Of a stretch of DNA of 64,000 nucleotides, positions 1-64,000 are shown in pieces. The notes beneath the pieces are model-generated. The model had not been told where the DNA came from and did not search any database. It worked only from the letters and a program-made list of their open reading frames with translations. Origin of the DNA: Candidatus Melainabacteria bacterium (lineage in GTDB: Bacteria > Cyanobacteriota > Vampirovibrionia > LMEP-6097). The stretch covers positions 12,133-76,132 of the forward strand of contig JABHOV010000059.1 of the NCBI GenBank assembly GCA_018695135.1, in the 5' to 3' direction. The position numbers were made by a program, and so were the translations under genes. Numbering within the stretch: the first letter of the stretch is position 1; each line of letters begins with the position of its first letter.

Positions 1-466
1 TGCCCTTGCCGCTACCGATATCAATTTGATAATCCTCAAGCGCTGGATATAACAGCTCTTCGGTGATTTTATTCAAGCGATGAATCTCATCAATAAAAAT
101 CACATCACCATCATTGGCTGACATCAATATCCCCAGAATATCTTTGGGACGTTCAAGCGCTGGTGCCGAAAAAATCTTGGCTTCTGTGCCAAGTTCACTA
201 GCAAGTAAATAAGCAAGTGAGGTTTTGCCAAGTCCTGGAGGTCCGTAAAGCAGTAGATGTCCAAGACTAGAGATGTCTTTGCGTTTTTTGGCAGCACTTA
301 TTGAGATTTTGAGGCTTTTGATTAGTTCTTTTTGACCAATATACTCATCAAAATTGTGTGGTCTAAGATTGTTACCACTCTTATTTTCAATACTCAGGTC
401 GACTTTAGTTGGCTCAGCCTTAAGTAAACTGCTGCTGGATTCTTGATGTGATGAGTTGATAGCCAC
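1..466 (-). CDS. ruvB: Holliday junction helicase RuvB, N-terminal part (gene continues beyond window edge); GTG start at 466 preceded by in-frame TAA
   Basis: Reverse translation gives ...[84 protein letters not shown]: Walker A, sensor and arginine-finger region typical of RuvB. Confidence 0.85.
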
Positions 467-508
467 TTATGTATGTAAGTATAGCATGGATTTGCCCAAA
501 ATGAGGTA

Positions 509-538
509 TTGACAGGTTGGAGAGAGTCGTATTATTAT
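509..538 (+). promoter_or_regulatory. Near-consensus sigma70-type promoter: TTGACA (509-514), 17-18 bp spacer, TATTAT (533-538)
   Basis: Read directly in sequence; lies between divergent ruvB start and downstream ORF. Confidence 0.45.
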
Positions 539-544
539 GTAAAT

Positions 545-1189
545 ATGCCTTATATTTCTCCAAGAATATTAAATCATTTAAAGAGTCAGAGGGGTTTGAC
601 CCCAGGGCTCTATCTCGGTAGGGATGCTTCGGATGGCGCACCGGGTCTATCACAGCCTAATAGGCGTGAAGTACTTGCTTTGGCTGGAGCAGGAGCACTT
701 GGAATTGGCTCATTGACATGGAACGATAATCTGGCAGAAGATGCTTTATTAGAACCAATTAAAACTGATATAGAAGCTGCTAGTCCAGTACAAAATCAAA
801 AAGCGTTGAGTAGAATTTTGGGCTTGATTGCAGACCGTGGAGATGACAAAAGCTTTATGGTTAAGCTTGCAGCTATGAGTTCTGACTTGAATTTAAGTCC
901 ATTTCTAAGAAAAGATGAGACTAGAGCTGGAGCAATTGATCCAAGATTGACTGACGCTAGTTTGAGGTCATTAATTATGAATGGAGATTTTGCAGCAACG
1001 GCAAGAACGATCCAAGCTATTGGTGCTAATGACTCTACAGAGTCAATGGCGATGAAAGCTCAAGTTATGTATGCGCTCAAGTCAATAATTGCTCCTGTAC
1101 AAATTAAGGATGCAAGGATTTCTGATGAGGGAGATCCAGCGAGAATGGCTTTGCAGAATGCTTTCAAGGCGCGCAGTGAGCAAGACTAG
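545..1189 (+). CDS. Hypothetical protein with possible twin-arginine (Tat) signal (..NRREVLALAGAGALGIGSL..); start uncertain (ATG 545 directly after -10 box, or TTG 596 behind GAGGGG SD)
   Basis: Long ORF; the six-frame start at 509 overlaps the promoter hexamers so was moved. Confidence 0.4.
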   Translation: MPYISPRILNHLKSQRGLTPGLYLGRDASDGAPGLSQPNRREVLALAGAGALGIGSLTWNDNLAEDALLEPIKTDIEAASPVQNQKALSRILGLIADRGDDKSFMVKLAAMSSDLNLSPFLRKDETRAGAIDPRLTDASLRSLIMNGDFAATARTIQAIGANDSTESMAMKAQVMYALKSIIAPVQIKDARISDEGDPARMALQNAFKARSEQD

Positions 1190-1195
1190 GGTTAC

Positions 1196-1849
1196 TTAAG
1201 CTGTTTGTGTAGCTGAGTGGTGACCTAATTGTCTAAGTAAATATGGCTTAGCTTTCATCGTATCTTGTAATTGTCCATCACTTTGCATGCTTTGTTTGAT
1301 AGTTTTTTGATGTCGTTCTGGGTTGATAGCGAGTAGTGGCTGTACTATTGCTTGGAATTTACTTTGAAGTTTTTGAGCTGTTTCTATAACGAAGTTGTGA
1401 TTAATTTGTTCAACTGGATAGTGATTAATAAGGTTGTCAAACCAGCTGAGGGTAATAAAGGCTGCATTAGCAAGTTGATTTAGGCTGTGGGCTGTTTGCA
1501 TTTTTGCTGAGTTTGAGTCTTGGGCTGCTATTGGAAACTTGATGTAGTTTGGAAAAGCTACTTGTGAGCGAGATTGGTTTTCTACGATCTGCTCTAGTCC
1601 TGAACTTATTCCTTCAGTAAAAGTATTTATATCAGCAGGATCGAATGATTCACCATGCCTGTCTTGATGTAGTCCTTCAATCAGCTGTGTCATTTGTATT
1701 AAGTCCGCTTCTACTGTCTCTGGGTTTTGGTCTTCAGGATGATAATGATATCCAAGCCCAGATCTAGTTGCTAGTTCTTCAATTGCTCCAAGTTTGGGCA
1801 AGAGATCAATAACTCTCTGGAAGGCTTGCGGGAAAGTTGTTGTTTGCAT
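1196..1849 (-). CDS. Hypothetical protein, 217 aa, no recognisable motif
   Basis: Long ORF tightly packed between neighbours. Confidence 0.4.
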   Translation of the reverse strand: MQTTTFPQAFQRVIDLLPKLGAIEELATRSGLGYHYHPEDQNPETVEADLIQMTQLIEGLHQDRHGESFDPADINTFTEGISSGLEQIVENQSRSQVAFPNYIKFPIAAQDSNSAKMQTAHSLNQLANAAFITLSWFDNLINHYPVEQINHNFVIETAQKLQSKFQAIVQPLLAINPERHQKTIKQSMQSDGQLQDTMKAKPYLLRQLGHHSATQTA

Positions 1850-1871
1850 ATTTCAATTATAACGTAAAGCG

Positions 1872-2927
1872 TTACTGTGTAGGGTATTGAATTGATTCTA
1901 GAAGTTTGTCAGTACGAGTAGTTTCATTAAACTCTTGATAGAGAACGGATTTAAGCCTTGATTTAGTCTTGGGATTTTTGAAGAAAAATATTCTCATCAA
2001 CTGAGAGTCTTTAGCCAGCAAGGCTTCCATGCCTTGAGCTTCCATTGCTCTAATAATCAATAGTTCATTAGTTTCATGCGCGCAGCAATTGCCATATAGA
2101 TCAAAACAAAGATCTGCAGATCTGGCTTCGAGCATCTCTGCTACAAAAATAAATCCTTGATCATCAAGTAGCTTACTGAGATTCTTAGTCATGTCTATTG
2201 CTTCATAGTTAAAAAGTTGTTCTTCTGTGCCATCTAGATACTTGAAGTATTTTTGTTCCAGATCCGAGGCTGCTTTAATATCATAGTTTTGCCAGCGTCT
2301 TTCCATGATCATTTGCTGTAGTGGGTAAGGACTTGGAACTTGGTCAAGGGCTTCTTGAAGTCTGACTTGCATTTTTTCAAAACTAGCATCTGCATTGCGT
2401 TTGAGTGGTAGCATCGCGAGTGCATCATAAACATAGTTCATGCTGATCATTGAGAATTGTCCTAATGACGTTGGTAAATTAAGCGCATCAAGTTCCAGAA
2501 AATCATAATGCCCGTCAAATTCTTTCAAGACTTTGTTGTTTTGGATATCTTCAAGGGCTTGTTTGCTTAGGTCACTGACTGTGATATGGATACGGTCAAG
2601 AATCTCAAGCTCGCGAGCTGCAACTAATATATTTTTGGCAAATAGTCCCTGCCCGGAACCAATATCTAAAATAGTAATTTTGTGATCAGCTGGATAGTTT
2701 GCCAGATTTGCTTTGAGGATTTCCATCAGGCTCGCTGCGTGAGCAAGACTATTGGTCAATGCGTTTGGGATTGGATAAGGGTGTTCTTGTTGGTAGATTT
2801 GGCTGCCATTCTCTATGTAGTATTGATTGCTACATAGTATGGATTTGTTGTAATCAGTCCAATCTTGGACTAGTTTGAGCTCCATAGCAGCCATGATATC
2901 ATTGCAATAGATGGCAGTGAAAACCAA
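1872..2927 (-). CDS. Class I SAM-dependent methyltransferase
   Basis: Motif I ILDIGSGQGLF followed by acidic residue pattern of Rossmann MTases. Confidence 0.6.
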   Translation of the reverse strand: MVFTAIYCNDIMAAMELKLVQDWTDYNKSILCSNQYYIENGSQIYQQEHPYPIPNALTNSLAHAASLMEILKANLANYPADHKITILDIGSGQGLFAKNILVAARELEILDRIHITVSDLSKQALEDIQNNKVLKEFDGHYDFLELDALNLPTSLGQFSMISMNYVYDALAMLPLKRNADASFEKMQVRLQEALDQVPSPYPLQQMIMERRWQNYDIKAASDLEQKYFKYLDGTEEQLFNYEAIDMTKNLSKLLDDQGFIFVAEMLEARSADLCFDLYGNCCAHETNELLIIRAMEAQGMEALLAKDSQLMRIFFFKNPKTKSRLKSVLYQEFNETTRTDKLLESIQYPTQ

Positions 2928-4188
2928 TCAAGATATACAAACTAGTTCTGGCTTCTTTATAAATGAGCTTGCCAATTCAAGCCATGTTTTTGCACCGATT
3001 GCAACGAAGATCTTGAACCAAGAGCGAGTGAGTTATGACGAGGGTGTCCAATTAATTCAATCAACCGAGCTTTTTCTTCTAGGGCATATGGCCAACTTTG
3101 TTCGTGAGCGTAAGGCTTATCAAACGGCAATTGCTCGTGGTTTTGATGAAGCGACTGCAGTTAAACGAATGACTCAAGTTTGGTGGAATACCAACTTGCA
3201 TCTTAACCCGACCAATGTCTGTATTGGCGAATGTGATTTTTGTTCTTTTGCCCGTAAACCTAATGAAGAGGGTGCTTACACCATGACTATCCGCGAAGCG
3301 CTTGATAGAGTGGCAATAGCAAGATCAGAAGGTGCCACTGAAGTTCATATAGTTGGTGGTTTAAACCCCAAGACTTTGGTTGAATACTATAGTGATTTGA
3401 TTCGAGCAATTAAGGCAGATAGTCCTGGAATTCACGTTAAGGCTTTTACCGCTGTTGAAATAGAATTTTTTGCCAAGTTTACGAAGACCTCTTATGAAGA
3501 GATTTTTAAAACATTGATTGAAGCAGGGCTTGATAGTATGCCTGGTGGCGGGGCTGAGATATTTTCTCGTCAGGTGCGCGATGAGATGTGCCCGGATAAA
3601 ATCCCCGCCGATGAATGGATTAAGATTCACCAAGTTGCTCACCAAATGGGTTTGCGGACCAACGCTACCATGCTTGCAGGGATTGGTGAGGAAGCTCATG
3701 AGCGTGTCGAGCATTTGGATATTTTACGTAAAGCACAAGATGAGAGTCTTGCGATATTGCAAGCTCAGGGCAGTCTGGAAGCCAATCAAAAGGGCTCCTC
3801 TGGAGCCTGGCAAACATTTATTCCTTTGTCTTGTCATTATGAAGGTAATGATTTACTTGAGCGCGGTGTAAAACCTCTTACTGGCTACGATCAACTCAAA
3901 AATATTGCTGTTTCAAGAATCATGCTCGACAATTTTGACAATATCAAGGCTTATTGGATTCAACTTGGCGAGAAGATGGCACAACTTGCATTGAGTTTTG
4001 GAGCGAATGATCTTGACGGTACGGTCAAGGCTGAGAGAATTACTCGGGCTGCTGGTGCTAATAAAAGATCACTTGCTGAAGAAAATCTCGAGAATCTTAT
4101 TCAAGGAGCGGGTTTTGAAGCTATTGAAAGAGATACTACTTATAATCCAATTGAATTGAGCGAGCATAGAGTGCTTGTTAATCATTAG
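2911..4188 (+). CDS. Radical SAM enzyme of the MqnE/MqnC/CofH family (aminofutalosine synthase or cyclic dehypoxanthine-futalosine synthase; CofH not excluded)
   Basis: NPTNVCIGECDFCSF CxxxCxxC cluster, TEVHIVGG, NATML, FIPL, C-terminal GANDLDGTV motif typical of this family. Confidence 0.7.
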   Translation: MAVKTNQDIQTSSGFFINELANSSHVFAPIATKILNQERVSYDEGVQLIQSTELFLLGHMANFVRERKAYQTAIARGFDEATAVKRMTQVWWNTNLHLNPTNVCIGECDFCSFARKPNEEGAYTMTIREALDRVAIARSEGATEVHIVGGLNPKTLVEYYSDLIRAIKADSPGIHVKAFTAVEIEFFAKFTKTSYEEIFKTLIEAGLDSMPGGGAEIFSRQVRDEMCPDKIPADEWIKIHQVAHQMGLRTNATMLAGIGEEAHERVEHLDILRKAQDESLAILQAQGSLEANQKGSSGAWQTFIPLSCHYEGNDLLERGVKPLTGYDQLKNIAVSRIMLDNFDNIKAYWIQLGEKMAQLALSFGANDLDGTVKAERITRAAGANKRSLAEENLENLIQGAGFEAIERDTTYNPIELSEHRVLVNH

Positions 4189-4234
4189 ACTTTCTTGGTT
4201 TGCTAGATCCCCTCTATTGCTATAATCATTCCCT

Positions 4235-5065
4235 ATGAAAGAACTTCACGTTAATATCGATCACGTTGCGACACTGAGACAGGCTCGTCAAACTGTTGAA
4301 CCTAGCCCACTTGAAGCGGTCAAGCTTTTGGAGATGAGTAAGGCTGCTGGTATTACTACTCACTTGCGTGAGGATAGACGTCATATTAATGATCAGGATA
4401 TTAAAGAGATTGATCAATATTTGAGATCATCTCGTTTGTCTTTGACTTTTGAGATGGGCGCCACTGAAGAGATTCGCCAAATATGTTTGACTACTGAAGC
4501 GAAGCTCGCAACGATAGTCCCTGAGAAGCGCGAGGAGTTAACAACAGAAGGTGGCTTGAACGTTTCTAACCAAAAACAGTTTTTGTCTGAGTTTATAAAA
4601 CCAATTATGGACAATGGAACCAAGATTTCTTTTTTTGTAGATCCTGTTGAAGAGCAGATTGCTTCTAGTAAAGAAATAGGAGCTGCTTTTGTTGAAATTC
4701 ATACAGGTACTTATGCCAACCTGTTTATTCAATATCATGCCGATAGAGCTAATTATTTATTAGCTCGAGATTTAATGCCACTTGCTTTCAATGATTTAGT
4801 GAAGCCAGTTCAAGATGAGCTATTGAGAATCGATGCCGCTATGAAATTTGCTCAAGAGCTTGGGCTCAAAACTAATTTGGGACATGGTTTGACGATTCCT
4901 AATTTGCCACCATTGTTAGAGAAGCTAGAGTCGATTAGAGAATTGCATATTGGGCACTCACTAATTGCCAACAGTGTTTATTTCGGTTTGATAGATATTA
5001 CAGACAAGTTTAGTCGGGTTTTGCGAAGTTCTAATTGCCCATCTCTTTTAGCATTGCATCAGTAG
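4235..5065 (+). CDS. pdxJ: Pyridoxine 5'-phosphate synthase
   Basis: NIDHVATLRQAR, HLREDRRHI, IHTG motifs. Confidence 0.9.
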   Translation: MKELHVNIDHVATLRQARQTVEPSPLEAVKLLEMSKAAGITTHLREDRRHINDQDIKEIDQYLRSSRLSLTFEMGATEEIRQICLTTEAKLATIVPEKREELTTEGGLNVSNQKQFLSEFIKPIMDNGTKISFFVDPVEEQIASSKEIGAAFVEIHTGTYANLFIQYHADRANYLLARDLMPLAFNDLVKPVQDELLRIDAAMKFAQELGLKTNLGHGLTIPNLPPLLEKLESIRELHIGHSLIANSVYFGLIDITDKFSRVLRSSNCPSLLALHQ

Positions 5066-5906
5066 CAAGATGTTCTGGATAAATACTTACTCCGCCGACA
5101 CCTAGTTCTTTGGCTACGCGCATTGAGATTTTGACCTCTTCACTATTGGTTCTATCACCATCAGTGATTAAGTGGATTCTAAGGTCGTCTCTTTTGGTTA
5201 ATTTACGAAGCCCTATAATACTGTCTTTGACGAAGTTGTAGACAGTGTCATGGTCGCGGTTCTTGAGTCCATGCCAGTAAGTCATTGGCATCAATACATC
5301 CCAGTTGGCTGCCATGTATTCCCAAGGATATTTGCTTTTGATTTCTGGAGAAAAGACTATTGCAATAGTTGGATAGTCAGCTGGGATTTGCGCTTTGATT
5401 TTTTGAGTATAACTTTTGACTGCCCAGAGTGCGGTGTTTTCTTCTATGTCAGCTGCCATACCATCAAGGCTTTCACCATCCTTGCTGACATAAAGTGCTG
5501 GTTCTACAAATTTGCGAACGTCAGTTGGAATATCTCGAAGGTAGCAGTAAGTCCAGCCTATGACTTTAATATCACGCTTGTGAGCTGCTTTGAGAATTTC
5601 ATCAACACCATCTTGTAATTTAAAAATGTCAGTTGTTGACCTATTGACTTGAAGATAAATTGTATCCATATCGAACTTGTCGAGTCTGTCCATAAATGCG
5701 TTAACGTCTTGGGGATAATTCCAAACATTGACCCAAACACCTCTGCCTTCCATCACCGCTTCTTTCAGATCATGATGTGGAGCGAGTTCTTTGAGTTGGT
5801 AGCTTTTTAAAGAAATTGGTTTTTGAATTGCTAGCGCGGGGCTTGTTAGTAGCAGCGCTAAAAGTAGGTTGAGGAGGATTGGCATTATAGATATTATACC
5901 CAGCAT
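5031..5906 (-). CDS. Secreted glycoside-hydrolase-like TIM-barrel protein (GHL10/DUF4015-like); start moved to Met of signal peptide MLGIISIMPILLNLLLALLLTSPALA
   Basis: Signal peptide plus GVWVN..IYLQV pattern; six-frame start at 5996 lies inside palindromic element. Confidence 0.45.
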   Translation of the reverse strand: MLGIISIMPILLNLLLALLLTSPALAIQKPISLKSYQLKELAPHHDLKEAVMEGRGVWVNVWNYPQDVNAFMDRLDKFDMDTIYLQVNRSTTDIFKLQDGVDEILKAAHKRDIKVIGWTYCYLRDIPTDVRKFVEPALYVSKDGESLDGMAADIEENTALWAVKSYTQKIKAQIPADYPTIAIVFSPEIKSKYPWEYMAANWDVLMPMTYWHGLKNRDHDTVYNFVKDSIIGLRKLTKRDDLRIHLITDGDRTNSEEVKISMRVAKELGVGGVSIYPEHLATDAMLKEMGN

Positions 5907-5910
5907 TTCT

Positions 5911-6032
5911 CCACCCACGTTGAGCCTTGCACTTCTTAACAGATAATTGCACTTTGATATACAGACTCCACCTTGACTTTGTCTGCGGGCATGCAATTAT
6001 CTGTTAAGAAGTGCAAGGCTCAACGTGGGTGG
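5911..6032. repeat. 122-bp perfect palindromic element, 41-bp arms with termini CCACCCACGTTGAGCCTT / AAGGCTCAACGTGGGTGG (family 4, copy A)
   Basis: Arms 5911-5951 and 5992-6032 are exact reverse complements. Confidence 0.9.
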
Positions 6033-7403
6033 CTATACCAAGCTAGTAACAAACTTAGTAATCAAGCCAAGATAAACCATAAATGTAATGATATCGATGG
6101 TGGTGGTGATTAATGGACCGCTTGCGACAGCTGGATCCATATCAAGCTTCTTGAATAAGAATGGAGTGATAGTACCAAAGGCAACGGCAAGCATCATGGA
6201 AATAATCAATGATAGCCCGATGAGAAAAGAGAGAGTTGGATTGTGGTAAGAAAAGAATGACATTAGTCCAGTAATCACCGCGCAAGTAAGTCCAATACTA
6301 AAACTAATAATCAGTTCGTGAACCAGTATCTGAGAGCTTTTACCAACTTGAATTTCACCAGTGGAAATCCCACGAACGATAATGGTAGAACTTTGGTTAC
6401 CCAAATTCCCTGATAGTCCAGAGAGTAATGGCATGAAGGATATAGCAATGGGGATTGCCATGATTGTTGCATCATAACTAGCAATTAAAGAAGCTGCCAA
6501 GTATTGACCAAGCAAGGTGATGATGATCCAGGGAGTTCTTGCTTTGTAGGCACTCGCATATTCTTTAACCAAGGATGTGACTACGTTTGAGCTGTCTTCC
6601 GTTTCAACATTAATACCACTTGATTGATAAATATCTTCAGTCGTTTCATCTTCGATAACTTCAAAGGCGTCATCAATAGTGATGATACCGACTAGCTGGT
6701 CATGATCATTGATAACGGGCACGGCAAGGAATTTATATTTGGCAAATAAATCTGCAGCAAGTTCTTGGTCATCATTAGCATGAACAGCAATGACTTCTGT
6801 GTTCATGTGCATTGCTACTGTATCCGTATCTGCAGCTAAGAATAATTCTCTTAGGCTCATGATCCCTACAAGCTCACCAAATCTTTTGGTGACAAAAATA
6901 TACATGATCTCAATATCTTCTTCGCGTGCTTTGAGTCTTACGTAACGCAGTGAAGCAGCAATTTTGAGGTCTTCACGAACACTAATGAAACTAGGTTTCA
7001 TGATACCACCACAGGTATCTGGATCATGACACAGTAGTTCTTTGATTTCAAATGGTCTTTGAATATTTTCCAAGATGCGCATCATGCGATCATCGTCAAG
7101 TAAGCTGACGATATCAGCGGCATCATCCAGTTCCATGTTGTTGGTGAATTTAGTTATTTGTTCATCGGATAAAGTTTGCATCACTTCTTCAATATCGTGA
7201 TTCTCTAGTTCAACCAGAACTTCAGCTCCCTGTTTGTAAGAAAGAATATCGAAGAGATGGGCTTTTTTGTTTTGCTCAAGATTGTGATATTCTTCTGCAA
7301 TATCTTGTGGGAAGAATTCATCTAAAACCGCGCGCAACTCTTTAAGATCGCAATCATCGATCTCGCTGAGTATATTGTTTAAATTGAGGGGGTTTTGGGG
7401 CAT
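6033..7403 (-). CDS. mgtE: Magnesium transporter MgtE
   Basis: N-terminal MgtE_N, tandem CBS and C-terminal TM MgtE domain residues (GNLGNQSSTIIVRG, PLITTTIDI). Confidence 0.9.
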   Translation of the reverse strand: MPQNPLNLNNILSEIDDCDLKELRAVLDEFFPQDIAEEYHNLEQNKKAHLFDILSYKQGAEVLVELENHDIEEVMQTLSDEQITKFTNNMELDDAADIVSLLDDDRMMRILENIQRPFEIKELLCHDPDTCGGIMKPSFISVREDLKIAASLRYVRLKAREEDIEIMYIFVTKRFGELVGIMSLRELFLAADTDTVAMHMNTEVIAVHANDDQELAADLFAKYKFLAVPVINDHDQLVGIITIDDAFEVIEDETTEDIYQSSGINVETEDSSNVVTSLVKEYASAYKARTPWIIITLLGQYLAASLIASYDATIMAIPIAISFMPLLSGLSGNLGNQSSTIIVRGISTGEIQVGKSSQILVHELIISFSIGLTCAVITGLMSFFSYHNPTLSFLIGLSLIISMMLAVAFGTITPFLFKKLDMDPAVASGPLITTTIDIITFMVYLGLITKFVTSLV

Positions 7404-7619
7404 CCAATAATCCTATATACATTAAGCCACGAGCACCATCCTAGCAAAACGCTTAGAGAGAGATGGGTGATCTTATCCTGATAGGGAACCATTTCCAGTA
7501 AAAAGCACGAGACTAATATAAAATACTGATTGAGACTTGGTAAAGTTGTTAAGAATGGGACTAGATAAAAGGAGTCATAACTGGGTAATCTGGTAAATAG
7601 AATTTTAATTGGCTTAGCT

Positions 7620-8468
7620 TTGATTGCTTTTGCTTTTTGTGCAGTTTATTTTGGTCCGGTTTTTTGGGCTCTGGTAATTTTGCTTTTTAGTATTCTTGCT
7701 TACCAAGAGTTTAAAGCGCTTTGTAATAATCTTGGAGTTTTTCCACAAGACTCTTGGATTTATTTTTTTGTTACGGTTTTTATTCTTGCACCACTTTTGA
7801 TTGGTAACGCTCATGACACTGGAATTGTTTATACTTTCTTGCTGACAACTGTTATTGCAGCTTATGTAATTATTTTTCCGCGTATCTTGCTGAAAAAAGA
7901 TTACACGAGGTTTGAAGATCTCACAGCTTCACTTTGGGCAATATTTCAGTTTGGTTTATTACCTTCTTTTTTTACTTGGATTCGTTTGATGGACCACGGT
8001 TTTGAGTATACGCTTTTGATGGTTTTAGTAATCTCAGCAAATGATGTTGGCTCTTTATTGTTCGGTCGTCTTTTTGGCAAAACACCACTTGCCCCTCGCA
8101 TCAGCCCGAATAAAACTGTCACTGGAAGTCTTGGTGGTTTATTTTCTGCCGTGTTGGCTTTTTACGGATTGATCATTTATTGGGGTTTTGATTTAAGTTC
8201 TGTTTTTGCAGATTCTTGTATTGCACCTTTTTATCAGGCATTAGATTCTTTTACTAATGCCAAGCTAGTTGTTTTAATCGTGCTTGGTTTGTTGTTTGCA
8301 ATTGTTGCCCAGATTGGTGACTTGATGGTAAGTGCTTTGAAGCGAGCAGCCGGAGTTAAGGATTCTGGGACATTGCTACTTTCACATGGCGGCATTTTAG
8401 ATAGAATAGATAGCCATTTCTTTGCAGTTTGGTTTGCTTATTTTATATTTGCATATCTACTGTCCTAA
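7620..8468 (+). CDS. cdsA: Phosphatidate cytidylyltransferase (TTG start)
   Basis: ISPNKTVTGSLGG and GDLMVSALKRAAGVKDSGTLLLSHGGILDRIDS signature. Confidence 0.85.
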   Translation: MIAFAFCAVYFGPVFWALVILLFSILAYQEFKALCNNLGVFPQDSWIYFFVTVFILAPLLIGNAHDTGIVYTFLLTTVIAAYVIIFPRILLKKDYTRFEDLTASLWAIFQFGLLPSFFTWIRLMDHGFEYTLLMVLVISANDVGSLLFGRLFGKTPLAPRISPNKTVTGSLGGLFSAVLAFYGLIIYWGFDLSSVFADSCIAPFYQALDSFTNAKLVVLIVLGLLFAIVAQIGDLMVSALKRAAGVKDSGTLLLSHGGILDRIDSHFFAVWFAYFIFAYLLS

Positions 8469-8519
8469 TCTGTTAATATATATAACGGATTTCTTCTGAG
8501 ATCTAAATAAACAAAGAAG

Positions 8520-9623
8520 ATGGACCAAACTACCATCGATGTGCAAACTATGCCTGCATTGCTCAAGCGGCCGAGTGCAGAATTTGTTGTGCCAGAAAAT
8601 AAGGCTGAGCTTGCTGATGAGAATTTTCAAATAGTACTTAAACCAGAAACATCAAACCCAAAGGCATTTCATCAAATAGAACAGCCAATCAATCTCAAGC
8701 CAAAAGCCAAAGTTGATGACCGTGCTTTATTACACAAGCTTTTGGTCGAACCTAATCATAGGAATATTTTTATCAGTTCGATTAATGCACTCTTGCATGT
8801 TATTGCCACCATCACATCATTTGATAAATCAACTGCTGGTTCATTAATGACAAGTGTACACAAAGTTTCTAATGATGCTGCATTTTTATTTAGTCAATGG
8901 ATTGCTCCAATTGTCTCTTATGGTTCTGCTGCTCTTGAAGCGTTCAAAAATAAAAAACCAATTGAGGCTTTTTTGAAATTGGTACCACCTGCATTTTTGC
9001 CTTTTGTTGCTAAAGCCAATATTGATACTGTCTATGGTAGTAGTACAGGCTTTAACCAGCCCTATGACATGGTTGTACAACGCATTGAAGAAAAATCAGA
9101 AAGTTCTGCTAACTACGCTAAGTATGCCAAGCAAGCCAATAGTACTTATACTGGCAATATCAAACTGACTTGGGAAGTATTTAAAGAACTTGTCAACGAG
9201 TTTGTACAAGGCAAGATGGATCCAAAGAAAGGAATATTTTTTATTAATTGCCCTATGATTCTTGCTGGTGCTTTACCAATTATGCTTTTTGCTAGGCAAG
9301 CTCGCGATACTTTATTAGCTAGATCTTTAGGTCTATTGAGAAATGCTGGTGGAATTCTTGGTGACATTGGTTGGATTTGGGGTGAGCCGGATAATCCATA
9401 TAAATTGACTGGTGGTATTTTATGTATGATTGGCGCTTGTGCTGATGTCGTTAAGCGTTGGGTTAGTGATGATACTTCAAGGGTCTTAATACATCTTGGC
9501 TCAGCTTTGAATGTATCAGCCTACGCCCTTTGGAATACTTTTAATGGTAAGAAAAATACAGAAAACCCTGTAAATGCTGCGGTTTTGCAAGCTGCAGAAG
9601 CACACGCTGAAAACTGGGTATAA
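8520..9623 (+). CDS. Hypothetical protein 367 aa
   Basis: Long ORF, no motif recognised. Confidence 0.4.
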   Translation: MDQTTIDVQTMPALLKRPSAEFVVPENKAELADENFQIVLKPETSNPKAFHQIEQPINLKPKAKVDDRALLHKLLVEPNHRNIFISSINALLHVIATITSFDKSTAGSLMTSVHKVSNDAAFLFSQWIAPIVSYGSAALEAFKNKKPIEAFLKLVPPAFLPFVAKANIDTVYGSSTGFNQPYDMVVQRIEEKSESSANYAKYAKQANSTYTGNIKLTWEVFKELVNEFVQGKMDPKKGIFFINCPMILAGALPIMLFARQARDTLLARSLGLLRNAGGILGDIGWIWGEPDNPYKLTGGILCMIGACADVVKRWVSDDTSRVLIHLGSALNVSAYALWNTFNGKKNTENPVNAAVLQAAEAHAENWV

Positions 9624-9649
9624 GATAAGAGTGCCTGTAGGGAGGGTGA

Positions 9650-9912
9650 CTTTGCGAATTATTATTGTTTTATTGTTGATTTTACTGGCCCAGGGCCCAG
9701 CACTTGCCTTTAACCCTGTTAAGTTAGTGTTCAAAGTTCCGTTTACTGTTGTCAAACTTGCAACGAAGGTCGCTTACAAAGTTGTTTCAGTGCCAGTTAA
9801 AGTAGCAATGACTACAGTCAAGACTGGAGTGAAAGCTACAGCTGCTGACAAGGTCGCTGTTTTTGCAATCAAGCATGCTCCTTATAAAGATCTTGCTTTT
9901 TTAGCTTTATAA
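9650..9912 (+). CDS. Small secreted Val/Lys-repeat protein (start guessed at TTG 9650 behind GGGAGG SD)
   Basis: Signal-like IIIVLLLILLAQGPALA then repetitive VK-rich segment. Confidence 0.3.
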
Positions 9913-9920
9913 TTACTTCT

Positions 9921-10808
9921 ATGCAGCTTCAGGATCTCAATTTATCAGAGCTTACGAAAGTAGCGATTCACAAAAGTGTGTCAGAAGAACTTATTTTTGA
10001 TGCCAATGTTTCTGTAGCTTTGTTTCAATTAGGCGAGCCGCCAATGACCTATTATCATCTGCATGGCGCAGAGAATTATCATCCTGCTAGTTTAATTAAA
10101 TTATTTCAAGCTTACTTGGCTAAATACAAAATCCAAAGCAATGTTGTAGATTTTGCCAGAGAAAAAATAGCCGAAACAGATTCTTTTGCATCATCTAATC
10201 ATATGGAGGATGTTTACCAGGCAATCGAGGCAAGTCTCAAAGACTCTGATAATGATGCTTTGAGTTATTTAGTGGACTACAATAGTGGTGTTTGTTCAGG
10301 TCCCCGGCTTGACGAAGAGGATTTTGCTATTTTTAAAGAAGCGCGCGGCGAGCTTAGTGAGTTTTTTCACGGACGAGGTTATAGCAAGAGCCTCAATATT
10401 CCAGGCAAGTGTTTTAGTTTTGCACCTTACGGTAGAGAGACTCAATTGAGCTTGGAGACAGGCGGGCTTGGAACTAATAGCATCAGTGTTCAAGATGTTG
10501 TACAAATTATGTACGCAATCAAAGTTGATTTCCCTGAATTATTAGAATCATTGAGGCGAGATATTGATGACACGGAAGATGAGCAAGTGCAGTTTATTGC
10601 AACTGGTTTGCGCTGCTACAGTGATCAAATTGAGGCTTACTATTCCAAGGCAGGTTGGACTTCGAGGGTTAGGCATGACGTGGCTTATATCAAGGTTAGA
10701 ACAGGCGAAGAATATATTTTGGCAATCATGACTAAGAATTTAAGTGAGTGTACTGATTTGATTCCCGAGATTGCAGAGTGGGTTATAGGATCTTTGTTTA
10801 AAGATTAA
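9921..10808 (+). CDS. Serine hydrolase, class A beta-lactamase-like
   Basis: SLIK (SxxK), SDN and KAGW(KTG-like) elements in expected order. Confidence 0.5.
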   Translation: MQLQDLNLSELTKVAIHKSVSEELIFDANVSVALFQLGEPPMTYYHLHGAENYHPASLIKLFQAYLAKYKIQSNVVDFAREKIAETDSFASSNHMEDVYQAIEASLKDSDNDALSYLVDYNSGVCSGPRLDEEDFAIFKEARGELSEFFHGRGYSKSLNIPGKCFSFAPYGRETQLSLETGGLGTNSISVQDVVQIMYAIKVDFPELLESLRRDIDDTEDEQVQFIATGLRCYSDQIEAYYSKAGWTSRVRHDVAYIKVRTGEEYILAIMTKNLSECTDLIPEIAEWVIGSLFKD

Positions 10809-10811
10809 CTG

Positions 10812-10860
10812 CCTTAAGTGAGTGCAAAGCTCTCTCGTGAGCTTTGCGCTCACTTAAGAC
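10812..10860. terminator. Bidirectional hairpin between convergent genes (CTTAAGTGAGTGCAAAGCTC..GAGCTTTGCGCTCACTTAAG)
   Basis: 20-bp inverted repeat read in sequence; no strong U-run. Confidence 0.5.
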
Positions 10861-10862
10861 GG

Positions 10863-11285
10863 TTAATCTTTGCCATCAATACTAAATTTGCCAGCACCAT
10901 GAGTTAGCAAGACGGAGAGCATTATAAAGTAGTAAAAAGGAATTTCAAAACCGTTAGCACTTGCAGCAAAACCGTTTTTAAAATGCACAACAAAGATTGC
11001 AACGAGCATTGTTACCATTAGTGGTAGCGCAAAGAATCTGGTTTTGAGGCCAAGCACTAAGGCAATTACACCAAGAGATTCTGCTCCTGTTGCCATAACC
11101 GCATTGAGATATGGAAATGGTAAGTGAAGACTATGTTCAAACCACATAACGATGTCGTTGAAATGAGTTAGTTTCTTGAGTGCAGGTTCATAAAAGCCAT
11201 AAGCTAGTGTGAAACGCAAAATCAATAAAGAGAGATCAGCAAAAGAGCTAGTAATTCTATTATATAAGGCTATTAAACTGTTCAT
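10863..11285 (-). CDS. DoxX family membrane protein
   Basis: Four TM helices, DoxX-like length and motif layout. Confidence 0.65.
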   Translation of the reverse strand: MNSLIALYNRITSSFADLSLLILRFTLAYGFYEPALKKLTHFNDIVMWFEHSLHLPFPYLNAVMATGAESLGVIALVLGLKTRFFALPLMVTMLVAIFVVHFKNGFAASANGFEIPFYYFIMLSVLLTHGAGKFSIDGKD

Positions 11286-11439
11286 GGCTTAAGCATAAAC
11301 CTGTGAATGATAGCTGTCAAAAACCAATAGGTACATACGTTATATTCTCAGGGAAAGCTTTTTGAACTGATAGTCTGCAAAGGCTTATGGAGAGAGGATG
11401 AATTTAACGGAGCTATTGTTTAATTGCTTAATAGGATTA

Positions 11440-11560
11440 AACCGGTTTTTATTAGAGATCCTGCAAAACTTTGTTTTGCTAGTGATGTCGACACAAAAAA
11501 GTTTGGAACGGTGCGAAGCGCTAGTTCCTGGAGTGAAGAGGATGGGCTTTTTTACAATAA
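11440..11560. repeat. Family 1 structured repeat, intergenic copy (core CCTGCAAAAC-TTT-GTTTTGCTAGTGATGTCGACA..GGAACGGTGCGAAGCGCTAGTTCC)
   Basis: Shares a ~70-nt core with copies at 14545-14665 and 58255-58370. Confidence 0.85.
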
Positions 11561-11899
11561 GTCTAATGAAATGGAGCAAGGCTTTGCCGTCTCCTCGTTT
11601 GAACCGTATTAAAATAAATAAATCCAGTCAAAAACAATATCAATATGTTTTAGGAGAATTTATTTTGCTGAAGACAAAGTATCAGGTTTGGACAAAAGCG
11701 TTAGACAAAAAGATTGAAAAGCCCAAAGAGATTTTTGAAGTTAAGATCTTAGATTAGCTTTATTTAATTTAAATGAGGTAGATGTTTTGCTTTAGTACAA
11801 GGCGCAAGTCGCCTGAAGAACCGGAGTTATGTGAGCCCATAATGAGGATTCTGAAGACGGCGAAGTAACGCAGTAATAAAGTGAAACGGCACCGGAATT

Positions 11900-12943
11900 T
11901 TACCAGTCGTCAATAATGGCACCCTTGGCATACTCAGTTGCTCTTGTCTCAAAGAAATTAGCATGCTCTTTACCATTCACCATAAGGTTGAGCCAAGGTA
12001 GAGGGTTTTCTGCAACGTCATAAATCGGTTCAAGATTTAAATCGCCGAGGCGTTTATTGGCAACATATCTAATATAGAGCTTGACGTCATTTGGACAGAG
12101 TCCCTCTACCGCTCCTAGTGCAAAACAAGTATCAATAAAGTTGTCTTCAAGTAAAACCATTTCATCGCAGGCTTTATAAAGCTCTTGCCTAAATTTTTCA
12201 GTCCAAAGTTCTGGTTTCTCTTTAATAAATTCTCTAAAGAGACTGCATACACCTTCGGAGTGAAGAGACTCATCACGAATTGACCAAGTAATGATTTGCC
12301 CCACGTTTTTGAGTAAGCCGCGACGCGGGAAGTTCATTAGGATTGCAAAACTTGCAAAGAGACTAACTCCTTCCATAAAGCCACCAAAGACAGCAAGGTT
12401 GCGTGCGATGTCTTGATCGTTTTTGATTGAAAAGTTTTGTAGGTATTCGTACTTGTTTTTCATTGCCTCGTATTCACGGAAGGCTTTGTATTCGACTTCT
12501 GGCAAGCCAAGAGTATCATTCAAGTGAGAGTAAGCCCAAACATGAATGGTTTCCATCGCTGCAAAGCTAGTAAGCATCATAGTGATTTCTGGTTTAGGAA
12601 AAACGTGAACTAGTTGTTGGTTGTAATTGTTTTGTACTTCTAGGTCACCTTGAGTGAAGAAGCGCAGTACTTGAATAATCAAGTTGGATTCCTGAGCCGT
12701 TAGTTTAGTTTTGAAGTCAACGATATCATCAGCCATTGGCACCTCAGTTGGTAGCCAGTGCGCTTGTTGTTGTAGTTTGAAGTACTCAAAGCATTGCGGA
12801 TATTCAAAAGGCTTGTAGTAATCTCGGACGGTTAATAGACCAGTGGTTTCACTGCTTTCGTATACGCGGTTTTCTTCAGCTTCAACAGCTTCTGTTGTGT
12901 CTGTTTCAAAATCATCTATTAGTACTTGTGTTTGTGGGCTCAT
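11900..12943 (-). CDS. nrdB: Class I ribonucleotide reductase beta (R2) subunit
   Basis: Di-iron ligand helices (EAIHVWAYSHL, EGV.LFASFAIL..), C-terminal tail. Confidence 0.9.
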   Translation of the reverse strand: MSPQTQVLIDDFETDTTEAVEAEENRVYESSETTGLLTVRDYYKPFEYPQCFEYFKLQQQAHWLPTEVPMADDIVDFKTKLTAQESNLIIQVLRFFTQGDLEVQNNYNQQLVHVFPKPEITMMLTSFAAMETIHVWAYSHLNDTLGLPEVEYKAFREYEAMKNKYEYLQNFSIKNDQDIARNLAVFGGFMEGVSLFASFAILMNFPRRGLLKNVGQIITWSIRDESLHSEGVCSLFREFIKEKPELWTEKFRQELYKACDEMVLLEDNFIDTCFALGAVEGLCPNDVKLYIRYVANKRLGDLNLEPIYDVAENPLPWLNLMVNGKEHANFFETRATEYAKGAIIDDW

Positions 12944-13221
12944 ATTTATTCTTTAGTTTTTAAGACGCTTAAGGTTTTCTTTAGATCCCGGATATAGTGT
13001 CTTGATACTTAAATTTCTTTAATTGAACACTGGATCTAGGGTTTCTCTAGCAGCCTCTTTCTTTCCTTGGCTAGAGCGTCTACTAAATATAGGTCCTTTT
13101 GACCTTGAATTCAAGTGGCAAGTCAGTAATAAAAATCTAATATTGGAGCAGATTCTGCTCTATGCCAGTTGGGCTCTAGGCTTTGTTCCCGAGATCGCAG
13201 TAATTAAAAGAGTTTAATGCA

Positions 13222-13668
13222 TTAATGCTCTTGACTGTGGAGAGGATTGCTGCAGCTAGTTTCACAGTCATAATGATGACAAAGTCTTAGGTTAATAAAA
13301 TGTGAAATGGCAATTGAAAGGCCACCAAGGCCCATGGAGATTGGATGAGGCATGATGCTTTGAATACTTTGATTTCCTTCGAAATGATGTGAGAGAAAGA
13401 AAAGCGCAGCACCGAGCAGTAATAAATAAAACGGTTCAAAACTACGATGCTTTTTGAGAAAGCCCCAGGCGGTGCTCAGGAAGGCAAGTCCAACTGTAAC
13501 CATCAAGAAGATCGCTTCAAACTTTTCTTCAAACAAAAAGCCAAGTCCAATCAGTGGCGCTATTGTAATCAACAAAGGAGTGAGTGCACAATGGATTGCA
13601 CAGAGCGTACTTGCGCCCATTCCGATTCTATCTACTATTTTTTGTTTTGACATTTGCTTGGTCGTCAT
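13222..13668 (-). CDS. Small membrane protein, MerC-like
   Basis: TM helices with CAIHCALTPLL-type cysteine pair. Confidence 0.35.
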   Translation of the reverse strand: MTTKQMSKQKIVDRIGMGASTLCAIHCALTPLLITIAPLIGLGFLFEEKFEAIFLMVTVGLAFLSTAWGFLKKHRSFEPFYLLLLGAALFFLSHHFEGNQSIQSIMPHPISMGLGGLSIAISHFINLRLCHHYDCETSCSNPLHSQEH

Positions 13669-13728
13669 CCTGTTTCGTCAGGACCTCGTGGCTAATATTC
13701 TAGCTTTCTTGGCTATTTAAGTGAATTA

Positions 13729-13758
13729 TTGGCAGATTTGTGGATGAATATGTATAAT
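13729..13758 (+). promoter_or_regulatory. Candidate promoter TTGGCA-18bp-TATAAT upstream of the Fic gene
   Basis: Hexamers read in sequence. Confidence 0.35.
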
Positions 13759-13769
13759 TATGGATAGAA

Positions 13770-14987
13770 ATGGATAGAAATGGACAAAGATTGGACAATG
13801 TCATCAGCCTTGATCTAAAGCTACAAGGTTTGATTAGTTCTAAATTAAAAAACATTGATCAGTTTAATCTAACTTGGTCAGAATTCGAGTTGAAGGAATC
13901 ACAAGAGTTTTTGCGTGAACTTAAAGAGCTTTCTACTATTCAGAGTATTGGTTCTTCTACGAGAATTGAGGGTTCTAAATTACAAGATGATGAAATTAAA
14001 ACCTTGATCGATAATTTAGATATTAATAAGCTTAAGTCGCGTGATGAAGAGGAAGTGAGCGGCTATTATGAAGCTCTTGATTTGATCTACGAAAATCATG
14101 AGAATTTATTTTTGAGTGAATCATATATAAAGCAATTGCATGCAATTTCGCTTAAGTATAGTTCAAAGGATACTCGCCACCGAGGAGATTATAAATCATT
14201 GTCTAATAAAGTGGTTGCTCAGTATCCTGATGGAAGTTCCAGGGTCGTTTTTGATACTACTGAGCCATACCTAGTGGCAAAAGAGATGACTGATTTGATT
14301 GATTGGTCTAATGAAAGACTTTCATATTCTGGGATTCATTCCTTGATGGTGATAGCTGTTTTTGTTTATGAGTTTCTTTCTATTCACCCTTTTCAAGATG
14401 GCAATGGCCGTTTGTCTCGCTTACTGACCAACTTGTTAATGATGAAGTCAGGTTATAAGTTTGTTCAATATATTTCTTTTGAGCATGTGATTGAACAAAG
14501 AAAAAAAGAATACTATCAAAATCTAATGGAGGCTCAGTCTCAGCGGTTTACGAGACACCCTGCAAAACATGGTTTTGCTAGTGATGTCGACATAAATAAG
14601 GTCGGAACTGTGCGAAGCGCCAGTTCCGCTAATGAAGAGGCGGAGGGCTTTCATGTGAACTGTGCCGCAAGGGAAGATCTTGGCATGTGGATGGTATATT
14701 TCTTAGATTGTGTTGAAAACCTAATCTCAAAACTTAAAACTAAGTTGCACACAAATGATGATCATTGTTTAGATGATTCTGGAGTAAATTTAAGTTCAAC
14801 TCAGAAACAAATCTACACTTTGATCAGCACGAATAAGTCTAGTAAAGTTGAGGATCTGATGAAAGTTTTTCCTGAGATAACGAGACCGACTATTAAATAT
14901 AGTTTGTCGAGGCTTGTTGAGCTTGGTTTAATCAGTCGCCATGGAAGAGGGCGAGGGACTTGGTACCAGACCGCTAAAGCTTACTAA
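13770..14987 (+). CDS. Fic family protein (AMPylase/Doc-like) with N-terminal inhibitory motif STRIEG and C-terminal winged HTH; carries in-frame family-1 repeat
   Basis: HPFQDGNGRLSRLL Fic motif; (S/T)xxxE(G/N) motif near the N-terminus. Confidence 0.85.
   Translation: MDRNGQRLDNVISLDLKLQGLISSKLKNIDQFNLTWSEFELKESQEFLRELKELSTIQSIGSSTRIEGSKLQDDEIKTLIDNLDINKLKSRDEEEVSGYYEALDLIYENHENLFLSESYIKQLHAISLKYSSKDTRHRGDYKSLSNKVVAQYPDGSSRVVFDTTEPYLVAKEMTDLIDWSNERLSYSGIHSLMVIAVFVYEFLSIHPFQDGNGRLSRLLTNLLMMKSGYKFVQYISFEHVIEQRKKEYYQNLMEAQSQRFTRHPAKHGFASDVDINKVGTVRSASSANEEAEGFHVNCAAREDLGMWMVYFLDCVENLISKLKTKLHTNDDHCLDDSGVNLSSTQKQIYTLISTNKSSKVEDLMKVFPEITRPTIKYSLSRLVELGLISRHGRGRGTWYQTAKAY
14545..14665. repeat. 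Family 1 structured repeat inserted in frame in the Fic ORF (encodes ..RHPAKHGFASDVDINKVGTVRSASSANEEAEGF..)
   Basis: Nucleotide identity to copies at 11460-11528 and 58266-58345. Confidence 0.85.
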
Positions 14988-16284
14988 TCCTAAGCTCTCT
15001 AACCCTGTTGTTAGAATGTTGCTCAATGCTTAGTATATAACCATCAACTATTACTTCATTACCAACTTTGGGTTCGGTGCCGATTTGTCCAAAGACAAAA
15101 CCACCGATGGTATCAAAACGTTTGGATGAGAATTTGGAGCCAAGTATTTCATTTATTTCATGAAGATTGGTAAGACCATTAACAAGGTAGTCGCCATTAG
15201 CAAGTTCTTGAATCTCTGGAGTCTCCTCTTCATCCTCATCTTCAATCTCACCAAAAATCTCTTCAATAATATCTTCTACTGTAACCAATCCAGTTACACC
15301 ACCAAATTCATCAATCAAAATCGCCACTGGTTTTTTATGTTCTTGCATTAATTCAATTAGATCAATGACATACATACCATCTGTGACTTTGAGCGCGTCG
15401 TTTGCAATAGACTTGATGTTGTTGTTAGTGTCCCCAGTTTCATAGGATTTGAGAATATCTTTGATGCTGATGTAGCCAACAATATTATCGACTTTTTCGT
15501 GATAGACAGGGAAGCGGGTAAAGGTTGTTTTATTGGTTTCGTGTGCAGCCTCAGCAATTGAGAGTTTGTCATTAAGGCAAATCATATCTGAGCGCGGCAC
15601 CATAACGTCACGTGCGATGGTGTCATTGAATTCAAAAACATTTTGCATTAGTTGTTCTTCTTCTGCTTCCAAGACACCTTGTGCTTGAGAAGAACTGAGT
15701 ATCATCTTGAGTTCAGCCTCAGAGTGAGCGGTGTCATTGAAGTTGAGTTCGATGCCCAAAAGTCTTAAAACGAAGTTGGCACAAGCATTGAGTACGTGTA
15801 CAGGGAACTTGAATAACCAATAAAGTGATCTTAGGAAATAGGCAAGCTTGAGGCTAGTTTCTTCTGCGTTGATAATGGCGATGTTTTTAGGAACTACTTC
15901 ACCAAGAATTACATGGAAGAAAGTCACAATGGAGATTGCAATAATGATTGATATAACGTGTTCATCAAGCGGCAAAGCAAATTGATGTATCAGTGGAGTG
16001 ATCCATTTTTCTATTCTGGCTTCAGCAACGGCACCAAGAGAAAGGCTGGCAATAGTGATACCGACTTGGCAAGCAGAAATATAGTCATTGATATTGACTA
16101 TCATTTTTTGTAAAACTCGGGCTGCTTTGATTTGGCTTGATGAATAGCTATTGTCTTCAGATTCTACAATTTGATCTATGTGAGTTTTACGAACTCTAGC
16201 AATAGCAAATTCTGCTGCTACAAAACTACCATTGAGAAGTATTAATCCAAAAATTAGCAGTATTGAGTATAGGTTTTCTAGCAT
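14974..16284 (-). CDS. HlyC/CorC (CNNM) family transporter: DUF21-CBS pair-CorC_HlyC
   Basis: Four N-terminal TM helices, tandem CBS, C-terminal transporter-associated domain. Confidence 0.85.
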   Translation of the reverse strand: MLENLYSILLIFGLILLNGSFVAAEFAIARVRKTHIDQIVESEDNSYSSSQIKAARVLQKMIVNINDYISACQVGITIASLSLGAVAEARIEKWITPLIHQFALPLDEHVISIIIAISIVTFFHVILGEVVPKNIAIINAEETSLKLAYFLRSLYWLFKFPVHVLNACANFVLRLLGIELNFNDTAHSEAELKMILSSSQAQGVLEAEEEQLMQNVFEFNDTIARDVMVPRSDMICLNDKLSIAEAAHETNKTTFTRFPVYHEKVDNIVGYISIKDILKSYETGDTNNNIKSIANDALKVTDGMYVIDLIELMQEHKKPVAILIDEFGGVTGLVTVEDIIEEIFGEIEDEDEEETPEIQELANGDYLVNGLTNLHEINEILGSKFSSKRFDTIGGFVFGQIGTEPKVGNEVIVDGYILSIEQHSNNRVRELRISKL

Positions 16285-16307
16285 TGTGCTGTTTTAATTA
16301 TACCCAT

Positions 16308-16397
16308 TGGGGTCGTATCCTGACATTGGACATTTCTACGGGTTAGGTATTATCACCTTGTTATTAGTTCAAAATGTCCAATGTCAGGATACGACCC
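16308..16397. repeat. Family 2 palindromic element: 26-bp arms GGGTCGTATCCTGACATTGGACATTT / reverse complement around a ~36-nt unique loop
   Basis: Exact inverted repeat; same arms at 47237-47325 and 54184-54276. Confidence 0.9.
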
Positions 16398-16451
16398 TGA
16401 TGGGTCATATGGACTATCTAGATATCCCAGTTAAAGCCGATTAACTATTAT

Positions 16452-17318
16452 ATGAATTTCTCTTTAATTAGAATAGTTGTGATGATCTCTATTTTGTTCT
16501 CCAGTTCAATGGCCCAGGCTGCTGAAACAGGGACCTCTGGTTTGAACCCGGAAACGCTTTCAGCCGGAATTGTTCATCAAGACGGCTACTACTTACCAAA
16601 AGGTATGCAAGTACCAATTAGTTTAAACACTCCGCTTGATACTAGGCTCACTCAAACTGGTGATCAGGTAACTGCACAAGTGACAGAAGATGTTTTGGTT
16701 GGTGACTATGTGATTATTCCAGCGAATAGTTTTGTGCATGGTTATATTTCTGAATTCAAGGGACCAGGCAATTGGGGCAGAGATCCTAAATTAGAAATTC
16801 AATTTGATACTATCTCGCTTCCTTCGGGAACGGATAGACGTTTTGTAAAGATCAAAGCAAGTGTCAAGGAGGTTGCTTTGCAAAGAAATAGCAAGCCAGT
16901 AACTGATGGCAGAATGACTTATAAATCGAAGAAAAAAATATTTGGTGCTACGGCAGGCGTTGGTGCTGCTGTCACAAGTTATGGTGTTATTGAGTTTGTA
17001 AGACCGTTTGCTAGCTACGGGATAGGAGGAATGTTAGACAATGTCTTCATTTTAGGTAGCGGGCTGACGGGGGCTTACCTAGCAACCAAAATGATTACAA
17101 AGGATGATATGCGAATTGAATCTGGCACAAGACTAGAAATGATTATGGACGCACCAGCACTCGAAACTTTTGCTGAGGCGCATGCTCTGTCACACAATTT
17201 AACTAAGGACCTTTCTGATGAAGAAGAATTGCAAACAGCCGTGAATGATGATCCAGGACTGGCTTATGACAAGATTGGTAATTTGGAATCGATTCCGCTT
17301 AATTATATAGAAAATTGA
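16452..17318 (+). CDS. Secreted hypothetical protein (signal peptide ..SSSMAQA)
   Basis: Long ORF with N-terminal signal. Confidence 0.45.
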   Translation: MNFSLIRIVVMISILFSSSMAQAAETGTSGLNPETLSAGIVHQDGYYLPKGMQVPISLNTPLDTRLTQTGDQVTAQVTEDVLVGDYVIIPANSFVHGYISEFKGPGNWGRDPKLEIQFDTISLPSGTDRRFVKIKASVKEVALQRNSKPVTDGRMTYKSKKKIFGATAGVGAAVTSYGVIEFVRPFASYGIGGMLDNVFILGSGLTGAYLATKMITKDDMRIESGTRLEMIMDAPALETFAEAHALSHNLTKDLSDEEELQTAVNDDPGLAYDKIGNLESIPLNYIEN

Positions 17319-17356
17319 AGTTCACCGATGCAGAGCATCGGTGATTAAAATCGGCA

Positions 17357-17389
17357 AAAAAAAGCTCACTCCGAAGAGTGAGCTTTTTA
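17357..17389. terminator. Bidirectional rho-independent terminator AAAAAAAAGCTCACTCCGAAGAGTGAGCTTTTT
   Basis: 8-bp GC-containing stem flanked by A-run and T-run between convergent genes. Confidence 0.8.
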
Positions 17390-17415
17390 GATAGTTTGCC
17401 ATTAAAGACTTGAAC

Positions 17416-17970
17416 TTACGCTTCGCTTTGAGTTTCTTCAGCAGCAGCTGGAGCAGCACTTTGTGGTGCAGTTACGTCAATGATTTTAACTTCAAAAGTA
17501 AGATCTTGACCAGCAAGTGGGTGGTTGTAATCCATTGTTACTTCTGTGTCAGAAACGCCAACTACTTTCATAGGTGTTTGTTTGACCTCACCTGTAGCAA
17601 GTTTGTTGTTTGCAAAAATAACCACGCCTTCTTTTAGATCAACACCTTTGAATCTTTCGTCTCTAGGAATTTTCACTACTTTGCTTGGATCAGCAACGCC
17701 ATAAGCATCTTCAGCCTTAAGTGTGAATTTGCCAGATTTGCCGGCGCTGATTTTTGCGATATGCTCTTCGAACTTAGGAAGCACTTGACCAGATCCCATA
17801 AGGAAACTAAGTGGTGCTTTACCATCTGTTGAATCAAAAACTGTACCGTCTTTGAGCGTACCTTTGTACTCTACTTTAACTACCGAACCACTTGTGATTT
17901 TTGGTGCTGTTGAACATGCAGTTATTGAGACTGCTAGTAACACTGCTACTAATAATTTTATTTGTTTCAT
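17416..17970 (-). CDS. FKBP-type peptidyl-prolyl isomerase lipoprotein (SlyD/FkpA-like)
   Basis: Lipobox LLAVSITAC, FKBP core residues, insert-in-flap layout. Confidence 0.75.
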   Translation of the reverse strand: MKQIKLLVAVLLAVSITACSTAPKITSGSVVKVEYKGTLKDGTVFDSTDGKAPLSFLMGSGQVLPKFEEHIAKISAGKSGKFTLKAEDAYGVADPSKVVKIPRDERFKGVDLKEGVVIFANNKLATGEVKQTPMKVVGVSDTEVTMDYNHPLAGQDLTFEVKIIDVTAPQSAAPAAAEETQSEA

Positions 17971-18111
17971 TTTGAAAAATACTCCTTGTATTTACTGATT
18001 GTCTTAAAAGACCACTTTAGTCTACAATACTATGAACCCATTTTCAAAGTTTTTTTGCAAAATTGAAGATTAAGATTTGCTGAGACTCGCCATGTTACAA
18101 TTCTTATCTGT

Positions 18112-18546
18112 ATGTTTAAGTTGGCATCATTACCTAATACAGATCAAATTCAGCATGTATTGCCACTAATGCAGGAAGGTCTTGAGCGTTTGCAAAAAAG
18201 CTATCTTGAACAAACAGTCCTGGCAGACCAGCTTCCCCTGAGACAACAACAAATATTGCATGCATCTAAGCCATTTTTGGATGATTCTGAAGATCTTCAG
18301 GGCTTGCATGATATTTTAAAAACTAATGTTGAAATGCAGCAAGAAACAATGAGTTTATTGGCGGCAGTTCAAAGCTTTGCAAGAAAATATATCATCGCTT
18401 TTGAGAAAGGACTCGTTTCAGCAACTGTGCCGGACAAACTATTCTCTTTGGCAGCAAACATAATGGCACATTTACGATCACCTATTAACCAGGTTATAAA
18501 AGAATCGGCGAGTGAGATTTCAAAGCACTTAGATACTGGTAATTAA
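18112..18546 (+). CDS. Hypothetical protein 144 aa
   Basis: ORF only. Confidence 0.35.
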   Translation: MFKLASLPNTDQIQHVLPLMQEGLERLQKSYLEQTVLADQLPLRQQQILHASKPFLDDSEDLQGLHDILKTNVEMQQETMSLLAAVQSFARKYIIAFEKGLVSATVPDKLFSLAANIMAHLRSPINQVIKESASEISKHLDTGN

Positions 18547-19181
18547 CCCACCATATCAACTGACTGATAATCCTCTCTTGCTAAATAATCACGCATAATG
18601 CTTTTGACATAGTTTTGAGTTTCTTTGTAAGGAGGAATGTCGCCGTGTCTTTCGACAGCTTGCGGACCGGCGTTATAGGCGGCAAGTGATTTTTGGAGAT
18701 TGCCATCAAATCGTTGCAGCATCTGCGCAAGATACTCTACTCCTCCTTTGAGGTTTTGATAAGGGTTCATTGAATTGTGTACACCAACTGACTTGGCTGT
18801 TGCTGGCATCAATTGCATCAAGCCTTCAGCGCCAGCATGACTCTTGGCATTTGGATTGAAGCCAGACTCTTGTTTGATAAGGCTTTTGACTAAGTTACTC
18901 GGTAGCTCCACACCATAGCGTAGACTAGTTTCATGAGTGACTTGATCGATATAGTTTTCAAACTTGCTTGGTAATTTAGAAAAATCATCTTGCTTAATAG
19001 TCGCTTTGACTGTTGCTCTGACTTCTTGAGTGTTGATACTGCTTTGTAGCAGATTTGCAAAACCACCAGCGATCGTTTTGCCTGGGTCATTTGCTTTAAA
19101 CTTGGCAGCAAATTTGTTGTCTATCTGATTTAGATAGTTATCAATTTGTGACAGTTTTTGTTGTATGAAATCTATTGACAT
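18543..19181 (-). CDS. Lytic transglycosylase (SLT domain)
   Basis: ESGFNPNAKSHAGAEGLMQLMPATA .. AYNAG motifs. Confidence 0.85.
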   Translation of the reverse strand: MSIDFIQQKLSQIDNYLNQIDNKFAAKFKANDPGKTIAGGFANLLQSSINTQEVRATVKATIKQDDFSKLPSKFENYIDQVTHETSLRYGVELPSNLVKSLIKQESGFNPNAKSHAGAEGLMQLMPATAKSVGVHNSMNPYQNLKGGVEYLAQMLQRFDGNLQKSLAAYNAGPQAVERHGDIPPYKETQNYVKSIMRDYLAREDYQSVDMVG

Positions 19182-19284
19182 GGTTCGCTACCTATAGAAA
19201 TTGAACCCTGTTCTAGCTTCAGTTACCTAGCCCTAAAAGCCCAAAAATATTGAGCTCTATAGGCTTTTGGGCTATTTGAGTCTT

Positions 19285-19319
19285 TAATATAACTCAATCT
19301 TAGTAATTTATGGTATAAT
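19285..19319 (+). promoter_or_regulatory. Extended -10 promoter TGgTATAAT (19311-19319) ending ~10 nt upstream of the antitoxin start
   Basis: Read in sequence; weak -35. Confidence 0.4.
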
Positions 19320-19328
19320 ATAGTAATA

Positions 19329-19625
19329 ATGGCTAAGAATGAGCGAATACAGATCCCAATATCTCTTGAAAAGAAGTTGAAATTGGAAGCTAGATCAGAG
19401 CAATTAGGTTTTGATAGTTCAACTGATGTAGTGAGATTCCTCATTAATAATTTTCTCAATGATAGAATCAACATCTCTATCGATACGGAATACGTTGAGA
19501 TAGCTAGTCCTGAGCTTGAAAAAAATATAAGAGAAGCAATGGAAGAAGTGAAGCAAGGACAAACTATTAGTTTAGATCCGAGTGATACTGATTTCCATAA
19601 TAAGCTAATCAAGTTTGCTGATTAG
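19329..19625 (+). CDS. RelB/DinJ-like ribbon-helix-helix antitoxin
   Basis: Small acidic protein immediately upstream of and overlapping a RelE/ParE toxin; N-terminal beta-strand/helix pattern. Confidence 0.5.
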   Translation: MAKNERIQIPISLEKKLKLEARSEQLGFDSSTDVVRFLINNFLNDRINISIDTEYVEIASPELEKNIREAMEEVKQGQTISLDPSDTDFHNKLIKFAD

Positions 19626-19932
19626 CAAAGGTGTGTCTGTGAAGAATTACGAATTAGAGTTTACAACTTGCTTTGCAAGAAAATATAGTAAATTAGTGAA
19701 GCATAATCTTGAATTGCAAAAGCAAATTCAGACGGTTTTGCTTTTGTTGCAGAAAAATCCTAAACTAACTAAGTTGAGAACACATAAGGTTAAAACTACA
19801 AAATATGGCTTGGTATTTAGTTCAAGAGTGAATGGTGATATTCGTATCATTTGGAATTTTAGTGAGAGCAAGATTATAATTAGCTTGCTGGATATTGGTG
19901 GGCATTCTGGTAAATACTGTGTCTATAAGTAG
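19615..19932 (+). CDS. RelE/ParE superfamily type II toxin (true start may be GTG ~19639)
   Basis: YELEFT..LRTHKVK..GDIRIIW..IIISLLDIGGH pattern. Confidence 0.65.
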   Translation: MLISKGVSVKNYELEFTTCFARKYSKLVKHNLELQKQIQTVLLLLQKNPKLTKLRTHKVKTTKYGLVFSSRVNGDIRIIWNFSESKIIISLLDIGGHSGKYCVYK

Positions 19933-19944
19933 TACAATGAATCC

Positions 19945-20127
19945 ATGCTCCCCTTTGGTATCGGTATCCCTGAACTTATAGTTATCTTAGTGATAGCACT
20001 AATTATATTTGGGCCTAAAAAGCTTCCTGAGCTTGGCAAAAACCTTGGCAAGGGCTTGAAGAGCTTCAAGTCTGGTATGGAAGAAGCAACCGACGAATTT
20101 AAATCTGAAGTCAAAGATTCTGACTGA
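19945..20127 (+). CDS. tatA: Twin-arginine translocase subunit TatA/E
   Basis: [25 protein letters not shown]. Confidence 0.85.
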
Positions 20128-20130
20128 AAA

Positions 20131-20171
20131 GTCCCATCTGCTGTGTTACATCTTTTCGTCGTATTACGGGG
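20131..20171. repeat. Family 6 short repeat (reverse orientation of CCCCGTAATACGAYGAAAAGAYGTAACRCAGCAG)
   Basis: ~36/41 identity with 29619-29659. Confidence 0.7.
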
Positions 20172-20186
20172 TATTAAACAAGGATC

Positions 20187-21404
20187 TTAATGCGTGCGCG
20201 TTGATGCTTTACTTAAAAACGCAGCCAATCTTTCCATCGCAATTTTGAGTTTATCCATTGGTTGCACTAAAGCAATACGCACATAGTCTTCACCAAACTT
20301 GCCAAAAGTAAGTCCTGGTACTAAAGAGACTCCTGTCTCGGCAAGCAAGTCTGCGGCAAAATCAAATGATGTCTTGTTTTGATCTATATATGATTTTGGA
20401 ATTGGCATCCAGAAATACATAGCTCCACCTGGTTTGGTGACTTTGATTCCCATGTCACAAAGAGCTTGGTAAACAAAGTCACGGCGGTTTTGGTATTCAA
20501 GTCTCACTTCTTCGCGGTACTCGTCACCTAGGTCAATAGCTGCTATTCCGGCTTCTTGAATTCCCATGCAAACACCATAATCGATATTGGTTTTGAGTTT
20601 ATAAAGAGTGCTAATGATATCAGTGTTGCCAACGGCATAGCCTAAGCGCATTCCAGCCATATTGTAGACCTTAGAGAAGGTGTGAAACTCAATTGCAATA
20701 TCTGAGGCGCCGCGAATTTCAAGAATTGAATGAGGTTTATTCTCATCAAACCAAATATCAGCGTAAGCTAAATCATTAATAAGTAGTATGTTGTAGTCTT
20801 TGCAAAGTGCAACTGCTTTTTCTAAGTAGGCTTTGTCAACTACTGATCCTGTCGGGTTATTTGGGTGACTCAAGATCATCATTCGCGCACGTAATAAAAT
20901 ATCTTCAGGGATTGTATCAAGATCAGCAACAAAATTGTTTTCTGGCTTAAGTTCTAGTTCATGCACATGCCCGCCGGCAAGCACGGTCCCGCGCATATGC
21001 ACTGGGTAATACGGTGACGGAATAATAGTCAACAAACCTTCTTGCATATATGCAAAAGCAATGTGGGCGATACCTTCTTTGGAACCATTGAGTGGTAGGA
21101 TGCCAGTTTCTGGATCTATATCAACTCCAAATCTTTTTTTGAAATGATCAGCGCATTTTTGTTTAAATGCCGGCAGTCCGCTAAAGATTGGATATTTTTG
21201 ATTGCGTGGTTTTGCCATACCGTCTGTCAGTGCTTGCAAAACTCTAGGATCAGTTTCTCTATCTGGCGAACCTAGCGAGAGATCGATAATTTCTTTGCCC
21301 TCTGCAAGTAGTTTTTCTTTAGTTGCGTCCAATTGCCCAAAGGCATATGAAGGCATTTCGACAAGTCTAAGGGAGGGCAGGATTTTGTTGTAAGGGGATT
21401 TCAT
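20187..21404 (-). CDS. Class I PLP aminotransferase (aspartate / LL-diaminopimelate aminotransferase family)
   Basis: IDLSLGSPD, NNPTG, SKVYNMAGMRLGY (Lys) motifs. Confidence 0.8.
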   Translation of the reverse strand: MKSPYNKILPSLRLVEMPSYAFGQLDATKEKLLAEGKEIIDLSLGSPDRETDPRVLQALTDGMAKPRNQKYPIFSGLPAFKQKCADHFKKRFGVDIDPETGILPLNGSKEGIAHIAFAYMQEGLLTIIPSPYYPVHMRGTVLAGGHVHELELKPENNFVADLDTIPEDILLRARMMILSHPNNPTGSVVDKAYLEKAVALCKDYNILLINDLAYADIWFDENKPHSILEIRGASDIAIEFHTFSKVYNMAGMRLGYAVGNTDIISTLYKLKTNIDYGVCMGIQEAGIAAIDLGDEYREEVRLEYQNRRDFVYQALCDMGIKVTKPGGAMYFWMPIPKSYIDQNKTSFDFAADLLAETGVSLVPGLTFGKFGEDYVRIALVQPMDKLKIAMERLAAFLSKASTRTH

Positions 21405-21430
21405 TATGGGGAAAAGTATAGCGTAAATGA

Positions 21431-22636
21431 TTAGTTGTCAAGCAAAAAATCTCTGATATTTTTTCTTCCGATACCCTCATAGTCAGCTTCAAATAGTTCA
21501 TCCATTGAAACTACATATTTTGGATAGTTGTCTTGGATTTCTAAAAGAGGCTTAAATTCTCTCTCAATTGTTTTCTTTGATTCTAGTAAATAACAGACTT
21601 GAATATAGAGTTTTTTGCCGCCTGACTCTGCCATAAAGTCTATTTCTAGATTATTTAATTTACCAACGTAGACTTTGTAGCCGCGTCTTTTGAGTTCTAA
21701 ATACACAATGTTTTCTAATAAGCCAGCGATATCTCCTTCTTTGTAGCCAAGCAGGGCATGTTTAAGACCATGATCGTTACAAAAATACTTGTCGTTTATT
21801 TCAAATATTTTTTTGCCTTTGATATCGTAGATTCTTGCTTTGTCAAAAATATAAGCTGAGCAAAGATAGTAGAGATAGTTTTGGATTGTGTCATTGCCAG
21901 CACTAATTTTTTTCTCTTTCAAAAAATCAGCGATATTTTTGGCTGATAAATTTGAACCAAGGTGCTTGAATGCATAAATGGCAATATTTTCAAGCAGTGC
22001 AACATTTCTAATTTCATATTTTTTGACTACATCCTTAAGTACAATTGTATTAAAAACTGATTGAATATAGTTAAAACTATTCTCGTCTTGTAGCTCTAAT
22101 AGATGAATTCCCGGTAGTCCGCCATAGCGTAAGAAGTTGAGAAATTCTTGTTTTTGATCTTGTTTTTGATCTTTACGAAAGTCAAGAAATTCTTTGAATG
22201 ACAACGGATAAATTGGAAACTCGATATAACGACCACTTAGGTAACTTGATAATTCAGAAGAGAGCAGGTCAGAATTGGACCCAGTAATATAGATGTCGAT
22301 TTTTTCTGTGTTATAGAAGGAACGGATAGCTTTTTCCCAGCCCTCTATTTCTTGAATTTCATCTATAAACAAGAAAGTCTTTTTCTTTTTATCAATCTCG
22401 GTTTTGATATATTGATTTAAGTCTTTATAATTTTGAATCAGCTCAAAGTCAAGAGATTCTTTGTCTATGTAGATGATTTGTGATTTTGTGAATTTAGATT
22501 TGATTAGTTCTATTACTTGCCTGAGAAAGTAACTCTTGCCAGTTCTTCTCATGCCAGTTATGACCTTGATAATTTGTGGTTTATCAAGGTAGTCCTGAAT
22601 TTTATCGATATATTGACAGCGTGCTATATTTGACAT
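21431..22636 (-). CDS. AAA+ ATP-binding protein with DUF4143-type C-terminus (COG1373 family)
   Basis: Walker A GMRRTGKSY, Walker B FIDEIQ; conspicuously AT-rich. Confidence 0.75.
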   Translation of the reverse strand: MSNIARCQYIDKIQDYLDKPQIIKVITGMRRTGKSYFLRQVIELIKSKFTKSQIIYIDKESLDFELIQNYKDLNQYIKTEIDKKKKTFLFIDEIQEIEGWEKAIRSFYNTEKIDIYITGSNSDLLSSELSSYLSGRYIEFPIYPLSFKEFLDFRKDQKQDQKQEFLNFLRYGGLPGIHLLELQDENSFNYIQSVFNTIVLKDVVKKYEIRNVALLENIAIYAFKHLGSNLSAKNIADFLKEKKISAGNDTIQNYLYYLCSAYIFDKARIYDIKGKKIFEINDKYFCNDHGLKHALLGYKEGDIAGLLENIVYLELKRRGYKVYVGKLNNLEIDFMAESGGKKLYIQVCYLLESKKTIEREFKPLLEIQDNYPKYVVSMDELFEADYEGIGRKNIRDFLLDN

Positions 22637-22980
22637 GATTATGATATACCATAATGATAACATAAAATAACGATGTGGTTATGGTATGGAATGATACTTG
22701 AATGTGGTATTTCGACAAGTCGACGGGAGTGTTATGACTCTTTACTTAATCCACACGTTTTGCAGAAGACCCATTTGATTAAACACAGAGCCCCAAGAAG
22801 AGCTTTTTAAAAAAAGGGCTTTTGTTTGTTGTAAGATAATTAGCGCATGGCTGTCCCTCCTGTAAATATAAGAGACTCTTTAACGATGATGGGTCGTACT
22901 CTCAACATAGTTGATTCTGATGATTTGATGGAAAACCCGTCAAAGTCAGATCTGCAAGATTATGCTAAACAGCAAGTCCA

Positions 22981-24834
22981 TTGAATCAAGCTGAGACTTT
23001 TACTGATGATGAGAGTGTTAAGGATTTAGCTGCTAGGTTTGTTGATTTTGTAGCGAACGTAGTTTATATGAACACGGGAGATTATGATCAAAGTATCGAC
23101 TTGGATCTAGAGGGAAGAGAATTTAGTTATACAGCAGGACAAACGCCTAGTTATCATCTCACTACAGGAGCGCATGCCCAGGAAGATGGTATTGAGGAGA
23201 TGACGATTGTCACTGACAAGCAAGATCTTGATGCAAATATCAAATCTATAAGTTATAAGCCGCTTGGAGCTACCGATTCTAAGTCTATTAAATTAGATGA
23301 ACCTTATTCTATTCCCGCTTCAATGCTCAGGCTGATTTATCCGGCGAACCAAGATGGTGTCAAAAGACGGGGCAACACGCGTTATGAAAAGGCTCATCGA
23401 TTATTAGAATTAAAGCAACAGCTTCCAGCTTTGGCAAAAGTGATTCCACCAATGTTTCTTGTTCCTAATGAAATATATCCACCGGATGATTTTATTAATT
23501 ATGGTATAGACCGCTTGAAAGAGCAATTGCCTGAGTATTTCCCTAATGCTGATGGTCACAAGTTAATAGTAAGAAGTTGTCACAAAAAAGAAGGTAGTGC
23601 TAAAGTCCCGCTTTCAGGTGTTTTTGAATCTATTCCAAATGTAGAGATGAATCTTGAAGCTATTAAGCAAGCACAAGAGACTATTCAAGACAAGGATTAT
23701 GCACTGCAAGAATTTAATTCACGACAGAAAAGCCATGCTGACCCAGTATACGCTGATGTTGGACATCTGATTATGCCTCAGGTTCGGGTGAAATACTTTA
23801 TGACTGTTGAACCGGTGGTTTATGCTGAACATCAACTAGCAGGTTCTATGAGGCGTGATGTTGATGCTTATTCAAAAACTCCTTTCCCAAAAACAGAAAT
23901 TGGTGGACGCAAGCTTGAATATGAAGTGAAGATATATGGTTCTCAAAATGGTGAACCTCACAAATTACTTAAAAGAAACACTTTGGCTGGTTTGACTACT
24001 GAGAGCTTAGAGGGATCAGGCGTGAATATAAGTCAAGAACAAATTGCTGATATGAAGAGAGTACATCAACAAGTATCAGATTTTTATTCTGATGAATATC
24101 AAGAAATGGAATTTGTTGTTGGTGAAGAGGCTTATGGCAATGACGAGAATCATAATTTGCACCTTGTACAAACACGTGACCAAGGGGCTTGGGAGAAGCC
24201 AGATGAAGACGAGACGGTGAAGCTGTATAAAAAAACTACGGTAGATTCAGGGGAACCGGAAGGCTTATTCACCTTGGTTGATGACCCTGATCAAGATTTG
24301 CCTTTACTGGTAATTGATGAAAGGCAATTGTTGGCTGATGGAGAGAGTATAGATGTTATGCCTCTTGAGGATATGCAAAAACGAGTAGAAAACGCTGCAG
24401 CGCTAATGAAAGATCGAATACAAAATGAACTTGGTTTTGGTCCATTTATTTTAGCAGTGCAGGATTTATCTCTTACTGCCAAAATAAATAACCCTAAAGA
24501 GGTTATTGATAATCAAGTAATTAGTAATATCGGATCTTGGTTAGATGTGATTAATACAGCAAGTCTAGTAATAGAAAATCGAAATGGTTCTCTTGCTAAT
24601 GCAACATCTTTTCATTCAGCACGCCCACGGAAGGGCTATAGTAAAGCTATGATCAAGTTGTTCTTTCCAATGTCTCATCTTGATGAAACAATAATGGATA
24701 GATTTACAGGACAATATATAAAGATTTTGGATAAAGAGGTCCTTAGTCTAAGAAGTTTCGTTAATACTTATAACAAGATTATGGATGGTTGTCGTAGCCC
24801 TGAGGGTTTTAAAGTTAGAGAAAGGGTTAGGTAA
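22981..24834 (+). CDS. Hypothetical protein 617 aa (TTG start)
   Basis: Long ORF; no motif recognised. Confidence 0.45.
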   Translation: MNQAETFTDDESVKDLAARFVDFVANVVYMNTGDYDQSIDLDLEGREFSYTAGQTPSYHLTTGAHAQEDGIEEMTIVTDKQDLDANIKSISYKPLGATDSKSIKLDEPYSIPASMLRLIYPANQDGVKRRGNTRYEKAHRLLELKQQLPALAKVIPPMFLVPNEIYPPDDFINYGIDRLKEQLPEYFPNADGHKLIVRSCHKKEGSAKVPLSGVFESIPNVEMNLEAIKQAQETIQDKDYALQEFNSRQKSHADPVYADVGHLIMPQVRVKYFMTVEPVVYAEHQLAGSMRRDVDAYSKTPFPKTEIGGRKLEYEVKIYGSQNGEPHKLLKRNTLAGLTTESLEGSGVNISQEQIADMKRVHQQVSDFYSDEYQEMEFVVGEEAYGNDENHNLHLVQTRDQGAWEKPDEDETVKLYKKTTVDSGEPEGLFTLVDDPDQDLPLLVIDERQLLADGESIDVMPLEDMQKRVENAAALMKDRIQNELGFGPFILAVQDLSLTAKINNPKEVIDNQVISNIGSWLDVINTASLVIENRNGSLANATSFHSARPRKGYSKAMIKLFFPMSHLDETIMDRFTGQYIKILDKEVLSLRSFVNTYNKIMDGCRSPEGFKVRERVR

Positions 24835-24835
24835 C

Positions 24836-26791
24836 TTACCTAAAAACAAACCAAGCAAGCATTAAACCAACAGCACTAACCATAATCAAAACGTAGTTTT
24901 GTAATTTACCAGATTGTTGAGTTTTAAGTACTTCACCAACAACTTCAGTTCCTCTCCAAGCGAGTCCATTAACTAAGGCCCCTTCAATAAAGAAGCGTTC
25001 GAATATTTTGAAAGTGATTCTAAAGAAGCCCATCAAGATTGAGACAAAGAAGTTGTAGATCTCATCGATGTACCACTTGTTAAGTGAGCCTTGATAAATA
25101 ATTGAGAAGTTAGTTTTGAACCATTCGTTGATTGTTTTATCACCGATTTTAGTTTGTGCCATATAAGTAAGGTAAGCGGCGATAGTACCAAAAATAAACA
25201 TCAAGAACGGCAGGTAACCCATAGGTTGACTAAGTTCGTGAAGGAAGAATTCCCAACCACTTTGACCATGTGCCATATGAGAATGGAAATGAGCATCGAA
25301 GTAATGCTGTAGTTTGTAACCCATCAATGGTGAACCTAAAAGCCCAAGTCCAATTGAAGGGATAGCTAAAACCATTAGTGGTCCTGTTACGCAAAGAGGT
25401 TGTTCGTGTGGGTGAGCGTGACCTCGGTACTGACCTTCAAATGTTTTGAAGTAAATCCTAAACATATAAAATGCAGTCATGCCAGCAGTGATAGTTGCAA
25501 TCCAAAAAAGAGCGGGACTTACTTCAAAGGCTTTTGCAATGATCATGTCTTTAGACCAGAAACCTGACATCATCGGGAAGCCAGCAATAGAAAGGGTTCC
25601 AATCAAAAATGTAATAGCAGTATAAGGCATATCTTTGCGCAAGCCGCCCATTTCGCTCATGTTTTGTTCGTGATGGCAGCCCATGATTACAGAACCAGAA
25701 CCTAAAAATAGCATCGCTTTGAACATCGCATGGGTAATCAAATGAAACATTGCAATGATTGGTGCGCCTAGACCAACAGCTAGCACCATGTAACCGAGTT
25801 GCGAGCAAGTTGAGTAAGCTAGAGCTTTTTTGATATCGTTTTGCGAGAAAGCAATTGTCGCTGCAAAGATCGCAGTAATCCCACCAATCCAAGCAATTAC
25901 TGGAAGCGCTTCTGAGCCGGTGATTCCAAGTATCGGGAAGATACGTGCCAGTAAGTAAACACCAGCAGCAACCATTGTTGCAGCGTGGATTAGAGCAGAA
26001 ATAGGAGTAGGTCCTTCCATGGCATCAGGTAACCAAATATGAAGCGGGAACTGGGCTGACTTTGCAGCAGCTCCCATAAAAATAAGTAAGCCAATTGCGG
26101 TAACTGAAACTATGCCAGTAAGAGCAAGCTCGTTGTGAGCAATTGCCCATTGAGTAGCACCTGCTAGTTTGCCGAAACTAAGAGTTGCGATGTCTTGATT
26201 ACTAGTCCAGAAATCCTTAGTGAAGTTGTAGAGCATTAATAAGCCAAGCAAAAAGCCAGCATCACCGACTCTGTTAACGACAAATGCTTTCTTACAAGCG
26301 TGCGCTGCGGCAGGTTTGTGCCACCAGAAACCAATTAAGAGGAATGAACAAACACCAACTAACTCCCAGAAAAAATACATCTGAAATAAGTTAGTCGCGA
26401 TTACTAAACCGAGCATCGAGAAGGTAAATAATGATAGGTAAGAATAAAATCTAGTGTATCCTTCATCCTCAGCCATATAACCATGAGTGTAGATTTGCAC
26501 CAGTAAACTAACCAAGTTGACAGTAAGCAGCATGCCAATTGCCAGTGGATCGATTAGACAACCAATTTCCAGGTGAAAATCTCCAGCACTAATCCAATTG
26601 AGGTTGATTTCATAAGGATGGTGCCCGTGGAAATTAAGAAAGATAACGAAGGAGTGGATTAAACCAAGTGCAACAGCACCGACTGAAAGTCCCATTGAAA
26701 CGATACGGCTTTTATGCGTAAAAAACATAATTAGCACAGCGGCGACAAGGGGATATATAGCTATTAACCAAGCATTATCAATATTATTCAT
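24836..26791 (-). CDS. nuoL: NADH-quinone oxidoreductase subunit L / NdhF-type proton-pumping subunit, stand-alone
   Basis: ~16 TM helices; conserved antiporter-like residues and long C-terminal extension of NuoL/NdhF. Confidence 0.85.
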   Translation of the reverse strand: MNNIDNAWLIAIYPLVAAVLIMFFTHKSRIVSMGLSVGAVALGLIHSFVIFLNFHGHHPYEINLNWISAGDFHLEIGCLIDPLAIGMLLTVNLVSLLVQIYTHGYMAEDEGYTRFYSYLSLFTFSMLGLVIATNLFQMYFFWELVGVCSFLLIGFWWHKPAAAHACKKAFVVNRVGDAGFLLGLLMLYNFTKDFWTSNQDIATLSFGKLAGATQWAIAHNELALTGIVSVTAIGLLIFMGAAAKSAQFPLHIWLPDAMEGPTPISALIHAATMVAAGVYLLARIFPILGITGSEALPVIAWIGGITAIFAATIAFSQNDIKKALAYSTCSQLGYMVLAVGLGAPIIAMFHLITHAMFKAMLFLGSGSVIMGCHHEQNMSEMGGLRKDMPYTAITFLIGTLSIAGFPMMSGFWSKDMIIAKAFEVSPALFWIATITAGMTAFYMFRIYFKTFEGQYRGHAHPHEQPLCVTGPLMVLAIPSIGLGLLGSPLMGYKLQHYFDAHFHSHMAHGQSGWEFFLHELSQPMGYLPFLMFIFGTIAAYLTYMAQTKIGDKTINEWFKTNFSIIYQGSLNKWYIDEIYNFFVSILMGFFRITFKIFERFFIEGALVNGLAWRGTEVVGEVLKTQQSGKLQNYVLIMVSAVGLMLAWFVFR

Positions 26792-26870
26792 ACAGGGTTT
26801 ATTCTATACTGAAAATACAAATTTGGCGAAGGAAGGGCAGATGAACTTGTATTGATTGATTGGGCTGAGC

Positions 26871-27125
26871 TTAACGAGTAATCTTAATCAAAATCTCATT
26901 AGCTTCAATTACTTTAATTTCTTCTTTAATAGTACGTTTCATACCAAGAAATGAATGAAATTCTTTGATTTTATTATTGAGTTTTTGATTGTCTTGAAGA
27001 AGTTCTTGGCGTTTGCTTCTTAGTTCTATGTTTTTTTTTATATTGTGGCTAAGGTCCATTAAATTAACGACAAAGCTCTTAGAAAATGGTAGTAATAGCA
27101 AAATCGCTAAAATAAACCAAAACAT
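26871..27125 (-). CDS. FtsB/DivIC-like septum formation initiator (start moved to MFWFILAILLL)
   Basis: Single TM then coiled coil, ..LGMKRTIKEEI.. tail resembling FtsB. Confidence 0.5.
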   Translation of the reverse strand: MFWFILAILLLLPFSKSFVVNLMDLSHNIKKNIELRSKRQELLQDNQKLNNKIKEFHSFLGMKRTIKEEIKVIEANEILIKITR

Positions 27126-27300
27126 AGTCTTGGATCGGTTGTGAGAGAGGCTTGCTTGATTGCTTTTGTTTGGCTGCGTTAGTTCGAGGCTTGGGATAGC
27201 CTGGGTTTGAAAATCGATATTATGTGGGTAATTAAATTGCACCATAGCAAAATTAGCTACAAAGGCAGCCATTAAGAAAAGAGACGTCAAATATCCTTAA

Positions 27301-28146
27301 TTGATCCGAGGGACTATACTTAATAGTACTTTGTTTAGGTATTTTGGGTTGATTTTGTTTTTGAGTTTGGCATCTGTCCAGGCTAAGCCATATTTGCCTG
27401 CTGATACTGAAGTGCTGGCACAAATCAATTCTTCTAAGAAGCTCAAGAAACTTAATGCAAGTTTGAAACAGGATCCAAACAATATTGATTTGGCTTATTT
27501 GCTTGCAAAGCAATATATTGCATTAGGCAAGGCCCAGGGGGACCCTCGTTACTATAGTTACGCTACGGCGAGCTTGGCTCCTTGGGCTAAGCAGAAAAAA
27601 AGTCCTCCGAGTATTAAATTATTGCTTGCTGATATAAAACAATATCAACACCGATTTAATGAAGCTTTGGAATTATTGGATGCGATTTTATTAGCGGAGT
27701 CAAATTATCAAGAAGCAATTTTGATGCGTGCTGCAATTTATACTGAGCTTGGTAAGTATTCGCGTTCTGATGATGACTGCCGCCAGCTTAAAGACCGTAG
27801 TCTTGAAACAACTTGTTTGGCTTTGAATAAGTTCCACAATGGCTATCCAGCAGAGGCTTATGATGATCTGCGGGACTTGAGTTTTGGTGATGATCAAGCT
27901 AGTCTTTGGTCACTTACTATCCTAGCTGAAATCACGGCACGCTTGGCAAAAACTGTAGAGGCTGAACGATATTATCAACAAGCACTTGCGATTAATAATA
28001 GTGATATTTATTTGCTTGGATCCTATGCTGATTTTCTTTTGGATCAAGCAGAGAATCAAGCGGTGATTGATTTACTGGAAGGGATGGAAGAGGTAGAGAG
28101 TTTGGCTTTGCGTTATAGGATGGCTCAAGGGGTGAATCATGATTAG
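27301..28146 (+). CDS. Secreted TPR-repeat protein
   Basis: Signal peptide; several 34-residue A/Y/L-patterned repeats. Confidence 0.65.
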   Translation: MIRGTILNSTLFRYFGLILFLSLASVQAKPYLPADTEVLAQINSSKKLKKLNASLKQDPNNIDLAYLLAKQYIALGKAQGDPRYYSYATASLAPWAKQKKSPPSIKLLLADIKQYQHRFNEALELLDAILLAESNYQEAILMRAAIYTELGKYSRSDDDCRQLKDRSLETTCLALNKFHNGYPAEAYDDLRDLSFGDDQASLWSLTILAEITARLAKTVEAERYYQQALAINNSDIYLLGSYADFLLDQAENQAVIDLLEGMEEVESLALRYRMAQGVNHD

Positions 28147-29374
28147 TTTAGTACTGGACTTCCTGCGCAAGTTTCGTTTTGCAGGATGTCTGCTGTTCTT
28201 GGTTTTGTTTGTGCTACCGGCGCAAGCACATAAGCCAAGCGAAAGTTTTTTGAAAATCCAAGCTGCTAGTCAAGCAATAACTATTGAGTGGGATGTTGCA
28301 ATTAGAGATTTGGATTATTTGATTGATTTGGATCTGAATAATGATTCTGAGATTAGTGGATTTGAATTTAAAAATCAAGAACAGAAGATCAGAGACTATT
28401 TGTTTTCACAAATTAAACTAGAGGCTTTTTCGAAGCCTGAATCAGTAGCTGCTCATCATCATGCGCATAGTCATGTTCATTCGTCTTCAGCTCATCACCA
28501 CGCGACTGGCTTGAAGAAATGGATAGGAGCTTATTGTAAGAGATCAGAGCAAGTTGACTTGTTGGTAGAAAAACATAGTGAGCTTAGTTATGTTGTTTTA
28601 TTGTTTGATTATCAATGTAGGCTTGAGCTTGATAAATTAAGCGTCGATTATAATTTACTGTTTGATGCTGACCCCGAACATAGGGCTTTAGTGAGTTTGG
28701 ATTATGACGGCAAGGTTCAAAGCTATGCCTTGACCAAAGATCAGCGGTATTTTAAAGCGAAGCTAGGCAATGTTGATTATAAATATCAGTTCTTGAATTT
28801 CTTAGATCAGGGGAAATGGCATATTTGGACTGGTTATGATCATATATTGTTTTTGCTTGCACTTTTATTGCCAGCTGTATTCGTTACAGGTAAAGGGAAG
28901 AAGAGAGAAGTAACTTTGAAATCAGTTTTTTGGACTGTTGTAAAAATAGTTACAGCATTTACAGTTGCACATTCCATTACTCTGTCTCTGGCAGCTTTAG
29001 AGATTGTTGAAGTTAATTCTCGCTTGGTTGAAATTTTAATTGCTTTGTCTGTTGCCTTCAGCGCTTTATTGAATTTAGTCCCTCGATCCCTTTTCTCTCT
29101 TCCCGTTACCCTTCTCCCTTTTTGTTTTGGTTTAATTCATGGCTTCGGTTTTGCTGGAGCTTTGCAAGATATTGGCTTGCCCTTGAAGGCTTTATTAGTT
29201 TCTTTGTTTAGCTTTAATCTTGGAGTGGAGCTTGGGCAGCTTGCAATTGTCGCTTGCTTTGTACCCATTGCCTATTGGCTTAGAGACACCTGGTTCTATC
29301 AGGTTATTGTTTTTAGGCTTGGTTCGCTTGCTATATTTGTGATGGCGATGTGGTGGTTTTTTGAGCGGTTATAG
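28139..29374 (+). CDS. HupE/UreJ-family membrane protein with periplasmic His-rich segment (AAHHHAHSHVHSSSAHHHATG)
   Basis: C-terminal TM region with HGFGFAG motif; signal peptide; overlaps upstream TPR gene. Confidence 0.6.
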   Translation: MISLVLDFLRKFRFAGCLLFLVLFVLPAQAHKPSESFLKIQAASQAITIEWDVAIRDLDYLIDLDLNNDSEISGFEFKNQEQKIRDYLFSQIKLEAFSKPESVAAHHHAHSHVHSSSAHHHATGLKKWIGAYCKRSEQVDLLVEKHSELSYVVLLFDYQCRLELDKLSVDYNLLFDADPEHRALVSLDYDGKVQSYALTKDQRYFKAKLGNVDYKYQFLNFLDQGKWHIWTGYDHILFLLALLLPAVFVTGKGKKREVTLKSVFWTVVKIVTAFTVAHSITLSLAALEIVEVNSRLVEILIALSVAFSALLNLVPRSLFSLPVTLLPFCFGLIHGFGFAGALQDIGLPLKALLVSLFSFNLGVELGQLAIVACFVPIAYWLRDTWFYQVIVFRLGSLAIFVMAMWWFFERL

Positions 29375-29524
29375 GTAAGAAAAAGCTTTAATGAATGTTA
29401 TTGGGGCTTTAATTTTAAGTTGGTTTGTAAGTTTCAGAAGATCCCTGGAAATTACGATGTAATTTCTCAGTGATGTATCGGGGGACACAGGTTTTCATTG
29501 AATCTAGAGTTGGCTGCTACCCCT

Positions 29525-29575
29525 GAAAGGCTTGCGAGTTTTTATGAACCGGAGTTGACTGGAGCCGGAATTGTT
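29525..29575. repeat. Family 5 repeat, reverse orientation (..CCGGAGTTGACTGGAGCCGG..)
   Basis: Matches 34393-34420 and 58024-58046 core ATTGACGGCTCAGTCAACTC. Confidence 0.6.
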
Positions 29576-29618
29576 CAGGGTTGTTGAATACGCATAGTTT
29601 AGACAAGCCGAACTGATA

Positions 29619-29659
29619 CCCCGTAATACGATGAAAAGACGTAACGCAGCAGCTGGGGC
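29619..29659. repeat. Family 6 short repeat CCCCGTAATACGATGAAAAGACGTAACGCAGCAGCTGGGGC
   Basis: Near-identical to reverse complement of 20131-20171. Confidence 0.7.
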
Positions 29660-29672
29660 TTTGCAAGCAGAT

Positions 29673-31142
29673 TTAGTTTGGTGAACCAGGAAGTGGGTCT
29701 ACGAGATAAGGAAAACTAGTATCAAACTGAGTTTCATCATTAAGTGCACCATCAGTATAAGCAAGGTCCTTTGAAGGCGCGTCTGCTATATCAAGCAAGA
29801 CGCCCATTGCAGCTCTTAGGGTAATGTCAATGACATCATCACCAGGTCTGCGTCCATTAGGATAACCAGCATTGTCGCCTGCGATTACGCCGAGGTTGTT
29901 TTGTGAACCGCTTGCGGTGATAGCAGTTGAAGTATTGAGTCTGAGCATCTCAGAAGCTGTAACTCCATCTACCTCATTCAAGCCTGTTACACCAGTCAAG
30001 AAGATTGAAATTAAGTCAGTTCTAGGGAAGAGAGTCGGTGCAGTTACTCCAAACAAGGCTTCAAGAATTGCAGGTATTGTTGGATTAGTTACATAGGTTG
30101 CAAATTGCCCATCGTCTCTTGGTTGAGAACTATTGAATAGATCTTTATCAGGAAGCCCGATTACAACTTCGTTAACTAAAGGAGCGCCAAGGCGAGATAC
30201 TTGAACGAAGGCTGTTGATGAGCCAATTATGTTTTTTAAGAAGCTTGGTTTATTTTTGAGGATTTGTCTAGCTGGAAGGCTAGCAGTCGTCCACGCTCCA
30301 ATAATTGGTTGTTCATCACTTTCTGTTAAACAAATTGTTGGTATTTCAAGAGCGATTGATGTGATGTTTTTATCAGCGGTGTCGCTTGCTTCGCTATCAA
30401 CATCGCCAACTGGGTTGAGATTAACAAGGTCAAAGATTTCTCCTAGGTTAACTTGAAATCCTTCCTTGCGTTGCCCAACAAAAACTCTGCCTGCTGTATC
30501 GCAGCCAGGGATTGTGATGTCATGAATAAAGCTGGCAGCATAAGTTGCATAGTCACTTACTGATTTGTTGCCGATATTGTCTTCTGGTATTGAAAATTCG
30601 GTGATTGAGTTTGTTCCGGTGATTGCTTTAGTTTTGCGTGGTTTGTTTGAGGCAGTGCCATATTTATACGCCGCTCTGCCTTTGATTTGGCCAATTGTGT
30701 AAGTAGAAAGTCTAGAGCGATTGCTCTCGTCTGTTGATGAGAAAGAACCTATATTGGCAAGAGCAATTGAAACTTCTTTGTTATCGATAGTGAGTACTTG
30801 TCCTTTACCTTGGTTGGTTAGTTCGTTTGTAAACTCAAAACGAAAAGTGATGTCTTCTATGGCATCGCCATCGTTATCGATTTTGATGTCATAAAGAGCA
30901 TTTTCGTCGAGCGTAAAATAGTTTGGTCCACCGTAAGCATCTTGTAGTGGGTCGTAATTAGCGACAATCGTAATAAAACCATCACGACCAGTTTCATAAC
31001 TTCTAAATAAGTAGAGATCGGTGCCGTCTACTTTGGGGCTATGAGTGATTTGAGGTGCCTCCCGGTGACTTGAAGCCATCACCGAGAGGTTGGTTCCAAT
31101 CATCATTAGGAGAGCTAGTACAACAGAAAATAGTTTATTCAT
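29673..31142 (-). CDS. DUF4331 family secreted protein (start moved to MNKLFSVVLALLMMIG)
   Basis: SSHREAP motif directly after signal peptide, characteristic of DUF4331. Confidence 0.75.
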   Translation of the reverse strand: MNKLFSVVLALLMMIGTNLSVMASSHREAPQITHSPKVDGTDLYLFRSYETGRDGFITIVANYDPLQDAYGGPNYFTLDENALYDIKIDNDGDAIEDITFRFEFTNELTNQGKGQVLTIDNKEVSIALANIGSFSSTDESNRSRLSTYTIGQIKGRAAYKYGTASNKPRKTKAITGTNSITEFSIPEDNIGNKSVSDYATYAASFIHDITIPGCDTAGRVFVGQRKEGFQVNLGEIFDLVNLNPVGDVDSEASDTADKNITSIALEIPTICLTESDEQPIIGAWTTASLPARQILKNKPSFLKNIIGSSTAFVQVSRLGAPLVNEVVIGLPDKDLFNSSQPRDDGQFATYVTNPTIPAILEALFGVTAPTLFPRTDLISIFLTGVTGLNEVDGVTASEMLRLNTSTAITASGSQNNLGVIAGDNAGYPNGRRPGDDVIDITLRAAMGVLLDIADAPSKDLAYTDGALNDETQFDTSFPYLVDPLPGSPN

Positions 31143-31162
31143 TATATAAAATCCTAACACAG

Positions 31163-31352
31163 CCACCCACGTTGAGCCTTCAGATAAGATCCCACCCGCT
31201 GCGTGACATACGCCACTTTTAAGATAAATCGTCTACACAATGGTATTTCTCTGTTGAGTCAGTTTTAGATATCATTTATCTTAAAAGTGGCGTATGTCAC
31301 GCAGCGGGTGGGATCTTATCTCAAAAAGTGGTAAAGGTTGAGACGTGGGTGG
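31163..31352. repeat. Family 4 palindromic element, copy B (~190 bp): termini CCACCCACGTTGAGCCTT / AAGGTTGAGACGTGGGTGG, 49-bp inner inverted repeat
   Basis: Read in sequence; shares 18-bp termini with 5911-6032. Confidence 0.85.
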
Positions 31353-31373
31353 CTAGTGCTATTATTTATTGCT

Positions 31374-32960
31374 ATGTTTGACTCCCTCTCAGGCAATTTG
31401 CAAGATACATTACAGAAACTTCGTGGTCAGGACAAAATCACTGAAGCCAATATTGATAGTAGTCTTGAAGAAATTAGGCGCCAGCTCTTAGAAGCTGATG
31501 TTTCACTCAAGGCTGTCAAATTATTTATTTCGAGAGTTCGCAGAGAAGCCCTAAATGAAAAAGTTTTGCGTGGAGTTAAGCCAGGTGAGCAATTTATAAA
31601 AATAGTTTATGAAGCCTTGGTTGAAAGATTGGGCGGTCAAGTAGAAGTTGATTCCGATAAGCAACAAAAGGTTCCCCTTGCTGAAACTATAGGTTTATCA
31701 AGTGATTCAGGGACTCAATCAATGTTGCTTTTGGGACTTCAAGGCGCAGGTAAAACTACCGCTGCTGCCAAGCTTGCGTTTAATCTCAAAAAAGAAGGTA
31801 AGAATCCTTTGTTAGTTCCTTGTGATTTGCAAAGACCTGCTGCTGTTAGACAATTGCAGATTCTTGCTGAGCAGGCGGAAGTAGATTTTCTCAATGTTAT
31901 TGCAGCCGATGGAAAAGGTTATATCGTTAAGAGCCCACTTGAGCTTTCCAAACTAGCCAAAACCCAAGCAGCCGCAAACAATAATGATGTCTTGATTTTT
32001 GATACTGCCGGACGTTTGCAAGTTGATACTGACTTGATGGCTGAGCTTTTGCTTTTAGAAAAACAAGTTGCAGCTAGTTCTAAATTATTAGTAATTGATT
32101 CTTTGATTGGACAAGAAGCAGCCAATGTCGCTGACAGTTTTCATACACAAATTGGCATCACTGGAATCATGCTCACTAAGATGGACGCAGATACCAGAGG
32201 GGGCGCGGCGCTTTCTGTTGTTGAAGCAACTGGTCAACCAATTAAGCTCGCTTCAACTGGCGAGAAACTAGAAGACCTTGAGGTCTTTTACCCTGACAGA
32301 GTGGCTTCGCGCCTTCTTGGGATGGGTGATGTGCTGAGTTTGGTGGAACGTGCTGAGGAGCAAATAAACGAAGAAGAATCCAAAAAACTTGAAGCTGAGT
32401 TGATGAAAGGCAATTTCAATTATGAGACTTTCCTTGGTTTTCAAAACATGATGTCCAAGCTCGGAGATTTTGGGCAGATATTTCAGATGATGGGAATGGG
32501 CGGTATGCTCTCTCAGTTTGGGCTCAAGTCTGCTGATCAAGGTGCTGTTCTTAGTCAAACTCAAAACAAAATGGTCAAGTTTAAAATTGCCATCAATAGT
32601 ATGACCAAACAAGAACGCAAACAAGTTGATTTGCTTGCTACTGACACGACAGCAAAATCACGTCGTGCCAGAATCACTCGCGGTTCTGGTCTTAAAGAAG
32701 CTGATATAGATCAACTCATAAAAGAATTTGGGCAGATGTCGAAAACCTTCAAAAAAATAGGTCCAATGATGAGCATGATGCAACAGAGTGGCGGGCAGAT
32801 GGATCCAAAACAAATGATGGGGCAAATGGCTGGAGCTAGTATGTCTAAACAACAGCAAAAAGCTATGAAAGCTAAAGGAATGCTGCCTGGCAAAGCCAAG
32901 AATCCTGGTGTGAAAATGAAAAAGGGTGTGAAACCTGCAGTTAAGGGTTTTAGGGATTAA
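31374..32960 (+). CDS. ffh: Signal recognition particle protein Ffh (start moved to MFDSLSGNLQ; long Met-rich C-terminal tail)
   Basis: N domain, GLQGAGKTT G-domain, M-domain methionine bristles. Confidence 0.9.
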   Translation: MFDSLSGNLQDTLQKLRGQDKITEANIDSSLEEIRRQLLEADVSLKAVKLFISRVRREALNEKVLRGVKPGEQFIKIVYEALVERLGGQVEVDSDKQQKVPLAETIGLSSDSGTQSMLLLGLQGAGKTTAAAKLAFNLKKEGKNPLLVPCDLQRPAAVRQLQILAEQAEVDFLNVIAADGKGYIVKSPLELSKLAKTQAAANNNDVLIFDTAGRLQVDTDLMAELLLLEKQVAASSKLLVIDSLIGQEAANVADSFHTQIGITGIMLTKMDADTRGGAALSVVEATGQPIKLASTGEKLEDLEVFYPDRVASRLLGMGDVLSLVERAEEQINEEESKKLEAELMKGNFNYETFLGFQNMMSKLGDFGQIFQMMGMGGMLSQFGLKSADQGAVLSQTQNKMVKFKIAINSMTKQERKQVDLLATDTTAKSRRARITRGSGLKEADIDQLIKEFGQMSKTFKKIGPMMSMMQQSGGQMDPKQMMGQMAGASMSKQQQKAMKAKGMLPGKAKNPGVKMKKGVKPAVKGFRD

Positions 32961-33080
32961 GGAACTAAATCCCCCCTCAGCAGTCTTTAAACTAGGTCCT
33001 AAAAATGGGCTTAAAAATCTTTTAGAAAAATGTCAAGTTCTGCCTTGACGACCTAGTGTTTTACATATACGCTAGGTCTT

Positions 33081-34340
33081 ATGGAATATACACAACAAGG
33101 TTTAGTAGGGGCGGATATCAAAGTTATAGGTGCAGGCGGCGCAGGCTCAAATGCCGTAAATGGGATGATCGCAAACGGTCTAACCAATATTGAGTTTTGG
33201 GTAGCCAATACTGATAGACAAGCTCTAGAAGTTTCTCAAACTGCAAACAAAATTCAACTTGGCGAGAAATTAACTCGCGGACTTGGAGCTGGTGGAAACC
33301 CAGAAACAGGTAAATTGGCTGCTGAAGAAAGCCATGAAATTATTTCTCAAGCCATTGATGGAGCGGATATGATATTTATTACTGCTGGAATGGGCGGTGG
33401 AACTGGAACAGGTAGTGCTGCTGTTATCGCTGACGTTGCTAGAGAAAAGGGCATTCTTACTGTTGGTGTTGTAACAAAACCATTTAGTTTTGAAGGACGT
33501 CGCAGAGTTAAACTTGCGGAAGAAGGTATCAAACAACTTAGAGACAAGGTTGATGCTTTAATTGTTATTCCTAACGATAGATTATTAGAAATTACTGAAC
33601 GACAAACTAGCATGACTGAAGCTTTTGCTCTTGCTGATAATGTTTTACTACAAGGTGTCCAAGGTATTAGTGACATCATTCAAGTTCCTGGTCTTATCAA
33701 TGTTGATTTTGCTGATGTTAAGTCAATCATGTTCAACGCGGGTAATGCAATTATGGGAATGGGTAGAGCAAGTGGTGAAGGTAGAGCGGTTGCTGCTGCT
33801 AAGCAGGCTGTGAATTCTCCATTACTTGAGGATTCGATTGCCGGTGCAACTGGAATCATTTTCAATGTTACTGGTGGTAAAGACCTTACTCTTCATGAAG
33901 TGAATGAAGCTGCTGAGTCAATCTATGAAGATGTTAAAGAAGATGCCAATATTATTGTTGGTGCTGTTATCGACGAAAAACTTCAAGGGGAAATTCAGAT
34001 TACTGTTATTGCAACTGGTTTTAAAGCAGTCGAAAAAACTGATACTCTTGCTCAAGCCACTGGTGAAAAAGAAAAAACTCCTTTTTACCTCAACTTTGGT
34101 GGTAACTTCGGTTCAGCTGCTAAAGCTAAGCCACAATTGCAAAATCAAGCTAAGACAGCAACAAGTCCAAACAATATGTTTTTCTCTAATCCAACTAGGA
34201 ATGAAGAACCTGCTTTGGAAGCGCAAGTTGATACTGAAATGAAGGTTCGTTCTCAGACTAGTTCTGCTCCTGCTACTCCTGCGAGCAGCAAGTTTACAGG
34301 GAATGTTGATATTCCGGACTTCCTACGCATGAAAAAATAA
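33081..34340 (+). CDS. ftsZ: Cell division GTPase FtsZ
   Basis: GGGTGTG tubulin signature and NTDRQALE T7 loop. Confidence 0.95.
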
Positions 34341-34380
34341 CTAGCTCTGGGCTAATTTCCTCAAGGACTGCGTTTTCGTC

Positions 34381-34445
34381 GATTTTTGACATCCTTATTG
34401 ACGGCTCAGTCAACTCCGGTGTCAAAAATCTCCTCAGCCTTGTCT
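34381..34445. repeat. Family 5 repeat with nested inverted repeat GATTTTTGACA..TGTCAAAAATC
   Basis: Core ATTGACGGCTCAGTCAACTC shared with 58027-58046. Confidence 0.65.
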
Positions 34446-34472
34446 TTGAGAAAATTATCACCATCGCTTAGT

Positions 34473-35663
34473 ATGCTACTTCAATCTTCTTATTACTGTT
34501 TTCTCGCTTTCATCGCGTCAAGCTTTTTTAGTCCGACAGCTAGAACTATTTTCTTAGTTGCTGGATTGCTTTTGTGGGCTATTGCGTCGTGGCGAGAGCC
34601 AACAACATTTGCGTCAATCCAAGCTGGTCTTAGTAAGGACTTACAAGTATTAAACAGGCTGTTCATTATATATATTTGTGTCAATTCTGTTCTTGCGTAT
34701 ATGCATGACTTGAGTATTTTTGCCTGGATCAAAACATTGCTGGGTACTTATGCTCAATGGTTTTGGGCACTTGCTTTATTGGCTGGTCTCAAGTTTGATT
34801 TTCAAAACAAAATCAGGTTAACTGTAATTGGAGTATCATCATTTACTAGTGTGCTGATCGTGTTGCAGCTGATTGGTTTAGTACCGATGGTTGGAGATTA
34901 TTATGGAGTTTTGTCTCAGGCTTTTACTAGTTCTGGGATGATTTTGGTTGGTTTGTTTTTGAGCTTGGCTCAGTTTAAATCTATTCCTTCTACTAATAGA
35001 CTTACTGAGAAAGCCCCCTTTACTAATGGAACTAGTGCGCCGCACCGTTCCGACAATTACCGCTTTGCTTTTGGACTAGCCTCTTTTGTGCAACTGATCG
35101 CATTATTCGCTCTAGGACAGCGTTCTGTCTGGGCAGGTTTGATTTTGTCTCTATTGTTTTATTTGATTATGACTAAGCAATATCTCAAAAAGAGTTTTTG
35201 GCTTGCCTTGGTTCTTTTGATACTAACTGGCAGTTTTGTGATTTCAAGTTCTGAGCGTGTCGGTCGTAAAGTTGAGCGTTTTGCAAATCCTCATTATTGG
35301 ACTCAGGCTAACAGTATTAAAGTCAGACAAGAACTGTGGCAGATTAATAAAGAGGCGTGGCAAGCTAAGCCATTGACCGGAATTAATGAAATCATTAAGC
35401 ATGAGGGATTGAGGCATGCACACAATATTTATTTCCAGCAACTTTATACTGGTGGCTGGCTTAGATTTATTGCTTGGTTGAGTTTTTATTTAGTCGCGGG
35501 ATTCTTTTTGTTTCGTCGAATTACAACAGCGCCTGAGTTTTTTGCTATCTATATTGCGCTGAGTGCAGAAGGAGTTTTGGAGAATTGGTGGGGAGATAGC
35601 GAGGTTCTGAGCTTGTTTTTAGTGGCTTTGATATTGGGATTGGGGAAGAAATATAAGGAATAG
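34473..35663 (+). CDS. O-antigen ligase (WaaL/Wzy_C) family membrane protein; start moved past the repeat
   Basis: ~10 TM helices and AHNIYFQQL motif in periplasmic loop. Confidence 0.5.
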   Translation: MLLQSSYYCFLAFIASSFFSPTARTIFLVAGLLLWAIASWREPTTFASIQAGLSKDLQVLNRLFIIYICVNSVLAYMHDLSIFAWIKTLLGTYAQWFWALALLAGLKFDFQNKIRLTVIGVSSFTSVLIVLQLIGLVPMVGDYYGVLSQAFTSSGMILVGLFLSLAQFKSIPSTNRLTEKAPFTNGTSAPHRSDNYRFAFGLASFVQLIALFALGQRSVWAGLILSLLFYLIMTKQYLKKSFWLALVLLILTGSFVISSSERVGRKVERFANPHYWTQANSIKVRQELWQINKEAWQAKPLTGINEIIKHEGLRHAHNIYFQQLYTGGWLRFIAWLSFYLVAGFFLFRRITTAPEFFAIYIALSAEGVLENWWGDSEVLSLFLVALILGLGKKYKE

Positions 35664-35723
35664 CTTGAAAAACTATTTATTTAGCGCCCTGCTTGTTACA
35701 ATAACAATCAGGACTAAATAATA

Positions 35724-36665
35724 ATGTCAATCGAAGCACTTACTAGACTTAATAACTTATCAACCTTGTTTGGCCGTTATGGACAAACGCAAGGATTGCA
35801 ATTACCAGATTCCGTTAAGCAACTCTCAAGTTCAGCAGGAATTGCTTTGGCGAAAGCTGTTGAGAGTATTCAAACCGAAAGCACAGCAACTACTTCACCT
35901 GCGTCTGGTGTTCGCTTGGCTTTTGCTAATTTAGGTTCAAGATTTGTAAACTATTTAAGAGATTTGCAAGAATCAGACAAAAACAAGGGTTTAGATCAAA
36001 CGTTAAATAGTACACTTTTTAAATTTCCTACTTTGAAACATACACAAAGAGACGTATTGAATGCTAAGGCCAAAGAAATTGCAAGAAAAATTAAGGCTTA
36101 TGATTATACTGGTGCTCATCCTAAGATATTAGAGCGTATTGAAGAGATTCATCGCTTACTCGAATGGTATCAAGAAGGTCACAGTAAAAATCTTCTTGAA
36201 AAAGAATTTGGTGTTAAAGAAGGTCAATTAGCTAATTATATTTTTGAAATGCTTGGCAAGGCTGATGAAAAACAAACCCCAGCAAGGGATATTATAATTG
36301 AATTAGCGTCTCGGGATGTACAGGGTACAAGACATGATTATGCAGGTCTTGCTACAGACAAGTCTAATCTCAAGCATCATGTTAGATTTCTTGATAAATT
36401 AGAAGCAGCTTTAGAACGTACTGATTTGCCACCAAACACTCGTAATAAATTATCTGCAATGAAGGAATATGCTTTTGCTTCAGCTGAATCATGTGTTAAA
36501 GAGATAACGGTGACACATGCAACGAGTAGACCGTCAATTTATGCATGGATTCAACGTTGGAATGAAAGAACAGCTGGAGATCCAGAGAAGTTTTTTGTCA
36601 AAGATTGGACTACGGTACAAAGACCAGTTGTAGAAGAAGCTAGAGTGTCAGCAGCAACTCTTTAA
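35724..36665 (+). CDS. Hypothetical protein 313 aa
   Basis: ORF only. Confidence 0.4.
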   Translation: MSIEALTRLNNLSTLFGRYGQTQGLQLPDSVKQLSSSAGIALAKAVESIQTESTATTSPASGVRLAFANLGSRFVNYLRDLQESDKNKGLDQTLNSTLFKFPTLKHTQRDVLNAKAKEIARKIKAYDYTGAHPKILERIEEIHRLLEWYQEGHSKNLLEKEFGVKEGQLANYIFEMLGKADEKQTPARDIIIELASRDVQGTRHDYAGLATDKSNLKHHVRFLDKLEAALERTDLPPNTRNKLSAMKEYAFASAESCVKEITVTHATSRPSIYAWIQRWNERTAGDPEKFFVKDWTTVQRPVVEEARVSAATL

Positions 36666-36685
36666 ATCCAAGTTAGAATATAAGA

Positions 36686-38338
36686 ATGTCAGTCCTGGGG
36701 CTAAGATATTTCACAGCTTTATTATTAATACTTTACTTAAGTTCTTGTAGCTTATTCCAGAAACCAATTGCAGCTGTAACTGGTGATCCACTTGCCACAG
36801 AAGCTGCTACCAAGATTTTGAAACAAGGTGGTACGGCTGCTGATGCCTTTATCACAGCGGTTTTGGTGCTTACTAACGTTGAGCCGCAAGCCTCTGGTTT
36901 AGGTGGTGGATTTTTTGCGATTTATTATGATGCCAAAGCTAAAAGAACCTATGCTCTTGACGCTAGAGAAGAGCAACCACGTAATCTAAGCCAGGATATA
37001 TTTTGGGATTATTCTCGGGGCAAGCCCAAGCTGGGATGGTTTACTAGTGGCGCTAGTATTGGAGTGCCTGGAGTTGCTGATGGTATGGCTGTTTTGCATA
37101 AGCATTTTGGTAAACTTGGTCGAGACGAGATTGTTCAACCAGCACTCGCAATTGCAGAGAATGGCTTTGAAGTGACGGAGTATTTTTATATGCTCTTGCA
37201 AAAATATTCAGACTTGCATCCATGGGGAGATTATCAAATTGGTGATCAGTTTATTAATAAGGATTACGCTGGGACACTCAAGTTGCTTGCCGTTAATGGT
37301 TTTGAAGCCTTTTATAATGGGGCTTTGGCTGAAGCGATAGTCCAGCTTGGTCAGGAAGGTAAGATGCCTAGTGCCATGGATATTGATGACCTCAAGAACT
37401 ATAGAGCAGTTTTTCGCCAGCCGCAAATCTATAACTACGGGCAGTATCAAATAGTGAGTATTGGTTCACCGAGTTCAGGTTCTTCTACTTTGTATCGTAT
37501 TTTTGATTTGGTTTTTGCTGGTATTGATGAATATAAAGCGATTGATGCATCTTACAAAATACGGAACACAAGTTTTGGAGACGAGGATTTTACTGAAAGT
37601 GAATGTCGAGTGAAGGAAGATGCTTTTGAGAATTTGAGTGAGCTTGATAGTTTTACTAGTTCCGTTAGTGAAGAGCAAGGGGACTTTGCTAGTGAGTTGC
37701 ATGAGGAAAAAGGCACCACTCATATTGCTATCACTGATCGTTATGGTAATGCAATTAGCGGGACAGTAACTATTCAGAGTGCCTTTGGCAGTGGGCGTTT
37801 GCTGCCAGGCTATGGTTTTCTTTTGAATAATGAGTTGAGTGATTTTGATCCTAAGCGCGGTAAATGTAATTCAATTCAAAGCTGGCGTAGATTACGTGCC
37901 GGTGCAATTGGACTAACGAGTGATGGGCAAGAAGCTAACAAGACTTATGGTGCTAAGAGACCAAGGTCGTCTATGACACCGATGATAGTTTTTGAAGCTC
38001 AAGCAGAACGCGAGATTGATAGTTTGGAAGCTGAGCCAGATGAAACTAATGCTGGGATATCTAGTTTGTCTAAGCCGGTTATGATATTGGGTGCGTCAGG
38101 TGGTTGGACTATTATTAATTCGGTTTATCAGGTTTTTACTAACATAATTGATAGTGATATGAATCTAGAAGCTGCAATTCAAGCTCCTCGTGTTTTTATT
38201 AAGGGTGATGGCAAGCTTTATGATGAGTCTGAACTGAGCTTTCCGACAGCCGTCAACGGCATTGTGATTAACGGCAATGATTTATCTGCCTATGCCGATA
38301 AACGCAAGAACGGTTCAGCGCAAGTAGATTTGTTTTGA
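36686..38338 (+). CDS. ggt: Gamma-glutamyltranspeptidase, lipoprotein
   Basis: Autoprocessing TTH site and GSG..FLLNNE..DF motifs; lipobox LSSCS. Confidence 0.85.
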   Translation: MSVLGLRYFTALLLILYLSSCSLFQKPIAAVTGDPLATEAATKILKQGGTAADAFITAVLVLTNVEPQASGLGGGFFAIYYDAKAKRTYALDAREEQPRNLSQDIFWDYSRGKPKLGWFTSGASIGVPGVADGMAVLHKHFGKLGRDEIVQPALAIAENGFEVTEYFYMLLQKYSDLHPWGDYQIGDQFINKDYAGTLKLLAVNGFEAFYNGALAEAIVQLGQEGKMPSAMDIDDLKNYRAVFRQPQIYNYGQYQIVSIGSPSSGSSTLYRIFDLVFAGIDEYKAIDASYKIRNTSFGDEDFTESECRVKEDAFENLSELDSFTSSVSEEQGDFASELHEEKGTTHIAITDRYGNAISGTVTIQSAFGSGRLLPGYGFLLNNELSDFDPKRGKCNSIQSWRRLRAGAIGLTSDGQEANKTYGAKRPRSSMTPMIVFEAQAEREIDSLEAEPDETNAGISSLSKPVMILGASGGWTIINSVYQVFTNIIDSDMNLEAAIQAPRVFIKGDGKLYDESELSFPTAVNGIVINGNDLSAYADKRKNGSAQVDLF

Positions 38339-38376
38339 AATGTTCAAGAGCAAGGCTAATGCTAAAATAATAGTGT

Positions 38377-39414
38377 ATGCGTTACCTCTGCTTGATTCTA
38401 TTATTGTTTAGCTCTTCTGCTTGTTCTAAAAAAGCTGCCCCGGTTGCTGCCGTAAAACCATTATTTGTCAAAGCAGAAGCTGCAACTACCGGTGATATAG
38501 AGCGTGCCTTTGAAACGGCTGGTGAACTGAAAGCGGATAAAGAGATTTTGGTTGCAGCTGAGCGGCCGGGGATGGTCAAAGAGATTTATGTGCGTGAAGG
38601 ACAATGGGTTAAGGCAGGTCAGGCTTTGATTCAAATAGAGGGTAAGGATGTTGATGCTGATTTAAAAAAAGCACAAAGTGATTTTGCTTCTTACCAAAAC
38701 CTGTTTGATCAGGGAGCTATTTCTAAACAAGAACTAATTAATTATGAAGCTCAACTGCGTAGAGTCGAGTCACAGATTGATAATCTCCAGATTAATGCAA
38801 TTAGTTCTGGATTTATTGGGGTGATATATGTTGATCCTGGTGACTATGTTAAACGAGGTGATAAGATTCTGGATTTGGTTAAGATTTATCCATTGAGAGT
38901 GAGTTATTCGGTGCCAGAGAAATTGATCTCCAAAATTTTAATTGGACAAAGCGTAGAACTACGTACTGACTCAGAAGCTGGCAAGGTTTTTAATGCAAGT
39001 GTTGATTTTATTTCACCAAGAGTTGATCCTAATACTAGAGCGGTTTTAGTTCGCGGGAAAATCAATAGCCCAAGTACTAATCTCAAAGCTAATCAGTTTG
39101 TTACTGTCAAACAAGTTATTAATAGTTCTAATACGACTTTATTGGTGAGAGAAGAAGCGCTCTATCTTAATCAAGGACAGGAGTATTTGTATCTCGCGTC
39201 GTCATTGCGAGCCGAGGCGAAGCAAGCTAATGTAGAGACTCCGGAGATCGACGCGTCTGATGAACTTGTAGCCAAACGTGTAGCTGTAAAAACCGGTCAG
39301 AGACAAGAAGGCATGGTAGAAATTTTAGAAGGTATTGAAGCTGGTGACAATGTGATCTATGCTGGTTTGCATAGTATTTATCCTGGGGCTAAGTTGGTTT
39401 TGGTTAGTGACTAA
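38377..39414 (+). CDS. RND efflux periplasmic adaptor (membrane fusion protein), lipoprotein; contains family-3 repeat fragment
   Basis: Lipobox SSSAC, coiled-coil hairpin, lipoyl and beta-barrel segments. Confidence 0.8.
   Translation: MRYLCLILLLFSSSACSKKAAPVAAVKPLFVKAEAATTGDIERAFETAGELKADKEILVAAERPGMVKEIYVREGQWVKAGQALIQIEGKDVDADLKKAQSDFASYQNLFDQGAISKQELINYEAQLRRVESQIDNLQINAISSGFIGVIYVDPGDYVKRGDKILDLVKIYPLRVSYSVPEKLISKILIGQSVELRTDSEAGKVFNASVDFISPRVDPNTRAVLVRGKINSPSTNLKANQFVTVKQVINSSNTTLLVREEALYLNQGQEYLYLASSLRAEAKQANVETPEIDASDELVAKRVAVKTGQRQEGMVEILEGIEAGDNVIYAGLHSIYPGAKLVLVSD
39193..39260. repeat. Family 3 repeat fragment inside adaptor ORF (..TCGCGTCGTCATTGCGAGCCGAGGCGAAGCAAGCTAATG..CGACGCG)
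   Basis: Left arm near-identical to 51136-51167. Confidence 0.75.
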
Positions 39415-40043
39415 GATCCTTGCTGTAATTTCATATAGTTGTTAATTGCTGTTACTGGATCGTAGTAAGAGTCAGTAGTTTCTCGCTTCACCGTTAGAAG
39501 TATGTCAAAGACATCATGATAGACATCGTCTGATTTAATCTTTTGTGTATCTGCTCCTGCTACTTCGAAATTAGAATCAAATATGAGAATAGAAAGATCG
39601 CTTATTGTCGAGAAGCTGTGATCAGCAGGGAAGTCAGCGACTATTTGGTCACTCAGTTTGTAGGCGAGTTGTTGAATATATGCCTCTGGCATTTGTTCTA
39701 TCTTTTTTCTAAATGCACTTGATATTTCTGTGCGCATTTTTTCATTTGACACGAGGCTACGCGGGAAGAGACCAGCATCTAGTTGTCTATCTTCTGGCAC
39801 GCTGAACTCACCAGGAATTACATTACTTGTTGTTGGACTGCTAGTTACTGCAGCAAGTCGTCTGGCAATTTCTTCTGCTTTGCCTGTGGCCTCAGTAAGA
39901 CTTGTAGAGCTATCTATAAGTTGGTGACCGAGAGCATGCGTGAAGGCATGTGATACTTGCGCTGCGTTCACTCCCTTTTGTACATAAGAACTATTAGAAG
40001 GTGTTTTGTTTACTTCCATATTTCTTATCTTAGTACGCCCCAA
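39411..40043 (-). CDS. Hypothetical protein, antisense ORF sitting between adaptor and RND pump genes
   Basis: 210-aa ORF in AT-rich DNA; HAFTHALGH segment; no family recognised. Confidence 0.35.
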   Translation of the reverse strand: MGRTKIRNMEVNKTPSNSSYVQKGVNAAQVSHAFTHALGHQLIDSSTSLTEATGKAEEIARRLAAVTSSPTTSNVIPGEFSVPEDRQLDAGLFPRSLVSNEKMRTEISSAFRKKIEQMPEAYIQQLAYKLSDQIVADFPADHSFSTISDLSILIFDSNFEVAGADTQKIKSDDVYHDVFDILLTVKRETTDSYYDPVTAINNYMKLQQGS

Positions 40044-40067
40044 ATTGCTAAGATTGTAACAACAGCA

Positions 40068-43000
40068 ATGAAAATCAGCTCTTTACCAGATTTAGCAATT
40101 CAAAAACCAGTACTGGCAACAGTGATGTCTTTGGTTATTGTTTTTGCAGGAGTCCTTGCTTGGACTAATTTGCCGGTGCGTGAATACCCGGATATTGATC
40201 CGCCGGTAATTACTGTGACGACGGTTTATCCTGGTGCAAGTTCAACGGTTATAGAATCAGAAATTACCGACCTTATTGAAACAGAACTTTCTGGGATTGA
40301 AGGTATCAAGTCGATGGTCTCAAGTTCAAGAGATCAGGTTAGTAGTATTGTGCTGGAGTTTGTGCTTGACCGCAATATCGATATCGCTGCTCAGGATGTG
40401 CGTGACAAGGTCGCTAGAATATCAAGGCGCCTGCCTGACAATAGTGATGATCCGGTTATTGCCAAGGCTGATTCGGACGCGCAGCCCATTATGTGGATTT
40501 TAGTTCAATCTAAGAACTTGTCTGGGAAGACCCCTCTGCAGGGTGTCGCTGAGCCTTCTCAAACAGACTCTCCTGAAAGAAACCTAATGGACTTAGCTGA
40601 GTATGTTGATCAGGAGATCAAGGATTATTTTCAAAATGTGCCAGGGGTCTCCAAGGTTATTTTTGGTGGGGAGCGCCGCCGTGCTATTCAGGTTTTGCTT
40701 GATACCAAGAAACTTGCTTACTACGGTATTTCGGTAATTGATATTGAAAAAGCATTGCGCGAGAATAATATCGAATTGCCGGCTGGTAGTATTCTCTCGA
40801 AGACCAAGGAATTTAGTATCAATGTCGATGCCAAATTAACCAAGCCCGAACAGTACGCCAATATCAGTATTAAGGATTCTCGTTTTGGCAAGGTCAAACT
40901 CAAAGATGTGGCGCAAGTGATACTTGGAGCTGAAAATGATAAGAGTTTTGTACGTTTCAATGGGCATCAGGGTTTTGGATTGGGTATCGTTAGGCAAGCT
41001 AAATCTAATACCATTCAAATCTCAGATGATGTGCATAAATTAGTCAAAGAATTGCAAAAGAAAATCCCTGAGGATATTGAACTTGCTGTTGGTTATGATG
41101 CTGCTGAATTTATTCGCTTGAGCTTGCAGGAATTGTACATGACCATTTTCCAAGCAACACTATTAGTGCTTTTGGTGATTTTTGTGTTCTTGCGTAATAT
41201 CAGAAGTACTTTGATTCCTGGTTTGGCAATTCCTATTAGTCTTGTTGGTGTGATGATTGGGATTCAAGCTTTTGGTTTTACGCTCAATCAAATGACTCTC
41301 TTGGGTTTGATTATTGCAATTGGGATTGTGGTGGATGATTCGATTATTGTGCTTGAGAATATTTATAGGTATATAGAACAAGGCATGGAAGCCAAGGCTG
41401 CAGCCAAAAAGGGTGCTGAAGAAATTAGTTTTGCGGTAATTGCAACAACTCTGGTTTTGATCTCTATTTTCTTGCCAATTGGTTTTCTGTCAGGGATTAC
41501 TGGTAGACTGCTGTCTGAGTTTGCTTTTTCACTATGCTTTGCTACAAGTATTTCTAGTTTTGTTGCTTTGACAATTGCGCCGATGCTTTGTTCCAAGGTT
41601 TTTGCGGTGAGCTCTTCACCCAAAGCTGATGAAAAGACAACGGCTCTCAAGAGTTTTTATTCAGGTCTTAAAATAGTATTAGAGAACTTCTTCATTCGCT
41701 TAGAGAGGTTCTATACAGGAATTCTTGATTCTGCTTTAAAGAATAAGACAAAACTAATTAGCATTGTCTTGCTTAGCTCAGTTGTTCTATCCGTCTTTCT
41801 TTTTACTAATTTGCCTAAGGACTTTATTCCAGATGAAGACAGAGGTACTTTCTTTGTGATCTTTAAGAGTACTCGCGGTAGCAATATCGGGGTGATTGAT
41901 AAACAGATTCGTAAGGTAGAGTCTTTTTTGGCTACTATCCCTGAAGTGACGATGACCATTGCTGTTGCAGCCTTTGGGCGCGATGCTCCTGGTAAGGTGA
42001 CAGAGGGGATTATAATTACCAGGCTCAAAACTTGGAAAGAGCGAGCCAAAAAAGTCGGAGCAATTGTTGGTCCACTTTACCCAGTATTTTTTGCGATGCC
42101 AGAGGTTTTTACTTTGCCAATCATGCCCAAGTCTGGTCCAGATAGTGGTTTTGGCTCACAGCCAATACAGCTAGTGCTCAAGTCTAATAATCTTGATTTC
42201 TTAGTTAAGGCTTCAGCGCAAATTACTCAAGCATCATTTGGCTTGCCAGCTTTGATGTTTGCTAGATCCAATTTGAGTCTTGATAAACCAGAACTCACAG
42301 TTGATATCAACCGCGACAAGGCTCAGAGTCTTGGTTTGTCGATGGAAGACATCTCTAAATCGATAGAGCTTTTGTTTACTGGAATTGATGTAACAGAGTT
42401 TAATGATAATGGTGAGAACTACAAGGTAATATTGACGGTGGCTCGCAAGGAGCGGGAGAACGTGCGCAAGATTGGTGAGTTTGCTTTGAGAAATGATCAA
42501 GGAGAGATGATTCAATTGAGTAATTTGATTACGGTAAGAGAAACAATTGGAGCTGAGGATCTTAATCATCACAATCGCAAGAAATCAGTGACTATTGAAG
42601 CATCACCCAAAGAAGGAGTTACGCCTTCTGACGGGTTGAAGGCATTAGAGACTTTGGCTAAATCCCTTATTGAAGGGATGGAGGACGTGCCGGCTGATTT
42701 TGAGATGGATTATTTAGGCACTTCTAAGGAGCTTAGAGACTCTGATGCAGCTTTGTATTTTGGTTTTATGGTTGCTCTGGTTTTTGCTTATCTATTCTTG
42801 GCGGCACAGTTTGAGAGCTTTGCCTCGCCAGTGATTGTGATGCTAACAGTGCCACTTGCGTTGATTGGCGCCTTGTTGGGTTTGTATGCTTTTCAATTCT
42901 TTCCGTGGCTTACACAAACACTCGTTGGGATTTTGGGCGAGAAATTCTTTTGGCTCAAGTTTGTTATTCCACAGTTTAAAAATATGAGCTTGAATATCTA

Positions 43001-43322
43001 TTCTCAAGTAGGGATGATTATGCTTATTGGCATGGCAACCAAAAACGGAATTTTGCTTGTTGAATTTATGAATCAACTTCGCGAGCAAGGAATGTCAACG
43101 ATGGATGCAATTAAAGAAGCAGCGCGCTTGCGTTTGCGACCTGTGCTGATGACAGCGATTTCAACGGTGCTTGGTTTATTGCCAATCGCTTTAGCGCTTG
43201 GTGTTGGTACCGAATCTAGGCAAAGTCTTGGGGTGGTGATTATTACGGGGATGACTGTTGCAACTGTTTTGACTTTGGTTTTGGTGCCTGCAGTTTATGC
43301 TGTGTTTTACGGGAAGAAATAG
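40068..43322 (+). CDS. RND (HAE1/AcrB-type) efflux transporter permease; start moved to MKISSLPDLAIQKPV
   Basis: 12-TM AcrB architecture, two large periplasmic loops. Confidence 0.9.
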   Translation: MKISSLPDLAIQKPVLATVMSLVIVFAGVLAWTNLPVREYPDIDPPVITVTTVYPGASSTVIESEITDLIETELSGIEGIKSMVSSSRDQVSSIVLEFVLDRNIDIAAQDVRDKVARISRRLPDNSDDPVIAKADSDAQPIMWILVQSKNLSGKTPLQGVAEPSQTDSPERNLMDLAEYVDQEIKDYFQNVPGVSKVIFGGERRRAIQVLLDTKKLAYYGISVIDIEKALRENNIELPAGSILSKTKEFSINVDAKLTKPEQYANISIKDSRFGKVKLKDVAQVILGAENDKSFVRFNGHQGFGLGIVRQAKSNTIQISDDVHKLVKELQKKIPEDIELAVGYDAAEFIRLSLQELYMTIFQATLLVLLVIFVFLRNIRSTLIPGLAIPISLVGVMIGIQAFGFTLNQMTLLGLIIAIGIVVDDSIIVLENIYRYIEQGMEAKAAAKKGAEEISFAVIATTLVLISIFLPIGFLSGITGRLLSEFAFSLCFATSISSFVALTIAPMLCSKVFAVSSSPKADEKTTALKSFYSGLKIVLENFFIRLERFYTGILDSALKNKTKLISIVLLSSVVLSVFLFTNLPKDFIPDEDRGTFFVIFKSTRGSNIGVIDKQIRKVESFLATIPEVTMTIAVAAFGRDAPGKVTEGIIITRLKTWKERAKKVGAIVGPLYPVFFAMPEVFTLPIMPKSGPDSGFGSQPIQLVLKSNNLDFLVKASAQITQASFGLPALMFARSNLSLDKPELTVDINRDKAQSLGLSMEDISKSIELLFTGIDVTEFNDNGENYKVILTVARKERENVRKIGEFALRNDQGEMIQLSNLITVRETIGAEDLNHHNRKKSVTIEASPKEGVTPSDGLKALETLAKSLIEGMEDVPADFEMDYLGTSKELRDSDAALYFGFMVALVFAYLFLAAQFESFASPVIVMLTVPLALIGALLGLYAFQFFPWLTQTLVGILGEKFFWLKFVIPQFKNMSLNIYSQVGMIMLIGMATKNGILLVEFMNQLREQGMSTMDAIKEAARLRLRPVLMTAISTVLGLLPIALALGVGTESRQSLGVVIITGMTVATVLTLVLVPAVYAVFYGKK

Positions 43323-43344
43323 ACCTCGCCAATGAGTATATACA

Positions 43345-43389
43345 AAGCGTTACGGTGTTATCACCCGGTGTTGATAGCGTAACGTTTTA
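43345..43389. terminator. Imperfect hairpin plus TTTT after RND gene
   Basis: AGCGTTACG..CGTAACG stem then TTTT. Confidence 0.5.
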
Positions 43390-44433
43390 GATGTGGTTGC
43401 TGAGAAATGTCTTACGATGCTCTTTAGTTAAACCATGTTCTTGAATGGCTAGCATGTGTTTTTTGGTGCCGTAGCCGACATTTGTGACCCAAGCATACTC
43501 TGGTTGTGAACTGGCTAATCCTTTCATATAATCATCGCGCTTGTCTTTTGCAAGGTTGCTAGCCGCCGCAATCAAACTACTATGTGAGTCACCCTTGACT
43601 ATGCTTTTTTGTCTGATGATGATCTCGTTTTTCTCAGCTTTGAGTTGCATGTGAGTTTGTTTACAATCAAGCCCAAGCTCAAGAAAACTAAAATCCACAA
43701 TCTTGCGTTTTTTAAAGATCTCTCTACTAAGCTCTGCTAGGTTTTGGATGGTCTTATTGCCATCAACTAGTAAAAGAATTTCATCTGGGTAACGATGATA
43801 AAGATCAAGATGTTCTTGAACGATATTGATGAGATTCTCGGTCATAGAACGCCAAATTGCTTTGACTATGCCGTGCTTGTCGATATATTTAGCACTTTGC
43901 ATATTAGTTGAATGAAATAGATGTTGATCGGCACTGAAATAAGGCAGGTCGAGTAAAGCCTTGCAGAGTGCTTTGCGTTTGGATTTGAGGACTTTTTTAC
44001 TGTCATCCAGCAAAAGTAGAGAGCTAATCTCTTGGACATTTTGCAATTCTTCTTCAACATTGGTTTCGTTGATGATTGTTTCAGCGTAATAACGGTCCCT
44101 GTTATTGAGTGAAATGAAATCACCACTCATCAATTGACCTGATCTTTTGACATCATTTAAGAGGTCTTGCTTTTCAGCGTAAAAACTAGAACAAGAGTAT
44201 GCACCAGTACAAACTGGTCCAGCAACACAACCTCTGCCAACCTCATCAAAGCCAATAATGAGAGTGCCTTCAGCTAAATCCAAATAGAGATCCTCATCAA
44301 AGCTAATTAAACGAGAAAAGTTTTCAAGGTGTTTGCCTGAATAGAGTTGCTGATAGTTCTTGCGAACTTTGGGCTTGGTGGAAGTAAATAATTTTTTACG
44401 TCGTTTCTTCTTTTTGGTTTTTGCCAGACTCAT
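43387..44433 (-). CDS. rnhB: Ribonuclease HII with Lys-rich N-terminal extension and ~50-aa internal insertion
   Basis: IGFDEVGRGCVAGPV, DSHSSLIAAASNLAKDKRD, GYGT..H motifs. Confidence 0.8.
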   Translation of the reverse strand: MSLAKTKKKKRRKKLFTSTKPKVRKNYQQLYSGKHLENFSRLISFDEDLYLDLAEGTLIIGFDEVGRGCVAGPVCTGAYSCSSFYAEKQDLLNDVKRSGQLMSGDFISLNNRDRYYAETIINETNVEEELQNVQEISSLLLLDDSKKVLKSKRKALCKALLDLPYFSADQHLFHSTNMQSAKYIDKHGIVKAIWRSMTENLINIVQEHLDLYHRYPDEILLLVDGNKTIQNLAELSREIFKKRKIVDFSFLELGLDCKQTHMQLKAEKNEIIIRQKSIVKGDSHSSLIAAASNLAKDKRDDYMKGLASSQPEYAWVTNVGYGTKKHMLAIQEHGLTKEHRKTFLSNHI

Positions 44434-44782
44434 ATGATTTTGCTAATTCTAAACGGCTGCCACTAAAGAAATCAAGAAAAAGTTCTTTGAATTCTTTGGA
44501 GCAATTGTGTCCGCAAACAATTGTACAAGATCTAAGTAGTCTTACATATTTTCTAAATATCTCAAATTCTTCACCCTCTAAATCGCTGTCTTTGCAGGCA
44601 ATAATTTCACCTCTGGCAGCACGTAGGTAGCGATCACTCTTTTGAAGTCTAGTAATACATTCTTTGAGATTGGAAGCTAAAGCCTTAGATTTGAGTGAGA
44701 TTTCAGCGAGTACAGGTTCAAGCTTGGCGAAAAGCTCGTCATCATATTTTGCTAAATCTTGATTTAATATCTCAATATTCAT
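44396..44782 (-). CDS. Hypothetical protein 128 aa
   Basis: ORF only. Confidence 0.35.
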   Translation of the reverse strand: MNIEILNQDLAKYDDELFAKLEPVLAEISLKSKALASNLKECITRLQKSDRYLRAARGEIIACKDSDLEGEEFEIFRKYVRLLRSCTIVCGHNCSKEFKELFLDFFSGSRLELAKSYESGKNQKEETT

Positions 44783-44823
44783 GTTGTTACAAATCTGCCA
44801 GTTAGCTGGTATCCTTTAGGTAT

Positions 44824-45660
44824 ATGAAGATATCATATTTAGGTCCAGAAGGTTCATATACTCATATTGCAGCCAAACAAGCGTTTAATGGGGCGGACTT
44901 GGTGCCAAGCTCAACTATTACTAATATAGTTCATGATCTTGCTGTTGGTTTGGTGGATAGTGCGATTGTGCCTGTGGAGAATTCTATTGCTGGCGGTGTT
45001 GCTGAGACTATCGAGGCTTTGCAGCAGTCTGAAGATATTTATGTGGTACATGAATATATTTTGCCGATAGATCATTGTTTGCTGGCTTTGCCTGGTTTTG
45101 ATAAAAACAAACTTGCCCAGACTCAAAGAATTAGAGCCCATCATATGGCTTTAGGTCAGTGCATGGATTATATTCGGAGTAATTTACCAAATGTAGAAAT
45201 CTTGCCAAGCTCGAGTAACAGTTCAGCAGCCAAGGCACTCAAAGCCAATGAAGCAGAGAATCCTAATCAAGTTGTTATTGCAAGTGAGCTTTGTGCGGAG
45301 ATCTATGGACTTGAGGTTTTAGAAAAAGCAATTAATGATAGTAATATTAATGAAACTCGTTTTTGGATTTTGTCCAAAAAACTTGAGGACTTTAAGCCTG
45401 AAGTAAAAAACAAAACCACGATTTTATTCCAAACAAAAGATGAGCCAGGTAGTTTGCAGGTTGTACTTAGATTATTTGCCGTAAACAATGTCAATTTGAG
45501 TCGTATTGAATCAAGACCGGCAAAGAAAAATATAGGAGAGTATTTGTTCTTGGTTGATTTTGATTTGCACAAAGAAGACCCGCGCTATGACACGCTTGTG
45601 CGTCAAGTAAGGCAGCATTTTAGTTATTACAAATGGTTAGGATCGTATTCTCAAGTTTAA
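44824..45660 (+). CDS. pheA: Prephenate dehydratase (PDT plus ACT domain)
   Basis: ISYLGPEGSYTH, TRFWIL, ESRP motifs. Confidence 0.85.
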   Translation: MKISYLGPEGSYTHIAAKQAFNGADLVPSSTITNIVHDLAVGLVDSAIVPVENSIAGGVAETIEALQQSEDIYVVHEYILPIDHCLLALPGFDKNKLAQTQRIRAHHMALGQCMDYIRSNLPNVEILPSSSNSSAAKALKANEAENPNQVVIASELCAEIYGLEVLEKAINDSNINETRFWILSKKLEDFKPEVKNKTTILFQTKDEPGSLQVVLRLFAVNNVNLSRIESRPAKKNIGEYLFLVDFDLHKEDPRYDTLVRQVRQHFSYYKWLGSYSQV

Positions 45661-45661
45661 T

Positions 45662-47236
45662 ATGTCTAATTTTCGTTATCGCAGCATACAAATACTCATT
45701 GCTTTAGCATTTCTTGCTATCTTGGGACGTTTATTTCAATTTCAAATTCTTAATGGGCAAAAATATTCTGCTTACATTAAGCGCTATGGACAGACCTACA
45801 AAATTAGTCCTGCAAGAGCAGAGATTGTTGATCGTAACGACAAAGTACTTGCTTTGGATTTGATGAAATATACACTTGAATATAATCCCGTGACTACTAG
45901 TGAGGATAGAGGCATGCTTGCTTTCAAACTAGAGCAAATGATTGATTTGAAAGATCCAGAAGATCTCAATGCTAGTTATAGTAAGACTCTTGCGCATGGT
46001 TTGAGTCGCGAACAGGCAAACAAAATTAGGAAGCTTGATTCCAAATTATTATACTTGCGTCAAGTTAGGCGCAGATTTTATCCACAAGATGAGCTGGCTT
46101 CTCATGTGCTTGGCTATGTTGATCTTTATGGACAAGCAAGGCAAGGTATTGAAGCTGACTATCAAAAGAGATTAGAAGAAGACTCAGAGAACAAGCTTAG
46201 ATTGAGCTTGGATTCTCGCTTGCAAGTTTTTGCCGAAACAGAATTAAAGAAGCGAATTGCTGAAACGAAGGCGGCAAGAGGGACTGTTTTGTTAATGGAA
46301 GTTGCTACTGGACAAATGATGGCAATGGCTACTAGCCCAGGATTCAATCCTAATAACTATTTTGATTTTAGTTTGTCACAAATTAAAAACTGGCCTTTGG
46401 TTGATGTCTATCAACCGGGTTCTATTTTTAAGATAGTGACAGTGGCATCTGCCCTAGAGTCTGGGACTATAGATTTGAGTCATCGTTTTGTAGATGAAGG
46501 CTTTTTGGAGATTGATAAATGGAAAATCAAAAATCATGAATACAAACTAGGTAAGACTGAGGCTGAGGAATTGAATCTGCAAAACTTGTTTGAACGATCA
46601 AGTAATACTTTTGCTGCACATCTGGCACTAGCAATGGGTCCTAAGGTTTTTCATGATCAGATTAGCAAGTTTGGCTTTGGGCAAAAAACGGGGATCGAAT
46701 TAAGTGGGGAGTCCAAGGGTATTTTGCTTAAGCACAAAAAATGGCGTAAGTCCGATACTGCAACTACAGGCATGGGTCATGGTGCCATTTCTGTTACTCC
46801 GTTACAGTTGCTGGCAGCAGCTAATGTCATTGCCAATGACGGTCATTGGGCTAGACCGACTTTGTTTCTTGATTCTAAACAGCCGTTGGCTGAAGAGCTT
46901 GAACCAATTATCAGTGCTGAGCATGCTTATAGTATTAGAAATCTTTTGGCAAGAGCCATTGATCACAATTTGAAATTCAAATCTAGCGTGGCTGGACGTG
47001 TTGATAATTTGACGATAGCTGGTAAAACTGGCACAGCAGAGAAAATCAAAGCAGGTGGAGGCTACTCCAAAAAAGAAACAGTCGCTTCTTTCTTAGGTTT
47101 CTTCCCGGCTTATAATCCAAAATATATCGCCTTAGTTGTAATTGATGATCCCAAGACTGATGGTCGTTGGGGTGATACTGTGGCTGGACCTTTGTTTAAC
47201 AAGATTGCTGCTTACACTAGAGACTTGTATTTATAA
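45662..47236 (+). CDS. Penicillin-binding protein, FtsI/PBP2-type transpeptidase
   Basis: N-terminal TM anchor, SIFK (SxxK), KTGTAE. Confidence 0.85.
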   Translation: MSNFRYRSIQILIALAFLAILGRLFQFQILNGQKYSAYIKRYGQTYKISPARAEIVDRNDKVLALDLMKYTLEYNPVTTSEDRGMLAFKLEQMIDLKDPEDLNASYSKTLAHGLSREQANKIRKLDSKLLYLRQVRRRFYPQDELASHVLGYVDLYGQARQGIEADYQKRLEEDSENKLRLSLDSRLQVFAETELKKRIAETKAARGTVLLMEVATGQMMAMATSPGFNPNNYFDFSLSQIKNWPLVDVYQPGSIFKIVTVASALESGTIDLSHRFVDEGFLEIDKWKIKNHEYKLGKTEAEELNLQNLFERSSNTFAAHLALAMGPKVFHDQISKFGFGQKTGIELSGESKGILLKHKKWRKSDTATTGMGHGAISVTPLQLLAAANVIANDGHWARPTLFLDSKQPLAEELEPIISAEHAYSIRNLLARAIDHNLKFKSSVAGRVDNLTIAGKTGTAEKIKAGGGYSKKETVASFLGFFPAYNPKYIALVVIDDPKTDGRWGDTVAGPLFNKIAAYTRDLYL

Positions 47237-47325
47237 GGGTCGTATCCTGTCATCTGACATTTCAATGTATTACAAACGATCTTAATTAGTGATACACTGA
47301 AATGTCAGATGACAGGATACGACCC
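47237..47325. repeat. Family 2 palindromic element, variant arms GGGTCGTATCCTGTCATCTGACATTT with three compensatory changes in the partner arm
   Basis: Both arms read in sequence. Confidence 0.9.
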
Positions 47326-47871
47326 TGTTTGGCGCAGGAAATCTTCATGTGCATTTTTATTGGTGTAGTTGGTAACGCGCAAATAAGCTGACCAAGGTAT
47401 TTGATTTTCGCTTGCAACTTTGGCTATACCGTAGAGCTCCATGTTTTCTATAATTGCGTCTGTTTGATAATGTTTAATAATTTGTTTGGAGATAGTCTCG
47501 TCTTGAGTGATTTCAAGACTTGAGAGGCATAAAATATTCTTTGAATCTGGATGACTGGCGTGAAGAATAGGATAAATATCTTTGATAGTGTAGCTAAGTC
47601 CTTGAACTGATCCGAGATTTAAAAGAGCTGCAGCACTAACTATGATTTGCTCGCCAATCTTGATATTTTGGCTATAGGCACCGGCTGTGCCAGTAAAGAT
47701 GATTTCGGAGATATCGTTTCTTGATTGAAGTAGTTTAGAGAGATTGACAGCTGCTTCAAGATAGCCAATGCCAAGTACCTCTAAAATATGGGTTTTACTG
47801 GTTAAATAGGGCAAATCCGCTGGATTCTCTGCTAGTTCGTTTTTGCAGGCTGCGCAAATAAGGCTTGTCAT
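47305..47871 (-). CDS. PNP/MTAN-family nucleosidase, possible futalosine hydrolase MqnB
   Basis: Short 188-aa MTAN-like layout (..IIFTGTAGAY..). Confidence 0.55.
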   Translation of the reverse strand: MTSLICAACKNELAENPADLPYLTSKTHILEVLGIGYLEAAVNLSKLLQSRNDISEIIFTGTAGAYSQNIKIGEQIIVSAAALLNLGSVQGLSYTIKDIYPILHASHPDSKNILCLSSLEITQDETISKQIIKHYQTDAIIENMELYGIAKVASENQIPWSAYLRVTNYTNKNAHEDFLRQTGSYPVI

Positions 47872-48047
47872 CAGATTAATTCTAGCTTATTTCTCTATTA
47901 GATTAAAGCTTCTAGGGCAGATGACCGATATAAAAATTAGAGCTTGTTTACGGCGGGTTCTAGAGGGTCAATAAGACAACAAGTCCTGATGGTGTGCAAC
48001 AGAGCACTAGCTTGGCTCATAGGCTAGGGATTTTACAGGAAGTTTAG

Positions 48048-48371
48048 ATGGAAGTTTCTCAAGTAAGCAAGATGCTCGCATACAGTTTTGTATCAGAGTT
48101 GATTAATAAAAAGAAAGTCAAGAGCAATGGTCGTCTTGTTGCTTCTGATGAGGTAAGTGAAGAAGCGTTTGATATTTCCGAGATGAGTTTTGGTGATCTT
48201 GAAACATATTACAAAAATGTTCTAACTATCATTGAAGATACTCCTGAAATACGAAGTTCCTTAGTTGATTCAATTAAGCGTGCTCAAGAAGATGGTGAGG
48301 ATCTAAACCTACGTTATCCAGCTAAATTAATTGCACAGGAAGAATCTTTGCAAAAACAGTTATTTATGTGA
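48048..48371 (+). CDS. Hypothetical protein 107 aa
   Basis: ORF only. Confidence 0.35.
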   Translation: MEVSQVSKMLAYSFVSELINKKKVKSNGRLVASDEVSEEAFDISEMSFGDLETYYKNVLTIIEDTPEIRSSLVDSIKRAQEDGEDLNLRYPAKLIAQEESLQKQLFM

Positions 48372-48372
48372 G

Positions 48373-48405
48373 TATTTCTGAAGCTGTAAGCTTCAGAAAT
48401 ACTCA
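48373..48405. terminator. Perfect 15-bp-stem hairpin AGTATTTCTGAAGCT-GTA-AGCTTCAGAAATACT directly after stop codon
   Basis: Read in sequence; no U-run. Confidence 0.45.
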
Positions 48406-48444
48406 TCGCGTCGTAGCGTAGTGAAGACGGATAACGTCTCTCTG
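48403..48444. repeat. Family 3-related repeat fragment TCATCGCGTCGTAGCGTAGTGAAGACGG..
   Basis: Aligns with reverse complement of 51425-51464. Confidence 0.55.
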
Positions 48445-48460
48445 GTGCTAGAATAGAAAT

Positions 48461-49189
48461 GTGCTCAAAATAGCCCACCTCTATCCCAAACAACTCAATC
48501 TCTATGGTGATGGGGGTAATATCATGGCTTTATCCAAGCGCCTTGAGTGGCGTGGCATTGATTTTCTCGTTGATCAAATTGATCTTGATGACGAAAAGAA
48601 GATAGCTGACTACCATTTATTTTTTATTGGTGGCGGGCAAGATAGTGGTCAAGAGCTTGTCGCCTTTGATTTACTCAAGCGTAAGAAAGAGCTAAGTGAT
48701 TTTATTGAAGCTGGCGGGGCTGCTTTGGCTATTTGTGGTGGCTATCAATTGCTTGGTAAGAGCTATGAAACTAGTGATGGTTCTATTATGCAAGGACTGG
48801 GGATTTTGGATTGTGAGACTAGGGCGCCAAGTTCTACTGCCAAGTTTCAAGATAGATTGATTGGTAATGTAGTTGCTGAGCTTTTACTGGATATTGAGCC
48901 TAAGACTCTTGTTGGTTTTGAGAATCATTCTGGCAGAACTTATTTGGGTGAAGGCGCAAAGCCCTTGGCTAAAGTCATAAAGGGATACGGCAACAACGGT
49001 GAGGATGGCTACGAAGGTCTAATTTATAAGAATTTAATTGGGACTTATTTACATGGCAGTGTCTTGCCAAAGAATCCACATTTGACAGATGAATTATTAA
49101 GAAGAGCAATTGCTTTTGCCGGACTGGAGCTTGAACTCAAGCTATTGGATGATCAAATCGAAACCAGAGCGCATGAGGCTTTGCTATGA
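48461..49189 (+). CDS. GatD-like type 1 glutamine amidotransferase (CobB/CobQ-like GATase; lipid II isoglutaminyl synthase glutaminase subunit family)
   Basis: LNLYGDGGNI, FFIGGGQD, ICGGYQLLGK, GFENHSGRTY, GYGNNGEDG, LHGSVLPKNP motifs. Confidence 0.7.
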   Translation: MLKIAHLYPKQLNLYGDGGNIMALSKRLEWRGIDFLVDQIDLDDEKKIADYHLFFIGGGQDSGQELVAFDLLKRKKELSDFIEAGGAALAICGGYQLLGKSYETSDGSIMQGLGILDCETRAPSSTAKFQDRLIGNVVAELLLDIEPKTLVGFENHSGRTYLGEGAKPLAKVIKGYGNNGEDGYEGLIYKNLIGTYLHGSVLPKNPHLTDELLRRAIAFAGLELELKLLDDQIETRAHEALL

Positions 49190-50052
49190 CCTACTTGATT
49201 GAAGCTGATGACTTGGTTGCAACAGTGCCTGGGACTTTGACATTGAAAGATTTGGATAGTGATTTAATTCAACAGTGTTTAATTTCTACTTTGCTTGCTC
49301 CAGCTCATTATACAATTGCACAAATCTTGGCAGAGGATTGGGGACATGACGCTAGGCAGGTTCTGGGACTTGGTTTGAAACATGCCAGTGGCTTGCATAC
49401 CAAAACCGGCGGCAAGGTAATCAAAAATGTATCTGGTTATGATTTGAGTAAAATATATTTAGGTAGTTGCGAATCCTTGGCAAAGATTGAAACAGCAAGT
49501 TTGCGTTTGGAGAAACTACCATTATTGATTTGTGAATTGAGCTTGAAGCTTGAACGAGAACTTGATCTTGACTTGATTGTTTTTTTGCACAAAATAGCGA
49601 CGATGGATTTTGATGAGAGTTTTGATGTGGAATTAAATATGCTCGGTGAGATCAAGTTGAGTTTTACTGCCACAAGTAAAGAACTCATGGCTTTGAAACA
49701 AGCTCGCTTGGCTAGAAGGCTAGAAGGTTTTTGGGATCATGAACTTAGTTTGGATTTTGTGGTACAGCCTTATAAAAAACAATACCCCAGTACTGATTTA
49801 AGGATTGAAATTCATGGAGTTTTGACGACTTTGCTCAATACCGCAAAGTCATTAGGGCAGCCTTGTCAGATCTACCCCAAGAGAGGCTATCTACTGTTAG
49901 AGTCTTCTGTCCAGAATTTAAAAAAGCTAGATGATTGTTACTACTATGTTTATCCCAAGACCGATGAAAACAAAAAACTAGAAACCCAGTTGAACGATAC
50001 TGATAACGCAGAGTTGGATTTATTCAAACAACTCCAAAAGGATTTTGCTTAA
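49186..50052 (+). CDS. GlcE-like FAD-binding subunit lacking the N-terminal part of the FAD_binding_4 domain
   Basis: KTGGKVIKNVSGYDLSKIYLGS motif of glycolate oxidase GlcE; starts where GlcE homologs are ~90 aa in. Confidence 0.55.
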   Translation: MTYLIEADDLVATVPGTLTLKDLDSDLIQQCLISTLLAPAHYTIAQILAEDWGHDARQVLGLGLKHASGLHTKTGGKVIKNVSGYDLSKIYLGSCESLAKIETASLRLEKLPLLICELSLKLERELDLDLIVFLHKIATMDFDESFDVELNMLGEIKLSFTATSKELMALKQARLARRLEGFWDHELSLDFVVQPYKKQYPSTDLRIEIHGVLTTLLNTAKSLGQPCQIYPKRGYLLLESSVQNLKKLDDCYYYVYPKTDENKKLETQLNDTDNAELDLFKQLQKDFA

Positions 50053-51344
50053 TGGACGCAGCGACGATTAATGAAACGATTAAGGCTTGTATTCATTGCG
50101 GTATCTGCCTGCCAGCCTGCCCGACTTATCAGGTAACAGGTAATGAAGGACATTCGCCGCGTGGAAGATTGTACTTAATTAATGATCTCTTGACTAATGA
50201 GACTGGAGCCAGGGAAGATGTCGTTGAGTATTTGGATGGCTGCCTTGAATGCTCCGCCTGTGAAACGGTCTGTCCATCAGGTGTTGACTATGTCAATATT
50301 CTTGAATATGCTCGCCATGAATTGGGTCTGAGCAATTACACTAAGGGCTTTATGGCTGCTGTTAGACGCCTGGTGTTCCAGTATTTATTGCCGAATAGAG
50401 TCTTGTTGAATCTGGCAAGAGTGATGGGGCGTTTTTTGCCTTTGCGGTTATTCAATAAGCTAGCGCCGGGTTTTGATTTTGAATACAAAAAAATCAAGAC
50501 GGATTATATTTATAAATCTCAAAGTCGGACTTCGCGGACAGTCTCCATGCCACTGGGTTGTGTAATGGATACGATTTATAATGATGTGCATTGGGATAGT
50601 ATTCAAGTACTCAACGCTTTTGGTTATGATGTCTATATACCTGAAACTCAGTGCTGCGGTGCTCTTGCTTATCATAGTGGTGAAAACAAACTTGGTGAAA
50701 AACAGCTTGAGGAAACCACGTCGATACTAGCTAAGCATCAGTATCCAGTAGTAATGAACTCAGCGGGTTGTGGGGCTTTTATTAAAAATCATTCTGATTT
50801 AGAATCGATGGATTTAATTGAGGCTTTGAAACAAGCACCGTCATTGCGAGGAGCAGACGCGGCGCGGCAATCTAACGCAGGGGACTGGATTGCCACGCAC
50901 TCTTTGAGTGCTCGCAATGATGAAATAATTTATGCCGTTTACCACCCTGCCTGTCATCTCAATCATAAGCAAGGAGTCTCGCAAGACTATGTTGAATTGT
51001 TGAAAAGAATCCCAAGTTTGGAATTAATACCACTACATGAAGCAGACCTTTGTTGCGGCTCGGCTGGATTTTATAATTTAATTCAAAGCAAGCTTGCTGG
51101 TGAGATTGGTAAACGTAAGGCAGAGAATATTACATCGTCATTGCGAGCGTTAGCGAAGCAATCTAATGCAAGATCCAAGGGCGCGGCAATTAAATTCTCT
51201 GTATTAGATTGCTTCGCTAACGCTCGCAATGACGTGATTGTACTTACTGCAAATCCCGGTTGCATGTCTCAAATCCAAGCTCACTTGGGTGATGAATATC
51301 AAGTTATGCATCCTATTAGTTTGATTAAGCAATACTTGAATTAG
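50052..51344 (+). CDS. glcF: Glycolate oxidase iron-sulfur subunit GlcF-like with two in-frame family-3 repeat insertions
   Basis: Two CxxCxxCxxxCP ferredoxin motifs, two CCG domains. Confidence 0.8.
   Translation: MDAATINETIKACIHCGICLPACPTYQVTGNEGHSPRGRLYLINDLLTNETGAREDVVEYLDGCLECSACETVCPSGVDYVNILEYARHELGLSNYTKGFMAAVRRLVFQYLLPNRVLLNLARVMGRFLPLRLFNKLAPGFDFEYKKIKTDYIYKSQSRTSRTVSMPLGCVMDTIYNDVHWDSIQVLNAFGYDVYIPETQCCGALAYHSGENKLGEKQLEETTSILAKHQYPVVMNSAGCGAFIKNHSDLESMDLIEALKQAPSLRGADAARQSNAGDWIATHSLSARNDEIIYAVYHPACHLNHKQGVSQDYVELLKRIPSLELIPLHEADLCCGSAGFYNLIQSKLAGEIGKRKAENITSSLRALAKQSNARSKGAAIKFSVLDCFANARNDVIVLTANPGCMSQIQAHLGDEYQVMHPISLIKQYLN
50839..50922. repeat. Family 3 palindromic repeat, copy inside GlcF (CGTCATTGCGAG..CTCGCAATGATG)
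   Basis: Arms CATTGCGAG/CTCGCAATG with nested GGCAATC/GATTGCC. Confidence 0.8.
51136..51234. repeat. Family 3 palindromic repeat, full copy: 32-bp perfect arms CGTCATTGCGAGCGTTAGCGAAGCAATCTAAT / ATTAGATTGCTTCGCTAACGCTCGCAATGACG
   Basis: Read in sequence; in frame in GlcF. Confidence 0.9.
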
Positions 51345-52692
51345 TCGTTTGACAAAAACTCCTAGCCACCTTAGCTATATTACCCGCTCCCACTATAAAT
51401 AAATAATCGCAGTCTTGTAAATGTCCGTCTTCTCTCTCGTTTTCGCTCCGCTTCGACGCGATGAAACTTTCAATACCAGGTCTCAGAGCAGCTACCATAT
51501 CAGCATGATTACCTTGGCTAGTAGCTCTTGTATCTATCGGTGCTAAGAACTGCACATTGGTTTTATTAATTGCAGCAACCAGTGAAGCCGAATCAACACC
51601 ATTGATATGCTGACTACGAGCTACATAAATATCAGCAATCAAACAAAGATGCGGTTCAGGAAATTCTTTGAAGACTTCTATAAAATCATTCCAAAATTGT
51701 TGAGTACGTTCTGGGTGATGTGGTTGATATACAAAAACTAGTCGTTTGGGATTGAGGCTTAGAACTCCTTCTAACAGTGCTCGCAGTTCGGTGGGGTGGT
51801 GGGCGTAGTCATCATATACACGAATGCCGTTATAGTCTGAATTGATCAGTTCAAAACGGCGCTTGATGCCATTAAAAGATTGAAGAGCTTTAATTGCAGC
51901 TTCTGTGTTAAGCCCTAGTGCCTCTGCTGCTTTGATGCAACCCAATGCATTGAGCTTATTGTATTCACCTGGCATTGTTAATTGAATGTCGTAGTCATTT
52001 AATTCAGAACTTGAATATCTAATCAAAGTCTTTCCACTCGATTGCTTCGCTTCGCTCGCAATGACGTATTCCTTGAGTAACGCATCATCCATATTAACAA
52101 CAGCAATTTCTGCACTATCAAGAAATTTATAAAAACAATCACGAATCTCATTCAGTCCACCAGGATAGTTCTCAAGATGGTCTTCTTCAATACAAGTAAC
52201 CAAGGCTAGATATGGATTGGTAATGGTAAAGCTCTTGTCGCTTTCGTCACCCTCGAGCACAAAATACTCTCCAGAACCTGCTTTGGCATTACTCTGATAA
52301 TTCGATAGAATTCCACCTACTGCAAAACTAGGATCAAAACCAGTCTCAACTAAAATATGTGCAAGCATCGCTGAGCAAGTGGTTTTGCCATGAGTGCCCG
52401 AGATGACAATTTGTTTGTGTCCTTGAGATAAATAATTCAGCATATCTCTGCGGTGCCAAACAGGCAAGCTGCGAGATTTGAGTTCGAGGTAATCAGCATC
52501 ACCGATACCAATTGCAGTACTGCGCACTACTAAGTCAATATCATTATCGAGTGGATCATTCTCTGTGTAACTTAAATCACTTTTAGAAATTTTGACCTCT
52601 GGTTTTTGCTGAGCAAGGATTTTAACCAGTGCAGACATACCGATGCCTTCGGCACCTAAAAATCTTGCATGTTTAAATCTCTCTTGAGACAT
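51325..52692 (-). CDS. murC: UDP-N-acetylmuramate--L-alanine ligase with two family-3 repeat fragments in frame
   Basis: ISGTHGKTTCSAML, DDYAHHPTE, C-terminal VGAGNIAK. Confidence 0.85.
   Translation of the reverse strand: MSQERFKHARFLGAEGIGMSALVKILAQQKPEVKISKSDLSYTENDPLDNDIDLVVRSTAIGIGDADYLELKSRSLPVWHRRDMLNYLSQGHKQIVISGTHGKTTCSAMLAHILVETGFDPSFAVGGILSNYQSNAKAGSGEYFVLEGDESDKSFTITNPYLALVTCIEEDHLENYPGGLNEIRDCFYKFLDSAEIAVVNMDDALLKEYVIASEAKQSSGKTLIRYSSSELNDYDIQLTMPGEYNKLNALGCIKAAEALGLNTEAAIKALQSFNGIKRRFELINSDYNGIRVYDDYAHHPTELRALLEGVLSLNPKRLVFVYQPHHPERTQQFWNDFIEVFKEFPEPHLCLIADIYVARSQHINGVDSASLVAAINKTNVQFLAPIDTRATSQGNHADMVAALRPGIESFIASKRSENEREDGHLQDCDYLFIVGAGNIAKVARSFCQTTNSSIA
51425..51464. repeat. 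Family 3-related fragment inside murC 3' region
   Basis: Reverse complement TCATCGCGTCGAAGCGGAGCGAAAACGAG. Confidence 0.55.
52039..52066. repeat. Family 3 right-arm fragment inside murC (CGATTGCTTCGCTTCGCTCGCAATGACG)
   Basis: Near-identical to 51207-51234. Confidence 0.75.
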
Positions 52693-52764
52693 AAGCTAGA
52701 GTTTACACCATATTTGGATGAGATTATCTTGTCAAGATCATTAAAATAGTTACTTTGTATAAGG

Positions 52765-53886
52765 ATGGAGACATCTTCTACAAGAAATCTTGCTGGACAT
52801 TTAGATAATTTGAGAAAATTAACTCAGGGAATACAGTCTCTGCCTATAAGCTTAGAGCAAACACTTGATCAAGTTGAAACGGAACTAGATATTGCAGATC
52901 CAGTGGATCGAGCTTCAGCCAAGGCCATAAGAGAAGCGTATTTTTCCTTGCTAGAAGCATGTGGTATTCGGTTAGACGGGGAAGTTACCGAGGATCAATT
53001 AGTTGATGCAGAAGCTAATCTTGCTGATCAGTTAAATGAGCAACATGGACAAGTATTAGAACAGTTGCAGCGTATGTTTCAGTTTGCTCCAAAATTGCAA
53101 GAACTAAGTAGTGCGGCCCTTGGAACTATTATAAGTGAAGATGCAAACATGCTTACTCCTCCAGAGACCAACTCTAGTGCTCAGTTTACTTTGGATATTA
53201 GTTCTGAACTTGAATTGACAACTGCTTATATGGGCAAGGGAAACATCACCCAGTGGATGACTAGAGCCAAACCATCTAACAAAGCTCTTGCTAATTATCA
53301 TTTTGTAGAAGTTCAAAACTCTAATGATGCATCTAGCAAATCTGCTTTGGTTAATTTACTTTCAACGATGACTGGCACTGAGAAGAAAAGTTTTGTGAGT
53401 GATCAAGTGCGTTTGGCAGAAGCCAAGGCTGATAAATTAATTCAGCAGTTCTTTTATGCAAGGATCGGTGCGTTACGATCAAGGTCTGTTACTGATGATC
53501 AGATCAATCGTTGTGACGTTGAGTTTGATATGAAGATAGATCAGAATATTTATAATACTTTGAATCACCGTGTCGTGATAAAGCATGAAGACAAGCATAA
53601 GACCTTGCGTCGTTTGTGCTTCAATCAAATGATTATTCCTCAATATCGGGACTGCCAAGCTGATTTAGAAACAGCGATCGTGGATCTGCGTTTAGTTCAG
53701 TATATGGATAAAGCACTGGTAACAACTAGTTCTGTCGATGAACTAACTGTAATGTTAAATTCATTTGATGATCAGAAATCACAGCTTAAACAGCAGTTGT
53801 TTCGACCAGTAGCTGCTGATCCTGTTATTAATTTGAACGAAATTAATCTCAATGATTTACGAGATTTCTTGTTTCTGGATGAATGA
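52765..53886 (+). CDS. Hypothetical protein 373 aa
   Basis: ORF only. Confidence 0.4.
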   Translation: METSSTRNLAGHLDNLRKLTQGIQSLPISLEQTLDQVETELDIADPVDRASAKAIREAYFSLLEACGIRLDGEVTEDQLVDAEANLADQLNEQHGQVLEQLQRMFQFAPKLQELSSAALGTIISEDANMLTPPETNSSAQFTLDISSELELTTAYMGKGNITQWMTRAKPSNKALANYHFVEVQNSNDASSKSALVNLLSTMTGTEKKSFVSDQVRLAEAKADKLIQQFFYARIGALRSRSVTDDQINRCDVEFDMKIDQNIYNTLNHRVVIKHEDKHKTLRRLCFNQMIIPQYRDCQADLETAIVDLRLVQYMDKALVTTSSVDELTVMLNSFDDQKSQLKQQLFRPVAADPVINLNEINLNDLRDFLFLDE

Positions 53887-53893
53887 AATTATA

Positions 53894-54160
53894 CTAAGCA
53901 GTAAGAGCTTTAATCTTGGCGGCTAATCTAGATTTGTATCTAGCAGCGGCATTGAGATGAATAACTTTGCGTTTAACGGCTCTATCAATTCTTGAAAACG
54001 CTTCTGGCAATTTTGCAAGAGCTTCTTCACCATTAGCAGCTTCTATTGCTTGACGAACAGCTCTAATGGCCGTACGCATACTTGATCTAACAGTGGCGTT
54101 ATTGATTCTGTTGCGTTCTGCTGTTTTTACTCTTTTCTTTGCTGATTTTATGTTTGGCAT
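53894..54160 (-). CDS. rpsT: 30S ribosomal protein S20
   Basis: MPNIKSAKKRVKTAERNR..AAARYKSRLA. Confidence 0.9.
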   Translation of the reverse strand: MPNIKSAKKRVKTAERNRINNATVRSSMRTAIRAVRQAIEAANGEEALAKLPEAFSRIDRAVKRKVIHLNAAARYKSRLAAKIKALTA

Positions 54161-54183
54161 AGTGAAAAAGATTGTATCACATA

Positions 54184-54276
54184 GGGTCGTATCCTGACAT
54201 TGGACATTTGCTACACTATATATTATCCGCTGGGCAAAGTTATTTAACTAAAATGTCCAATGTCAGGATACGACCC
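54184..54276. repeat. Family 2 palindromic element, third copy
   Basis: Same 26-bp arms as 16308-16397. Confidence 0.9.
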
Positions 54277-54280
54277 TACT

Positions 54281-55096
54281 ATGGCACAACCAATCTGCAT
54301 TTTTGAACCTGAACAATACGACCTTATTCGTGAGGCTGGCAGGCTAGCTGGCGAGGCTTTGCATCGGTCTGGAGCGATGGTCAAGCCTGGTGTAACGCCA
54401 CTAGAGCTTGATGAATTTGCCGAGACTTGGATTCGCGAGCAGGGGCATATACCTACCTTTAAGGGATATATGGGTTTCCCTAATACTTTATGCATGTCTA
54501 TTAACGAAAATATCGTTCATGGTATCCCAAACACCAAACCGCTTAAAGAAGGTGACATCGTTAGTATCGATGTTGGTGTTACGGTTACAGAGAAATTTAA
54601 GGCTAAGGATTTTACCTATGTTGGTGACAATGCTTTTACTTTCCCTTGCGGGGAAGTCAGTCCTAAAATCAAACGCTTGCTAGAACATACTAATGAAGGA
54701 CTTTGGGCCGGAGTTGATGCGATTGCAGCAGGTAATCACATTAGTGATATTTCCAAAGCAGTTGAGTCTATTGCTACAAGACAGCGTTATGGCAATGTCG
54801 AGGAGTTTGGCGGCCATGGAGTTGGACCAAAGTATCATTGTGAGCCTTTTATCCCCAATTTTGCAGGATTTTTTGATGACTATCACGACACCGAGATCTT
54901 GGTTGGAATGGTCCTAGCAATTGAGCCAATGTACAATATTGGCGTTTCTGATATTTTTAAACACAAGGATGGTTGGACAATTACAACAGCAGACCGCAAG
55001 CCATCAGCTCATTTTGAGCATGAAGTCTTGGTTACCAAGGATGGTATTGAAGTAATTACTGATGTGCGCAATACAAGAAACTGGAAGCCTGAGTAG
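54281..55096 (+). CDS. map: Methionine aminopeptidase type I (start moved to MAQPICIF, outside the palindrome)
   Basis: Metal ligands D..D..H..E..E pattern, GHGVGPKYHCEP. Confidence 0.9.
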   Translation: MAQPICIFEPEQYDLIREAGRLAGEALHRSGAMVKPGVTPLELDEFAETWIREQGHIPTFKGYMGFPNTLCMSINENIVHGIPNTKPLKEGDIVSIDVGVTVTEKFKAKDFTYVGDNAFTFPCGEVSPKIKRLLEHTNEGLWAGVDAIAAGNHISDISKAVESIATRQRYGNVEEFGGHGVGPKYHCEPFIPNFAGFFDDYHDTEILVGMVLAIEPMYNIGVSDIFKHKDGWTITTADRKPSAHFEHEVLVTKDGIEVITDVRNTRNWKPE

Positions 55097-55137
55097 GCTT
55101 CCAGTTTCGGTTGCGTTTACTACGTAAACTGGTTGTG

Positions 55138-55260
55138 GCACTTCGTGCCTGGTTGCGCTTCGCTGTTTCTTATAGTTTTGTCCTTAGAGGCAGGAGCTTT
55201 AGCTCCGCAAGCAACGAACGATAGTGAGCGCAACCAGGGAGCGAAGCGACCATATGCTAT
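55138..55260. repeat. Palindromic region upstream of infA: CCTGGTTGCGC..GCGCAACCAGG plus internal GGAGCTTTAGCTCC hairpin
   Basis: Read in sequence. Confidence 0.5.
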
Positions 55261-55272
55261 TATGTCAAAGAA

Positions 55273-55512
55273 GTGGCTAAACAAATCATAGAAATGGAAG
55301 GCGTAGTAATTGAAACTGTTCAAGGCGCTAAGTTCGTGGTTGAATTAGAGAATGGTCACAAGGTTTTAGCTAATATTTCAGGTAAGATTCGTAAGCACTA
55401 TATAAAGATTCTCCCAGGAGACAAGGTTAAGGTGGAGCTTACTCCTTATGACCTCAGTGTTGGAAGAATTACCTTTAGAGCTGGTAATAGACGTCCGCCA
55501 CCGACAGCGTAA
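55273..55512 (+). CDS. infA: Translation initiation factor IF-1
   Basis: S1-like OB fold sequence [16 protein letters not shown]. Confidence 0.9.
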
Positions 55513-55663
55513 ATATAGTTTTTGCTGATAGAACAACGATTTTTCTGAGAGTGTCGGAGCTTTAATATTGTTTTAATGCCAGAATACCCGTAAAAATAAT
55601 TAAAAATTAATAGTAGCAAGGTTCGGCGTGATAAGATCTTGGACTTCGCCAGGAGGCAATACC

Positions 55664-55777
55664 ATGAAAGTCAGATCTTCAGTAAAGAAAATATGTAACA
55701 GTTGCAAAGTCATTAAACGACATGGCAGGGTCATGGTGATTTGCGAGAACCCAAAACACAAACAGAGACAAGGATAA
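55664..55777 (+). CDS. rpmJ: 50S ribosomal protein L36 (37 aa; missed by ORF track)
   Basis: [37 protein letters not shown] with AGGAGG SD 7 nt upstream. Confidence 0.85.
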
Positions 55778-55788
55778 TTTAGAATATA

Positions 55789-56166
55789 ATGGCCAGATTA
55801 GCAGGAATAGATTTACCAAACAAACGTATCGTCATAGCATTGACGTATATATACGGTATTGGATTGGGCACCTCCAAGAAACTCATCGCAGATGCAGGCT
55901 TGGACGAGAGTAGTAGAGCTCATGCTTTAAGTGAGGAGGACCTTAATAAATTAAGAGACCAAATCAAAAAAATTCAAGTAGAAGGTGATTTACGTAGAGA
56001 AGTTGGACTTAGTCTTAAACGTCTTATCGAAATCAACTGTTTTAGAGGTCAAAGACATAGACGCGGGCTACCATGTCGTGGTCAAAGAACTAAAACCAAT
56101 GCTCGTACCCGTAGAGGCAAGAAACGTATTGCTGTAGCAGGTAAAAAAGTAGCAGGTAAGAAATAA
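55789..56166 (+). CDS. rpsM: 30S ribosomal protein S13
   Basis: [22 protein letters not shown]. Confidence 0.95.
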
Positions 56167-56178
56167 TAGGATAATTTT

Positions 56179-56580
56179 ATGGCACAACCAACAAAGACAA
56201 AAGTTAAAGGCAAGAAAAAAGCAAAGAAAAATATCGTTAACGGTATTGCTCATATTAGCTCTACCTTCAATAACACCATTATTACAATCACTGACGCGGC
56301 GGGTAATGCTTTATCTGCAGGATCAGCTGGTAATGTTGGTTTCAAAGGATCTAAAAAAAGCACTCCGTTTGCAGCTCAGTTAGCAGCAGAAGGTGCAGCA
56401 CGCAAGGCCATTGAGCGTTGTGGTTTGCAAAAAGTAGAAGTAAGAGTGAGTGGTCCTGGAGCTGGTCGCGAGACTGCTACAAGAGCATTACAACTATCAG
56501 GTTTGCAAATTACTGCAATCGCTGATGTAACTCCATTGCCACACAATGGGTGCAGATCACCTAAGCAACGTAGAGTCTAA
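56179..56580 (+). CDS. rpsK: 30S ribosomal protein S11
   Basis: [18 protein letters not shown]. Confidence 0.95.
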
Positions 56581-56604
56581 ATTTAACCGAAGGGAGCAAC
56601 CAAT

Positions 56605-57603
56605 ATGAACATTGAATTAAAAATCGCAGTCGAAGAACAAGCACAAGAAGATGGAACCATCAAAGGTAAGTTAGTCTTACATCCACTTTATAGAGGCTTT
56701 GGCCACACAATGGGTAACTCAATCAGAAGATTGTTACTAGGTAGACTTAAGGGCTACGCTGTAACTCACATCAGAATCGAAGGAGTTAACCACGAATTCA
56801 CTTCTCTAGATGGAATTTCTGAAGATACACTTAACATCATTCTTAACCTTAAGCAGTTAGTTCTTAAGATGCATACAGACGAAACTCGTACTTTGAGTCT
56901 TAGCACTACTACTGGTGGTATTGTAACTGCAGCACAAATTCAATGTCCTAGTGACGTTGAGATTATCAACAAAGATCTTGAGATTGCTACTTTAACTGAA
57001 GGCAGCAAGCTCAATTTAGAAATCCTTGTTGGAAGTGGTTATGGTTATGTACCTTCTGAGGATCATGACAAAGGTCAATCAGTTGATATGATTCCTGTTG
57101 ATTCTTTATACATGCCAATCAAAAACGTTTCATACGCTGTTGAACCTATCAGTACAACTGGTGAGACATCTAGATTCGACAAATTGATTATGGACCTTTG
57201 GTCTGATGGATCAATTTCTATCAATGAAGCTATTGGACAAGCTGCAGCTCAATTGGTTGAGTTGATGAACCCATTGATCAACTACACTGGTCAAAAAGTC
57301 GGAGTTATCAAAACAGTTGATGAGACAGTTGAAGAAGAAACTAAAGCTGAAGACAATGCTACTAATGTAAGTGTTGAAGAGCTTGAGCTTTCAGTTAGAT
57401 CTTATAACTGTTTGAAGAGAGCGAATATCAATAGTCTTTCTGATTTACTACAACTTAGTGATATTGATTTAATGAATATCAAAAACTTCGGTAAGAAATC
57501 AGCAGAAGAAGTTTTAGACAAATTAGAAGCTCTAGGCTACACACTTCGTGGTAAGCCAAGAGGCGAAGCTGCTCTTGCTGCTGGATTTGCACTTAGAAGT
57601 TAA
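56605..57603 (+). CDS. rpoA: DNA-directed RNA polymerase alpha subunit
   Basis: NTD dimerisation and CTD (SVRSYNCLKRANI) motifs. Confidence 0.95.
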   Translation: MNIELKIAVEEQAQEDGTIKGKLVLHPLYRGFGHTMGNSIRRLLLGRLKGYAVTHIRIEGVNHEFTSLDGISEDTLNIILNLKQLVLKMHTDETRTLSLSTTTGGIVTAAQIQCPSDVEIINKDLEIATLTEGSKLNLEILVGSGYGYVPSEDHDKGQSVDMIPVDSLYMPIKNVSYAVEPISTTGETSRFDKLIMDLWSDGSISINEAIGQAAAQLVELMNPLINYTGQKVGVIKTVDETVEEETKAEDNATNVSVEELELSVRSYNCLKRANINSLSDLLQLSDIDLMNIKNFGKKSAEEVLDKLEALGYTLRGKPRGEAALAAGFALRS

Positions 57604-57620
57604 TTTCATAGGAAAATATA

Positions 57621-57974
57621 ATGAGACACCAAATAAAGAAAAATAGAATGAATAGACCTGCCGATCAGCGTAAAGCTGCTCTAAGGGCTCTTGCAACATG
57701 TTTACTTCGTGAAAAACAAATCAACACTACTATGGCTAACGCCAAAGCAGTTGCTCCTGAAATCGATAGATTGATTGGACTTGCTGTTCGTGGTGATCTT
57801 CACGCTCGTCGCCAAGTTGCTTCTTTTATTTATGATAAAGATGTAGTCAAAGATTTATTTGCCAATATTGCTGAAAGATATAAAGAACGTAAGTCTGGTG
57901 GATTTACACGTATTGTCAAAGATGGTTTCCGTCGTGGTGATAATGCGCCTAAAGCAATCATTCAACTAGTCTAA
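57621..57974 (+). CDS. rplQ: 50S ribosomal protein L17
   Basis: MRHQIKKNRMNRPADQRKAALRAL. Confidence 0.95.
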   Translation: MRHQIKKNRMNRPADQRKAALRALATCLLREKQINTTMANAKAVAPEIDRLIGLAVRGDLHARRQVASFIYDKDVVKDLFANIAERYKERKSGGFTRIVKDGFRRGDNAPKAIIQLV

Positions 57975-58102
57975 AACTTGCTCTGAGAACTCGATAACTT
58001 CGTTACGCTCGCCCTAATAAGTCATCATTGACGGCTCAGTCAACTCAGCCTTATTAGAACTTCGCAAGCCTCGTTCTCGAGACCTCATAGCAAGTTTGGT
58101 AT
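57975..58102. repeat. Family 5 repeat embedded in a nested palindrome (outer AAACTTGCT..AGCAAGTTT, inner CTAATAAG..CTTATTAG) filling the rplQ-GNAT intergenic region
   Basis: Core ATTGACGGCTCAGTCAACTC at 58027-58046. Confidence 0.65.
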
Positions 58103-58109
58103 TCGGGTA

Positions 58110-58682
58110 ATGAAAGTACGAAAACTAACAACAGATTACTTCAACCAAGTACATGATCTGATCAAGTTTTATTCTGAGCGTCGTTTGATGTTGCCACTTA
58201 GTCTTGATGAGCTTTATCATAGAGCGCAGGCTTATCGAATTATTGTAGGGGACAGCGATAGACATCCTGCAAAACAAGGTTTTGCTAGTGATGTCGCCAC
58301 AAAAGAGGTCGGAATCATGCGGAGCATGTGTTCCGCTAAGGGAAATGAGTTAGACCTTGGCAAGAAGCCTATGGGGACAGTCCTTGCTTGCGCTCATCTC
58401 GATATTTTTACACCACAACTCGCTGAAATCAAAAGCCTTGCTGTTATTGAAACGGAGCATGGTAAAGGCTATGGTAAGACTTTAGTCATGGATTGTGAGC
58501 AAGATGCCAAGGCTATTGGTATCAAGAAGCTTTTTGTCTTAACTTACCAACAGGATTTTTTTACTAAGCTCGGTTACCAGGTTGTTGATCGTAATACTTT
58601 GCCTGAGAAGGTCTATAAAGAATGCATCAAATGTAGCTATTTCGATGATTGTAATGAAATTGCGATGGTTAAGAGCCTCTAG
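58110..58682 (+). CDS. GNAT family N-acetyltransferase with in-frame family-1 repeat
   Basis: Acetyl-CoA binding ..EHGKGYGKTLV.. motif A. Confidence 0.75.
   Translation: MKVRKLTTDYFNQVHDLIKFYSERRLMLPLSLDELYHRAQAYRIIVGDSDRHPAKQGFASDVATKEVGIMRSMCSAKGNELDLGKKPMGTVLACAHLDIFTPQLAEIKSLAVIETEHGKGYGKTLVMDCEQDAKAIGIKKLFVLTYQQDFFTKLGYQVVDRNTLPEKVYKECIKCSYFDDCNEIAMVKSL
58255..58370. repeat. Family 1 structured repeat inserted in frame in GNAT ORF (encodes ..DRHPAKQGFASDVATKEVGIMRSMCSAKGNELDLGKKPMG..)
   Basis: Core CCTGCAAAAC-AAG-GTTTTGCTAGTGATGTCGCCACAAAAGAGGTCGGAATCATGCGGAGCATGTGTTCC. Confidence 0.85.
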
Positions 58683-58736
58683 ATAAGAGTGTGATATAAT
58701 GTGTATTAATAGTTCCAGGGACTATTTGGGTGCAGA

Positions 58737-60995
58737 ATGGTTATCAAATTTGACGGTGAATATGCTGATTATGGTGAAGGTTTTGAAAAAACCGGTAATA
58801 GTCGTCGCAAATTTAAAGGAAGTGAAAAGTCTACAGGCAGTCAAAAAAATCGAGAGGGAGATAGAGCATCCAAAAGAGTGTCTCATCGATCTAGTGGAGC
58901 CGCAAAGCAAAGAACTGAACGAGAAATAGAAAGCCATTTTATACAACTAACAAAAACAGCCCAAAAGATATGGAAGCCATTATTGTCCAAAGTTGACAGA
59001 CAGGCAGAGTTTTGGAAGGAGATAGAGGAAGGTCATAGACCTACTAAATTTGAGGCTACTAAAGCATCAGAAAGAGCATTTATTACAGCAGCCAAATATT
59101 CAAAATTCTTTTTGCAAAATCATTCAGGTTTAAATATCAAGAATTTGGGTGCATTGATGAAAGGCTTTGGTGCTTGTTCTTACGATTATGACGCTAGTGA
59201 TCCTAGGCAGTCAACTGAAGTCAGAGCTTTCTTGCATGAGTTAGAGCGGGTTTTGCCAGGTATTAATGAAGTAGATTCGCACAGTTTATCTCATATCATT
59301 TATAGCTTAAGTAATTTGGATAATAGTGATATTCCTAAATCTCTTGTTACAGAGTTGGCGAAGAAAGTTGAAGAATCTCCGGATAACTGGTCTTTGTTAG
59401 ATGTTTCAATGGCGCTTTTTGGTATTAAGACGATAGCAGATGATGAGGTTCAAGATATTTTTAATATGATTGTCTCCAAATTGACTCACCAGTCCAAGCT
59501 AGATATTGATGCAGCAGGTTTGATCAAGGCTATAAAGGATAGACCACCGGCACTTATAAAAGACTTGTCGGATAAATTACAACAGCTCTTGACACAGAGC
59601 GTGTTTAATCAAATGTCTGAAAAGGATTTAGCCAATACTGCTGATGCTATAGCTGGTTTACCTGAATCTGCTTGCCCTGAGTTGTTCCAGCGTGTGTGGT
59701 CACAATGGCAGCGCGTTGAGTCTCCAGCCATATTAGCTTCAATGCTGCATTCATTTACTAAATACAATGACAATACTAGCTGCCAGTATGTCAAAGAGAT
59801 AGCTAACAAGATCAGCGAGGCAGAAAAGAATTTTACGACTATCGATATAGCGAGATGTTTTATAGGCTTGAAAGCAAAAACGTTTTCAGGCATGGATGCT
59901 TTTATTATTGATTTGACACAAGCTTTAAAGAAAGTTGCCCATCAATTAGATCCTAAGAGATTTGGGCAGATTCTTAATGCTTGTCTTTCTTTTTGTCCAA
60001 AGAGTTATGCAGAGTTGTATCAAGTTCTTGCTGATGCCTTAAGCAGCGGCTTGAAGATAAGCATTCCTAGTATTGTATCTTCAGCAATGTTGGGACTTTT
60101 AAAAAAAGATCCAGCAATGGTTGAACCATTATTACAAGAGCTAGAGAAACAACTTGATCAGAATATTAATTCAATGGGATTAGTTGAGATCTCAGATATT
60201 TTTTATGCTTTGACTTATAATACCAGTGCTACTGCAACAAGCATTAGAAGCAAACTTAAGACAAGATTGGAGACTGTAGTTAATGCGAATTTGGGAATGT
60301 CACCGGCAGAGGTTTATAAAGCTCTCTCTAAGATTTGTTATGGCGCACGTTTTGATGATCGACATCTAGCAGTAGCTACTAGTGTATTGTCTACAATGTT
60401 GCAATCAGACCAGGAATTACCTACTGAAGCTATTACATATGCTGCTATTGTAAGTGGTTTGCGCTTGAATCCCTCAAAGCACTCTGCTTTGCTTGATATC
60501 TTAGAGCAAAATCCATTGAATAACAAAGATGATCAAGCCTTGTTATTAAGAGAATTAGTGCTCTTGCAGTTTGCTGGCAAGGGCAAGATTGCTTGTGAGG
60601 AGAAGTTATCAAGCTTGATTTGCAAGCTTCAAGAAGGTTTGGACAATGAGATAGATACTCCAAATATATCAGGATCATCATTTGAAGCTATGGTTTTTGC
60701 TGATTTAACTCGCTTGCAACCTAATCTCAACTTTAGTGCAACTAAGTATGTGGATGGCTTTGAAATGGATATTTATCTACCAGACTTGAAAATAAATCTG
60801 GAAGTTGATGGACCTTATCATAAGCTTGAGCTAGTAAAAAAAGACAATCAAATGCGAGATGATTATTTACAAGAGACTTATGGAATTGAGACTTATAGAG
60901 TAGCTTTAGATTCGGAGGGCAAGATGACAGCGAAGGAAGTAGCTTTGCAGATGGAAAAACATCTACAGACTCGTCTTCGCCGTAGTCAAGCTTAA
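58737..60995 (+). CDS. Large helical-repeat protein with C-terminal RAP-like domain (FASTK-like, eukaryote-type)
   Basis: C-terminal ..FEMDIYLPDLKINLEVDGPYH.. resembles RAP domain core (IEVDGPSHF); basic N-terminus. Confidence 0.45.
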   Translation: MVIKFDGEYADYGEGFEKTGNSRRKFKGSEKSTGSQKNREGDRASKRVSHRSSGAAKQRTEREIESHFIQLTKTAQKIWKPLLSKVDRQAEFWKEIEEGHRPTKFEATKASERAFITAAKYSKFFLQNHSGLNIKNLGALMKGFGACSYDYDASDPRQSTEVRAFLHELERVLPGINEVDSHSLSHIIYSLSNLDNSDIPKSLVTELAKKVEESPDNWSLLDVSMALFGIKTIADDEVQDIFNMIVSKLTHQSKLDIDAAGLIKAIKDRPPALIKDLSDKLQQLLTQSVFNQMSEKDLANTADAIAGLPESACPELFQRVWSQWQRVESPAILASMLHSFTKYNDNTSCQYVKEIANKISEAEKNFTTIDIARCFIGLKAKTFSGMDAFIIDLTQALKKVAHQLDPKRFGQILNACLSFCPKSYAELYQVLADALSSGLKISIPSIVSSAMLGLLKKDPAMVEPLLQELEKQLDQNINSMGLVEISDIFYALTYNTSATATSIRSKLKTRLETVVNANLGMSPAEVYKALSKICYGARFDDRHLAVATSVLSTMLQSDQELPTEAITYAAIVSGLRLNPSKHSALLDILEQNPLNNKDDQALLLRELVLLQFAGKGKIACEEKLSSLICKLQEGLDNEIDTPNISGSSFEAMVFADLTRLQPNLNFSATKYVDGFEMDIYLPDLKINLEVDGPYHKLELVKKDNQMRDDYLQETYGIETYRVALDSEGKMTAKEVALQMEKHLQTRLRRSQA

Positions 60996-60998
60996 TCA

Positions 60999-62216
60999 CT
61001 AGTCAAGTAGTTCATACCTAACAGCTTTCATCACAACCCTCTCTTTAGTACTAGTTTCAACTTTGATATATTGAGACTCTAATTGCCCTTGTTTTAAATC
61101 ATAGTCACCAAGTGGCAGCCAGTAATTACTATCTTTGTTTTGATCAATCATGACGCTGCTCATGCCATGAGCGTGACCTATCATAAATTTGGTTTTGGAA
61201 TTTAGCTCTTTATCAAGATGCGGCCATTTGGCATAAAGTTTGTAGTGTCCAGCTTCTTTGATATAAGGATTCCATCTTAGGCTTTGGTCTTTATTTCTGC
61301 GGAACCATGATTTTTTGCTAATGAGGTAATTTTTTTTATGTTTCCATTTCCCCGCGACTTGGGCTGAGTCAATTTTGTATTCTTGAATAGGATTAAGCTG
61401 CGCTTCACCAGTCCAAACTCTGACATAGTCAACATAGGTATGATCTGGCAGTTCACCAAAATCATCTGTTGCCCAGCCACCCATCTCAGTACTAATAATC
61501 ATATGCATCGGAATATTGGCGATACGTGGATTGCTCCATCTTTCAACTTCTATATCATCAATAAACCAAATCAATAAACCTTCTTGCCAGTATAATCCGA
61601 ATTTGCGATAGCCACCTGGGGCATCATGAGAGATAGCATACCTCGCTCCCATTGATTGGCGAGTTTTTTTGTAACCATCCCAGTGAGCGGCATAGTGGAA
61701 GCTATTTGGCCCCCATTCACTAAGGTGTTCCATGATATCAATTTCCATTCCCTTAGTGCCTTTGATATTGAAAGTAGACCAAGCTTTGGGTACAACCCGG
61801 TTTGGCATTAGCCAAAAAGCAGGCCAAAGTCCGGCACTTTGTGGGAGTTTCATTCTTGCTTCAAAGTAGCCATATTGTTGTGTGAATTTGCCGAAGCTAT
61901 TAATTTGTCCGGAGTGATAGTCTCTTTGAAATCTTTGACCTTTGATGCCAGTGAGCTCATGTTTGCCTTGATTAGAACTAATTATCAGATCGCCATTTGC
62001 TGTTGTGACATTCTCGTCCAAGAAAAAACATATTGAGCCACCAAGGCGTACTCTACCTAGTGGCAAGCTTGTATTCCATTTTTCAGTGTCTAAATGATCA
62101 AAGTCATCAGAGAAACTAAGTTGCCAGTCACCTGGGATTGGTGGTTTGTCATATGACGCTAATGCCGCGAGTGGGCTTAAACAGAGAAGATAAATTAGAA
62201 TTAAAGTATGTCTCAT
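60999..62216 (-). CDS. Secreted glycoside hydrolase family 16 (beta-glucanase/laminarinase-like) with C-terminal extra domain
   Basis: Signal peptide; catalytic GMEIDIMEH (ExDxxE). Confidence 0.8.
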   Translation of the reverse strand: MRHTLILIYLLCLSPLAALASYDKPPIPGDWQLSFSDDFDHLDTEKWNTSLPLGRVRLGGSICFFLDENVTTANGDLIISSNQGKHELTGIKGQRFQRDYHSGQINSFGKFTQQYGYFEARMKLPQSAGLWPAFWLMPNRVVPKAWSTFNIKGTKGMEIDIMEHLSEWGPNSFHYAAHWDGYKKTRQSMGARYAISHDAPGGYRKFGLYWQEGLLIWFIDDIEVERWSNPRIANIPMHMIISTEMGGWATDDFGELPDHTYVDYVRVWTGEAQLNPIQEYKIDSAQVAGKWKHKKNYLISKKSWFRRNKDQSLRWNPYIKEAGHYKLYAKWPHLDKELNSKTKFMIGHAHGMSSVMIDQNKDSNYWLPLGDYDLKQGQLESQYIKVETSTKERVVMKAVRYELLD

Positions 62217-63316
62217 TATTGCAGGGCTTCTACTACTATTCTAAGCTCATCATCAGTTAATTCAGGATAAATTGGTATACAAAGTATAGTTTGGCTTGCT
62301 TTTAATGAATGCGGGAAGTCTTCTGCTTTATGACCGAGATGCTCAAAGAGTTTTTGCATATGCAGCGGTAGTGGATAGTAAATCTCTGAAGAGATCCCTT
62401 TATCTGCCAGTTCTTGTTTGAGCTGGTCTCTATTACTATCAACTGCAATAGTATATTGGTGATAGATATGGCTTGATTGAGGAATGCATTTTGGACTTTG
62501 TGCTCGAGTGATTCCTTGATCGTAGATCTCGGCAATCTCAGCACGCCTTTGGTTCCAGGTGTCTATATGTTTGAGTTTGATTCTCAAAATAGCAGCTTGA
62601 ATTTCATCCATGCGTGAATTGACACCAAGCTCGTCGTGGTAGTAGCGTCTGTCAGAGCCGTGTACCCTGATGCGGCGCAGGCGCTTAGCTAGCTCATCAT
62701 CATTAGTTGTGCACATGCCGGCGTCACCAGCAGCAGAAAGATTTTTGGTTGGGTAGAAACTAAAAGTCCCAATGTCTCCAATTGACCCTACTCGTTTGCC
62801 GTTATACTTGGTTCCAAAAGCTTGAGCGGCATCTTCAATCACTTTGAGATTGTGTTTGCGGGCAACAGCCATGATTTCATCCATCTGCGCAGCTTGACCA
62901 TAGAGGTGCACAAGAATAATAGCTTTGGTTTTGTCCGTGATTTTCTTTTCGATTTCTGCTGGATCGATATTATAAGTCTCTGGATTGATATCGGCAAAAA
63001 CAGTTGACGCGCCAGTTTGCTCAATTGCTTCTGCTGTTGCAGCAAAAGTGAAAGGGGTAGTTATAACTTCATCACCGGCTTTGATATCAAGCGCGAGTAA
63101 TGCAATATAAAGTGCGTCTGAACCATTGGCGCAAGTGATAGCGTGTTTGACTCCAAGAAATTCAGCGGCTTCTTGTTCAAAAGCTTGAACGTTGGGTCCC
63201 ATTACAAAATGTGCAGATCTAAGTACATCTATTACAGCTTGCTCAACTTCGTTTTGAATTTGAGAATATTGCGCTTTAAGATCTAAAAGGGGTATTTTTT
63301 TGGTCGTTGTAGACAT
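62216..63316 (-). CDS. DegT/DnrJ/EryC1/StrS-family sugar aminotransferase
   Basis: PLP-Lys motif [16 protein letters not shown]; N-terminal HFVMGP. Confidence 0.85.
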
Positions 63317-63459
63317 AAGATATTTAAATCCGGATGTGAACCTGATCTTGATTCAAGATTGTCAAATGCAAGGCTTGCGAGCCCGAAGGGTTTACTCGAA
63401 GTTTATTTTCATAAACGAGGGTGAGCAAAACACAGCAGTTGGCGATATTGGATTAAGAT

Positions 63460-63555
63460 CTATGCTGCTTTAGCTTTTTTGGCCTTACGCTTAGCTACCT
63501 TGGCTGCTCTTTTTACGCCACGTTGTTGTTTGTCTGGGTTGATTTTTTTACTCAT
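63460..63555 (-). CDS. Possible 31-aa highly basic small protein MSKKINPDKQQRGVKRAAKVAKRKAKKAKAA
   Basis: ATG with AAGGA 3 nt upstream; below ORF-track cutoff. Confidence 0.2.
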   Translation of the reverse strand: MSKKINPDKQQRGVKRAAKVAKRKAKKAKAA

Positions 63556-63632
63556 TTCCTTGCTCCAAGACTGTCAATACTAGCATATAAGATATCCATT
63601 ATGTAGCACGGATCTTTGCTAGAATTGGACTA

Positions 63633-63962
63633 ATGAAAACAGACTGTAATGAGCATAGTTCTTGCCCTTCAACGGCTTTGAAGGCCGTAGAACTTGAAGA
63701 ATATAAAGTAAAAATAAACAAGAATTGGCAATTAATGGATACAGAGCCTCAGCAGCTTGTTAGGGATTTTGAGTTTGATACTTACCTGGCTGGTTTTGAT
63801 TTTGCAAACCAAGTTGCCCAAATTGCTGAAGAATTGAATCATCACCCTAATATGATTTTAGGTTTTAAAAAAGTCCGAGTAGAGTATTATACTCATAATG
63901 CTGGTGGTTTGACTGAGATGGATTTTGATTCAGCTGCTAGAATAGATTTATTACTGGACTAG
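63633..63962 (+). CDS. Pterin-4a-carbinolamine dehydratase
   Basis: HHPNMILGFKKVRVEYYTHNAGGLTEMD signature. Confidence 0.85.
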   Translation: MKTDCNEHSSCPSTALKAVELEEYKVKINKNWQLMDTEPQQLVRDFEFDTYLAGFDFANQVAQIAEELNHHPNMILGFKKVRVEYYTHNAGGLTEMDFDSAARIDLLLD

Positions 63963-64000
63963 GTGCAGTAATTTCCCCCTCCCTTTTTAGGGCCTGTAAC

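Follow-up and report, generated by a model that had tools for sequence, protein, structure and literature searches.

The adaptor gene and its repeat-derived segment

The window, that is, the whole stretch of 64,000 nucleotides that was analysed from a Candidatus Melainabacteria contig, has a GC content of 39.6% and is about 92% coding. Positions 38377 to 39414 of its forward strand hold an intact ORF (345 aa) for an RND efflux periplasmic adaptor, or membrane fusion protein, with a match to Pfam HlyD_D23 at 1.4e-26. A gene for an AcrB-type RND pump (39957 to 43322, forward strand; Pfam ACR_tran at 1.6e-273) lies downstream. Among 116 homologues of the adaptor, the nearest are annotated as 'efflux RND transporter periplasmic adaptor subunit' and come from metagenome-assembled genomes of 'Cyanobacteria bacterium' and 'Candidatus Caenarcaniphilales', and two further contigs carry an identical adaptor protein.

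The AF2 model of the adaptor has a mean pLDDT of 80 and aligns with full-length MexA, AcrA and TMexC at TM scores of 0.63-0.67. In this model a segment at residues ~277-296 is inserted between two strands of the C-terminal domain (268-276 and 297-303); a short helix is drawn at 277-284, and confidence drops to a pLDDT under 50 at 287-294. When 23 orthologues are aligned, the insert comes directly after the invariant QGQEYLYLA, at a point where length is hypervariable in every lineage. By the established architecture of AcrA and MexA, we take the C-terminal domain that holds the insert to be the membrane-proximal domain, and on this equation the model and its match to MexA and AcrA agree with the original prediction, which had located a partial repeat in the membrane-proximal region of the protein.

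At the DNA level, positions 39194 to 39256 read TCGCGTCGTCATTGCGAGCCGAGGCGAAGCAAGCTAATGTAGAGACTCCGGAGATCGACGCG, which contains the sequence quoted in that prediction, and the translation around the insert is ...YLYLASSLRAEAKQANVETPEIDASDELVAKR..., or over a longer stretch ...QGQEYLYLASSLRAEAKQANVETPEIDASDELVAKRVAVKTG.... The recognisable element is the left (short) arm of a palindromic repeat, TCGTCATTGCGAGCCGAGGCGAAGCAAGCTAATGTA (39199 to 39234, forward strand), detected by nhmmer at an E-value of 8.1e-5 with a pan-bacterial profile. It represents one arm of a palindrome of the form YGTCATTGCGAG…GCGAAGCAATC and is read as S-L-R-A-E-A-K-Q-A-N-V. The unpaired CGTC-type tag at the unit end is present (the copy reads TCGTCATTGCGAG), and AAT-C has changed to AAG-C. 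The rest of the insert (39235 to 39264, forward strand, the right boundary being approximate) is decayed. It retains a piece of the loop, GAGACTCCGGA, may extend into the inner right arm, and lacks the right terminus CTCGCAATGAC. The candidate for the inner right arm, GATCGACGCGTC as compared with the consensus GATTGCCGCGTC, was not significant, 109 of 2000 shuffles having equalled its score. The statistically detectable part of the adaptor copy is the left arm only. Folding of the 70-nt region, including the 7-bp inverted repeat CGCGTCG/CGACGCG that flanks it, was not above that of shuffled sequence (z +0.64). The 11-mer GTCATTGCGAG, with at most one mismatch, occurs seven times in the window against an expectation of 0.88, a count that none of 100 shuffles reached, and a 23-mer found no match in 100 shuffles.

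Sister copies in the window and their reading frame

The profile HMM was built from 61 complete copies of unrelated bacteria, and a scan of the window with nhmmer returned four matches (51135-51234, 50838-50922, 52035-52067 and 39199-39234), with no other below 0.01. Two complete copies lie in a glcF-like ORF (50052 to 51344). The better preserved of these (51135 to 51234, forward strand; E 6e-12) is in frame, encodes SSLRALAKQSNARSKGAAIKFSVLDCFANARND, and consists of 35-nt arms, 97% complementary, around a 29-nt loop; as single-stranded DNA, positions 51134-51236 fold at -42.3 kcal/mol (z -11.9). The second copy (50838 to 50922, forward strand; nhmmer E 9.4e-10) is more diverged, is fitted best by the profile in the opposite orientation, and folds at -22.1 kcal/mol (z -3.7). 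A half copy, with the single arm CGTCATTGCGAGCGAAGCGAAGCAATCG (52035 to 52067, reverse strand; E 1.1e-8), sits in a Mur-ligase ORF (51325 to 52692, reverse strand; Pfam Mur_ligase_M/C), where it is in frame and translated, in a different frame of the repeat, as VIASEAKQSS. No GIY-YIG ORF was found in the window.

It had been predicted that the adaptor gene contains a partial copy of a repeat family present twice in the glcF-like ORF, and that other copies sharing more than 25 nt would exist. Both expectations are borne out, as positions 39199-39232 are 85% identical (29 of 34) to 51135-51168, in addition to the profile match at 8e-5. Positions 39200-39238 are also 82% complementary to 51196-51234. 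All four copies in the window are intragenic, which with ~92% of it coding cannot be told statistically from random placement.

In the sub-family of this lineage there is a single stop-free frame per orientation, SLRALAKQSNA...DCFANARND. This SLR..KQSNA frame is the one read in the adaptor copy, in both glcF copies, and at L001 6753-6839, within the Wzy_C gene of a relative. The resemblance of the adaptor peptide to the peptides of the glcF copies, also part of the original prediction, therefore extends to a common frame, with SLRAEAKQAN in the adaptor against SLRALAKQSNA and SLRGADAARQSNA in the glcF copies. Because the only stop-free frame (SLRA.AKQSNA...ARND) was used, the adaptor protein stayed intact and the insertion was tolerated; the frames observed are what survival of non-disruptive insertions alone would give.

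Orthologues and the history of the insert

[quoted passage not shown] In all four, which come from separate samples, the loop and the reading frame (xxG TCA TTG CGA G = S-L-R) are those of the window copy, and the left arm of the window copy aligns column by column with the left arms of these complete elements. Two forms are represented. The orthologues L367 and L003 carry a 108-nt element, GTCATTGCGAG...GCAATCTAATGCAGAG...GGATTGCCACGTC...CTCGCAATGAC, the right terminus of which has decayed to CTGGCAATGAC in L367, and L001 and L368 carry a different, 72-nt sub-type with a CCAG tail. The insert is missing from L369 and other more distant orthologues, which have a short loop (ESGKGTEL). The non-arm loop sequence CTAATGyAGAGrmTCmGGA is common to the window and L367/L003, and the window insert is 51 nt (17 codons) shorter than theirs and lacks the right terminus.

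A neighbour-joining tree of the insert-free proteins (six taxa, without support values) has the topology ((window,(L001,L368)),(L003,L367)), with the insert-less L369 outside. Identity between orthologues within the insert follows that elsewhere in the gene (87 vs 81%, 94 vs 93%, and 80 vs 74%). The long form spans the deepest split of this tree and is thus most simply regarded as ancestral. From these comparisons we infer a single ancestral insertion of the element into the adaptor gene. The shorter sub-type in L001 and L368 means that a single insertion needs an extra step of remodelling or conversion, and for this reason recurrent insertion is retained below as a rival explanation. As judged from the aligned sequences, the copy in the window was not inserted as a half, and is probably a complete element that has since been shortened in this lineage.

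Distribution and structure of the repeat family

The repeat is widely dispersed. The pattern GTCATTGCGAG-N4-6-GCGAAGCAATC was found in at least 120 stretches of genome contigs and at least 120 of viral contigs, and the lineage-type variant ending in CTAA, the tail in the window lineage, in at least 120 stretches of metagenome contigs. Hosts include Bradyrhizobium, sphingomonads, Deltaproteobacteria, Bacteroidia, Microcoleus, Chloroflexi, Planctomycetota, Legionellales, Rickettsiales, Melainabacteria, Sporomusa, Fibrobacter, and Campylobacterales, with Bradyrhizobium and sphingomonads predominating among the genome-contig matches listed.

Complete elements are typically 70-90 nt in length, and the inverted partner terminus CTCGCAATGAC lies within 260 nt in 95 of the 141 arm matches listed. 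The profile consensus takes the form tcCGTCATTGCGAGCGaAGCGAAGCAATCCAG-loop-CTGGATTGCTTCGtcGCttcgctcCTCGCAATGACGgg, also written as ...GCAATCCAG-loop-CTGGATTGC..., and in it the asymmetry between a short and a long arm is conserved. Across 159 complete copies, the base before GTC (position -1) was C in 62% of cases and T in 33%, with G or A at the mirror position (+1). The flanks of these 159 copies showed no target-site duplication, direct repeats of 2-6 nt being no more frequent there than in shuffled pairings.

The stem that a single arm can form is the 5-bp ATTGC/GCAAT, which encloses 12-18 nt (-2.7 kcal/mol, z ~0); the stable structure of the family is formed by the pairing of arm with arm. 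Searches of Rfam were negative: at gathering thresholds, no family covers the element in the window, and an E-value search of eight loci with complete copies returned only chance matches of miRNA models on hairpins. Full-text literature searches for the repeat DNA string and for the encoded peptides returned primers only, or nothing.

A linked GIY-YIG nuclease gene

ORFs located within 500 nt of the motif were clustered for about 360 loci from genome, metagenome and viral contigs. The recurrent cluster was one of 95-aa GIY-YIG proteins, which match Pfam PF01541 at 1e-14 to 1e-16; the other neighbour-ORF clusters that were inspected resembled ABC ATPases and phage structural proteins. Clustering of the neighbours of the 120 genome loci alone yielded no recurrent gene, and the link to GIY-YIG proteins appeared only once the metagenome and viral loci were added.

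An ORF for a 95-aa single-domain GIY-YIG protein that is bracketed by arms was found at 11 loci, eight of them selected by the arm (L092, L130 twice, L173, L176, L220, L034, and L366) and three by homology to the protein. The latter (L370, L373, and L380, corresponding to P0133, P0235, and P0139) were all found to have arms on both sides. L366 was the one locus obtained when viral contigs were scanned for the GIY-YIG clade, and it too has the arms. The geometry of the cassette is constant: a left arm is followed after 20-110 nt by the ORF and then by a right arm ending in CTCGCAATGAC, the stop codon of the ORF lying within or adjoining the GATTGC of the right arm. This constancy indicates that the GIY-YIG ORF occupies the loop of the palindrome. 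The GIY-YIG clade comprises at least 8000 clusters at E<=1e-8. Searches of PDB and NCBIfam with the 95-aa proteins gave weak matches to the UPF0213 structures 1zg2 (E 1e-6) and 1ywl (0.009) and otherwise generic GIY-YIG assignments.

One could ask whether the CGTCATTGCGAG...GCAATC arms and the GIY-YIG gene that they bracket constitute a minimal autonomous mobile element, with the nuclease as its sole enzyme and the ORF-less dimers as non-autonomous derivatives. We regard this proposal as tentative and rather doubtful. To our knowledge, transposition has been demonstrated for no member of the family, and the mobility of Ssn-associated repeats is a hypothesis in the literature.

Relation to known repeat systems

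The family can be compared with several classes of dispersed repeats. CGTC REPs, as described by Di Nocera, De Gregorio and Rocco (2013; PMC3733652), have a terminal CGTC or TGTC tag and a palindrome that starts with AT, with 8-9-bp stems beginning A-T and 4-5-nt loops. They mostly occur as head-to-head dimers with a CCA tail, are found in five phyla, above all in the Alphaproteobacteria, and are sometimes intragenic, in-frame dimers encoding 20-30 aa. [quoted passage not shown] Set against the published description, the present family has the same CGTC/TGTC tag, AT palindrome start, short tail, head-to-head dimers, wide distribution and many alphaproteobacterial copies. It departs from it in its single arm, which with a 5-bp stem and a 12-18-nt interior does not fold alone, in contrast to the published stems of 8-9 bp, and in its Melainabacteria-like host clade, which is not among the species discussed in the available text of PMC3733652.

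A second group of relatives is formed by the Neisseria NTS (CGTCATTCCCGCGMAVGCGGGAATCYRG) and the related SRM motifs that flank ssnA (Chenal et al. 2025, PMC11893778). The product of ssnA is a 94-aa single-domain GIY-YIG nuclease (cd10448) that binds the motif in its ssDNA form only, with cleavage a few nucleotides upstream. Within the motif, the upstream GTC and the C that follows the palindrome are critical. The NTS-ssnA-NTS arrangement was noted by the authors as insertion-sequence-like, and 2% of the N. meningitidis copies were reported to be intragenic (PMC11893778). With these motifs the family shares the layout CGTC-ATT...AAT-C(YRG), an oriented motif and a very wide distribution. The family consensus retains both of these critical elements, the GTC and the C, and the motif flanks a single-domain GIY-YIG gene of ~94-95 aa, likened here to ssnA by size, domain and layout.

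The family nevertheless differs from the published definitions in three tested respects. The published SRM string, HGTCWYN(0-2)YYVSBRHN(0-5)WNVSBRGN(0-2)RNCYNB, had no match in the window, and the pan-bacterial consensus arms also fail it, whereas an NTS control matches. The NTS folds at -9.0 kcal/mol (z -5.5), as opposed to -2.7 kcal/mol (z ~0) for the single arm of the family. The copies in the window are intragenic in four of four cases, versus 2% in N. meningitidis, in a window that is ~92% coding. On balance of these likenesses, it seems reasonable to place the family with the CGTC-tagged REPs and the Ssn-related motifs.

The RPEs of Rickettsia offer a parallel for what happened in the adaptor gene, in that a translatable palindrome is found in frame in unrelated housekeeping genes, in loops, with the protein fold intact, and is inherited while it decays. 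The adaptor ORF is indeed intact, and further in-frame copies occur in the glcF-like, Mur-ligase and Wzy_C genes. The host phylum is different, and the element is shorter (~70-108 nt, compared with ~150 for RPE-1). The one link to named RPE families is the statement in PMC3733652 that RPE-4 and RPE-6 are CGTC REPs.

Like DDE-derived MITEs, the family is short, dispersed and non-coding, with terminal inverted repeats and larger ORF-bearing relatives, but the linked gene encodes a GIY-YIG protein and not a DDE transposase. A classical MITE was rejected, as the inverted termini are present but no target-site duplication was found in the 159 copies. The family also recalls REPINs, in which inverted units are likewise joined as dimers and associated with a single-strand-specific enzyme; the REP/REPIN-RAYT class was nevertheless set aside because the tag is CGTC/TGTC and not GTAG, and because the recurrent gene in the clustered neighbours is of the GIY-YIG and not the Y1 (RAYT) type. 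Coxiella QMITE2 has been reported with relatives in Bradyrhizobium (PMC5896051), and judged by these relatives alone it is plausible that it belongs to the same family.

Origin and fate of the adaptor copy

The explanation that we favour, with a probability of roughly 0.8, is that the adaptor segment descends vertically from a small palindromic repeat, probably of the CGTC-tagged REP or Ssn-related kind, and is now a dead relic. A complete element consists of YGTCATTGCGAG..GCAATC and, as the inverted second arm, GATTGC..CTCGCAATGACR, with a short loop between them. On this reading one such element entered the adaptor gene in an ancestor of the Melainabacteria-like clade, the landing site being a hairpin loop of the C-terminal domain that is naturally variable in length. 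The window lineage then lost 51 nt, including the right terminus; a hairpin can no longer form, and the remnant persists only as ~22 extra residues of a loop predicted with low confidence. As for the spread of the family, the GIY-YIG nuclease may act on the arm in ssDNA (carrying CGTCATTGCGAGCGAAGCGAAGCAATCCAG) and thereby disseminate the repeats. The ORF-less dimers may have arisen by internal deletion from a minimal cassette composed of arm, 95-aa GIY-YIG gene and arm, or may be its cognate sites. The extra loop in the adaptor is probably neutral.

The most serious rival holds that insertions into the same loop were independent and recurrent, whether through a hot spot or because only tolerated insertions survived, and that the window copy is the product of its own event, possibly already truncated on arrival. 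The offsets of the elements from the conserved Ala codon do differ (2, 5, and 11 nt), L001 and L368, though the nearest relatives of the window on the gene tree, have a short sub-type of their own that bears the CCAG tail, and conservation of the arm across the family is so high that arm identity alone cannot prove orthology. The sequence shared by the window and L367/L003 is, however, not confined to the arm but extends to the non-arm loop; moreover, five of five clade members have the insert in the same frame and the outgroups are without it, and divergence of the insert parallels that of the gene. Recurrent insertion is on these grounds considered improbable. It is still less likely that the peptide was exapted and now serves a function in the adaptor under selection, for instance by contacting the pump or a lipid. 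Such a role would agree with the retention of the in-frame insert across about 25-30% protein divergence, with insert identities between orthologues that are not below those of the rest of the gene, and with the short helix at 277-284 of the AF2 model, but the extra residues vary freely in number (22, 24, and 36) as well as in sequence, the window lineage has deleted 17 codons, and the model of the insert is of low confidence. In addition, related adaptors work with a loop of 5-10 residues, and the same peptide occurs in unrelated proteins.

A function at the level of nucleic acid, in which a hairpin in the mRNA or the DNA would influence transcription, stability or recombination within the operon, could be invoked because the hairpins of complete family copies are very stable and because REPs have often been proposed to act as RNA elements (PMC3733652). 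The adaptor copy has no complementary arm with which to fold (z +0.64), and no Rfam family matches the window or the complete copies elsewhere, so that such a function is hardly credible for this copy. Least probable of all, to the point of being negligible, is a chance resemblance or an assembly artefact; the recognisable part measures only ~36 nt, but it reaches an E-value of 8e-5 against a profile derived from other phyla, the 23-mer was matched in 0 of 100 shuffles, four orthologues from separate samples have complete elements at the same site, and the identical protein is present on two further contigs.

The adaptor copy, as an inherited relic, is an ordinary piece of selfish DNA. It records a known kind of event, the in-frame insertion of a CGTC-REP or RPE-like element, and does not point to a new system; what is new is the host clade and the gene in which such an insertion is found.

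Implications

In itself the relic is minor, being a probably neutral extension of a loop in one efflux adaptor. Its value is that of a dated marker, in that it documents that the repeat family invaded the coding sequence of a non-photosynthetic relative of the cyanobacteria, and that the insertion was inherited through roughly 25-30% protein divergence and decayed by in-frame deletions.

The context of the family is of greater interest, as the arm is conserved from Melainabacteria with 40% GC to high-GC Bradyrhizobium and to viral contigs. If the tentative proposal of an autonomous element were true, the arm and its GIY-YIG gene would represent a transposition or homing chemistry that is so far undemonstrated, and its derivatives would have spread over most bacterial phyla and phage contigs. 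The coding sequences of Melainabacteria-like genomes would then have been colonised much as those of Rickettsia have been by RPEs, and the relic in the adaptor gene would be a fossil of the activity of arm and GIY-YIG nuclease. The conserved arm, its escape from the published SRM pattern, and the bracketed GIY-YIG gene together offer substrates with which it could be tested whether Ssn-type nucleases move repeats.

Copies of the element in other genes and in relatives

Both complete copies of the palindromic element in the window (50838-50922 and 51135-51234) are housed by a single glcF-like ORF on the plus strand (50052-51344), an Fe-S/CCG-domain gene into which they are inserted in frame, such that its protein is lengthened by about 28 and about 33 residues, respectively. 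A half copy, consisting of the lone perfect arm CGTCATTGCGAGCGAAGCGAAGCAATCG at 52035-52067, lies in frame within a Mur-ligase ORF on the minus strand (51325-52692), where it is translated as VIASEAKQSS; among the window copies this arm is the nearest match to the pan-bacterial consensus. Additional copies were found in two relatives that carry orthologues of the adaptor gene. One of these, in L001 (6753-6839), is again in frame, here within a Wzy_C (O-antigen-ligase-like) gene, and is read in the same frame as SLR..KQSNA..WIAT, while the other, in L003 (2246-2348), is intergenic and occupies the gap separating the Wzy_C gene from the adaptor gene.

The region between the adaptor and pump genes

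Between the RND adaptor gene and the AcrB-type pump gene there is an opposite-strand ORF of up to 210 aa (window 39411-40043, minus strand), which overlaps the stop codon of the adaptor gene. The 129-aa gene called at this position on the matching public contig had no Pfam match, and a minus-strand gene is present at the same adaptor-pump position in the relatives L001, L002 and L003.

Other repeats in the window

A second palindromic repeat family, with arms AGGGTCGTATCCTGACATTGGACATTT that are 93-100% complementary, is represented by three copies (16297-16405, 47224-47331 and 54171-54278) and is unrelated to the element in the adaptor gene. The window also holds long inverted repeats with arms of 51 nt (98%; 31179-31324), 41 nt (100%; 5911-6032) and 33 nt (91%; 10800-10871), and a distant inverted pair of 56 nt (86%; 20119-20174 with 29616-29671). 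A direct-repeat family of 94 nt has three members (11448-11541, 14547-14640 and 58254-58347), two of which are 83% and 69% identical to the one taken as reference; one end of the repeat is complementary to 35015-35051.

Arrays, viral contigs and related elements

The loci L373 and L377 have a tandem row of three truncated left termini GTCATTGCGAGGAG some 150 nt upstream of the ORF of one GIY-YIG cassette (a GIY-YIG gene bracketed by both arms), and every terminus in the row is trailed by about 15 nt of unrelated sequence. In L366, ORF-less dimers with a 10-nt spacer form an array (1340-2000), and one such dimer interrupts the right arm of the GIY-YIG cassette. These tandem termini and arrays look like the result of repeated insertion or cleavage at the GTC boundary.

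Exact matches to the arm motif are also common in IMG/VR viral contigs (L246-L365; at least 120 stretches), where they may lie in phage DNA proper or in the host flanks of proviruses, often near mutually clustering ORFs that by appearance resemble phage structural genes.

QMITE2 of Coxiella burnetii is an insertion hot spot for IS1111, and relatives of 83-100 nt have been reported from Bradyrhizobium and Rhodobacter (PMC5896051). QMITE2 may belong to the same CGTC/SRM-type family (CGTC-tagged REPs and Ssn-related motifs) as the window element.

Follow-up and report, generated by a model that had tools for sequence, protein, structure and literature searches.

A perfect palindrome with mirrored arm variants at the convergent ends of a PBP and a nucleosidase gene, a probable copy of a dispersed mobile repeat in Melainabacteria

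The 64-kb window, that is, the whole stretch of Melainabacteria DNA analysed here, contains between two convergent genes a palindrome, designated w47, which extends from position 47237 to 47325. It is built of a left arm (47237-47264, 28 nt), a spacer or loop (47265-47297, 33 nt) and a right arm (47298-47325, 28 nt), and the sequence GGGTCGTATCCTGTCATCTGACATTTCA is read at 47237-47264 on the (+) strand and again at 47298-47325 on the (-) strand with 0 mismatches, the number of such matches expected from shuffled sequences being 0. The perfect palindrome described in the original prediction was thus recovered at the same coordinates. The spacer is partly self-pairing, its outer parts (47265-47276 with 47286-47297) pairing imperfectly, and the stem can be extended to 41-nt arms at 93% complementarity; in the extended stem base 47236 (A) also pairs with 47326 (T). 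The RNA is predicted to fold with a free energy of about -63 kcal/mol whichever strand is read (z between about -13 and -14). By the source names of identical or nearly identical proteins the window was assigned to a Melainabacteria / 'Cyanobacteria bacterium' MAG. Same-species contigs were available from other metagenomes (L109, L117, L119-121, L124, L125), and the w47 sequence was found to be identical across four independent assemblies, L109, L117 and L121 among them.

The left arm abuts the TAA stop codon (47234-47236, + strand) of a PBP/FtsI-like ORF (45662-47236) with the Pfam domains Transpeptidase and PBP_dimer, and the element starts at the next base, 47237, as had been predicted. The right arm enters the opposite gene. 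It encodes the 3' end (47305-47325, - strand) of the ORF 47305-47871, whose product terminates in ..QTGSYPVI*. This overlap, claimed in the original prediction to comprise the last seven codons and the stop, is real, the codons lying wholly in the right arm being six (GSYPVI) together with the TGA stop (47305-47307); the seventh codon (T) has just base 47326 of the extension in common with the element. The TGA stop is owed to the variant base 47307, because the arm consensus would give GGA at this position and hence read-through. The protein belongs to the nucleosidase superfamily PNP_UDP_1 (Pfam), and its top NCBIfam match, futalosine hydrolase, has a score of 49.8 bits, well under the cut-off of 124.7; therefore the earlier designation of the gene as MqnB-like is kept here only as a loose label. 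Comparison of the C-termini of orthologues, proposed with the original prediction, showed that the divergence starts exactly at the element boundary. The insertion of w47 may have truncated the C-terminal tail of the nucleosidase, giving it six codons and a stop instead.

The palindrome is one copy of a dispersed family, family 2, whose elements are 88-94 bp long and have no ORF of their own. Three copies are present within the 64-kb window. Besides w47 these are w16 (16310-16397), with a short palindromic flank (16302-16405), and w54 (54184-54276), both with consensus arms, each of which contains the consensus 17-mer CCTGACATTGGACATTT (at 16319/16372 in w16 and at 54193/54251 in w54). A scan of metagenome contigs which required just the outer 11 nt of both arms returned the window loci and, in addition, three further ones (L116, L118 and L123); since intact outer arm ends were demanded, three of the six loci are biased to intact copies. 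Their occurrence in the same metagenomes suggests that these contigs come from the same genome as the window. The family-2 statistics given below rest on these six distinct loci.

The genomic contexts of the copies are diverse. Two of the elements lie between divergent genes (w16 between CNNM/CorC and TrbI-like genes, w54 between rpsT and map), w47 lies between convergent ones, and the L116 and L123 copies were found upstream of a glycosyltransferase gene and downstream of a flagellin gene, respectively; the divergent-promoter, convergent and 3' contexts therefore point to no single host role for the family. Equal dinucleotides flank the element at four of the six loci (TA/TA at w54, L116 and L123, and TG/TG at w16), the flanks of w47 and L118 being unmatched. 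No further copies were found in about 13 kb added beyond the window, and a search of about 330 kb of related sequence in which up to 6 mismatches were allowed gave neither solo nor degenerate arms. A 16-base pattern, GGGTCGTATCCTGNCAT, was rejected as too short, having given 108 single chance matches in unrelated taxa in a scan of genome contigs.

Additional features were observed at the ends of some copies. At L120 1826-1846, corresponding to the left end of the w16 copy (window 16302), a polymorphic 21-nt tandem duplication (ACCCATTGGGGTCGTATCCTG) is present, and a repeated ACGACCCTA was found 5-12 nt outside the element end at L118 1803-1825 and at about 2225-2245 of L123. These terminal duplications near intact copies may be slippage products or footprints of excision or insertion. 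The right arm of w54 (54260-54280) gives the map ORF a spurious upstream ATG in frame (MSGYDPT), and gene callers therefore lengthen map by these residues; the map protein occurs in databases both as 278 aa and as 271 aa. The same start artefact was seen at L116, with MSDVRIRPYET.. on the glycosyltransferase. In the two divergent copies a distance of 18 nt separates the hexamer ATGTCA of the arm from a -10-like hexamer of the host flank (16297-16326 and 54171-54200, both on the - strand), which reads TATAAT and TG-n-TACAAT, facing CNNM and rpsT; the -10 upstream of rpsT is kept in relatives that have no element. These arrangements give only a hint of hybrid promoters, promoter-like matches occurring at background frequency.

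Within the 26-nt family core (47237-47262 in the left arm) w47 differs from the consensus. It reads CCTGTCATCTGACATTT (17-mers at 47246/47300) where w16 and w54 read CCTGACATTGGACATTT, with exactly three differences per arm, and each variant base of the left arm (47250 T, 47254 C and 47255 T) has its mirror image in the right arm (47312 A, 47308 G and 47307 A). The probability of an exact mirrored set by independent mutation was calculated by us as about 1/(C(26,3) x 27) = 1.4e-5. That coincidence or an assembly error in the hairpin explains the mirrored differences has a negligible probability; the small number of copies is the one thing in its favour, and besides this low value the identity of the sequence in the independent assemblies L109, L117 and L121 excludes it in effect.

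The comparison of all copies showed that the mirrored changes belong to a series. The 26-nt arms are perfectly complementary at six out of six distinct loci, in four arm states, TTGG (w16, w54 and L123), TCGG (L116), TCTG (L118) and TCTG plus A>T (w47), and these form a nested one-step series in which T>C is common to w47, L116 and L118, G>T is common to w47 and L118, and A>T is private to w47. Moreover, the w47 spacer is homologous only to that of L118 (64%, p about 0.005). With both the TCTG state and the spacer ancestry in common with L118, two of the three substitutions of w47 are therefore inherited characters of a sub-family. The compensatory triple substitution of the original prediction thus stands as regards the mirrored, non-random changes, but not as a single event. 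The exact variant arm was found at the w47 locus only, and its nearest relative, L118, pairs with its own complement; the pairing of the variant with non-complementary partners elsewhere, which the prediction had named as counter-evidence, was absent. Counted by arm pairs, 22 of the 26 positions are invariant and 3 have changed on both sides, 98.9% of the cells being paired, compared to 30-45% with a slid partner.

The symmetry is, however, not absolute. In the rpsT-map copy of one contig, L110 (ERZ24794639 NODE_13436), one arm reads CCTAACATCGGACATTT and the other arm is of the consensus type. The two transitions are therefore uncompensated, and in the RNA of one strand each would give a G.U pair. 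The prediction that symmetry is maintained is accordingly borne out at the six loci and is qualified by this copy. Population-level variation, the second comparison proposed at the outset, was seen in L110 and L120, w47 being invariant in L109, L117 and L121. When compared with window 37315-57777, L110 proved to be a mosaic, with 99% identity over 3.9 kb and about 85-87% over 5.4 kb (average 96.5% over 11 kb); either the strain is a recombinant, or two species that occur together have been assembled into a chimera.

The arms and spacers have diverged to very different extents. Among the six loci the arms show at most 3/26 differences, whereas the spacers, which between the 26-nt cores measure 37 nt in w47 and 36-42 nt in the other five copies, are identical only at random level in 13 of the 15 pairs, the exceptions being w16 with L123 (30/36) and L118 with w47 (64%). 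The pair w16 and L123 has identical arms (52/52) and a spacer diverged by 17%, a result to which our calculation assigns a probability of about 6e-5 if both evolve at the same rate; the constraint on the arms therefore concerns their sequence and not their pairing alone. For a family that is young and restricted to one species, spacers so close to saturation beside arms that are nearly identical are an extreme case. The possibility that the spacers are ancestral intergenic DNA was rejected, as no significant match was found to the spacer/loop of the sister species, to the local flanks or to the rest of the window.

Perfect symmetry at six loci in four different states would also arise if the symmetry were mechanical, that is, if template-switching in replication, or transposition, rebuilt one arm from its partner, and each arm mutation were soon reverted or mirrored. 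Such templating could be the source of the mirrored changes, and as the explanation of the symmetry it is held by us to be possible, if rather improbable. Quasipalindrome template-switch mutagenesis perfects imperfect inverted repeats, possibly by several bases per event, and is established in E. coli (PMC7202029), and a symmetrical REPIN must be restored from an asymmetric intermediate (Bertels and Rainey, PMC3116915). The lack of solo or degenerate arms in the 330 kb of related sequence agrees with this process, the mirrored transversions (G>T and A>T) have no G.U intermediate through which a stem could have passed, and slippage of replication at the hairpins is suggested by the terminal tandem duplications of L120, L118 and L123. 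Under templating alone, however, the arms would drift at about half the neutral rate, whereas they were found to be near-invariant beside randomised spacers; selection for a specific sequence is therefore required even if templating operates. The two unmirrored changes of L110 likewise indicate that any copying from arm to arm is not immediate, and gradual evolution of lineages fits the nested one-step series equally well.

The history of the slots was followed in a sister species of about 85% DNA identity (L111-115 and L126-128, from GCA_027618255.1 and GCA_027622095.1) and in more distant relatives (L129-135). The slot between rpsT and map measures <=54 nt and has no element in the sister species (L126-128), in L129-130 and in L131-132; being empty in three related lineages, it shows that the w54 insertion is derived and species-specific. 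At the junction about 30 nt of sister sequence have been replaced, with no clean interruption or duplication. In a relative of 92% protein identity the sequence of the w16 slot is not that of family 2, all three contigs starting about 25 nt from the expected element.

The PBP/MqnB slot of the sister species (L110-115) is occupied by an unrelated palindrome, the arms of which, ATGGAGACCCCGGGTATCTCCATTTT, enclose a loop of about 49 nt (L110 10551-10659). It likewise abuts the PBP stop and encodes the C-terminus of the nucleosidase (..DGDPGYLHF*) and its stop codon, and each of its arms folds on itself around CCCGGG. In L133 (59% protein identity) the nucleosidase gene ends with ..CAA CAA ATG TAG ACCCCGGGTATCTACAT (L133 5444-5471), which belongs to the family of the sister-slot palindrome; this copy carries an internally compensated G>T/C>A change (GTAGA..TCTAC), and the contig stops inside the element. 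L134 (47% protein identity) has no palindrome, its PBP and nucleosidase genes overlap by 6 nt, and its nucleosidase has a longer tail. The contents of this slot in the relatives therefore give the order no element, then the 'ACCCCGGGTATC' palindrome, then family 2 in the window species. Derivation of family 2 in place from the sister-slot palindrome was rejected, the similarity of the arms being no better than chance; w47 would rather have inserted between the two convergent genes, PBP and nucleosidase, or displaced the older unrelated palindrome there. In a scan of viral contigs the family-2 arm had no match, and the sister-slot arm had one chance match with no partner arm.

It is tempting to speculate that the elements are born symmetric through a single-stranded or asymmetric intermediate in which one arm is the template for the other, a mutation in an arm of the source copy being mirrored whenever it next transposes, and that they prefer or displace existing hairpin elements. 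If true, the latter would explain why unrelated palindromes with identical outer boundaries occupy the PBP/MqnB slot in sister species; we consider the whole quite unlikely.

The same occupation of the convergent slot by palindromes of unrelated families, in L133 as well as in the window and sister species, would be understandable if the hairpin were selected by the host, w47 acting in both directions as a 3'-end structure which terminates or stabilises the converging PBP and nucleosidase mRNAs, and its stem being preserved in place by compensatory evolution. The great stability of the hairpin on both strands, the unchanged state of w47 across independent metagenome assemblies and the fact that both uncompensated changes of L110 amount to G.U on one RNA strand are in line with such a role. 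No terminator-like site was found at any of the three window copies, however, and no U-tract is indicated, as neither w47 arm is followed by a T-run. A terminator would also be senseless between the divergent genes at w16 and w54, and the distant relative with overlapping gene ends manages with no palindrome at all. Furthermore, the arm sequence is conserved beyond pairing at unrelated loci, and two of the three changes, being common to L118, are older than the insertion of w47. Rfam gave no match in the window at the gathering thresholds and, below them, only generic miRNA-precursor hairpin models with 19-54 bits against cut-offs of 65-100, and no tRNA lies near w47. Both the palindrome-free relative and the places in which the other copies lie speak against a host RNA role of the w47 hairpin, and there is only a small chance that such a role explains the symmetry.

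The reading that we consider probable is that w47 is a copy of a dispersed, non-coding mobile palindrome of roughly 90 bp, the arm symmetry of which is kept by selection on the propagation of the element. Non-autonomous mobility fits the way in which the elements are built and dispersed, their insertion polymorphism and the unequal conservation of arms and spacers. For propagation the arms would have to match, whether they form a hairpin in single-stranded DNA or offer the transposase two identical ends to bind; by this requirement the arms would be filtered for both symmetry and sequence, and the spacer would drift freely. Only lineages with matching arms would go on making copies, and changes would become fixed as symmetric pairs. 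Accordingly arranged, the states TTGG > TCGG > TCTG > +A>T may represent a stepwise accumulation in element lineages still able to propagate, and the three mirrored differences of w47 would be the mark of a derived sub-lineage within family 2. Single insertions would decay later, as may have happened to the L110 copy with its two uncompensated changes. We infer both the level of the constraint, element propagation, and the type of transposase; the 64-kb window and the flanks fetched, roughly 13 kb, yielded no transposase domain (DDE type or Y1/RAYT), nor any full-length parent element or cognate IS. The original prediction had offered structural selection or templating of one arm from the other as causes of the symmetry. 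The data do not fully separate the two; selection on a mobile element is favoured, and it provides the most economical account of the mirrored variants.

Other palindromes and repeats were observed in the window. A palindrome with 35-nt arms (CGTCATTGCGAGCG..AGCGAAGCAATC type) lies at 51136-51234 inside the Fer4/CCG ORF 50052-51344, which encodes 430 aa as against 409 aa in the sister ortholog and therefore looks like the recipient of an in-frame insertion of the kind made by Rickettsia palindromic elements (RPEs). Related peptides (VIARSEATKQS, RHCEE.. and LDCFA..ND) occur as inserts in the nucleosidase homologs P0013, P0014, P0003 and P0004. Long palindromes of other families were found at 31179-31324, 5911-6032, 10800-10871 and 57974-58097, with arms of 51, 41, 33 and 25 nt; the one at 10800-10871 resembles w47 in overlapping the 3' ends of convergent ORFs, 9921-10808 (+) and 10863-11285 (-). 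A further dispersed repeat, about 85-120 nt long, is present at 11450-11570, 14553-14638 and 58259-58338 of the window and at L111 8321-8441. It contains two small covarying hairpins (GCAAAACnnnGTTTTGC and GGAAC..GTTCC), has no match in Rfam, and its copies lie within long ORFs, namely Fic, an acetyltransferase (190 aa, compared to 150-159 aa in the sister species) and an unannotated ORF.

Several palindrome families thus reshape gene ends in this clade, by donated stops, cut C-terminal tails, false starts and in-frame insertions in enzymes, which is of relevance to the annotation of metagenome-assembled Melainabacteria genomes. Short-read contigs of the relatives were seen to break where palindromic elements sit (at the end of L133 and at the starts of L142, L143 and L144); such repeats therefore appear to fragment Melainabacteria assemblies, and this bears on the reasons for contig breaks. 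The palindromic repeat family described here is previously undescribed in Melainabacteria, the non-photosynthetic Cyanobacteriota. Its nested mirrored variants, together with one unmirrored population variant, form a compact natural dataset that could help to tell selection from templating in hairpin repeats.

Among known repeat systems, integron attC sites and CRISPR were dropped, as the copies lie among housekeeping genes and not among cassettes, their arms pair perfectly and direct-repeat arrays are absent. Quasipalindrome template-switching (PMC7202029) is a mutational process, unlike an element family. REPINs are REP doublets which form hairpins and are mobilised by RAYT transposases (Bertels and Rainey 2011, PMC3116915); they have invariant inverted ends, a less conserved spacer and frequent compensatory changes across the hairpin (PMC3116915). 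Like them, family 2 has conserved inverted ends, a spacer of constrained length and a long predicted hairpin in single-stranded DNA or RNA, its copies are extragenic and dispersed, compensatory changes are common, and singlets are rare or degenerate (PMC3116915). A REP is itself an imperfect palindrome, unlike the single family-2 arm, which lacks an internal palindrome (-0.8 and -1.1 kcal/mol, z about 0); the sister-slot arms ATGGAGACCCCGGGTATCTCCAT, which self-fold (-5.6 kcal/mol, z -2.4), are more REP-like than those of family 2. Also unlike REPINs, four of the six family-2 copies are flanked by two-nucleotide direct repeats, and no RAYT gene was found in the window.

With the RPEs (PMC10969869) w47 shares the addition of codons to a host protein by a palindrome; unlike an RPE, it swaps the extreme C-terminal tail and the stop and inserts nothing within a domain. 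MITEs often fuse to host ORFs (PMC10969869), and family 2 has several of the properties by which bacterial MITEs are recognised, being shorter than about 300 bp and non-coding, with terminal inverted repeats, dispersed copies and insertion polymorphism. The likeness extends to Correia elements and bacterial MITEs (PMC2649163, PMC2229807, PMC10969869) in the size of about 100 bp, the 26-nt terminal inverted repeats and the TA flank at several copies, as well as in the insertion beside or into gene ends, the promoter-like hexamers that the element ends can supply, the long-hairpin transcripts and the presence or absence among close relatives. Correia elements have a conserved core, in contrast to family 2, whose core is at random level in 13/15 pairs, and no sequence relationship between the two was established. 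The mirrored base changes are a known feature of hairpin-forming mobile repeats and do not call for a new kind of system; with two inverted arms of 26-28 nt and a spacer of 33-42 nt, the anatomy of family 2 is MITE-like and its architecture is REPIN-like.

Follow-up and report, generated by a model that had tools for sequence, protein, structure and literature searches.

How does a gene for an iron-sulphur protein come to carry two palindromes that are translated as part of its product? The question is raised by a GlcF-like gene in the 64,000-nt stretch of Melainabacteria DNA analysed here (the window), in which the first-pass annotation had placed two in-frame palindromic insertions. Both segments indeed lie in frame, are read SLR...ARND and leave the ORF intact (Table 1), and translation returns exactly the two related peptides quoted for them: SLRGADAARQSNAGDWIATHSLSARND at site 1 (about aa 263-290) and SLRALAKQSNARSKGAAIKFSVLDCFANARND at site 2 (about aa 362-394). 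The segments belong to the coding sequence, are present or absent among orthologues and are in-frame members of a dispersed, cross-phylum repeat family. Most probably, they are copies of a REP-type palindromic repeat, selfish or neutral, which survive only where length, frame and structure tolerate them.

The host protein combines an N-terminal 2x[4Fe-4S] ferredoxin part, with a Fer4 dicluster domain, and two CCG domains (Pfam Fer4_8 and CCG); its Pfam matches at E <= 0.01 are confined to Fer4-type ferredoxin families and CCG. Both segments had been located in this ORF before the last CCG motif region. The ORF is right, and site 1 falls in the linker that joins the two CCG domains, ahead of the second, but site 2 lies inside that second domain, where it follows the CCG triplet (C334-C335-G336) and precedes the final conserved cysteine (NPGC404). 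The gene name stands only in part. The best NCBIfam match is the GlcF equivalog NF008434, but its score of 212 bits is short of the curated cutoff of 333; the ORF upstream reaches 35.6 bits against GlcE (cutoff 284), and an NCBIfam profile search shows no GlcD adjoining the gene. Given these profile scores, 'glcF' is a best-match label only and 'GlcF-like' is the safe name. The protein also matches HdrC by sequence and LutA/HdrB by fold, and an identical protein (P0001) is named '(Fe-S)-binding protein [Candidatus Melainabacteria bacterium]'.

The site-2 element is built from two arms of 35 nt (I1; 51136-51170 and 51200-51234) that are 97% complementary and 29 nt apart. Their sole mismatch is at arm position 33, in full agreement with the perfect 32-bp arm reported at first reading. 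The left unit is of the same subtype as the orthologous left unit in P0005. The reverse complement of the spacer resembles the interior of a second unit type found at site 2 in P0002 (15/19 in a local alignment). That one match is suggestive of a palindrome that may have been perfected through inversion or template switching. The whole element is predicted to fold at -41.4 kcal/mol as DNA (z -11.9) and at -65.1 kcal/mol as RNA (z -12.9).

Site 1 had been described as a shorter, nested copy of the same palindrome; instead, two units that differ from each other are paired there. Its outer arms, CGTCATTGCGAG and CTCGCAATGATG, match at 11 of 12 positions (10 perfect), and an inner 11-nt pair (50862-50872 and 50888-50898) is 91% complementary. 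The right unit has a degenerate head, and its core forms an internal 6-bp hairpin. Predicted folding is -21.9 kcal/mol for DNA (z -3.9) and -39.5 kcal/mol for RNA (z -5.0). The element has a GC content of 0.60; the elements range from 0.47 to 0.60, against 0.40 for the window, and are compositional outliers. For both GlcF-like elements the only stop-free frame on either strand is SLR...RND, the one in use.

Table 1. Repeat elements, their units and the GlcF-like host gene, in window coordinates.
Feature	Position	Strand	Description
GlcF-like (Fe-S)-binding protein gene	50052..51344	+	ORF, 430 aa
Site-1 element	50839..50922	+	84 nt, 28 codons; inverted pair of two different units
Site-1 left unit	50839..50874	+	CGTC-ATTGCGAG-GAGCAGACGCGGCGCG-GCAAT-CTA; nhmmer E 3.6e-08
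Site-1 right unit	50886..50922	-	CATC-ATTGCGAG-CACTCAAAGAGTGCGTG-GCAAT-CCA; nhmmer E 0.0013 (match 50920-50886)
Site-1 inverted repeats I7/I8	within 50839-50922		from inverted-repeat search
Site-2 element	51136..51234	+	99 nt, 33 codons; near-perfect palindrome
Site-2 left unit	51136..51168	+	CGTC-ATTGCGAG-CGTTAGCGAA-GCAAT-CTAATG; nhmmer E 2.5e-06
Site-2 spacer	51171..51199	none	29 nt; direct repeat (D1) to site-1 left unit
Site-2 right unit	51202..51234	-	near-identical inverted copy of left unit; nhmmer E 2.5e-06
Single unit in murC-like gene	52038..52066	-	in-frame, read VIASEAKQS; gene 51325-52692, -
Single unit in RND efflux adaptor gene	39200..39232	+	in-frame, read SSLRAEAKQANV; gene 38377-39414, +
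Possible diverged relative	51426..51468	-	14-aa in-frame insert SFIASKRSENEREDGH close to C-terminus of murC-like gene

Both GlcF-like elements are thus inverted pairs of a repeat unit of about 30 nt, CGTC-ATTGCGAG-core-GCAAT-CCA, in which a CGTC head is followed by an ATTGC...GCAAT outer stem that encloses a variable core and ends in a CCA or CTA tail. The head is CGTC in five of the six window units and CATC in the remaining one (CGTC or (T)GTC in relatives); ATTGC...GCAAT directly follows it in every unit, and the tail is CTA, CCA or CGA, the cross-phylum consensus being GCAAT-CCA. The six units occupy four loci of the 64 kb, all within genes. Such recurrence exceeds chance: GTCATTGCGAGCG, with up to two mismatches, is matched seven times against 0.82 expected, a count reached in none of 100 shuffles, and CATTGCGAG has six exact matches against 0.54 expected. 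Outside the GlcF-like gene, single units are found in a murC-like gene (TIGR01082 at 285 bits, below its cutoff of 335) and in an RND efflux adaptor gene (RND_mfp at 169 bits, above its cutoff). The murC-like unit is one base off the second-commonest cross-phylum unit and is kept at the same site in two relatives (L003 and L006).

In the window units the outer stem has 5 bp and the inner stem is short. Some units of relatives come close to the canonical form, such as the one at position 2779 of L004, ATTGCGAGCC GAAG GCGACGCAAT. Their variable core usually holds a mini-hairpin of the GCGNAGC type and fits the GCGNAGC / GCGNNAGC motif; the stability of the GCGNAGC DNA mini-hairpin has been described as extraordinary (PMC13037366). 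Stems are more frequent in the cores than in shuffled sequences and are formed by many different sequences, and the position at which the commonest units vary is precisely the free base in the GCGNAGC loop. With nearest-neighbour DNA parameters, single arms fold no better than shuffled sequences, except for 50881-50922 on the minus strand, the arm of the site-1 right unit, which folds on its own at z -4.1. In our judgement this null result does not count against the unit hairpin, because nearest-neighbour parameters are expected to assign too little stability to GCGNAGC mini-hairpins and tandem G.A pairs.

At the protein level, all conserved cysteine and CCG columns are intact in the insert-bearing sequence when aligned with its homologues. 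The AlphaFold model of the extended protein (pTM 0.83) falls below a pLDDT of 50 only at residues 268-278, 281-288 and 375-392; both inserts coincide with these segments, the only low-confidence ones, which are modelled as loops, so that they are probably floppy loops added to the protein. In the model, helix 346-374 extends into the N-terminal part of insert 2. The GlcF profile match ends at insert 2, and removal of both inserts in silico shifts the family score from 212.3 to 214.8 bits, a difference that does not discriminate. An intein or a group I/II intron was considered and rejected: there is no Hint or endonuclease domain, no Rfam family is matched within the 64-kb window, and the inserts are only 28 and 33 aa long. 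Predicted tryptic peptides across the insert junctions include ...AENITSSLR, ALAKQSNAR and NDVIVLTANPGC...

Comparison with homologues distinguishes inserted from ancestral sequence. In a protein alignment both segments are missing from distant GlcF-like homologues, which read ...IKNT-GAK-VLTANPGC at the second site, as had been anticipated; conservation of the segments at the protein level in distant GlcF homologues is thereby not observed. Among close relatives the same two sites are likewise occupied, but by different versions, with net sizes of +87, +69, +45 and +60 nt and interiors that differ greatly, and insert-bearing alleles span a clade whose proteins diverge by up to about 25%. One relative, P0003, is 76% identical (BLASTP) and nested in the tree among filled alleles, and its site 2 is cleanly empty. 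Simple deletion is rejected as the cause, because this site retains the ancestral GAK of distant homologues; repeated gain or a recombination patch is needed at site 2. Relatives also show lineage-specific in-frame copies in GatD-like, PNP-like, murC-like and GlcE-like neighbour genes, with different element versions in different lineages at murC site B. That a dispersed palindromic repeat had been inserted is supported by its absence from distant homologues, by the empty site in P0003 and by recurrence of the unit in other genes, both in the window and in relatives. No target-site duplication is seen at the filled/empty junctions of GlcF site 2, the GatD-like gene, murC site B and the PNP-like gene, where diverged flanks could hide a very short one.

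What is conserved in these elements is their ends. Third-codon identity reaches 92% in element ends as compared with 58% in flanks (p = 2.5e-9), and peptide interiors vary between relatives while DNA ends stay conserved, a pattern that points to conservation acting at the DNA rather than the protein level. Such DNA-level conservation of the ends could also reflect a function.

The family reaches far beyond these genomes. The first-pass annotation was right in taking it as a repeat family, one that is REP-like, headed by CGTC and shared across phyla, and so not specific to one genome. At least 120 genome stretches from many phyla, including Rickettsiales genomes (L025, L056 and L073), contain pairs whose 12-nt ends are identical, and 97 viral stretches do so too. 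The CGTC unit of about 29 nt is almost invariant from Melainabacteria of 40% GC to Bradyrhizobium of 64% GC, and is also present on viral contigs. The lengths of 128 pairs in other genomes fall into all three classes modulo 3 (38, 39 and 51), and the family as a whole is under no general coding constraint. Clustering of ORFs of at least 90 aa reveals no transposase-like family that recurs near the 120 element-bearing loci and no recurrent HUH- or RAYT-like neighbour; the recurrent families are only common paralogues (ABC ATPase, histidine kinase, SDR and LysR).

In its anatomy the unit agrees with the CGTC-tagged REP superfamily reported by Di Nocera, De Gregorio and Rocco (2013, BMC Genomics 14:522; PMC3733652), the match being one of described features and not of consensus sequences. 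In that superfamily each unit has at one end four unpaired nucleotides, CGTC (or TGTC/CCTC), A and T pair at the first two stem positions, and the tail consists of three unpaired nucleotides with the consensus CCA. Both have a CGTC head (sometimes TGTC or CATC), a stem starting with AT and a short CCA-type tail, occur mostly as inverted pairs with variable spacers, and are spread over many phyla, with Bradyrhizobium, Sphingomonads, Micavibrio and Rickettsia prominent. No dedicated transposase has been reported for CGTC repeats (PMC3733652), and none is evident near the 120 loci here. The superfamily includes RPE-4 and RPE-6, which are equated with CGTC-4 and CGTC-1, and its members also occur in frame within ORFs, where they often form pairs that code for 20-30 aa and an ORF sometimes holds two (PMC3733652), as in the GlcF-like gene. 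However, published CGTC units have 8-9 bp of Watson-Crick stem and a loop of 4-5 nt, whereas in the window units the outer stem is only 5 bp long (ATTGC/GCAAT), the core mini-hairpin has 2-6 bp, and a continuous stem would need G.A pairs. Moreover, published copies are mostly intergenic, in contrast to the six canonical units of the window, and Melainabacteria are not among the taxa discussed (PMC3733652). Neither the peptides nor the motif is present in the Di Nocera supplements; literature searches with motif strings returned only chance primer matches, and those on Melainabacteria palindromic repeats nothing relevant.

A further parallel is found in the palindromic elements of Rickettsia (RPE; Ogata et al. 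2000 and 2002, reviewed in PMC2229807): palindromic repeats with terminal inverted repeats lie in frame in conserved housekeeping genes and leave the ORF intact. The RPE-bearing guanylate kinase (gmk) is translated and active (PMC2229807), so that an insert-bearing protein can be made and function, and the effect of RPE is judged neutral or slightly detrimental. The link to the present elements is indirect and runs through the equivalence of RPE-4/6 with CGTC-4/1 and the Rickettsiales matches, and the likeness is by description. Classical RPE-1 differs in being longer (105-146 bp) and described as Rickettsia-specific, and the hosts differ too, a free-living or environmental Melainabacteria lineage as opposed to obligate intracellular Rickettsia. 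REP/BIME elements mobilized by RAYT (IS200/IS605-like Y1 HUH) resemble the window elements in their short hairpin units, often in inverted pairs, their high copy number and their conservation at the DNA level. They have a GTAG head and a flanking RAYT gene (REPtron), however, unlike the CGTC-headed window units, near whose 120 related loci no RAYT-like family recurs. Target-site duplication is not expected in single-strand HUH transposition. Bacterial MITEs such as Correia/NEMIS, ERIC and RUP are similar in size (80-100 nt), in their terminal inverted repeats and in the long stem-loop of their transcripts, and some families contain open reading frames and are fused to genes (PMC2229807, PMC10969869). 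MITEs usually generate a target-site duplication (often TA) and have a parent IS with matching TIRs; the window elements have TIR-like ends, yet neither of these two features was found for them, nor a transposase family recurrent near the 120 loci.

If both segments are REP-type copies, the family would spread, or be copied, as DNA by a trans-acting activity, and most insertions into genes would be lost. Survival would require a net length that is a multiple of three, a stop-free frame, which SLR...ARND provides for both elements, and a permissive loop; the translated peptides would then be neutral or slightly deleterious decorations. The near-invariant ends would stem from DNA-level processes (re-insertion from conserved copies, gene conversion or a hairpin constraint) and not from protein function. 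As the same sites hold different versions and the empty P0003 allele is nested among filled ones, a purely random process of hit and filter would need strong site preference or recombination between alleles.

The same conservation of ends bears on another explanation, according to which the elements are kept for a role as nucleic acid, either as an mRNA hairpin (transcript stability, RNase III-type processing or translation pausing) or as a DNA structure (protein-binding, gyrase or replication-pausing), the peptide being a by-product. Very strong RNA hairpins are predicted at both sites, the ends are far better conserved than the flanks at synonymous positions, several lineages have the same sites filled, and REPs in general have been proposed as RNA or DNA elements (PMC3733652). 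We nevertheless consider such a role unlikely: P0003 and all distant homologues live without the site-2 element, the differing interiors imply that no fixed structure is kept, the units occur in unrelated genes with no common theme, and no Rfam family is matched. Selection for the peptides themselves, for example as new surface loops that alter partner binding or regulation and were fixed at both positions, is highly improbable. Insert-bearing alleles do persist across the divergence of the clade, part of insert 2 is modelled as a helix extension, and the literature leaves a positive effect of such fusions possible (PMC2229807). Against this, the interiors are not conserved between relatives while the DNA ends are, disorder is predicted for the inserts, unrelated proteins contain the same peptides, in silico deletion does not lower the family score, and P0003, nested among the carriers, has no insert 2. 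There is next to no chance that the palindromes reflect a metagenome-assembly artefact or a decaying pseudogene. The source is a MAG, chimeric assembly can yield palindromes, and the GlcF and GlcE scores lie under their equivalog cutoffs; but an identical 1293-nt gene (0 differences) is present in five contigs from different samples and assemblers, a JGI contig of 80 kb encodes the identical protein, and relatives from other samples have homologous elements at the same sites. An artefact is rejected on the identical gene in independent assemblies, and the intact ORF with all invariant cysteine ligands speaks against a pseudogene.

Melainabacteria are a non-photosynthetic sister group of Cyanobacteria. 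Colonization of housekeeping genes in frame by palindromic repeats was reportedly first thought peculiar to Rickettsia and later seen in a few other bacteria. In-frame palindromic insertion has already been described (PMC3733652, PMC2229807), and what is new is the lineage: the host range now extends to Melainabacteria, where one Fe-S enzyme has been struck twice and neighbour genes have been struck differently in each relative. The inserts inflate protein length, break profile-HMM alignments and create spurious mirror ORFs, and both pipelines that annotate these MAGs and function calls made in them by homology should allow for this. Same-site recurrence together with DNA-level conservation provides a tractable comparative data set on the movement of CGTC-type repeats. 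It is conceivable, if rather doubtful, that some activity of host or phage origin, conserved widely, recognises the hairpin and places it at preferred sites with no duplication of the target, and that it is currently or was recently active in this clade, repeatedly striking the same housekeeping-gene loops (GlcF sites 1 and 2 and murC site B). Were this so, the clade would be a natural system for finding the mechanism by which CGTC-REPs are mobilized.

One further insert, at 51426..51468, may be a diverged relative, an assignment made with low confidence. It is absent from L003 and L006 in both protein and DNA alignments, and is 79% complementary to an intergenic stretch at 48396-48429 (I15).

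Both repeats in the GlcF-like gene are in-frame insertions of a palindromic element, as the first-pass annotation had claimed; the observation is confirmed and its interpretation supported. The perfect 32-nt arm reported at the downstream site 2 is correct, the sole arm mismatch falling at position 33, and translation of the ORF returns the insert peptides of both sites as quoted. The motif occurs more often in the window than expected (7 matches versus 0.82; 0 of 100 shuffles reach 7), and the elements are compositional outliers (GC 0.47–0.60 versus 0.40 for the window). Sites 2 and 1, in that order, fold far better than shuffled sequences, both as DNA (z −11.9 and −3.9) and as RNA (−65.1 kcal/mol, z −12.9, and −39.5 kcal/mol, z −5.0). 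Rfam has no family match anywhere in the window. At 51083–51265, a minus-strand ORF of 60 aa does no more than translate the site-2 palindrome in mirror image (SLRALAKQSNTENLIAAPLDLALDCFANARND); almost certainly spurious, it exemplifies the false ORFs that such palindromes make.

Repeat elements, their units and the host gene (window coordinates unless a stretch of another genome or contig is named)
Feature	Location	Strand	Details
GlcF-like (Fe-S)-binding protein gene	50052–51344	+	430 aa; ORF and Pfam
Site-1 element	50839–50922	+	outer arms 12 nt (11/12 matching) and inner 11-nt inverted pair
Site-2 element	51136–51234	+	35-nt arms, 97% complementary; 29-nt spacer
Unit	39200	+	in RND adaptor gene
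Unit	50839	+	in GlcF-like gene, site 1
Unit	50920	−	in GlcF-like gene, site 1
Unit	51136	+	in GlcF-like gene, site 2
Unit	51234	−	in GlcF-like gene, site 2
Unit	52066	−	in murC-like gene
CGTC units, P0005 genome (L006)	164–192, 1682–1759, 5246–5315, 5444–5471		in-frame
Units in GlcE-like gene, L132	3412–3525		pair with CCCCCAAAGGGGG core
Units in GlcE-like gene, L133	9798–9832		

Alignment of the protein with 22 homologs shows that distant homologs read ...IKNT-GAK-(I/V)VLTANPGC, with site 2 void and a short variable linker at site 1. In one relative, P0003, site 2 of the orthologous gene is cleanly empty at the DNA level (...GAGTCA/GGTGCCAAG...), and these two observations support insertion of a palindromic repeat. 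Filled site-2 alleles carry a net +87 nt in the window, +69 in P0002, +45 in P0004 and +60 in P0005, and share their outer ends (TCGTCATTGCGAGCG / GCTCGCAATGACGTG) while differing in their interiors. Site 1 holds inverted pairs in the window and P0005, single forward units in P0003 and P0004, and a reverse unit with a different stem in P0002. A tree built with the insert regions masked joins P0002 to P0003 (0.96), then the window (1.0), P0004 (0.85) and P0005 (0.97), so that the site-2-empty P0003 allele is nested among filled ones. Simple deletion is an unlikely origin of this empty site because it retains the GAK of distant homologs; the history of site 2 requires repeated gain at one site or recombinational patch replacement. 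Third-codon identity is 66/72 in the site-2 element ends versus 339/582 in the flanking gene (p = 2.5e-9), hence the ends are conserved at the DNA level, which could reflect re-insertion of conserved copies, gene conversion or a hairpin constraint. The inverted window spacer matches 15 of 19 positions of a second unit type found in P0002, suggesting that the near-perfect palindrome may have arisen by rearrangement of an earlier pair whose units were unlike.

Neighbouring genes of relatives show the same in-frame pattern. The P0005 genome has in-frame CGTC units in its PNP-like, GatD-like, murC-like and GlcF-like genes, at least nine units at six element loci within 5.5 kb, including a 24-aa insert (SSLRACEAIQ...SPRND) in the GatD-like gene and LDCFARAHND in the PNP-like gene. 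A further murC site, site B, is empty in the window, and holds a single TGTC-headed unit in the relative L003 and a pair in L006. The upstream gene, GlcE-like, encodes a 288-aa product in the window; in L132 and L133, where CGTC units lie inside it, the products reach 332 and 374 aa, respectively. A 14-aa C-terminal insert of the murC-like gene (SFIASKRSENEREDGH; 51426–51468, minus strand) is missing from two relatives, and its DNA is 79% complementary to intergenic 48396–48429 (plus strand), upstream of the GatD-like gene; the two may represent a diverged subfamily of the CGTC repeat. The more distant relative L133 also carries an AbiEii/DUF6922 pair between the GlcF-like and murC genes (11244–12129) and a DUF6364/PIN pair just past murC (13660–14348), absent from the corresponding places in the window; both look like toxin–antitoxin pairs.

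Pfam assigns the host protein an N-terminal 4Fe-4S dicluster domain and a CCG cysteine-rich domain matched in two stretches, and every invariant Cys and CCG column is preserved in the alignment. NCBI names the identical protein P0001 '(Fe-S)-binding protein [Candidatus Melainabacteria bacterium]'; its JGI name is 'glycolate oxidase iron-sulfur subunit'. The GlcF equivalog is the top NCBIfam model (212 bits versus a cutoff of 333), the upstream ORF in the same orientation matches GlcE weakly, the N-terminus matches HdrC by sequence and the C-terminal half matches LutA and HdrB by fold; 'GlcF-like' is therefore the safe name. Alignment to the GlcF profile NF008434 breaks off at residue 372, the very point at which insert 2 starts, so inserts of this kind can cut HMM alignments short and depress family scores in annotation; in silico removal of both inserts left the family score unchanged.

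A profile search of the window recovered six units at four loci, all six intragenic, with the common anatomy (C)GTC – ATTGCGAG – variable core – GCAAT – C(C/T)A. Scanning for pairs (CGTCATTGCGAG-N45-75-CTCGCAATGACG, one genome per species) matched at least 120 genome stretches, those listed including Bradyrhizobium, Sphingomonadales, Rickettsiales, Micavibrio, Bacteroidota, Legionellales/Coxiellaceae, Anaerolineae, Margulisiibacteriota and a Caenarcanales MAG. Complete pairs with identical 12-nt ends also occur on 97 viral/prophage contig stretches (IMG/VR, L134–L213), some contigs having 2–3 copies (for example L159, L191 and L199); these may act as vectors, or just be prophages that the repeats have colonised. 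Among the matches listed, pair lengths are spread over all three classes modulo 3 (38/39/51), hence coding constraint does not act on the family as a whole. The commonest units among these matches are CGTCATTGCGAGCG[C/A/T/G]AGCGAAGCAATCCA, and the murC-like copy of the window is one base from the second commonest. Their variable base occupies the free loop position of GCGNAGC, and the window arms carry GCGTTAGC; both fit the GCGNAGC / GCGNNAGC 'mini-hairpin' motif, to which extraordinary stability is ascribed (PMC13037366). Internal stems of at least 4 bp, of many different sequences, occur in 20% of cores versus 5.6% in shuffles. Single arms fold no better than shuffles under nearest-neighbour rules, perhaps because this method, in our judgement, is expected to undervalue such mini-hairpins.

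The phenomenon is an instance of a described class, the CGTC-tagged REP / RPE-like in-frame insertions. CGTC-tagged REPs (Di Nocera et al.) have a CGTC head, an AT-starting stem and a CCA-type tail, form mostly inverted pairs, occur in five phyla with alpha-Proteobacteria prominent, lack a dedicated transposase and, within genes, lie in-frame, often as pairs encoding 20–30 aa and sometimes two per ORF; the same authors equate RPE-6 with CGTC-1 and RPE-4 with CGTC-4 (PMC3733652). RPEs are the classic palindromes fused in-frame to housekeeping genes of Rickettsia, and a guanylate kinase carrying an RPE is both translated and active, its affinity for substrate being slightly altered (PMC2229807). 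Compared by described features, the window elements share head, AT start, tail, pairing and intragenic position, but match the 8–9-bp stem and 4–5-nt loop only loosely. New are Melainabacteria as a host lineage, the apparent dominance of intragenic copies in the syntenic block of the window, the recurrence of different element versions at the same sites, and the numbers put on DNA-level conservation.

An assembly artefact is ruled out, since five contigs, which come from different samples and assemblers, carry the 1293-nt gene without a single difference; an 80-kb JGI contig encodes the identical protein (compared at the protein level). MITEs are rejected, the inspected junctions having no target duplication and the listed element-bearing loci no parent IS, as are RAYT-type REPs, the head being CGTC rather than GTAG and an associated RAYT gene being absent from those loci. 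Filled and empty junctions inspected in the GlcF-like and neighbouring genes show no target duplication, ORFs around the at least 120 element-bearing loci include no neighbouring transposase among the matches listed, and the literature on CGTC repeats reports no known mobilising enzyme. An active, site-preferring and duplication-free mobilisation mechanism, which this clade could help to identify, seems rather improbable. The window elements fit a hit-and-filter model, held to be the most likely one, in which repeats would enter genes as DNA copies and survive only with a stop-free frame, a net length divisible by three and a tolerant loop as their site. This fit rests on their outlying GC, on the use of the single stop-free frame, on the low pLDDT of the inserts and on the same pattern in neighbouring genes. 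Over both strands, each window element has one stop-free frame, SLR...RND, which is the frame in use; CAATGAC places TGA in one frame per strand, so that pairs have at most four of six frames open. In the AlphaFold model (pTM 0.83), pLDDT drops below 50 only at residues 268–278, 281–288 and 375–392, which are the two inserts.

Other repeats populate the window. A separate palindromic family (16302–16405, 47236–47326 and 54182–54278; AGGGTCGTATCCTGACATTGGACATTT and its complement, arms of 27–41 nt) is probably terminator-like or REP-like; at least two of its three copies lie just beyond listed ORF ends: one follows the PBP gene, which ends at 47236, and one adjoins the S20 gene (53894–54160). 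Long palindromes at 5911–6032 and 31179–31324 (arms of 41 nt at 100% and 51 nt at 98% complementarity) bear no resemblance to the CGTC family. A 94-nt direct-repeat family has three copies of 69–100% identity (11448–11541, 14547–14640 and 58254–58347) and a partial inverted copy at 35015–35051.

Follow-up and report, generated by a model that had tools for sequence, protein, structure and literature searches.

Ogata et al. reportedly described in 2000 the Rickettsia palindromic elements (RPE-1 type) as selfish DNA residing within protein-coding genes. Elements of this kind are palindromic, 100-150 bp long, and lie in frame in housekeeping genes that are left intact while gaining an additional peptide segment. 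Another group, the CGTC-tagged REP superfamily of Di Nocera, De Gregorio and Rocco (2013), includes dRS3 of Neisseria and RPE-4 and RPE-6 of Rickettsia (PMC3733652). Its units, 24-44 nt long, carry a CGTC or TGTC (or CCTC) tag, a stem of 8-9 bp that opens with A-T and then T-A pairs, a loop of 4-5 nt and a CCA(G) tail, and are for the most part arranged as inverted dimers, with spacers given as about 20-60 nt or 20-100 bp; no dedicated transposase is known for them, and in several species they are intragenic, with in-frame copies in the peptidoglycan genes murB and PBP 1C of Rickettsia conorii (PMC3733652). REPINs, in turn, are REP doublets that form hairpins; they are extragenic and linked to the gene of a RAYT (a Y1 HUH transposase), which has the same repeats in its flanks (Bertels and Rainey 2011, PMC3116915).

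We have compared with these systems two segments of a murC gene located in a 64,000-nucleotide stretch of DNA, referred to throughout as the window, from a Candidatus Melainabacteria bacterium. The Melainabacteria are the non-photosynthetic sister group of the Cyanobacteria. A first-pass annotation had assigned both segments to a single repeat family (Family-3). The gene and the two segments are as follows.

51325-52692, minus strand: murC (UDP-N-acetylmuramate--L-alanine ligase), a 455-aa ORF, host of both inserts.
52039-52066, minus strand: insert 1, a solo CGTC-type unit, CGTCATTGCGAGCGAAGCGAAGCAATCG, encoding VIASEAKQS, residues 210-218 (V210-S218).
51421-51468, minus strand: insert 2, 48 nt in place of 6 nt, encoding SFIASKRSENEREDGH, residues 409-424.
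51438-51464, minus strand: core of insert 2, read here as a copy of repeat X.

The product of the gene contains Mur_ligase_M and Mur_ligase_C domains (Pfam), its top PDB sequence matches are MurC enzymes, and a protein with 100% identity to it is recorded for an NCBI MAG under the annotation 'Candidatus Melainabacteria bacterium'. With an alignment of 31 sequences as input, AlphaFold2 gave a model with a mean pLDDT of 90.8 and a pTM of 0.89, which superposes on the MurC structures of H. influenzae, E. coli and Y. pestis with TM values of 0.79-0.81. The same 455-aa sequence, identical throughout, was found on at least 7 metagenome contigs from at least 5 samples; therefore the allele with both inserts is real and established, and an assembly artefact is ruled out as the source of the inserts. 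The surroundings of the gene vary among the loci fetched from related genomes. In the window murC and a GlcF-like gene are convergent and overlap by 20 nt (51325-51344); in the locus of the closest relative (L001) two additional genes (142 and 215 aa, neither with a Pfam match) lie between them at 6386-7605. A 373-aa ORF with no Pfam match (52765-53886, plus strand) separates rpsT from murC in the window; locus L008 has a 367-aa ORF at the matching place, and the ORF is missing in L001, L003, L005, L006 and L009, where murC comes directly after rpsT.

Orthologs were compared in a protein alignment of the window MurC with 30 orthologs of 51-90% identity (31 sequences), in a codon alignment of 8 sequences (the window and the DNA of seven orthologs), and in a neighbor-joining (NJ) tree based on 409 ungapped columns. 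In the protein and codon alignments both segments are in frame and the segments of the orthologs are shorter at both positions; both segments are insertions relative to the MurC orthologs. The orthologs have short connecting segments at the two sites, in keeping with the earlier suggestion that these are places where MurC homologs have short loops; in other taxa, no conserved MurC sequence aligns with either segment. The possibility that the segments are themselves conserved MurC sequence was rejected, as they are absent from most orthologs (insert 1) or from all of them (insert 2). Both are GC-rich islands, 52-57% as compared with 40% for murC, the value for insert 2 being 52%. The mapping onto a structure that had been proposed as a check points the same way: in the AlphaFold2 model both inserts come to lie at the ends of helices and in loops, where the confidence is lowered. 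Insert 1 is modeled as the final turns of helix 204-215 together with loop 216-221, ahead of strand 222-226 in the middle domain (pLDDT 83 for block 211-220, 97-98 for the neighboring blocks), and insert 2 as an extension of helix 399-418 and of the loop before the last strand, 430-435 (blocks with pLDDT of 69 and 62). From this model, and from the fact that the gene is intact and widely sampled, we infer that the inserts are surface-exposed and harmless; MurC with its inserts would remain functional. A different in-frame insertion, of ~35 aa (..NLFGKLPDARHASSEDTELTKTSMSSPRSEHNNADGT..), is present in the MurC sequences P0010, P0011 and P0017, and partly in P0012 and P0020, at alignment columns 395-436; its patchy distribution on the tree suggests a further repeat family inserting into murC.

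The sequence CGATTGCTTCGCTTCGCTCGCAATGACG, whose reading on the gene strand is CGTCATTGCGAGCGAAGCGAAGCAATCG, was located exactly at 52039-52066 (28 of 28 positions; 0 matches expected from shuffles of the window), inside the MurC ORF and in frame, just as first annotated under the description of a right arm. It is an exact copy of a unit of 26-28 nt, CGTCATTGCGAG..GAAGCAATC, which also occurs in frame in two neighboring genes: apart from a one-base difference in length in the middle of the unit, insert 1 matches the arms of an inverted pair at 51136-51170/51200-51234, and it matches other copies within the window as well. There are 7 CGTC-type units at 4 loci in these 64 kb of genome. Besides murC, the unit is in frame in a GlcF-like Fe-S oxidoreductase, as two inverted pairs, and in an HlyD-family protein:

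51136-51234, plus strand: intact inverted pair of CGTC-type units, with arms of 35 nt and a spacer of 29 nt, lying within the GlcF-like ORF 50052-51344 and in its frame.
50839-50921, plus strand: a second inverted pair, its units degenerate, likewise in frame within the GlcF-like ORF 50052-51344.
39200-39235, plus strand: solo CGTC-type unit within the ORF of an HlyD-family membrane-fusion protein, 38377-39414, in its frame and in the sense direction.

The arms of the intact pair are 97% complementary, and as single-stranded DNA the pair folds with -42.3 kcal/mol (z = -11.4); at the corresponding site L001 has a pair and L003 is empty. The degenerate pair folds with z = -3.8 and represents extra sequence with respect to L001, L007, L003 and L009. 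Both inserts of the GlcF-like protein fall in linkers of variable length, and their sites are empty in L003. At least 3 other families of near-perfect hairpin repeats occur in the window, among them the GGGTCGTATCCTGACATTGGACATTT family at 16302-16405, 47236-47326 and 54182-54278; further hairpins lie at 31179-31324 and 5911-6032. Judging from the ORF table and from sub-threshold Rfam hairpin matches, these other families appear to be mostly intergenic.

The distribution of insert 1 among the orthologs speaks to its age. The window and P0002-P0006 carry GTCATTGCGAG..AAGCAATC after 'LLKEY', while most other orthologs are 5-10 residues shorter at this site (for example, YAE-GKQLITY in P0007). 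The six carriers form one clade in the NJ tree, so that there was a single old gain: the loop that follows the 'DDxLLxxY' helix acquired the unit in an ancestor common to six sampled lineages, which have inherited it, and insert 1 is ancient rather than recent. P0008 has a unit in the same loop, read in another frame (SSSRGARSATKQS) and starting ~6 nt further on; it belongs to a different clade of the tree, whose other members have no recognizable unit. Its position, frame and offset make it a second, independent gain, so that the same MurC loop was hit independently more than once. Further units are found at a third site in the murC of P0004 and in the start-codon region of that of P0003. In P0006 (L008, 2311-3663) some 54 nt of additional sequence (VIARIQGRQNTRSIVMTGSPVQTKQSNA) interrupt the unit at site 1; these may represent a nested insertion or the remains of a tandem or double unit that has decayed. 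Between the window (52039-52065) and L001 (5702-5727) the unit is identical at 27 of 27 positions, with the murC genes being 85% identical overall and 70% at third positions, which hints, if only weakly, at some extra constraint or at gene conversion (P about 0.01).

The unit is widely distributed. Its constant boxes, (C/T)GTCATTGCGAG and GAAGCAATC, flank a variable middle of 3-26 nt, and it occurs alone or in inverted pairs. A cross-phylum scan with the pattern GTCATTGCGAG-N(3-24)-GAAGCAATC, using one genome per species, gave at least 120 loci; the matches listed come from Alpha-, Gamma- and Deltaproteobacteria, Bacteroidota, Chloroflexota, Patescibacteria, Cyanobacteria, Melainabacteria, Planctomycetota, Firmicutes and others, and among them the 26-mer of murC recurs in identical form in Bradyrhizobium, Sphingomonadales, Desulfomonilaceae and others. 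Also among the matches listed, the base before GTC is C in 141 of 225 cross-phylum occurrences (63%) and T in 76 (34%), and the commonest tail of the unit is CCAG, with CAG following AATC in 87 of the 225 copies. Within the window the 5' tag is CGTC in five of six units and CATC in one; the tail is CCAG in the 50921 copy only, and CGAG in murC. The 148 units at 80 of the loci listed, from many phyla, form 46 convergent pairs as compared with 6 divergent ones, and the spacers of the convergent pairs at these loci are 7-61 nt long with a mode near 24. The stem starts ATT...AAT and comprises five canonical pairs only (ATTGC/GCAAT); solo units fold with -2.6 to -3.4 kcal/mol (z = +0.5 to +1.0), no better than shuffles. 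An inner GC-rich hairpin of significant stability (z < -2), built from unrelated sequences, is present in about 40% of the longer units. A full-text literature search for TCATTGCGAG returned only unrelated primer sequences.

The CGTC or TGTC tag, the stem that opens with A-T pairs, the inverted dimers and the intragenic, in-frame copies are all shared with the CGTC REPs, the commonest tail across phyla, CCAG, may correspond to their CCA(G), and the taxonomic ranges of the two overlap in Bradyrhizobium, sphingomonads, Micavibrio and Bacteroidota. There are also differences. The CGTC REPs have stems of 8-9 bp, as compared with the five canonical pairs of the present unit, whose solo copies do not fold better than shuffles; the peptides listed for them include VIPAKAGI, SFPRKRES and DSRFRGND, and none of those encoded by the present unit (VIASEAKQS, SLRA..KQSN and ..ARND) is in the CGTC peptide list (Additional file 3 of PMC3733652); and Melainabacteria are not among the phyla reported (PMC3733652). 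Since the fit is incomplete with respect to stem, solo folding and peptides, we regard the unit in murC as a probable relative within the CGTC REP superfamily that stands outside its four named families, and not as a member of any of these. The inverted doublets resemble REPINs in forming one long hairpin, that of 51136-51234 being the clearest case, and the present solo units are plausibly doublet remnants like REPIN singlets. REPINs, however, are extragenic and accompanied by a RAYT gene, whereas all 19 units of the Melainabacteria loci are intragenic, and phmmer searches with four RAYT/IS200-type transposase queries gave no match among 5353 ORFs in 1.06 Mb (window and fetched loci). The 35-nt inverted arms at 51136-51234 recall a MITE, but one without target-site duplication: no direct repeat flanks this pair (ACAT / TGAT) or the one at 50839-50921. 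With RPE-1 the present repeats have in common the in-frame insertion into an intact gene and the absence from orthologs (murC sites 1 and 2 and the GlcF-like ORF); they differ in that RPE-1 is 100-150 bp long and unrelated in sequence, and in the host, an obligate intracellular alphaproteobacterium for RPE-1 and a free-living marine Melainabacteria lineage here.

Insert 2 behaves differently. It had been delimited earlier as a minus-strand fragment at 51425-51464; the strand was correct, but the 29-mer quoted for it spans only 51436-51464 and lies within the 48 nt at 51421-51468. In the codon alignment these 48 nt replace 6 nt found in every ortholog, which lengthens the gene by 42 nt net (14 codons), and where all orthologs read ..GIE-A-ELQDCDY.. 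the window reads ..GIESFIASKRSENEREDGHLQDCDY... The insert is missing in 30 of the 30 aligned orthologs, including the 90%-identical P0002, and is thus young and species-specific. Its closest relatives in the sequences covered are found at a locus 3 kb away:

48369-48432, plus strand: hairpin and repeat X, an intergenic relative of insert 2, consisting of a perfect 17-bp hairpin (48369-48405) followed by TCATCGCGTCGTAGCGTAGTGAAGACGGAT (48403-48432).

The hairpin starts at the TGA stop of a 107-aa ORF (48048-48371), and the element precedes a gene for a CobQ-type amidotransferase. Without gaps, the 27-nt core of insert 2 is identical to the L001 copy of repeat X at 25 of 27 positions, and to window 48403-48429 at 23 of 27. 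The score of insert 2 against repeat X is 44 (z = 8.2), as compared with 25.0 +/- 2.3 and a maximum of 33 for 150 dinucleotide shuffles scanned over 140 kb, none of which reached 44; likewise, a short-word BLAST search of insert 2 against all fetched sequences gave a 22/23 match in L001. Where the window has one copy, the orthologous site of L001 has three tandem 57-nt copies of TCATYGCGTCGWAGCRWAGYGAAGACGGAT; this tripled hairpin-plus-X element (L001 10426-10600, minus strand, orthologous to window 48369-48436) lies just upstream of the CobQ-type amidotransferase gene. The 3' part of insert 2 looks internally duplicated, GAAAACGAGA being followed by GAGAAGACGGACAT. Rfam at permissive thresholds gave for 49.0-54.5 kb and 47.8-48.6 kb only sub-threshold matches of miRNA precursors to hairpins, and no RNA family. 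As the best match of insert 2 is repeat X and not the CGTC units, insert 2 is derived from a second type of repeat, TCATYGCGTCG..GAAGACGG, and the two inserts differ in origin as they do in age.

Taken together, these observations lead us to the reading that murC has twice taken up a copy of a small dispersed repeat in frame, and that both copies have been kept in tolerant parts of the protein; we put its probability at roughly 80%. We consider the indels and their ages demonstrated, along with the identities of the repeats, the fact that the inserts are in frame, and the allele's persistence across several samples. The assignment of both segments to one family, in contrast, holds for insert 1, an exact copy of the unit, and is not supported for insert 2. 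That insert 2 is a decayed copy of the same CGTC unit strikes us as improbable, even if the two share TCATYGCG and GCGAAG, even if repeat X may be a distant subfamily of the CGTC unit, and even if the best local score of insert 2 against the six units of the window, 22, has P = 0.005 in mononucleotide shuffles. Against 218 CGTC units the resemblance is not significant (P = 0.32 with dinucleotide shuffles, 0.10 with GC-rich 48-mers from the window), so that it takes the smallest database together with the weakest null model to reach significance, and we did not accept this score as proof of membership in the unit family; in addition, a copy as young as insert 2, absent from a 90%-identical ortholog, should still be recognizable, and insert 2, so close to repeat X, has GACGG where the CGTC unit has GCAATC. 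Ordinary lineage-specific variation of loops with a coincidental resemblance to repeats is scarcely credible for the two segments: both sites do lie in regions of variable length among the orthologs, but the 28/28 match, with identical units in other genes and other phyla, already refutes it for insert 1, insert 2 is 8 standard deviations above shuffles, and the GC content of both stands out from that of the gene.

A serious alternative for insert 2, if a rather unlikely one, is a one-off local copying error (template switching or ectopic repair) in which the element at 48403-48432, 3 kb off, was copied in inverted orientation with no mobile family involved. In the 64-kb window, the fetched loci and a metagenome 22-mer scan, repeat X was found at two genomic places only, murC and the 48.4-kb locus, so that its other copies, in the window and L001, belong to a single neighboring locus; the copies in murC and at 48403-48432 are inverted with respect to each other; the partial internal duplication (GAAAACGAGA / GAAGACGGA) is typical of slippage; and the exact central 22-mer of insert 2 was found among the metagenome contigs only in murC of the same species. 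On the other hand, insert 2 is closer to the L001 copy than to that of the window, the tandem amplification in L001 marks a dynamic element, and further copies of X, and with them a dispersed mobile family, may exist beyond the 64 kb of genome covered.

The arrangement of the CGTC units bears on how they reach their sites. All 19 units of the window, L001 and L005-L009 lie inside long ORFs matching called genes, which encode MurC, the GlcF-like protein, the HlyD-family protein, the CobQ-type amidotransferase and a protein of the PNP/UDP phosphorylase family. Each of the nine independent solo units in the Melainabacteria loci is in sense orientation, with all three sense frames being used. The unit has no stop in the three sense frames and one TGA in one antisense frame; under a 3:2 expectation, nine of nine in sense has a probability of 0.6^9 = 0.01. 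Either a bias of insertion or selection acting on peptide or mRNA may lie behind this preference. A directional insertion process, transcription-coupled or strand-specific, in place of random insertion followed by selection, would account both for this one-sidedness and for the MurC loop hit at least twice, and we consider it distinctly improbable. The most likely account of the two uptakes in murC is that small hairpin-forming repeats would spread as non-autonomous elements, by means of a trans-acting enzyme, recombination or template switching, and that purifying selection would then keep only in-frame, stop-free, sense copies at tolerant sites. The notion that one family targets several essential genes finds no support in these data: among the hosts only murC is obviously essential, survival at tolerant sites alone explains the pattern equally well, and insert 1 is ancient and inherited.

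In-frame insertion of small repeats has already been described in Rickettsia and other bacteria, and the murC of this marine Melainabacteria genome is a new example of it in a new lineage; what it adds is one gene with two inserts of different repeat origin, and a MurC loop that was hit independently more than once. In-frame 'selfish' palindromic repeats in essential housekeeping genes, best known from Rickettsia, thus extend to the Melainabacteria. For annotation, such inserts account for GC-rich peptide segments that look odd and have low confidence within proteins that are conserved elsewhere. For the study of mobile elements, the Melainabacteria are a new lineage with a pan-bacterial repeat that is located almost wholly inside genes and in one orientation, and this pattern makes the question of insertion or selection testable on complete genomes.
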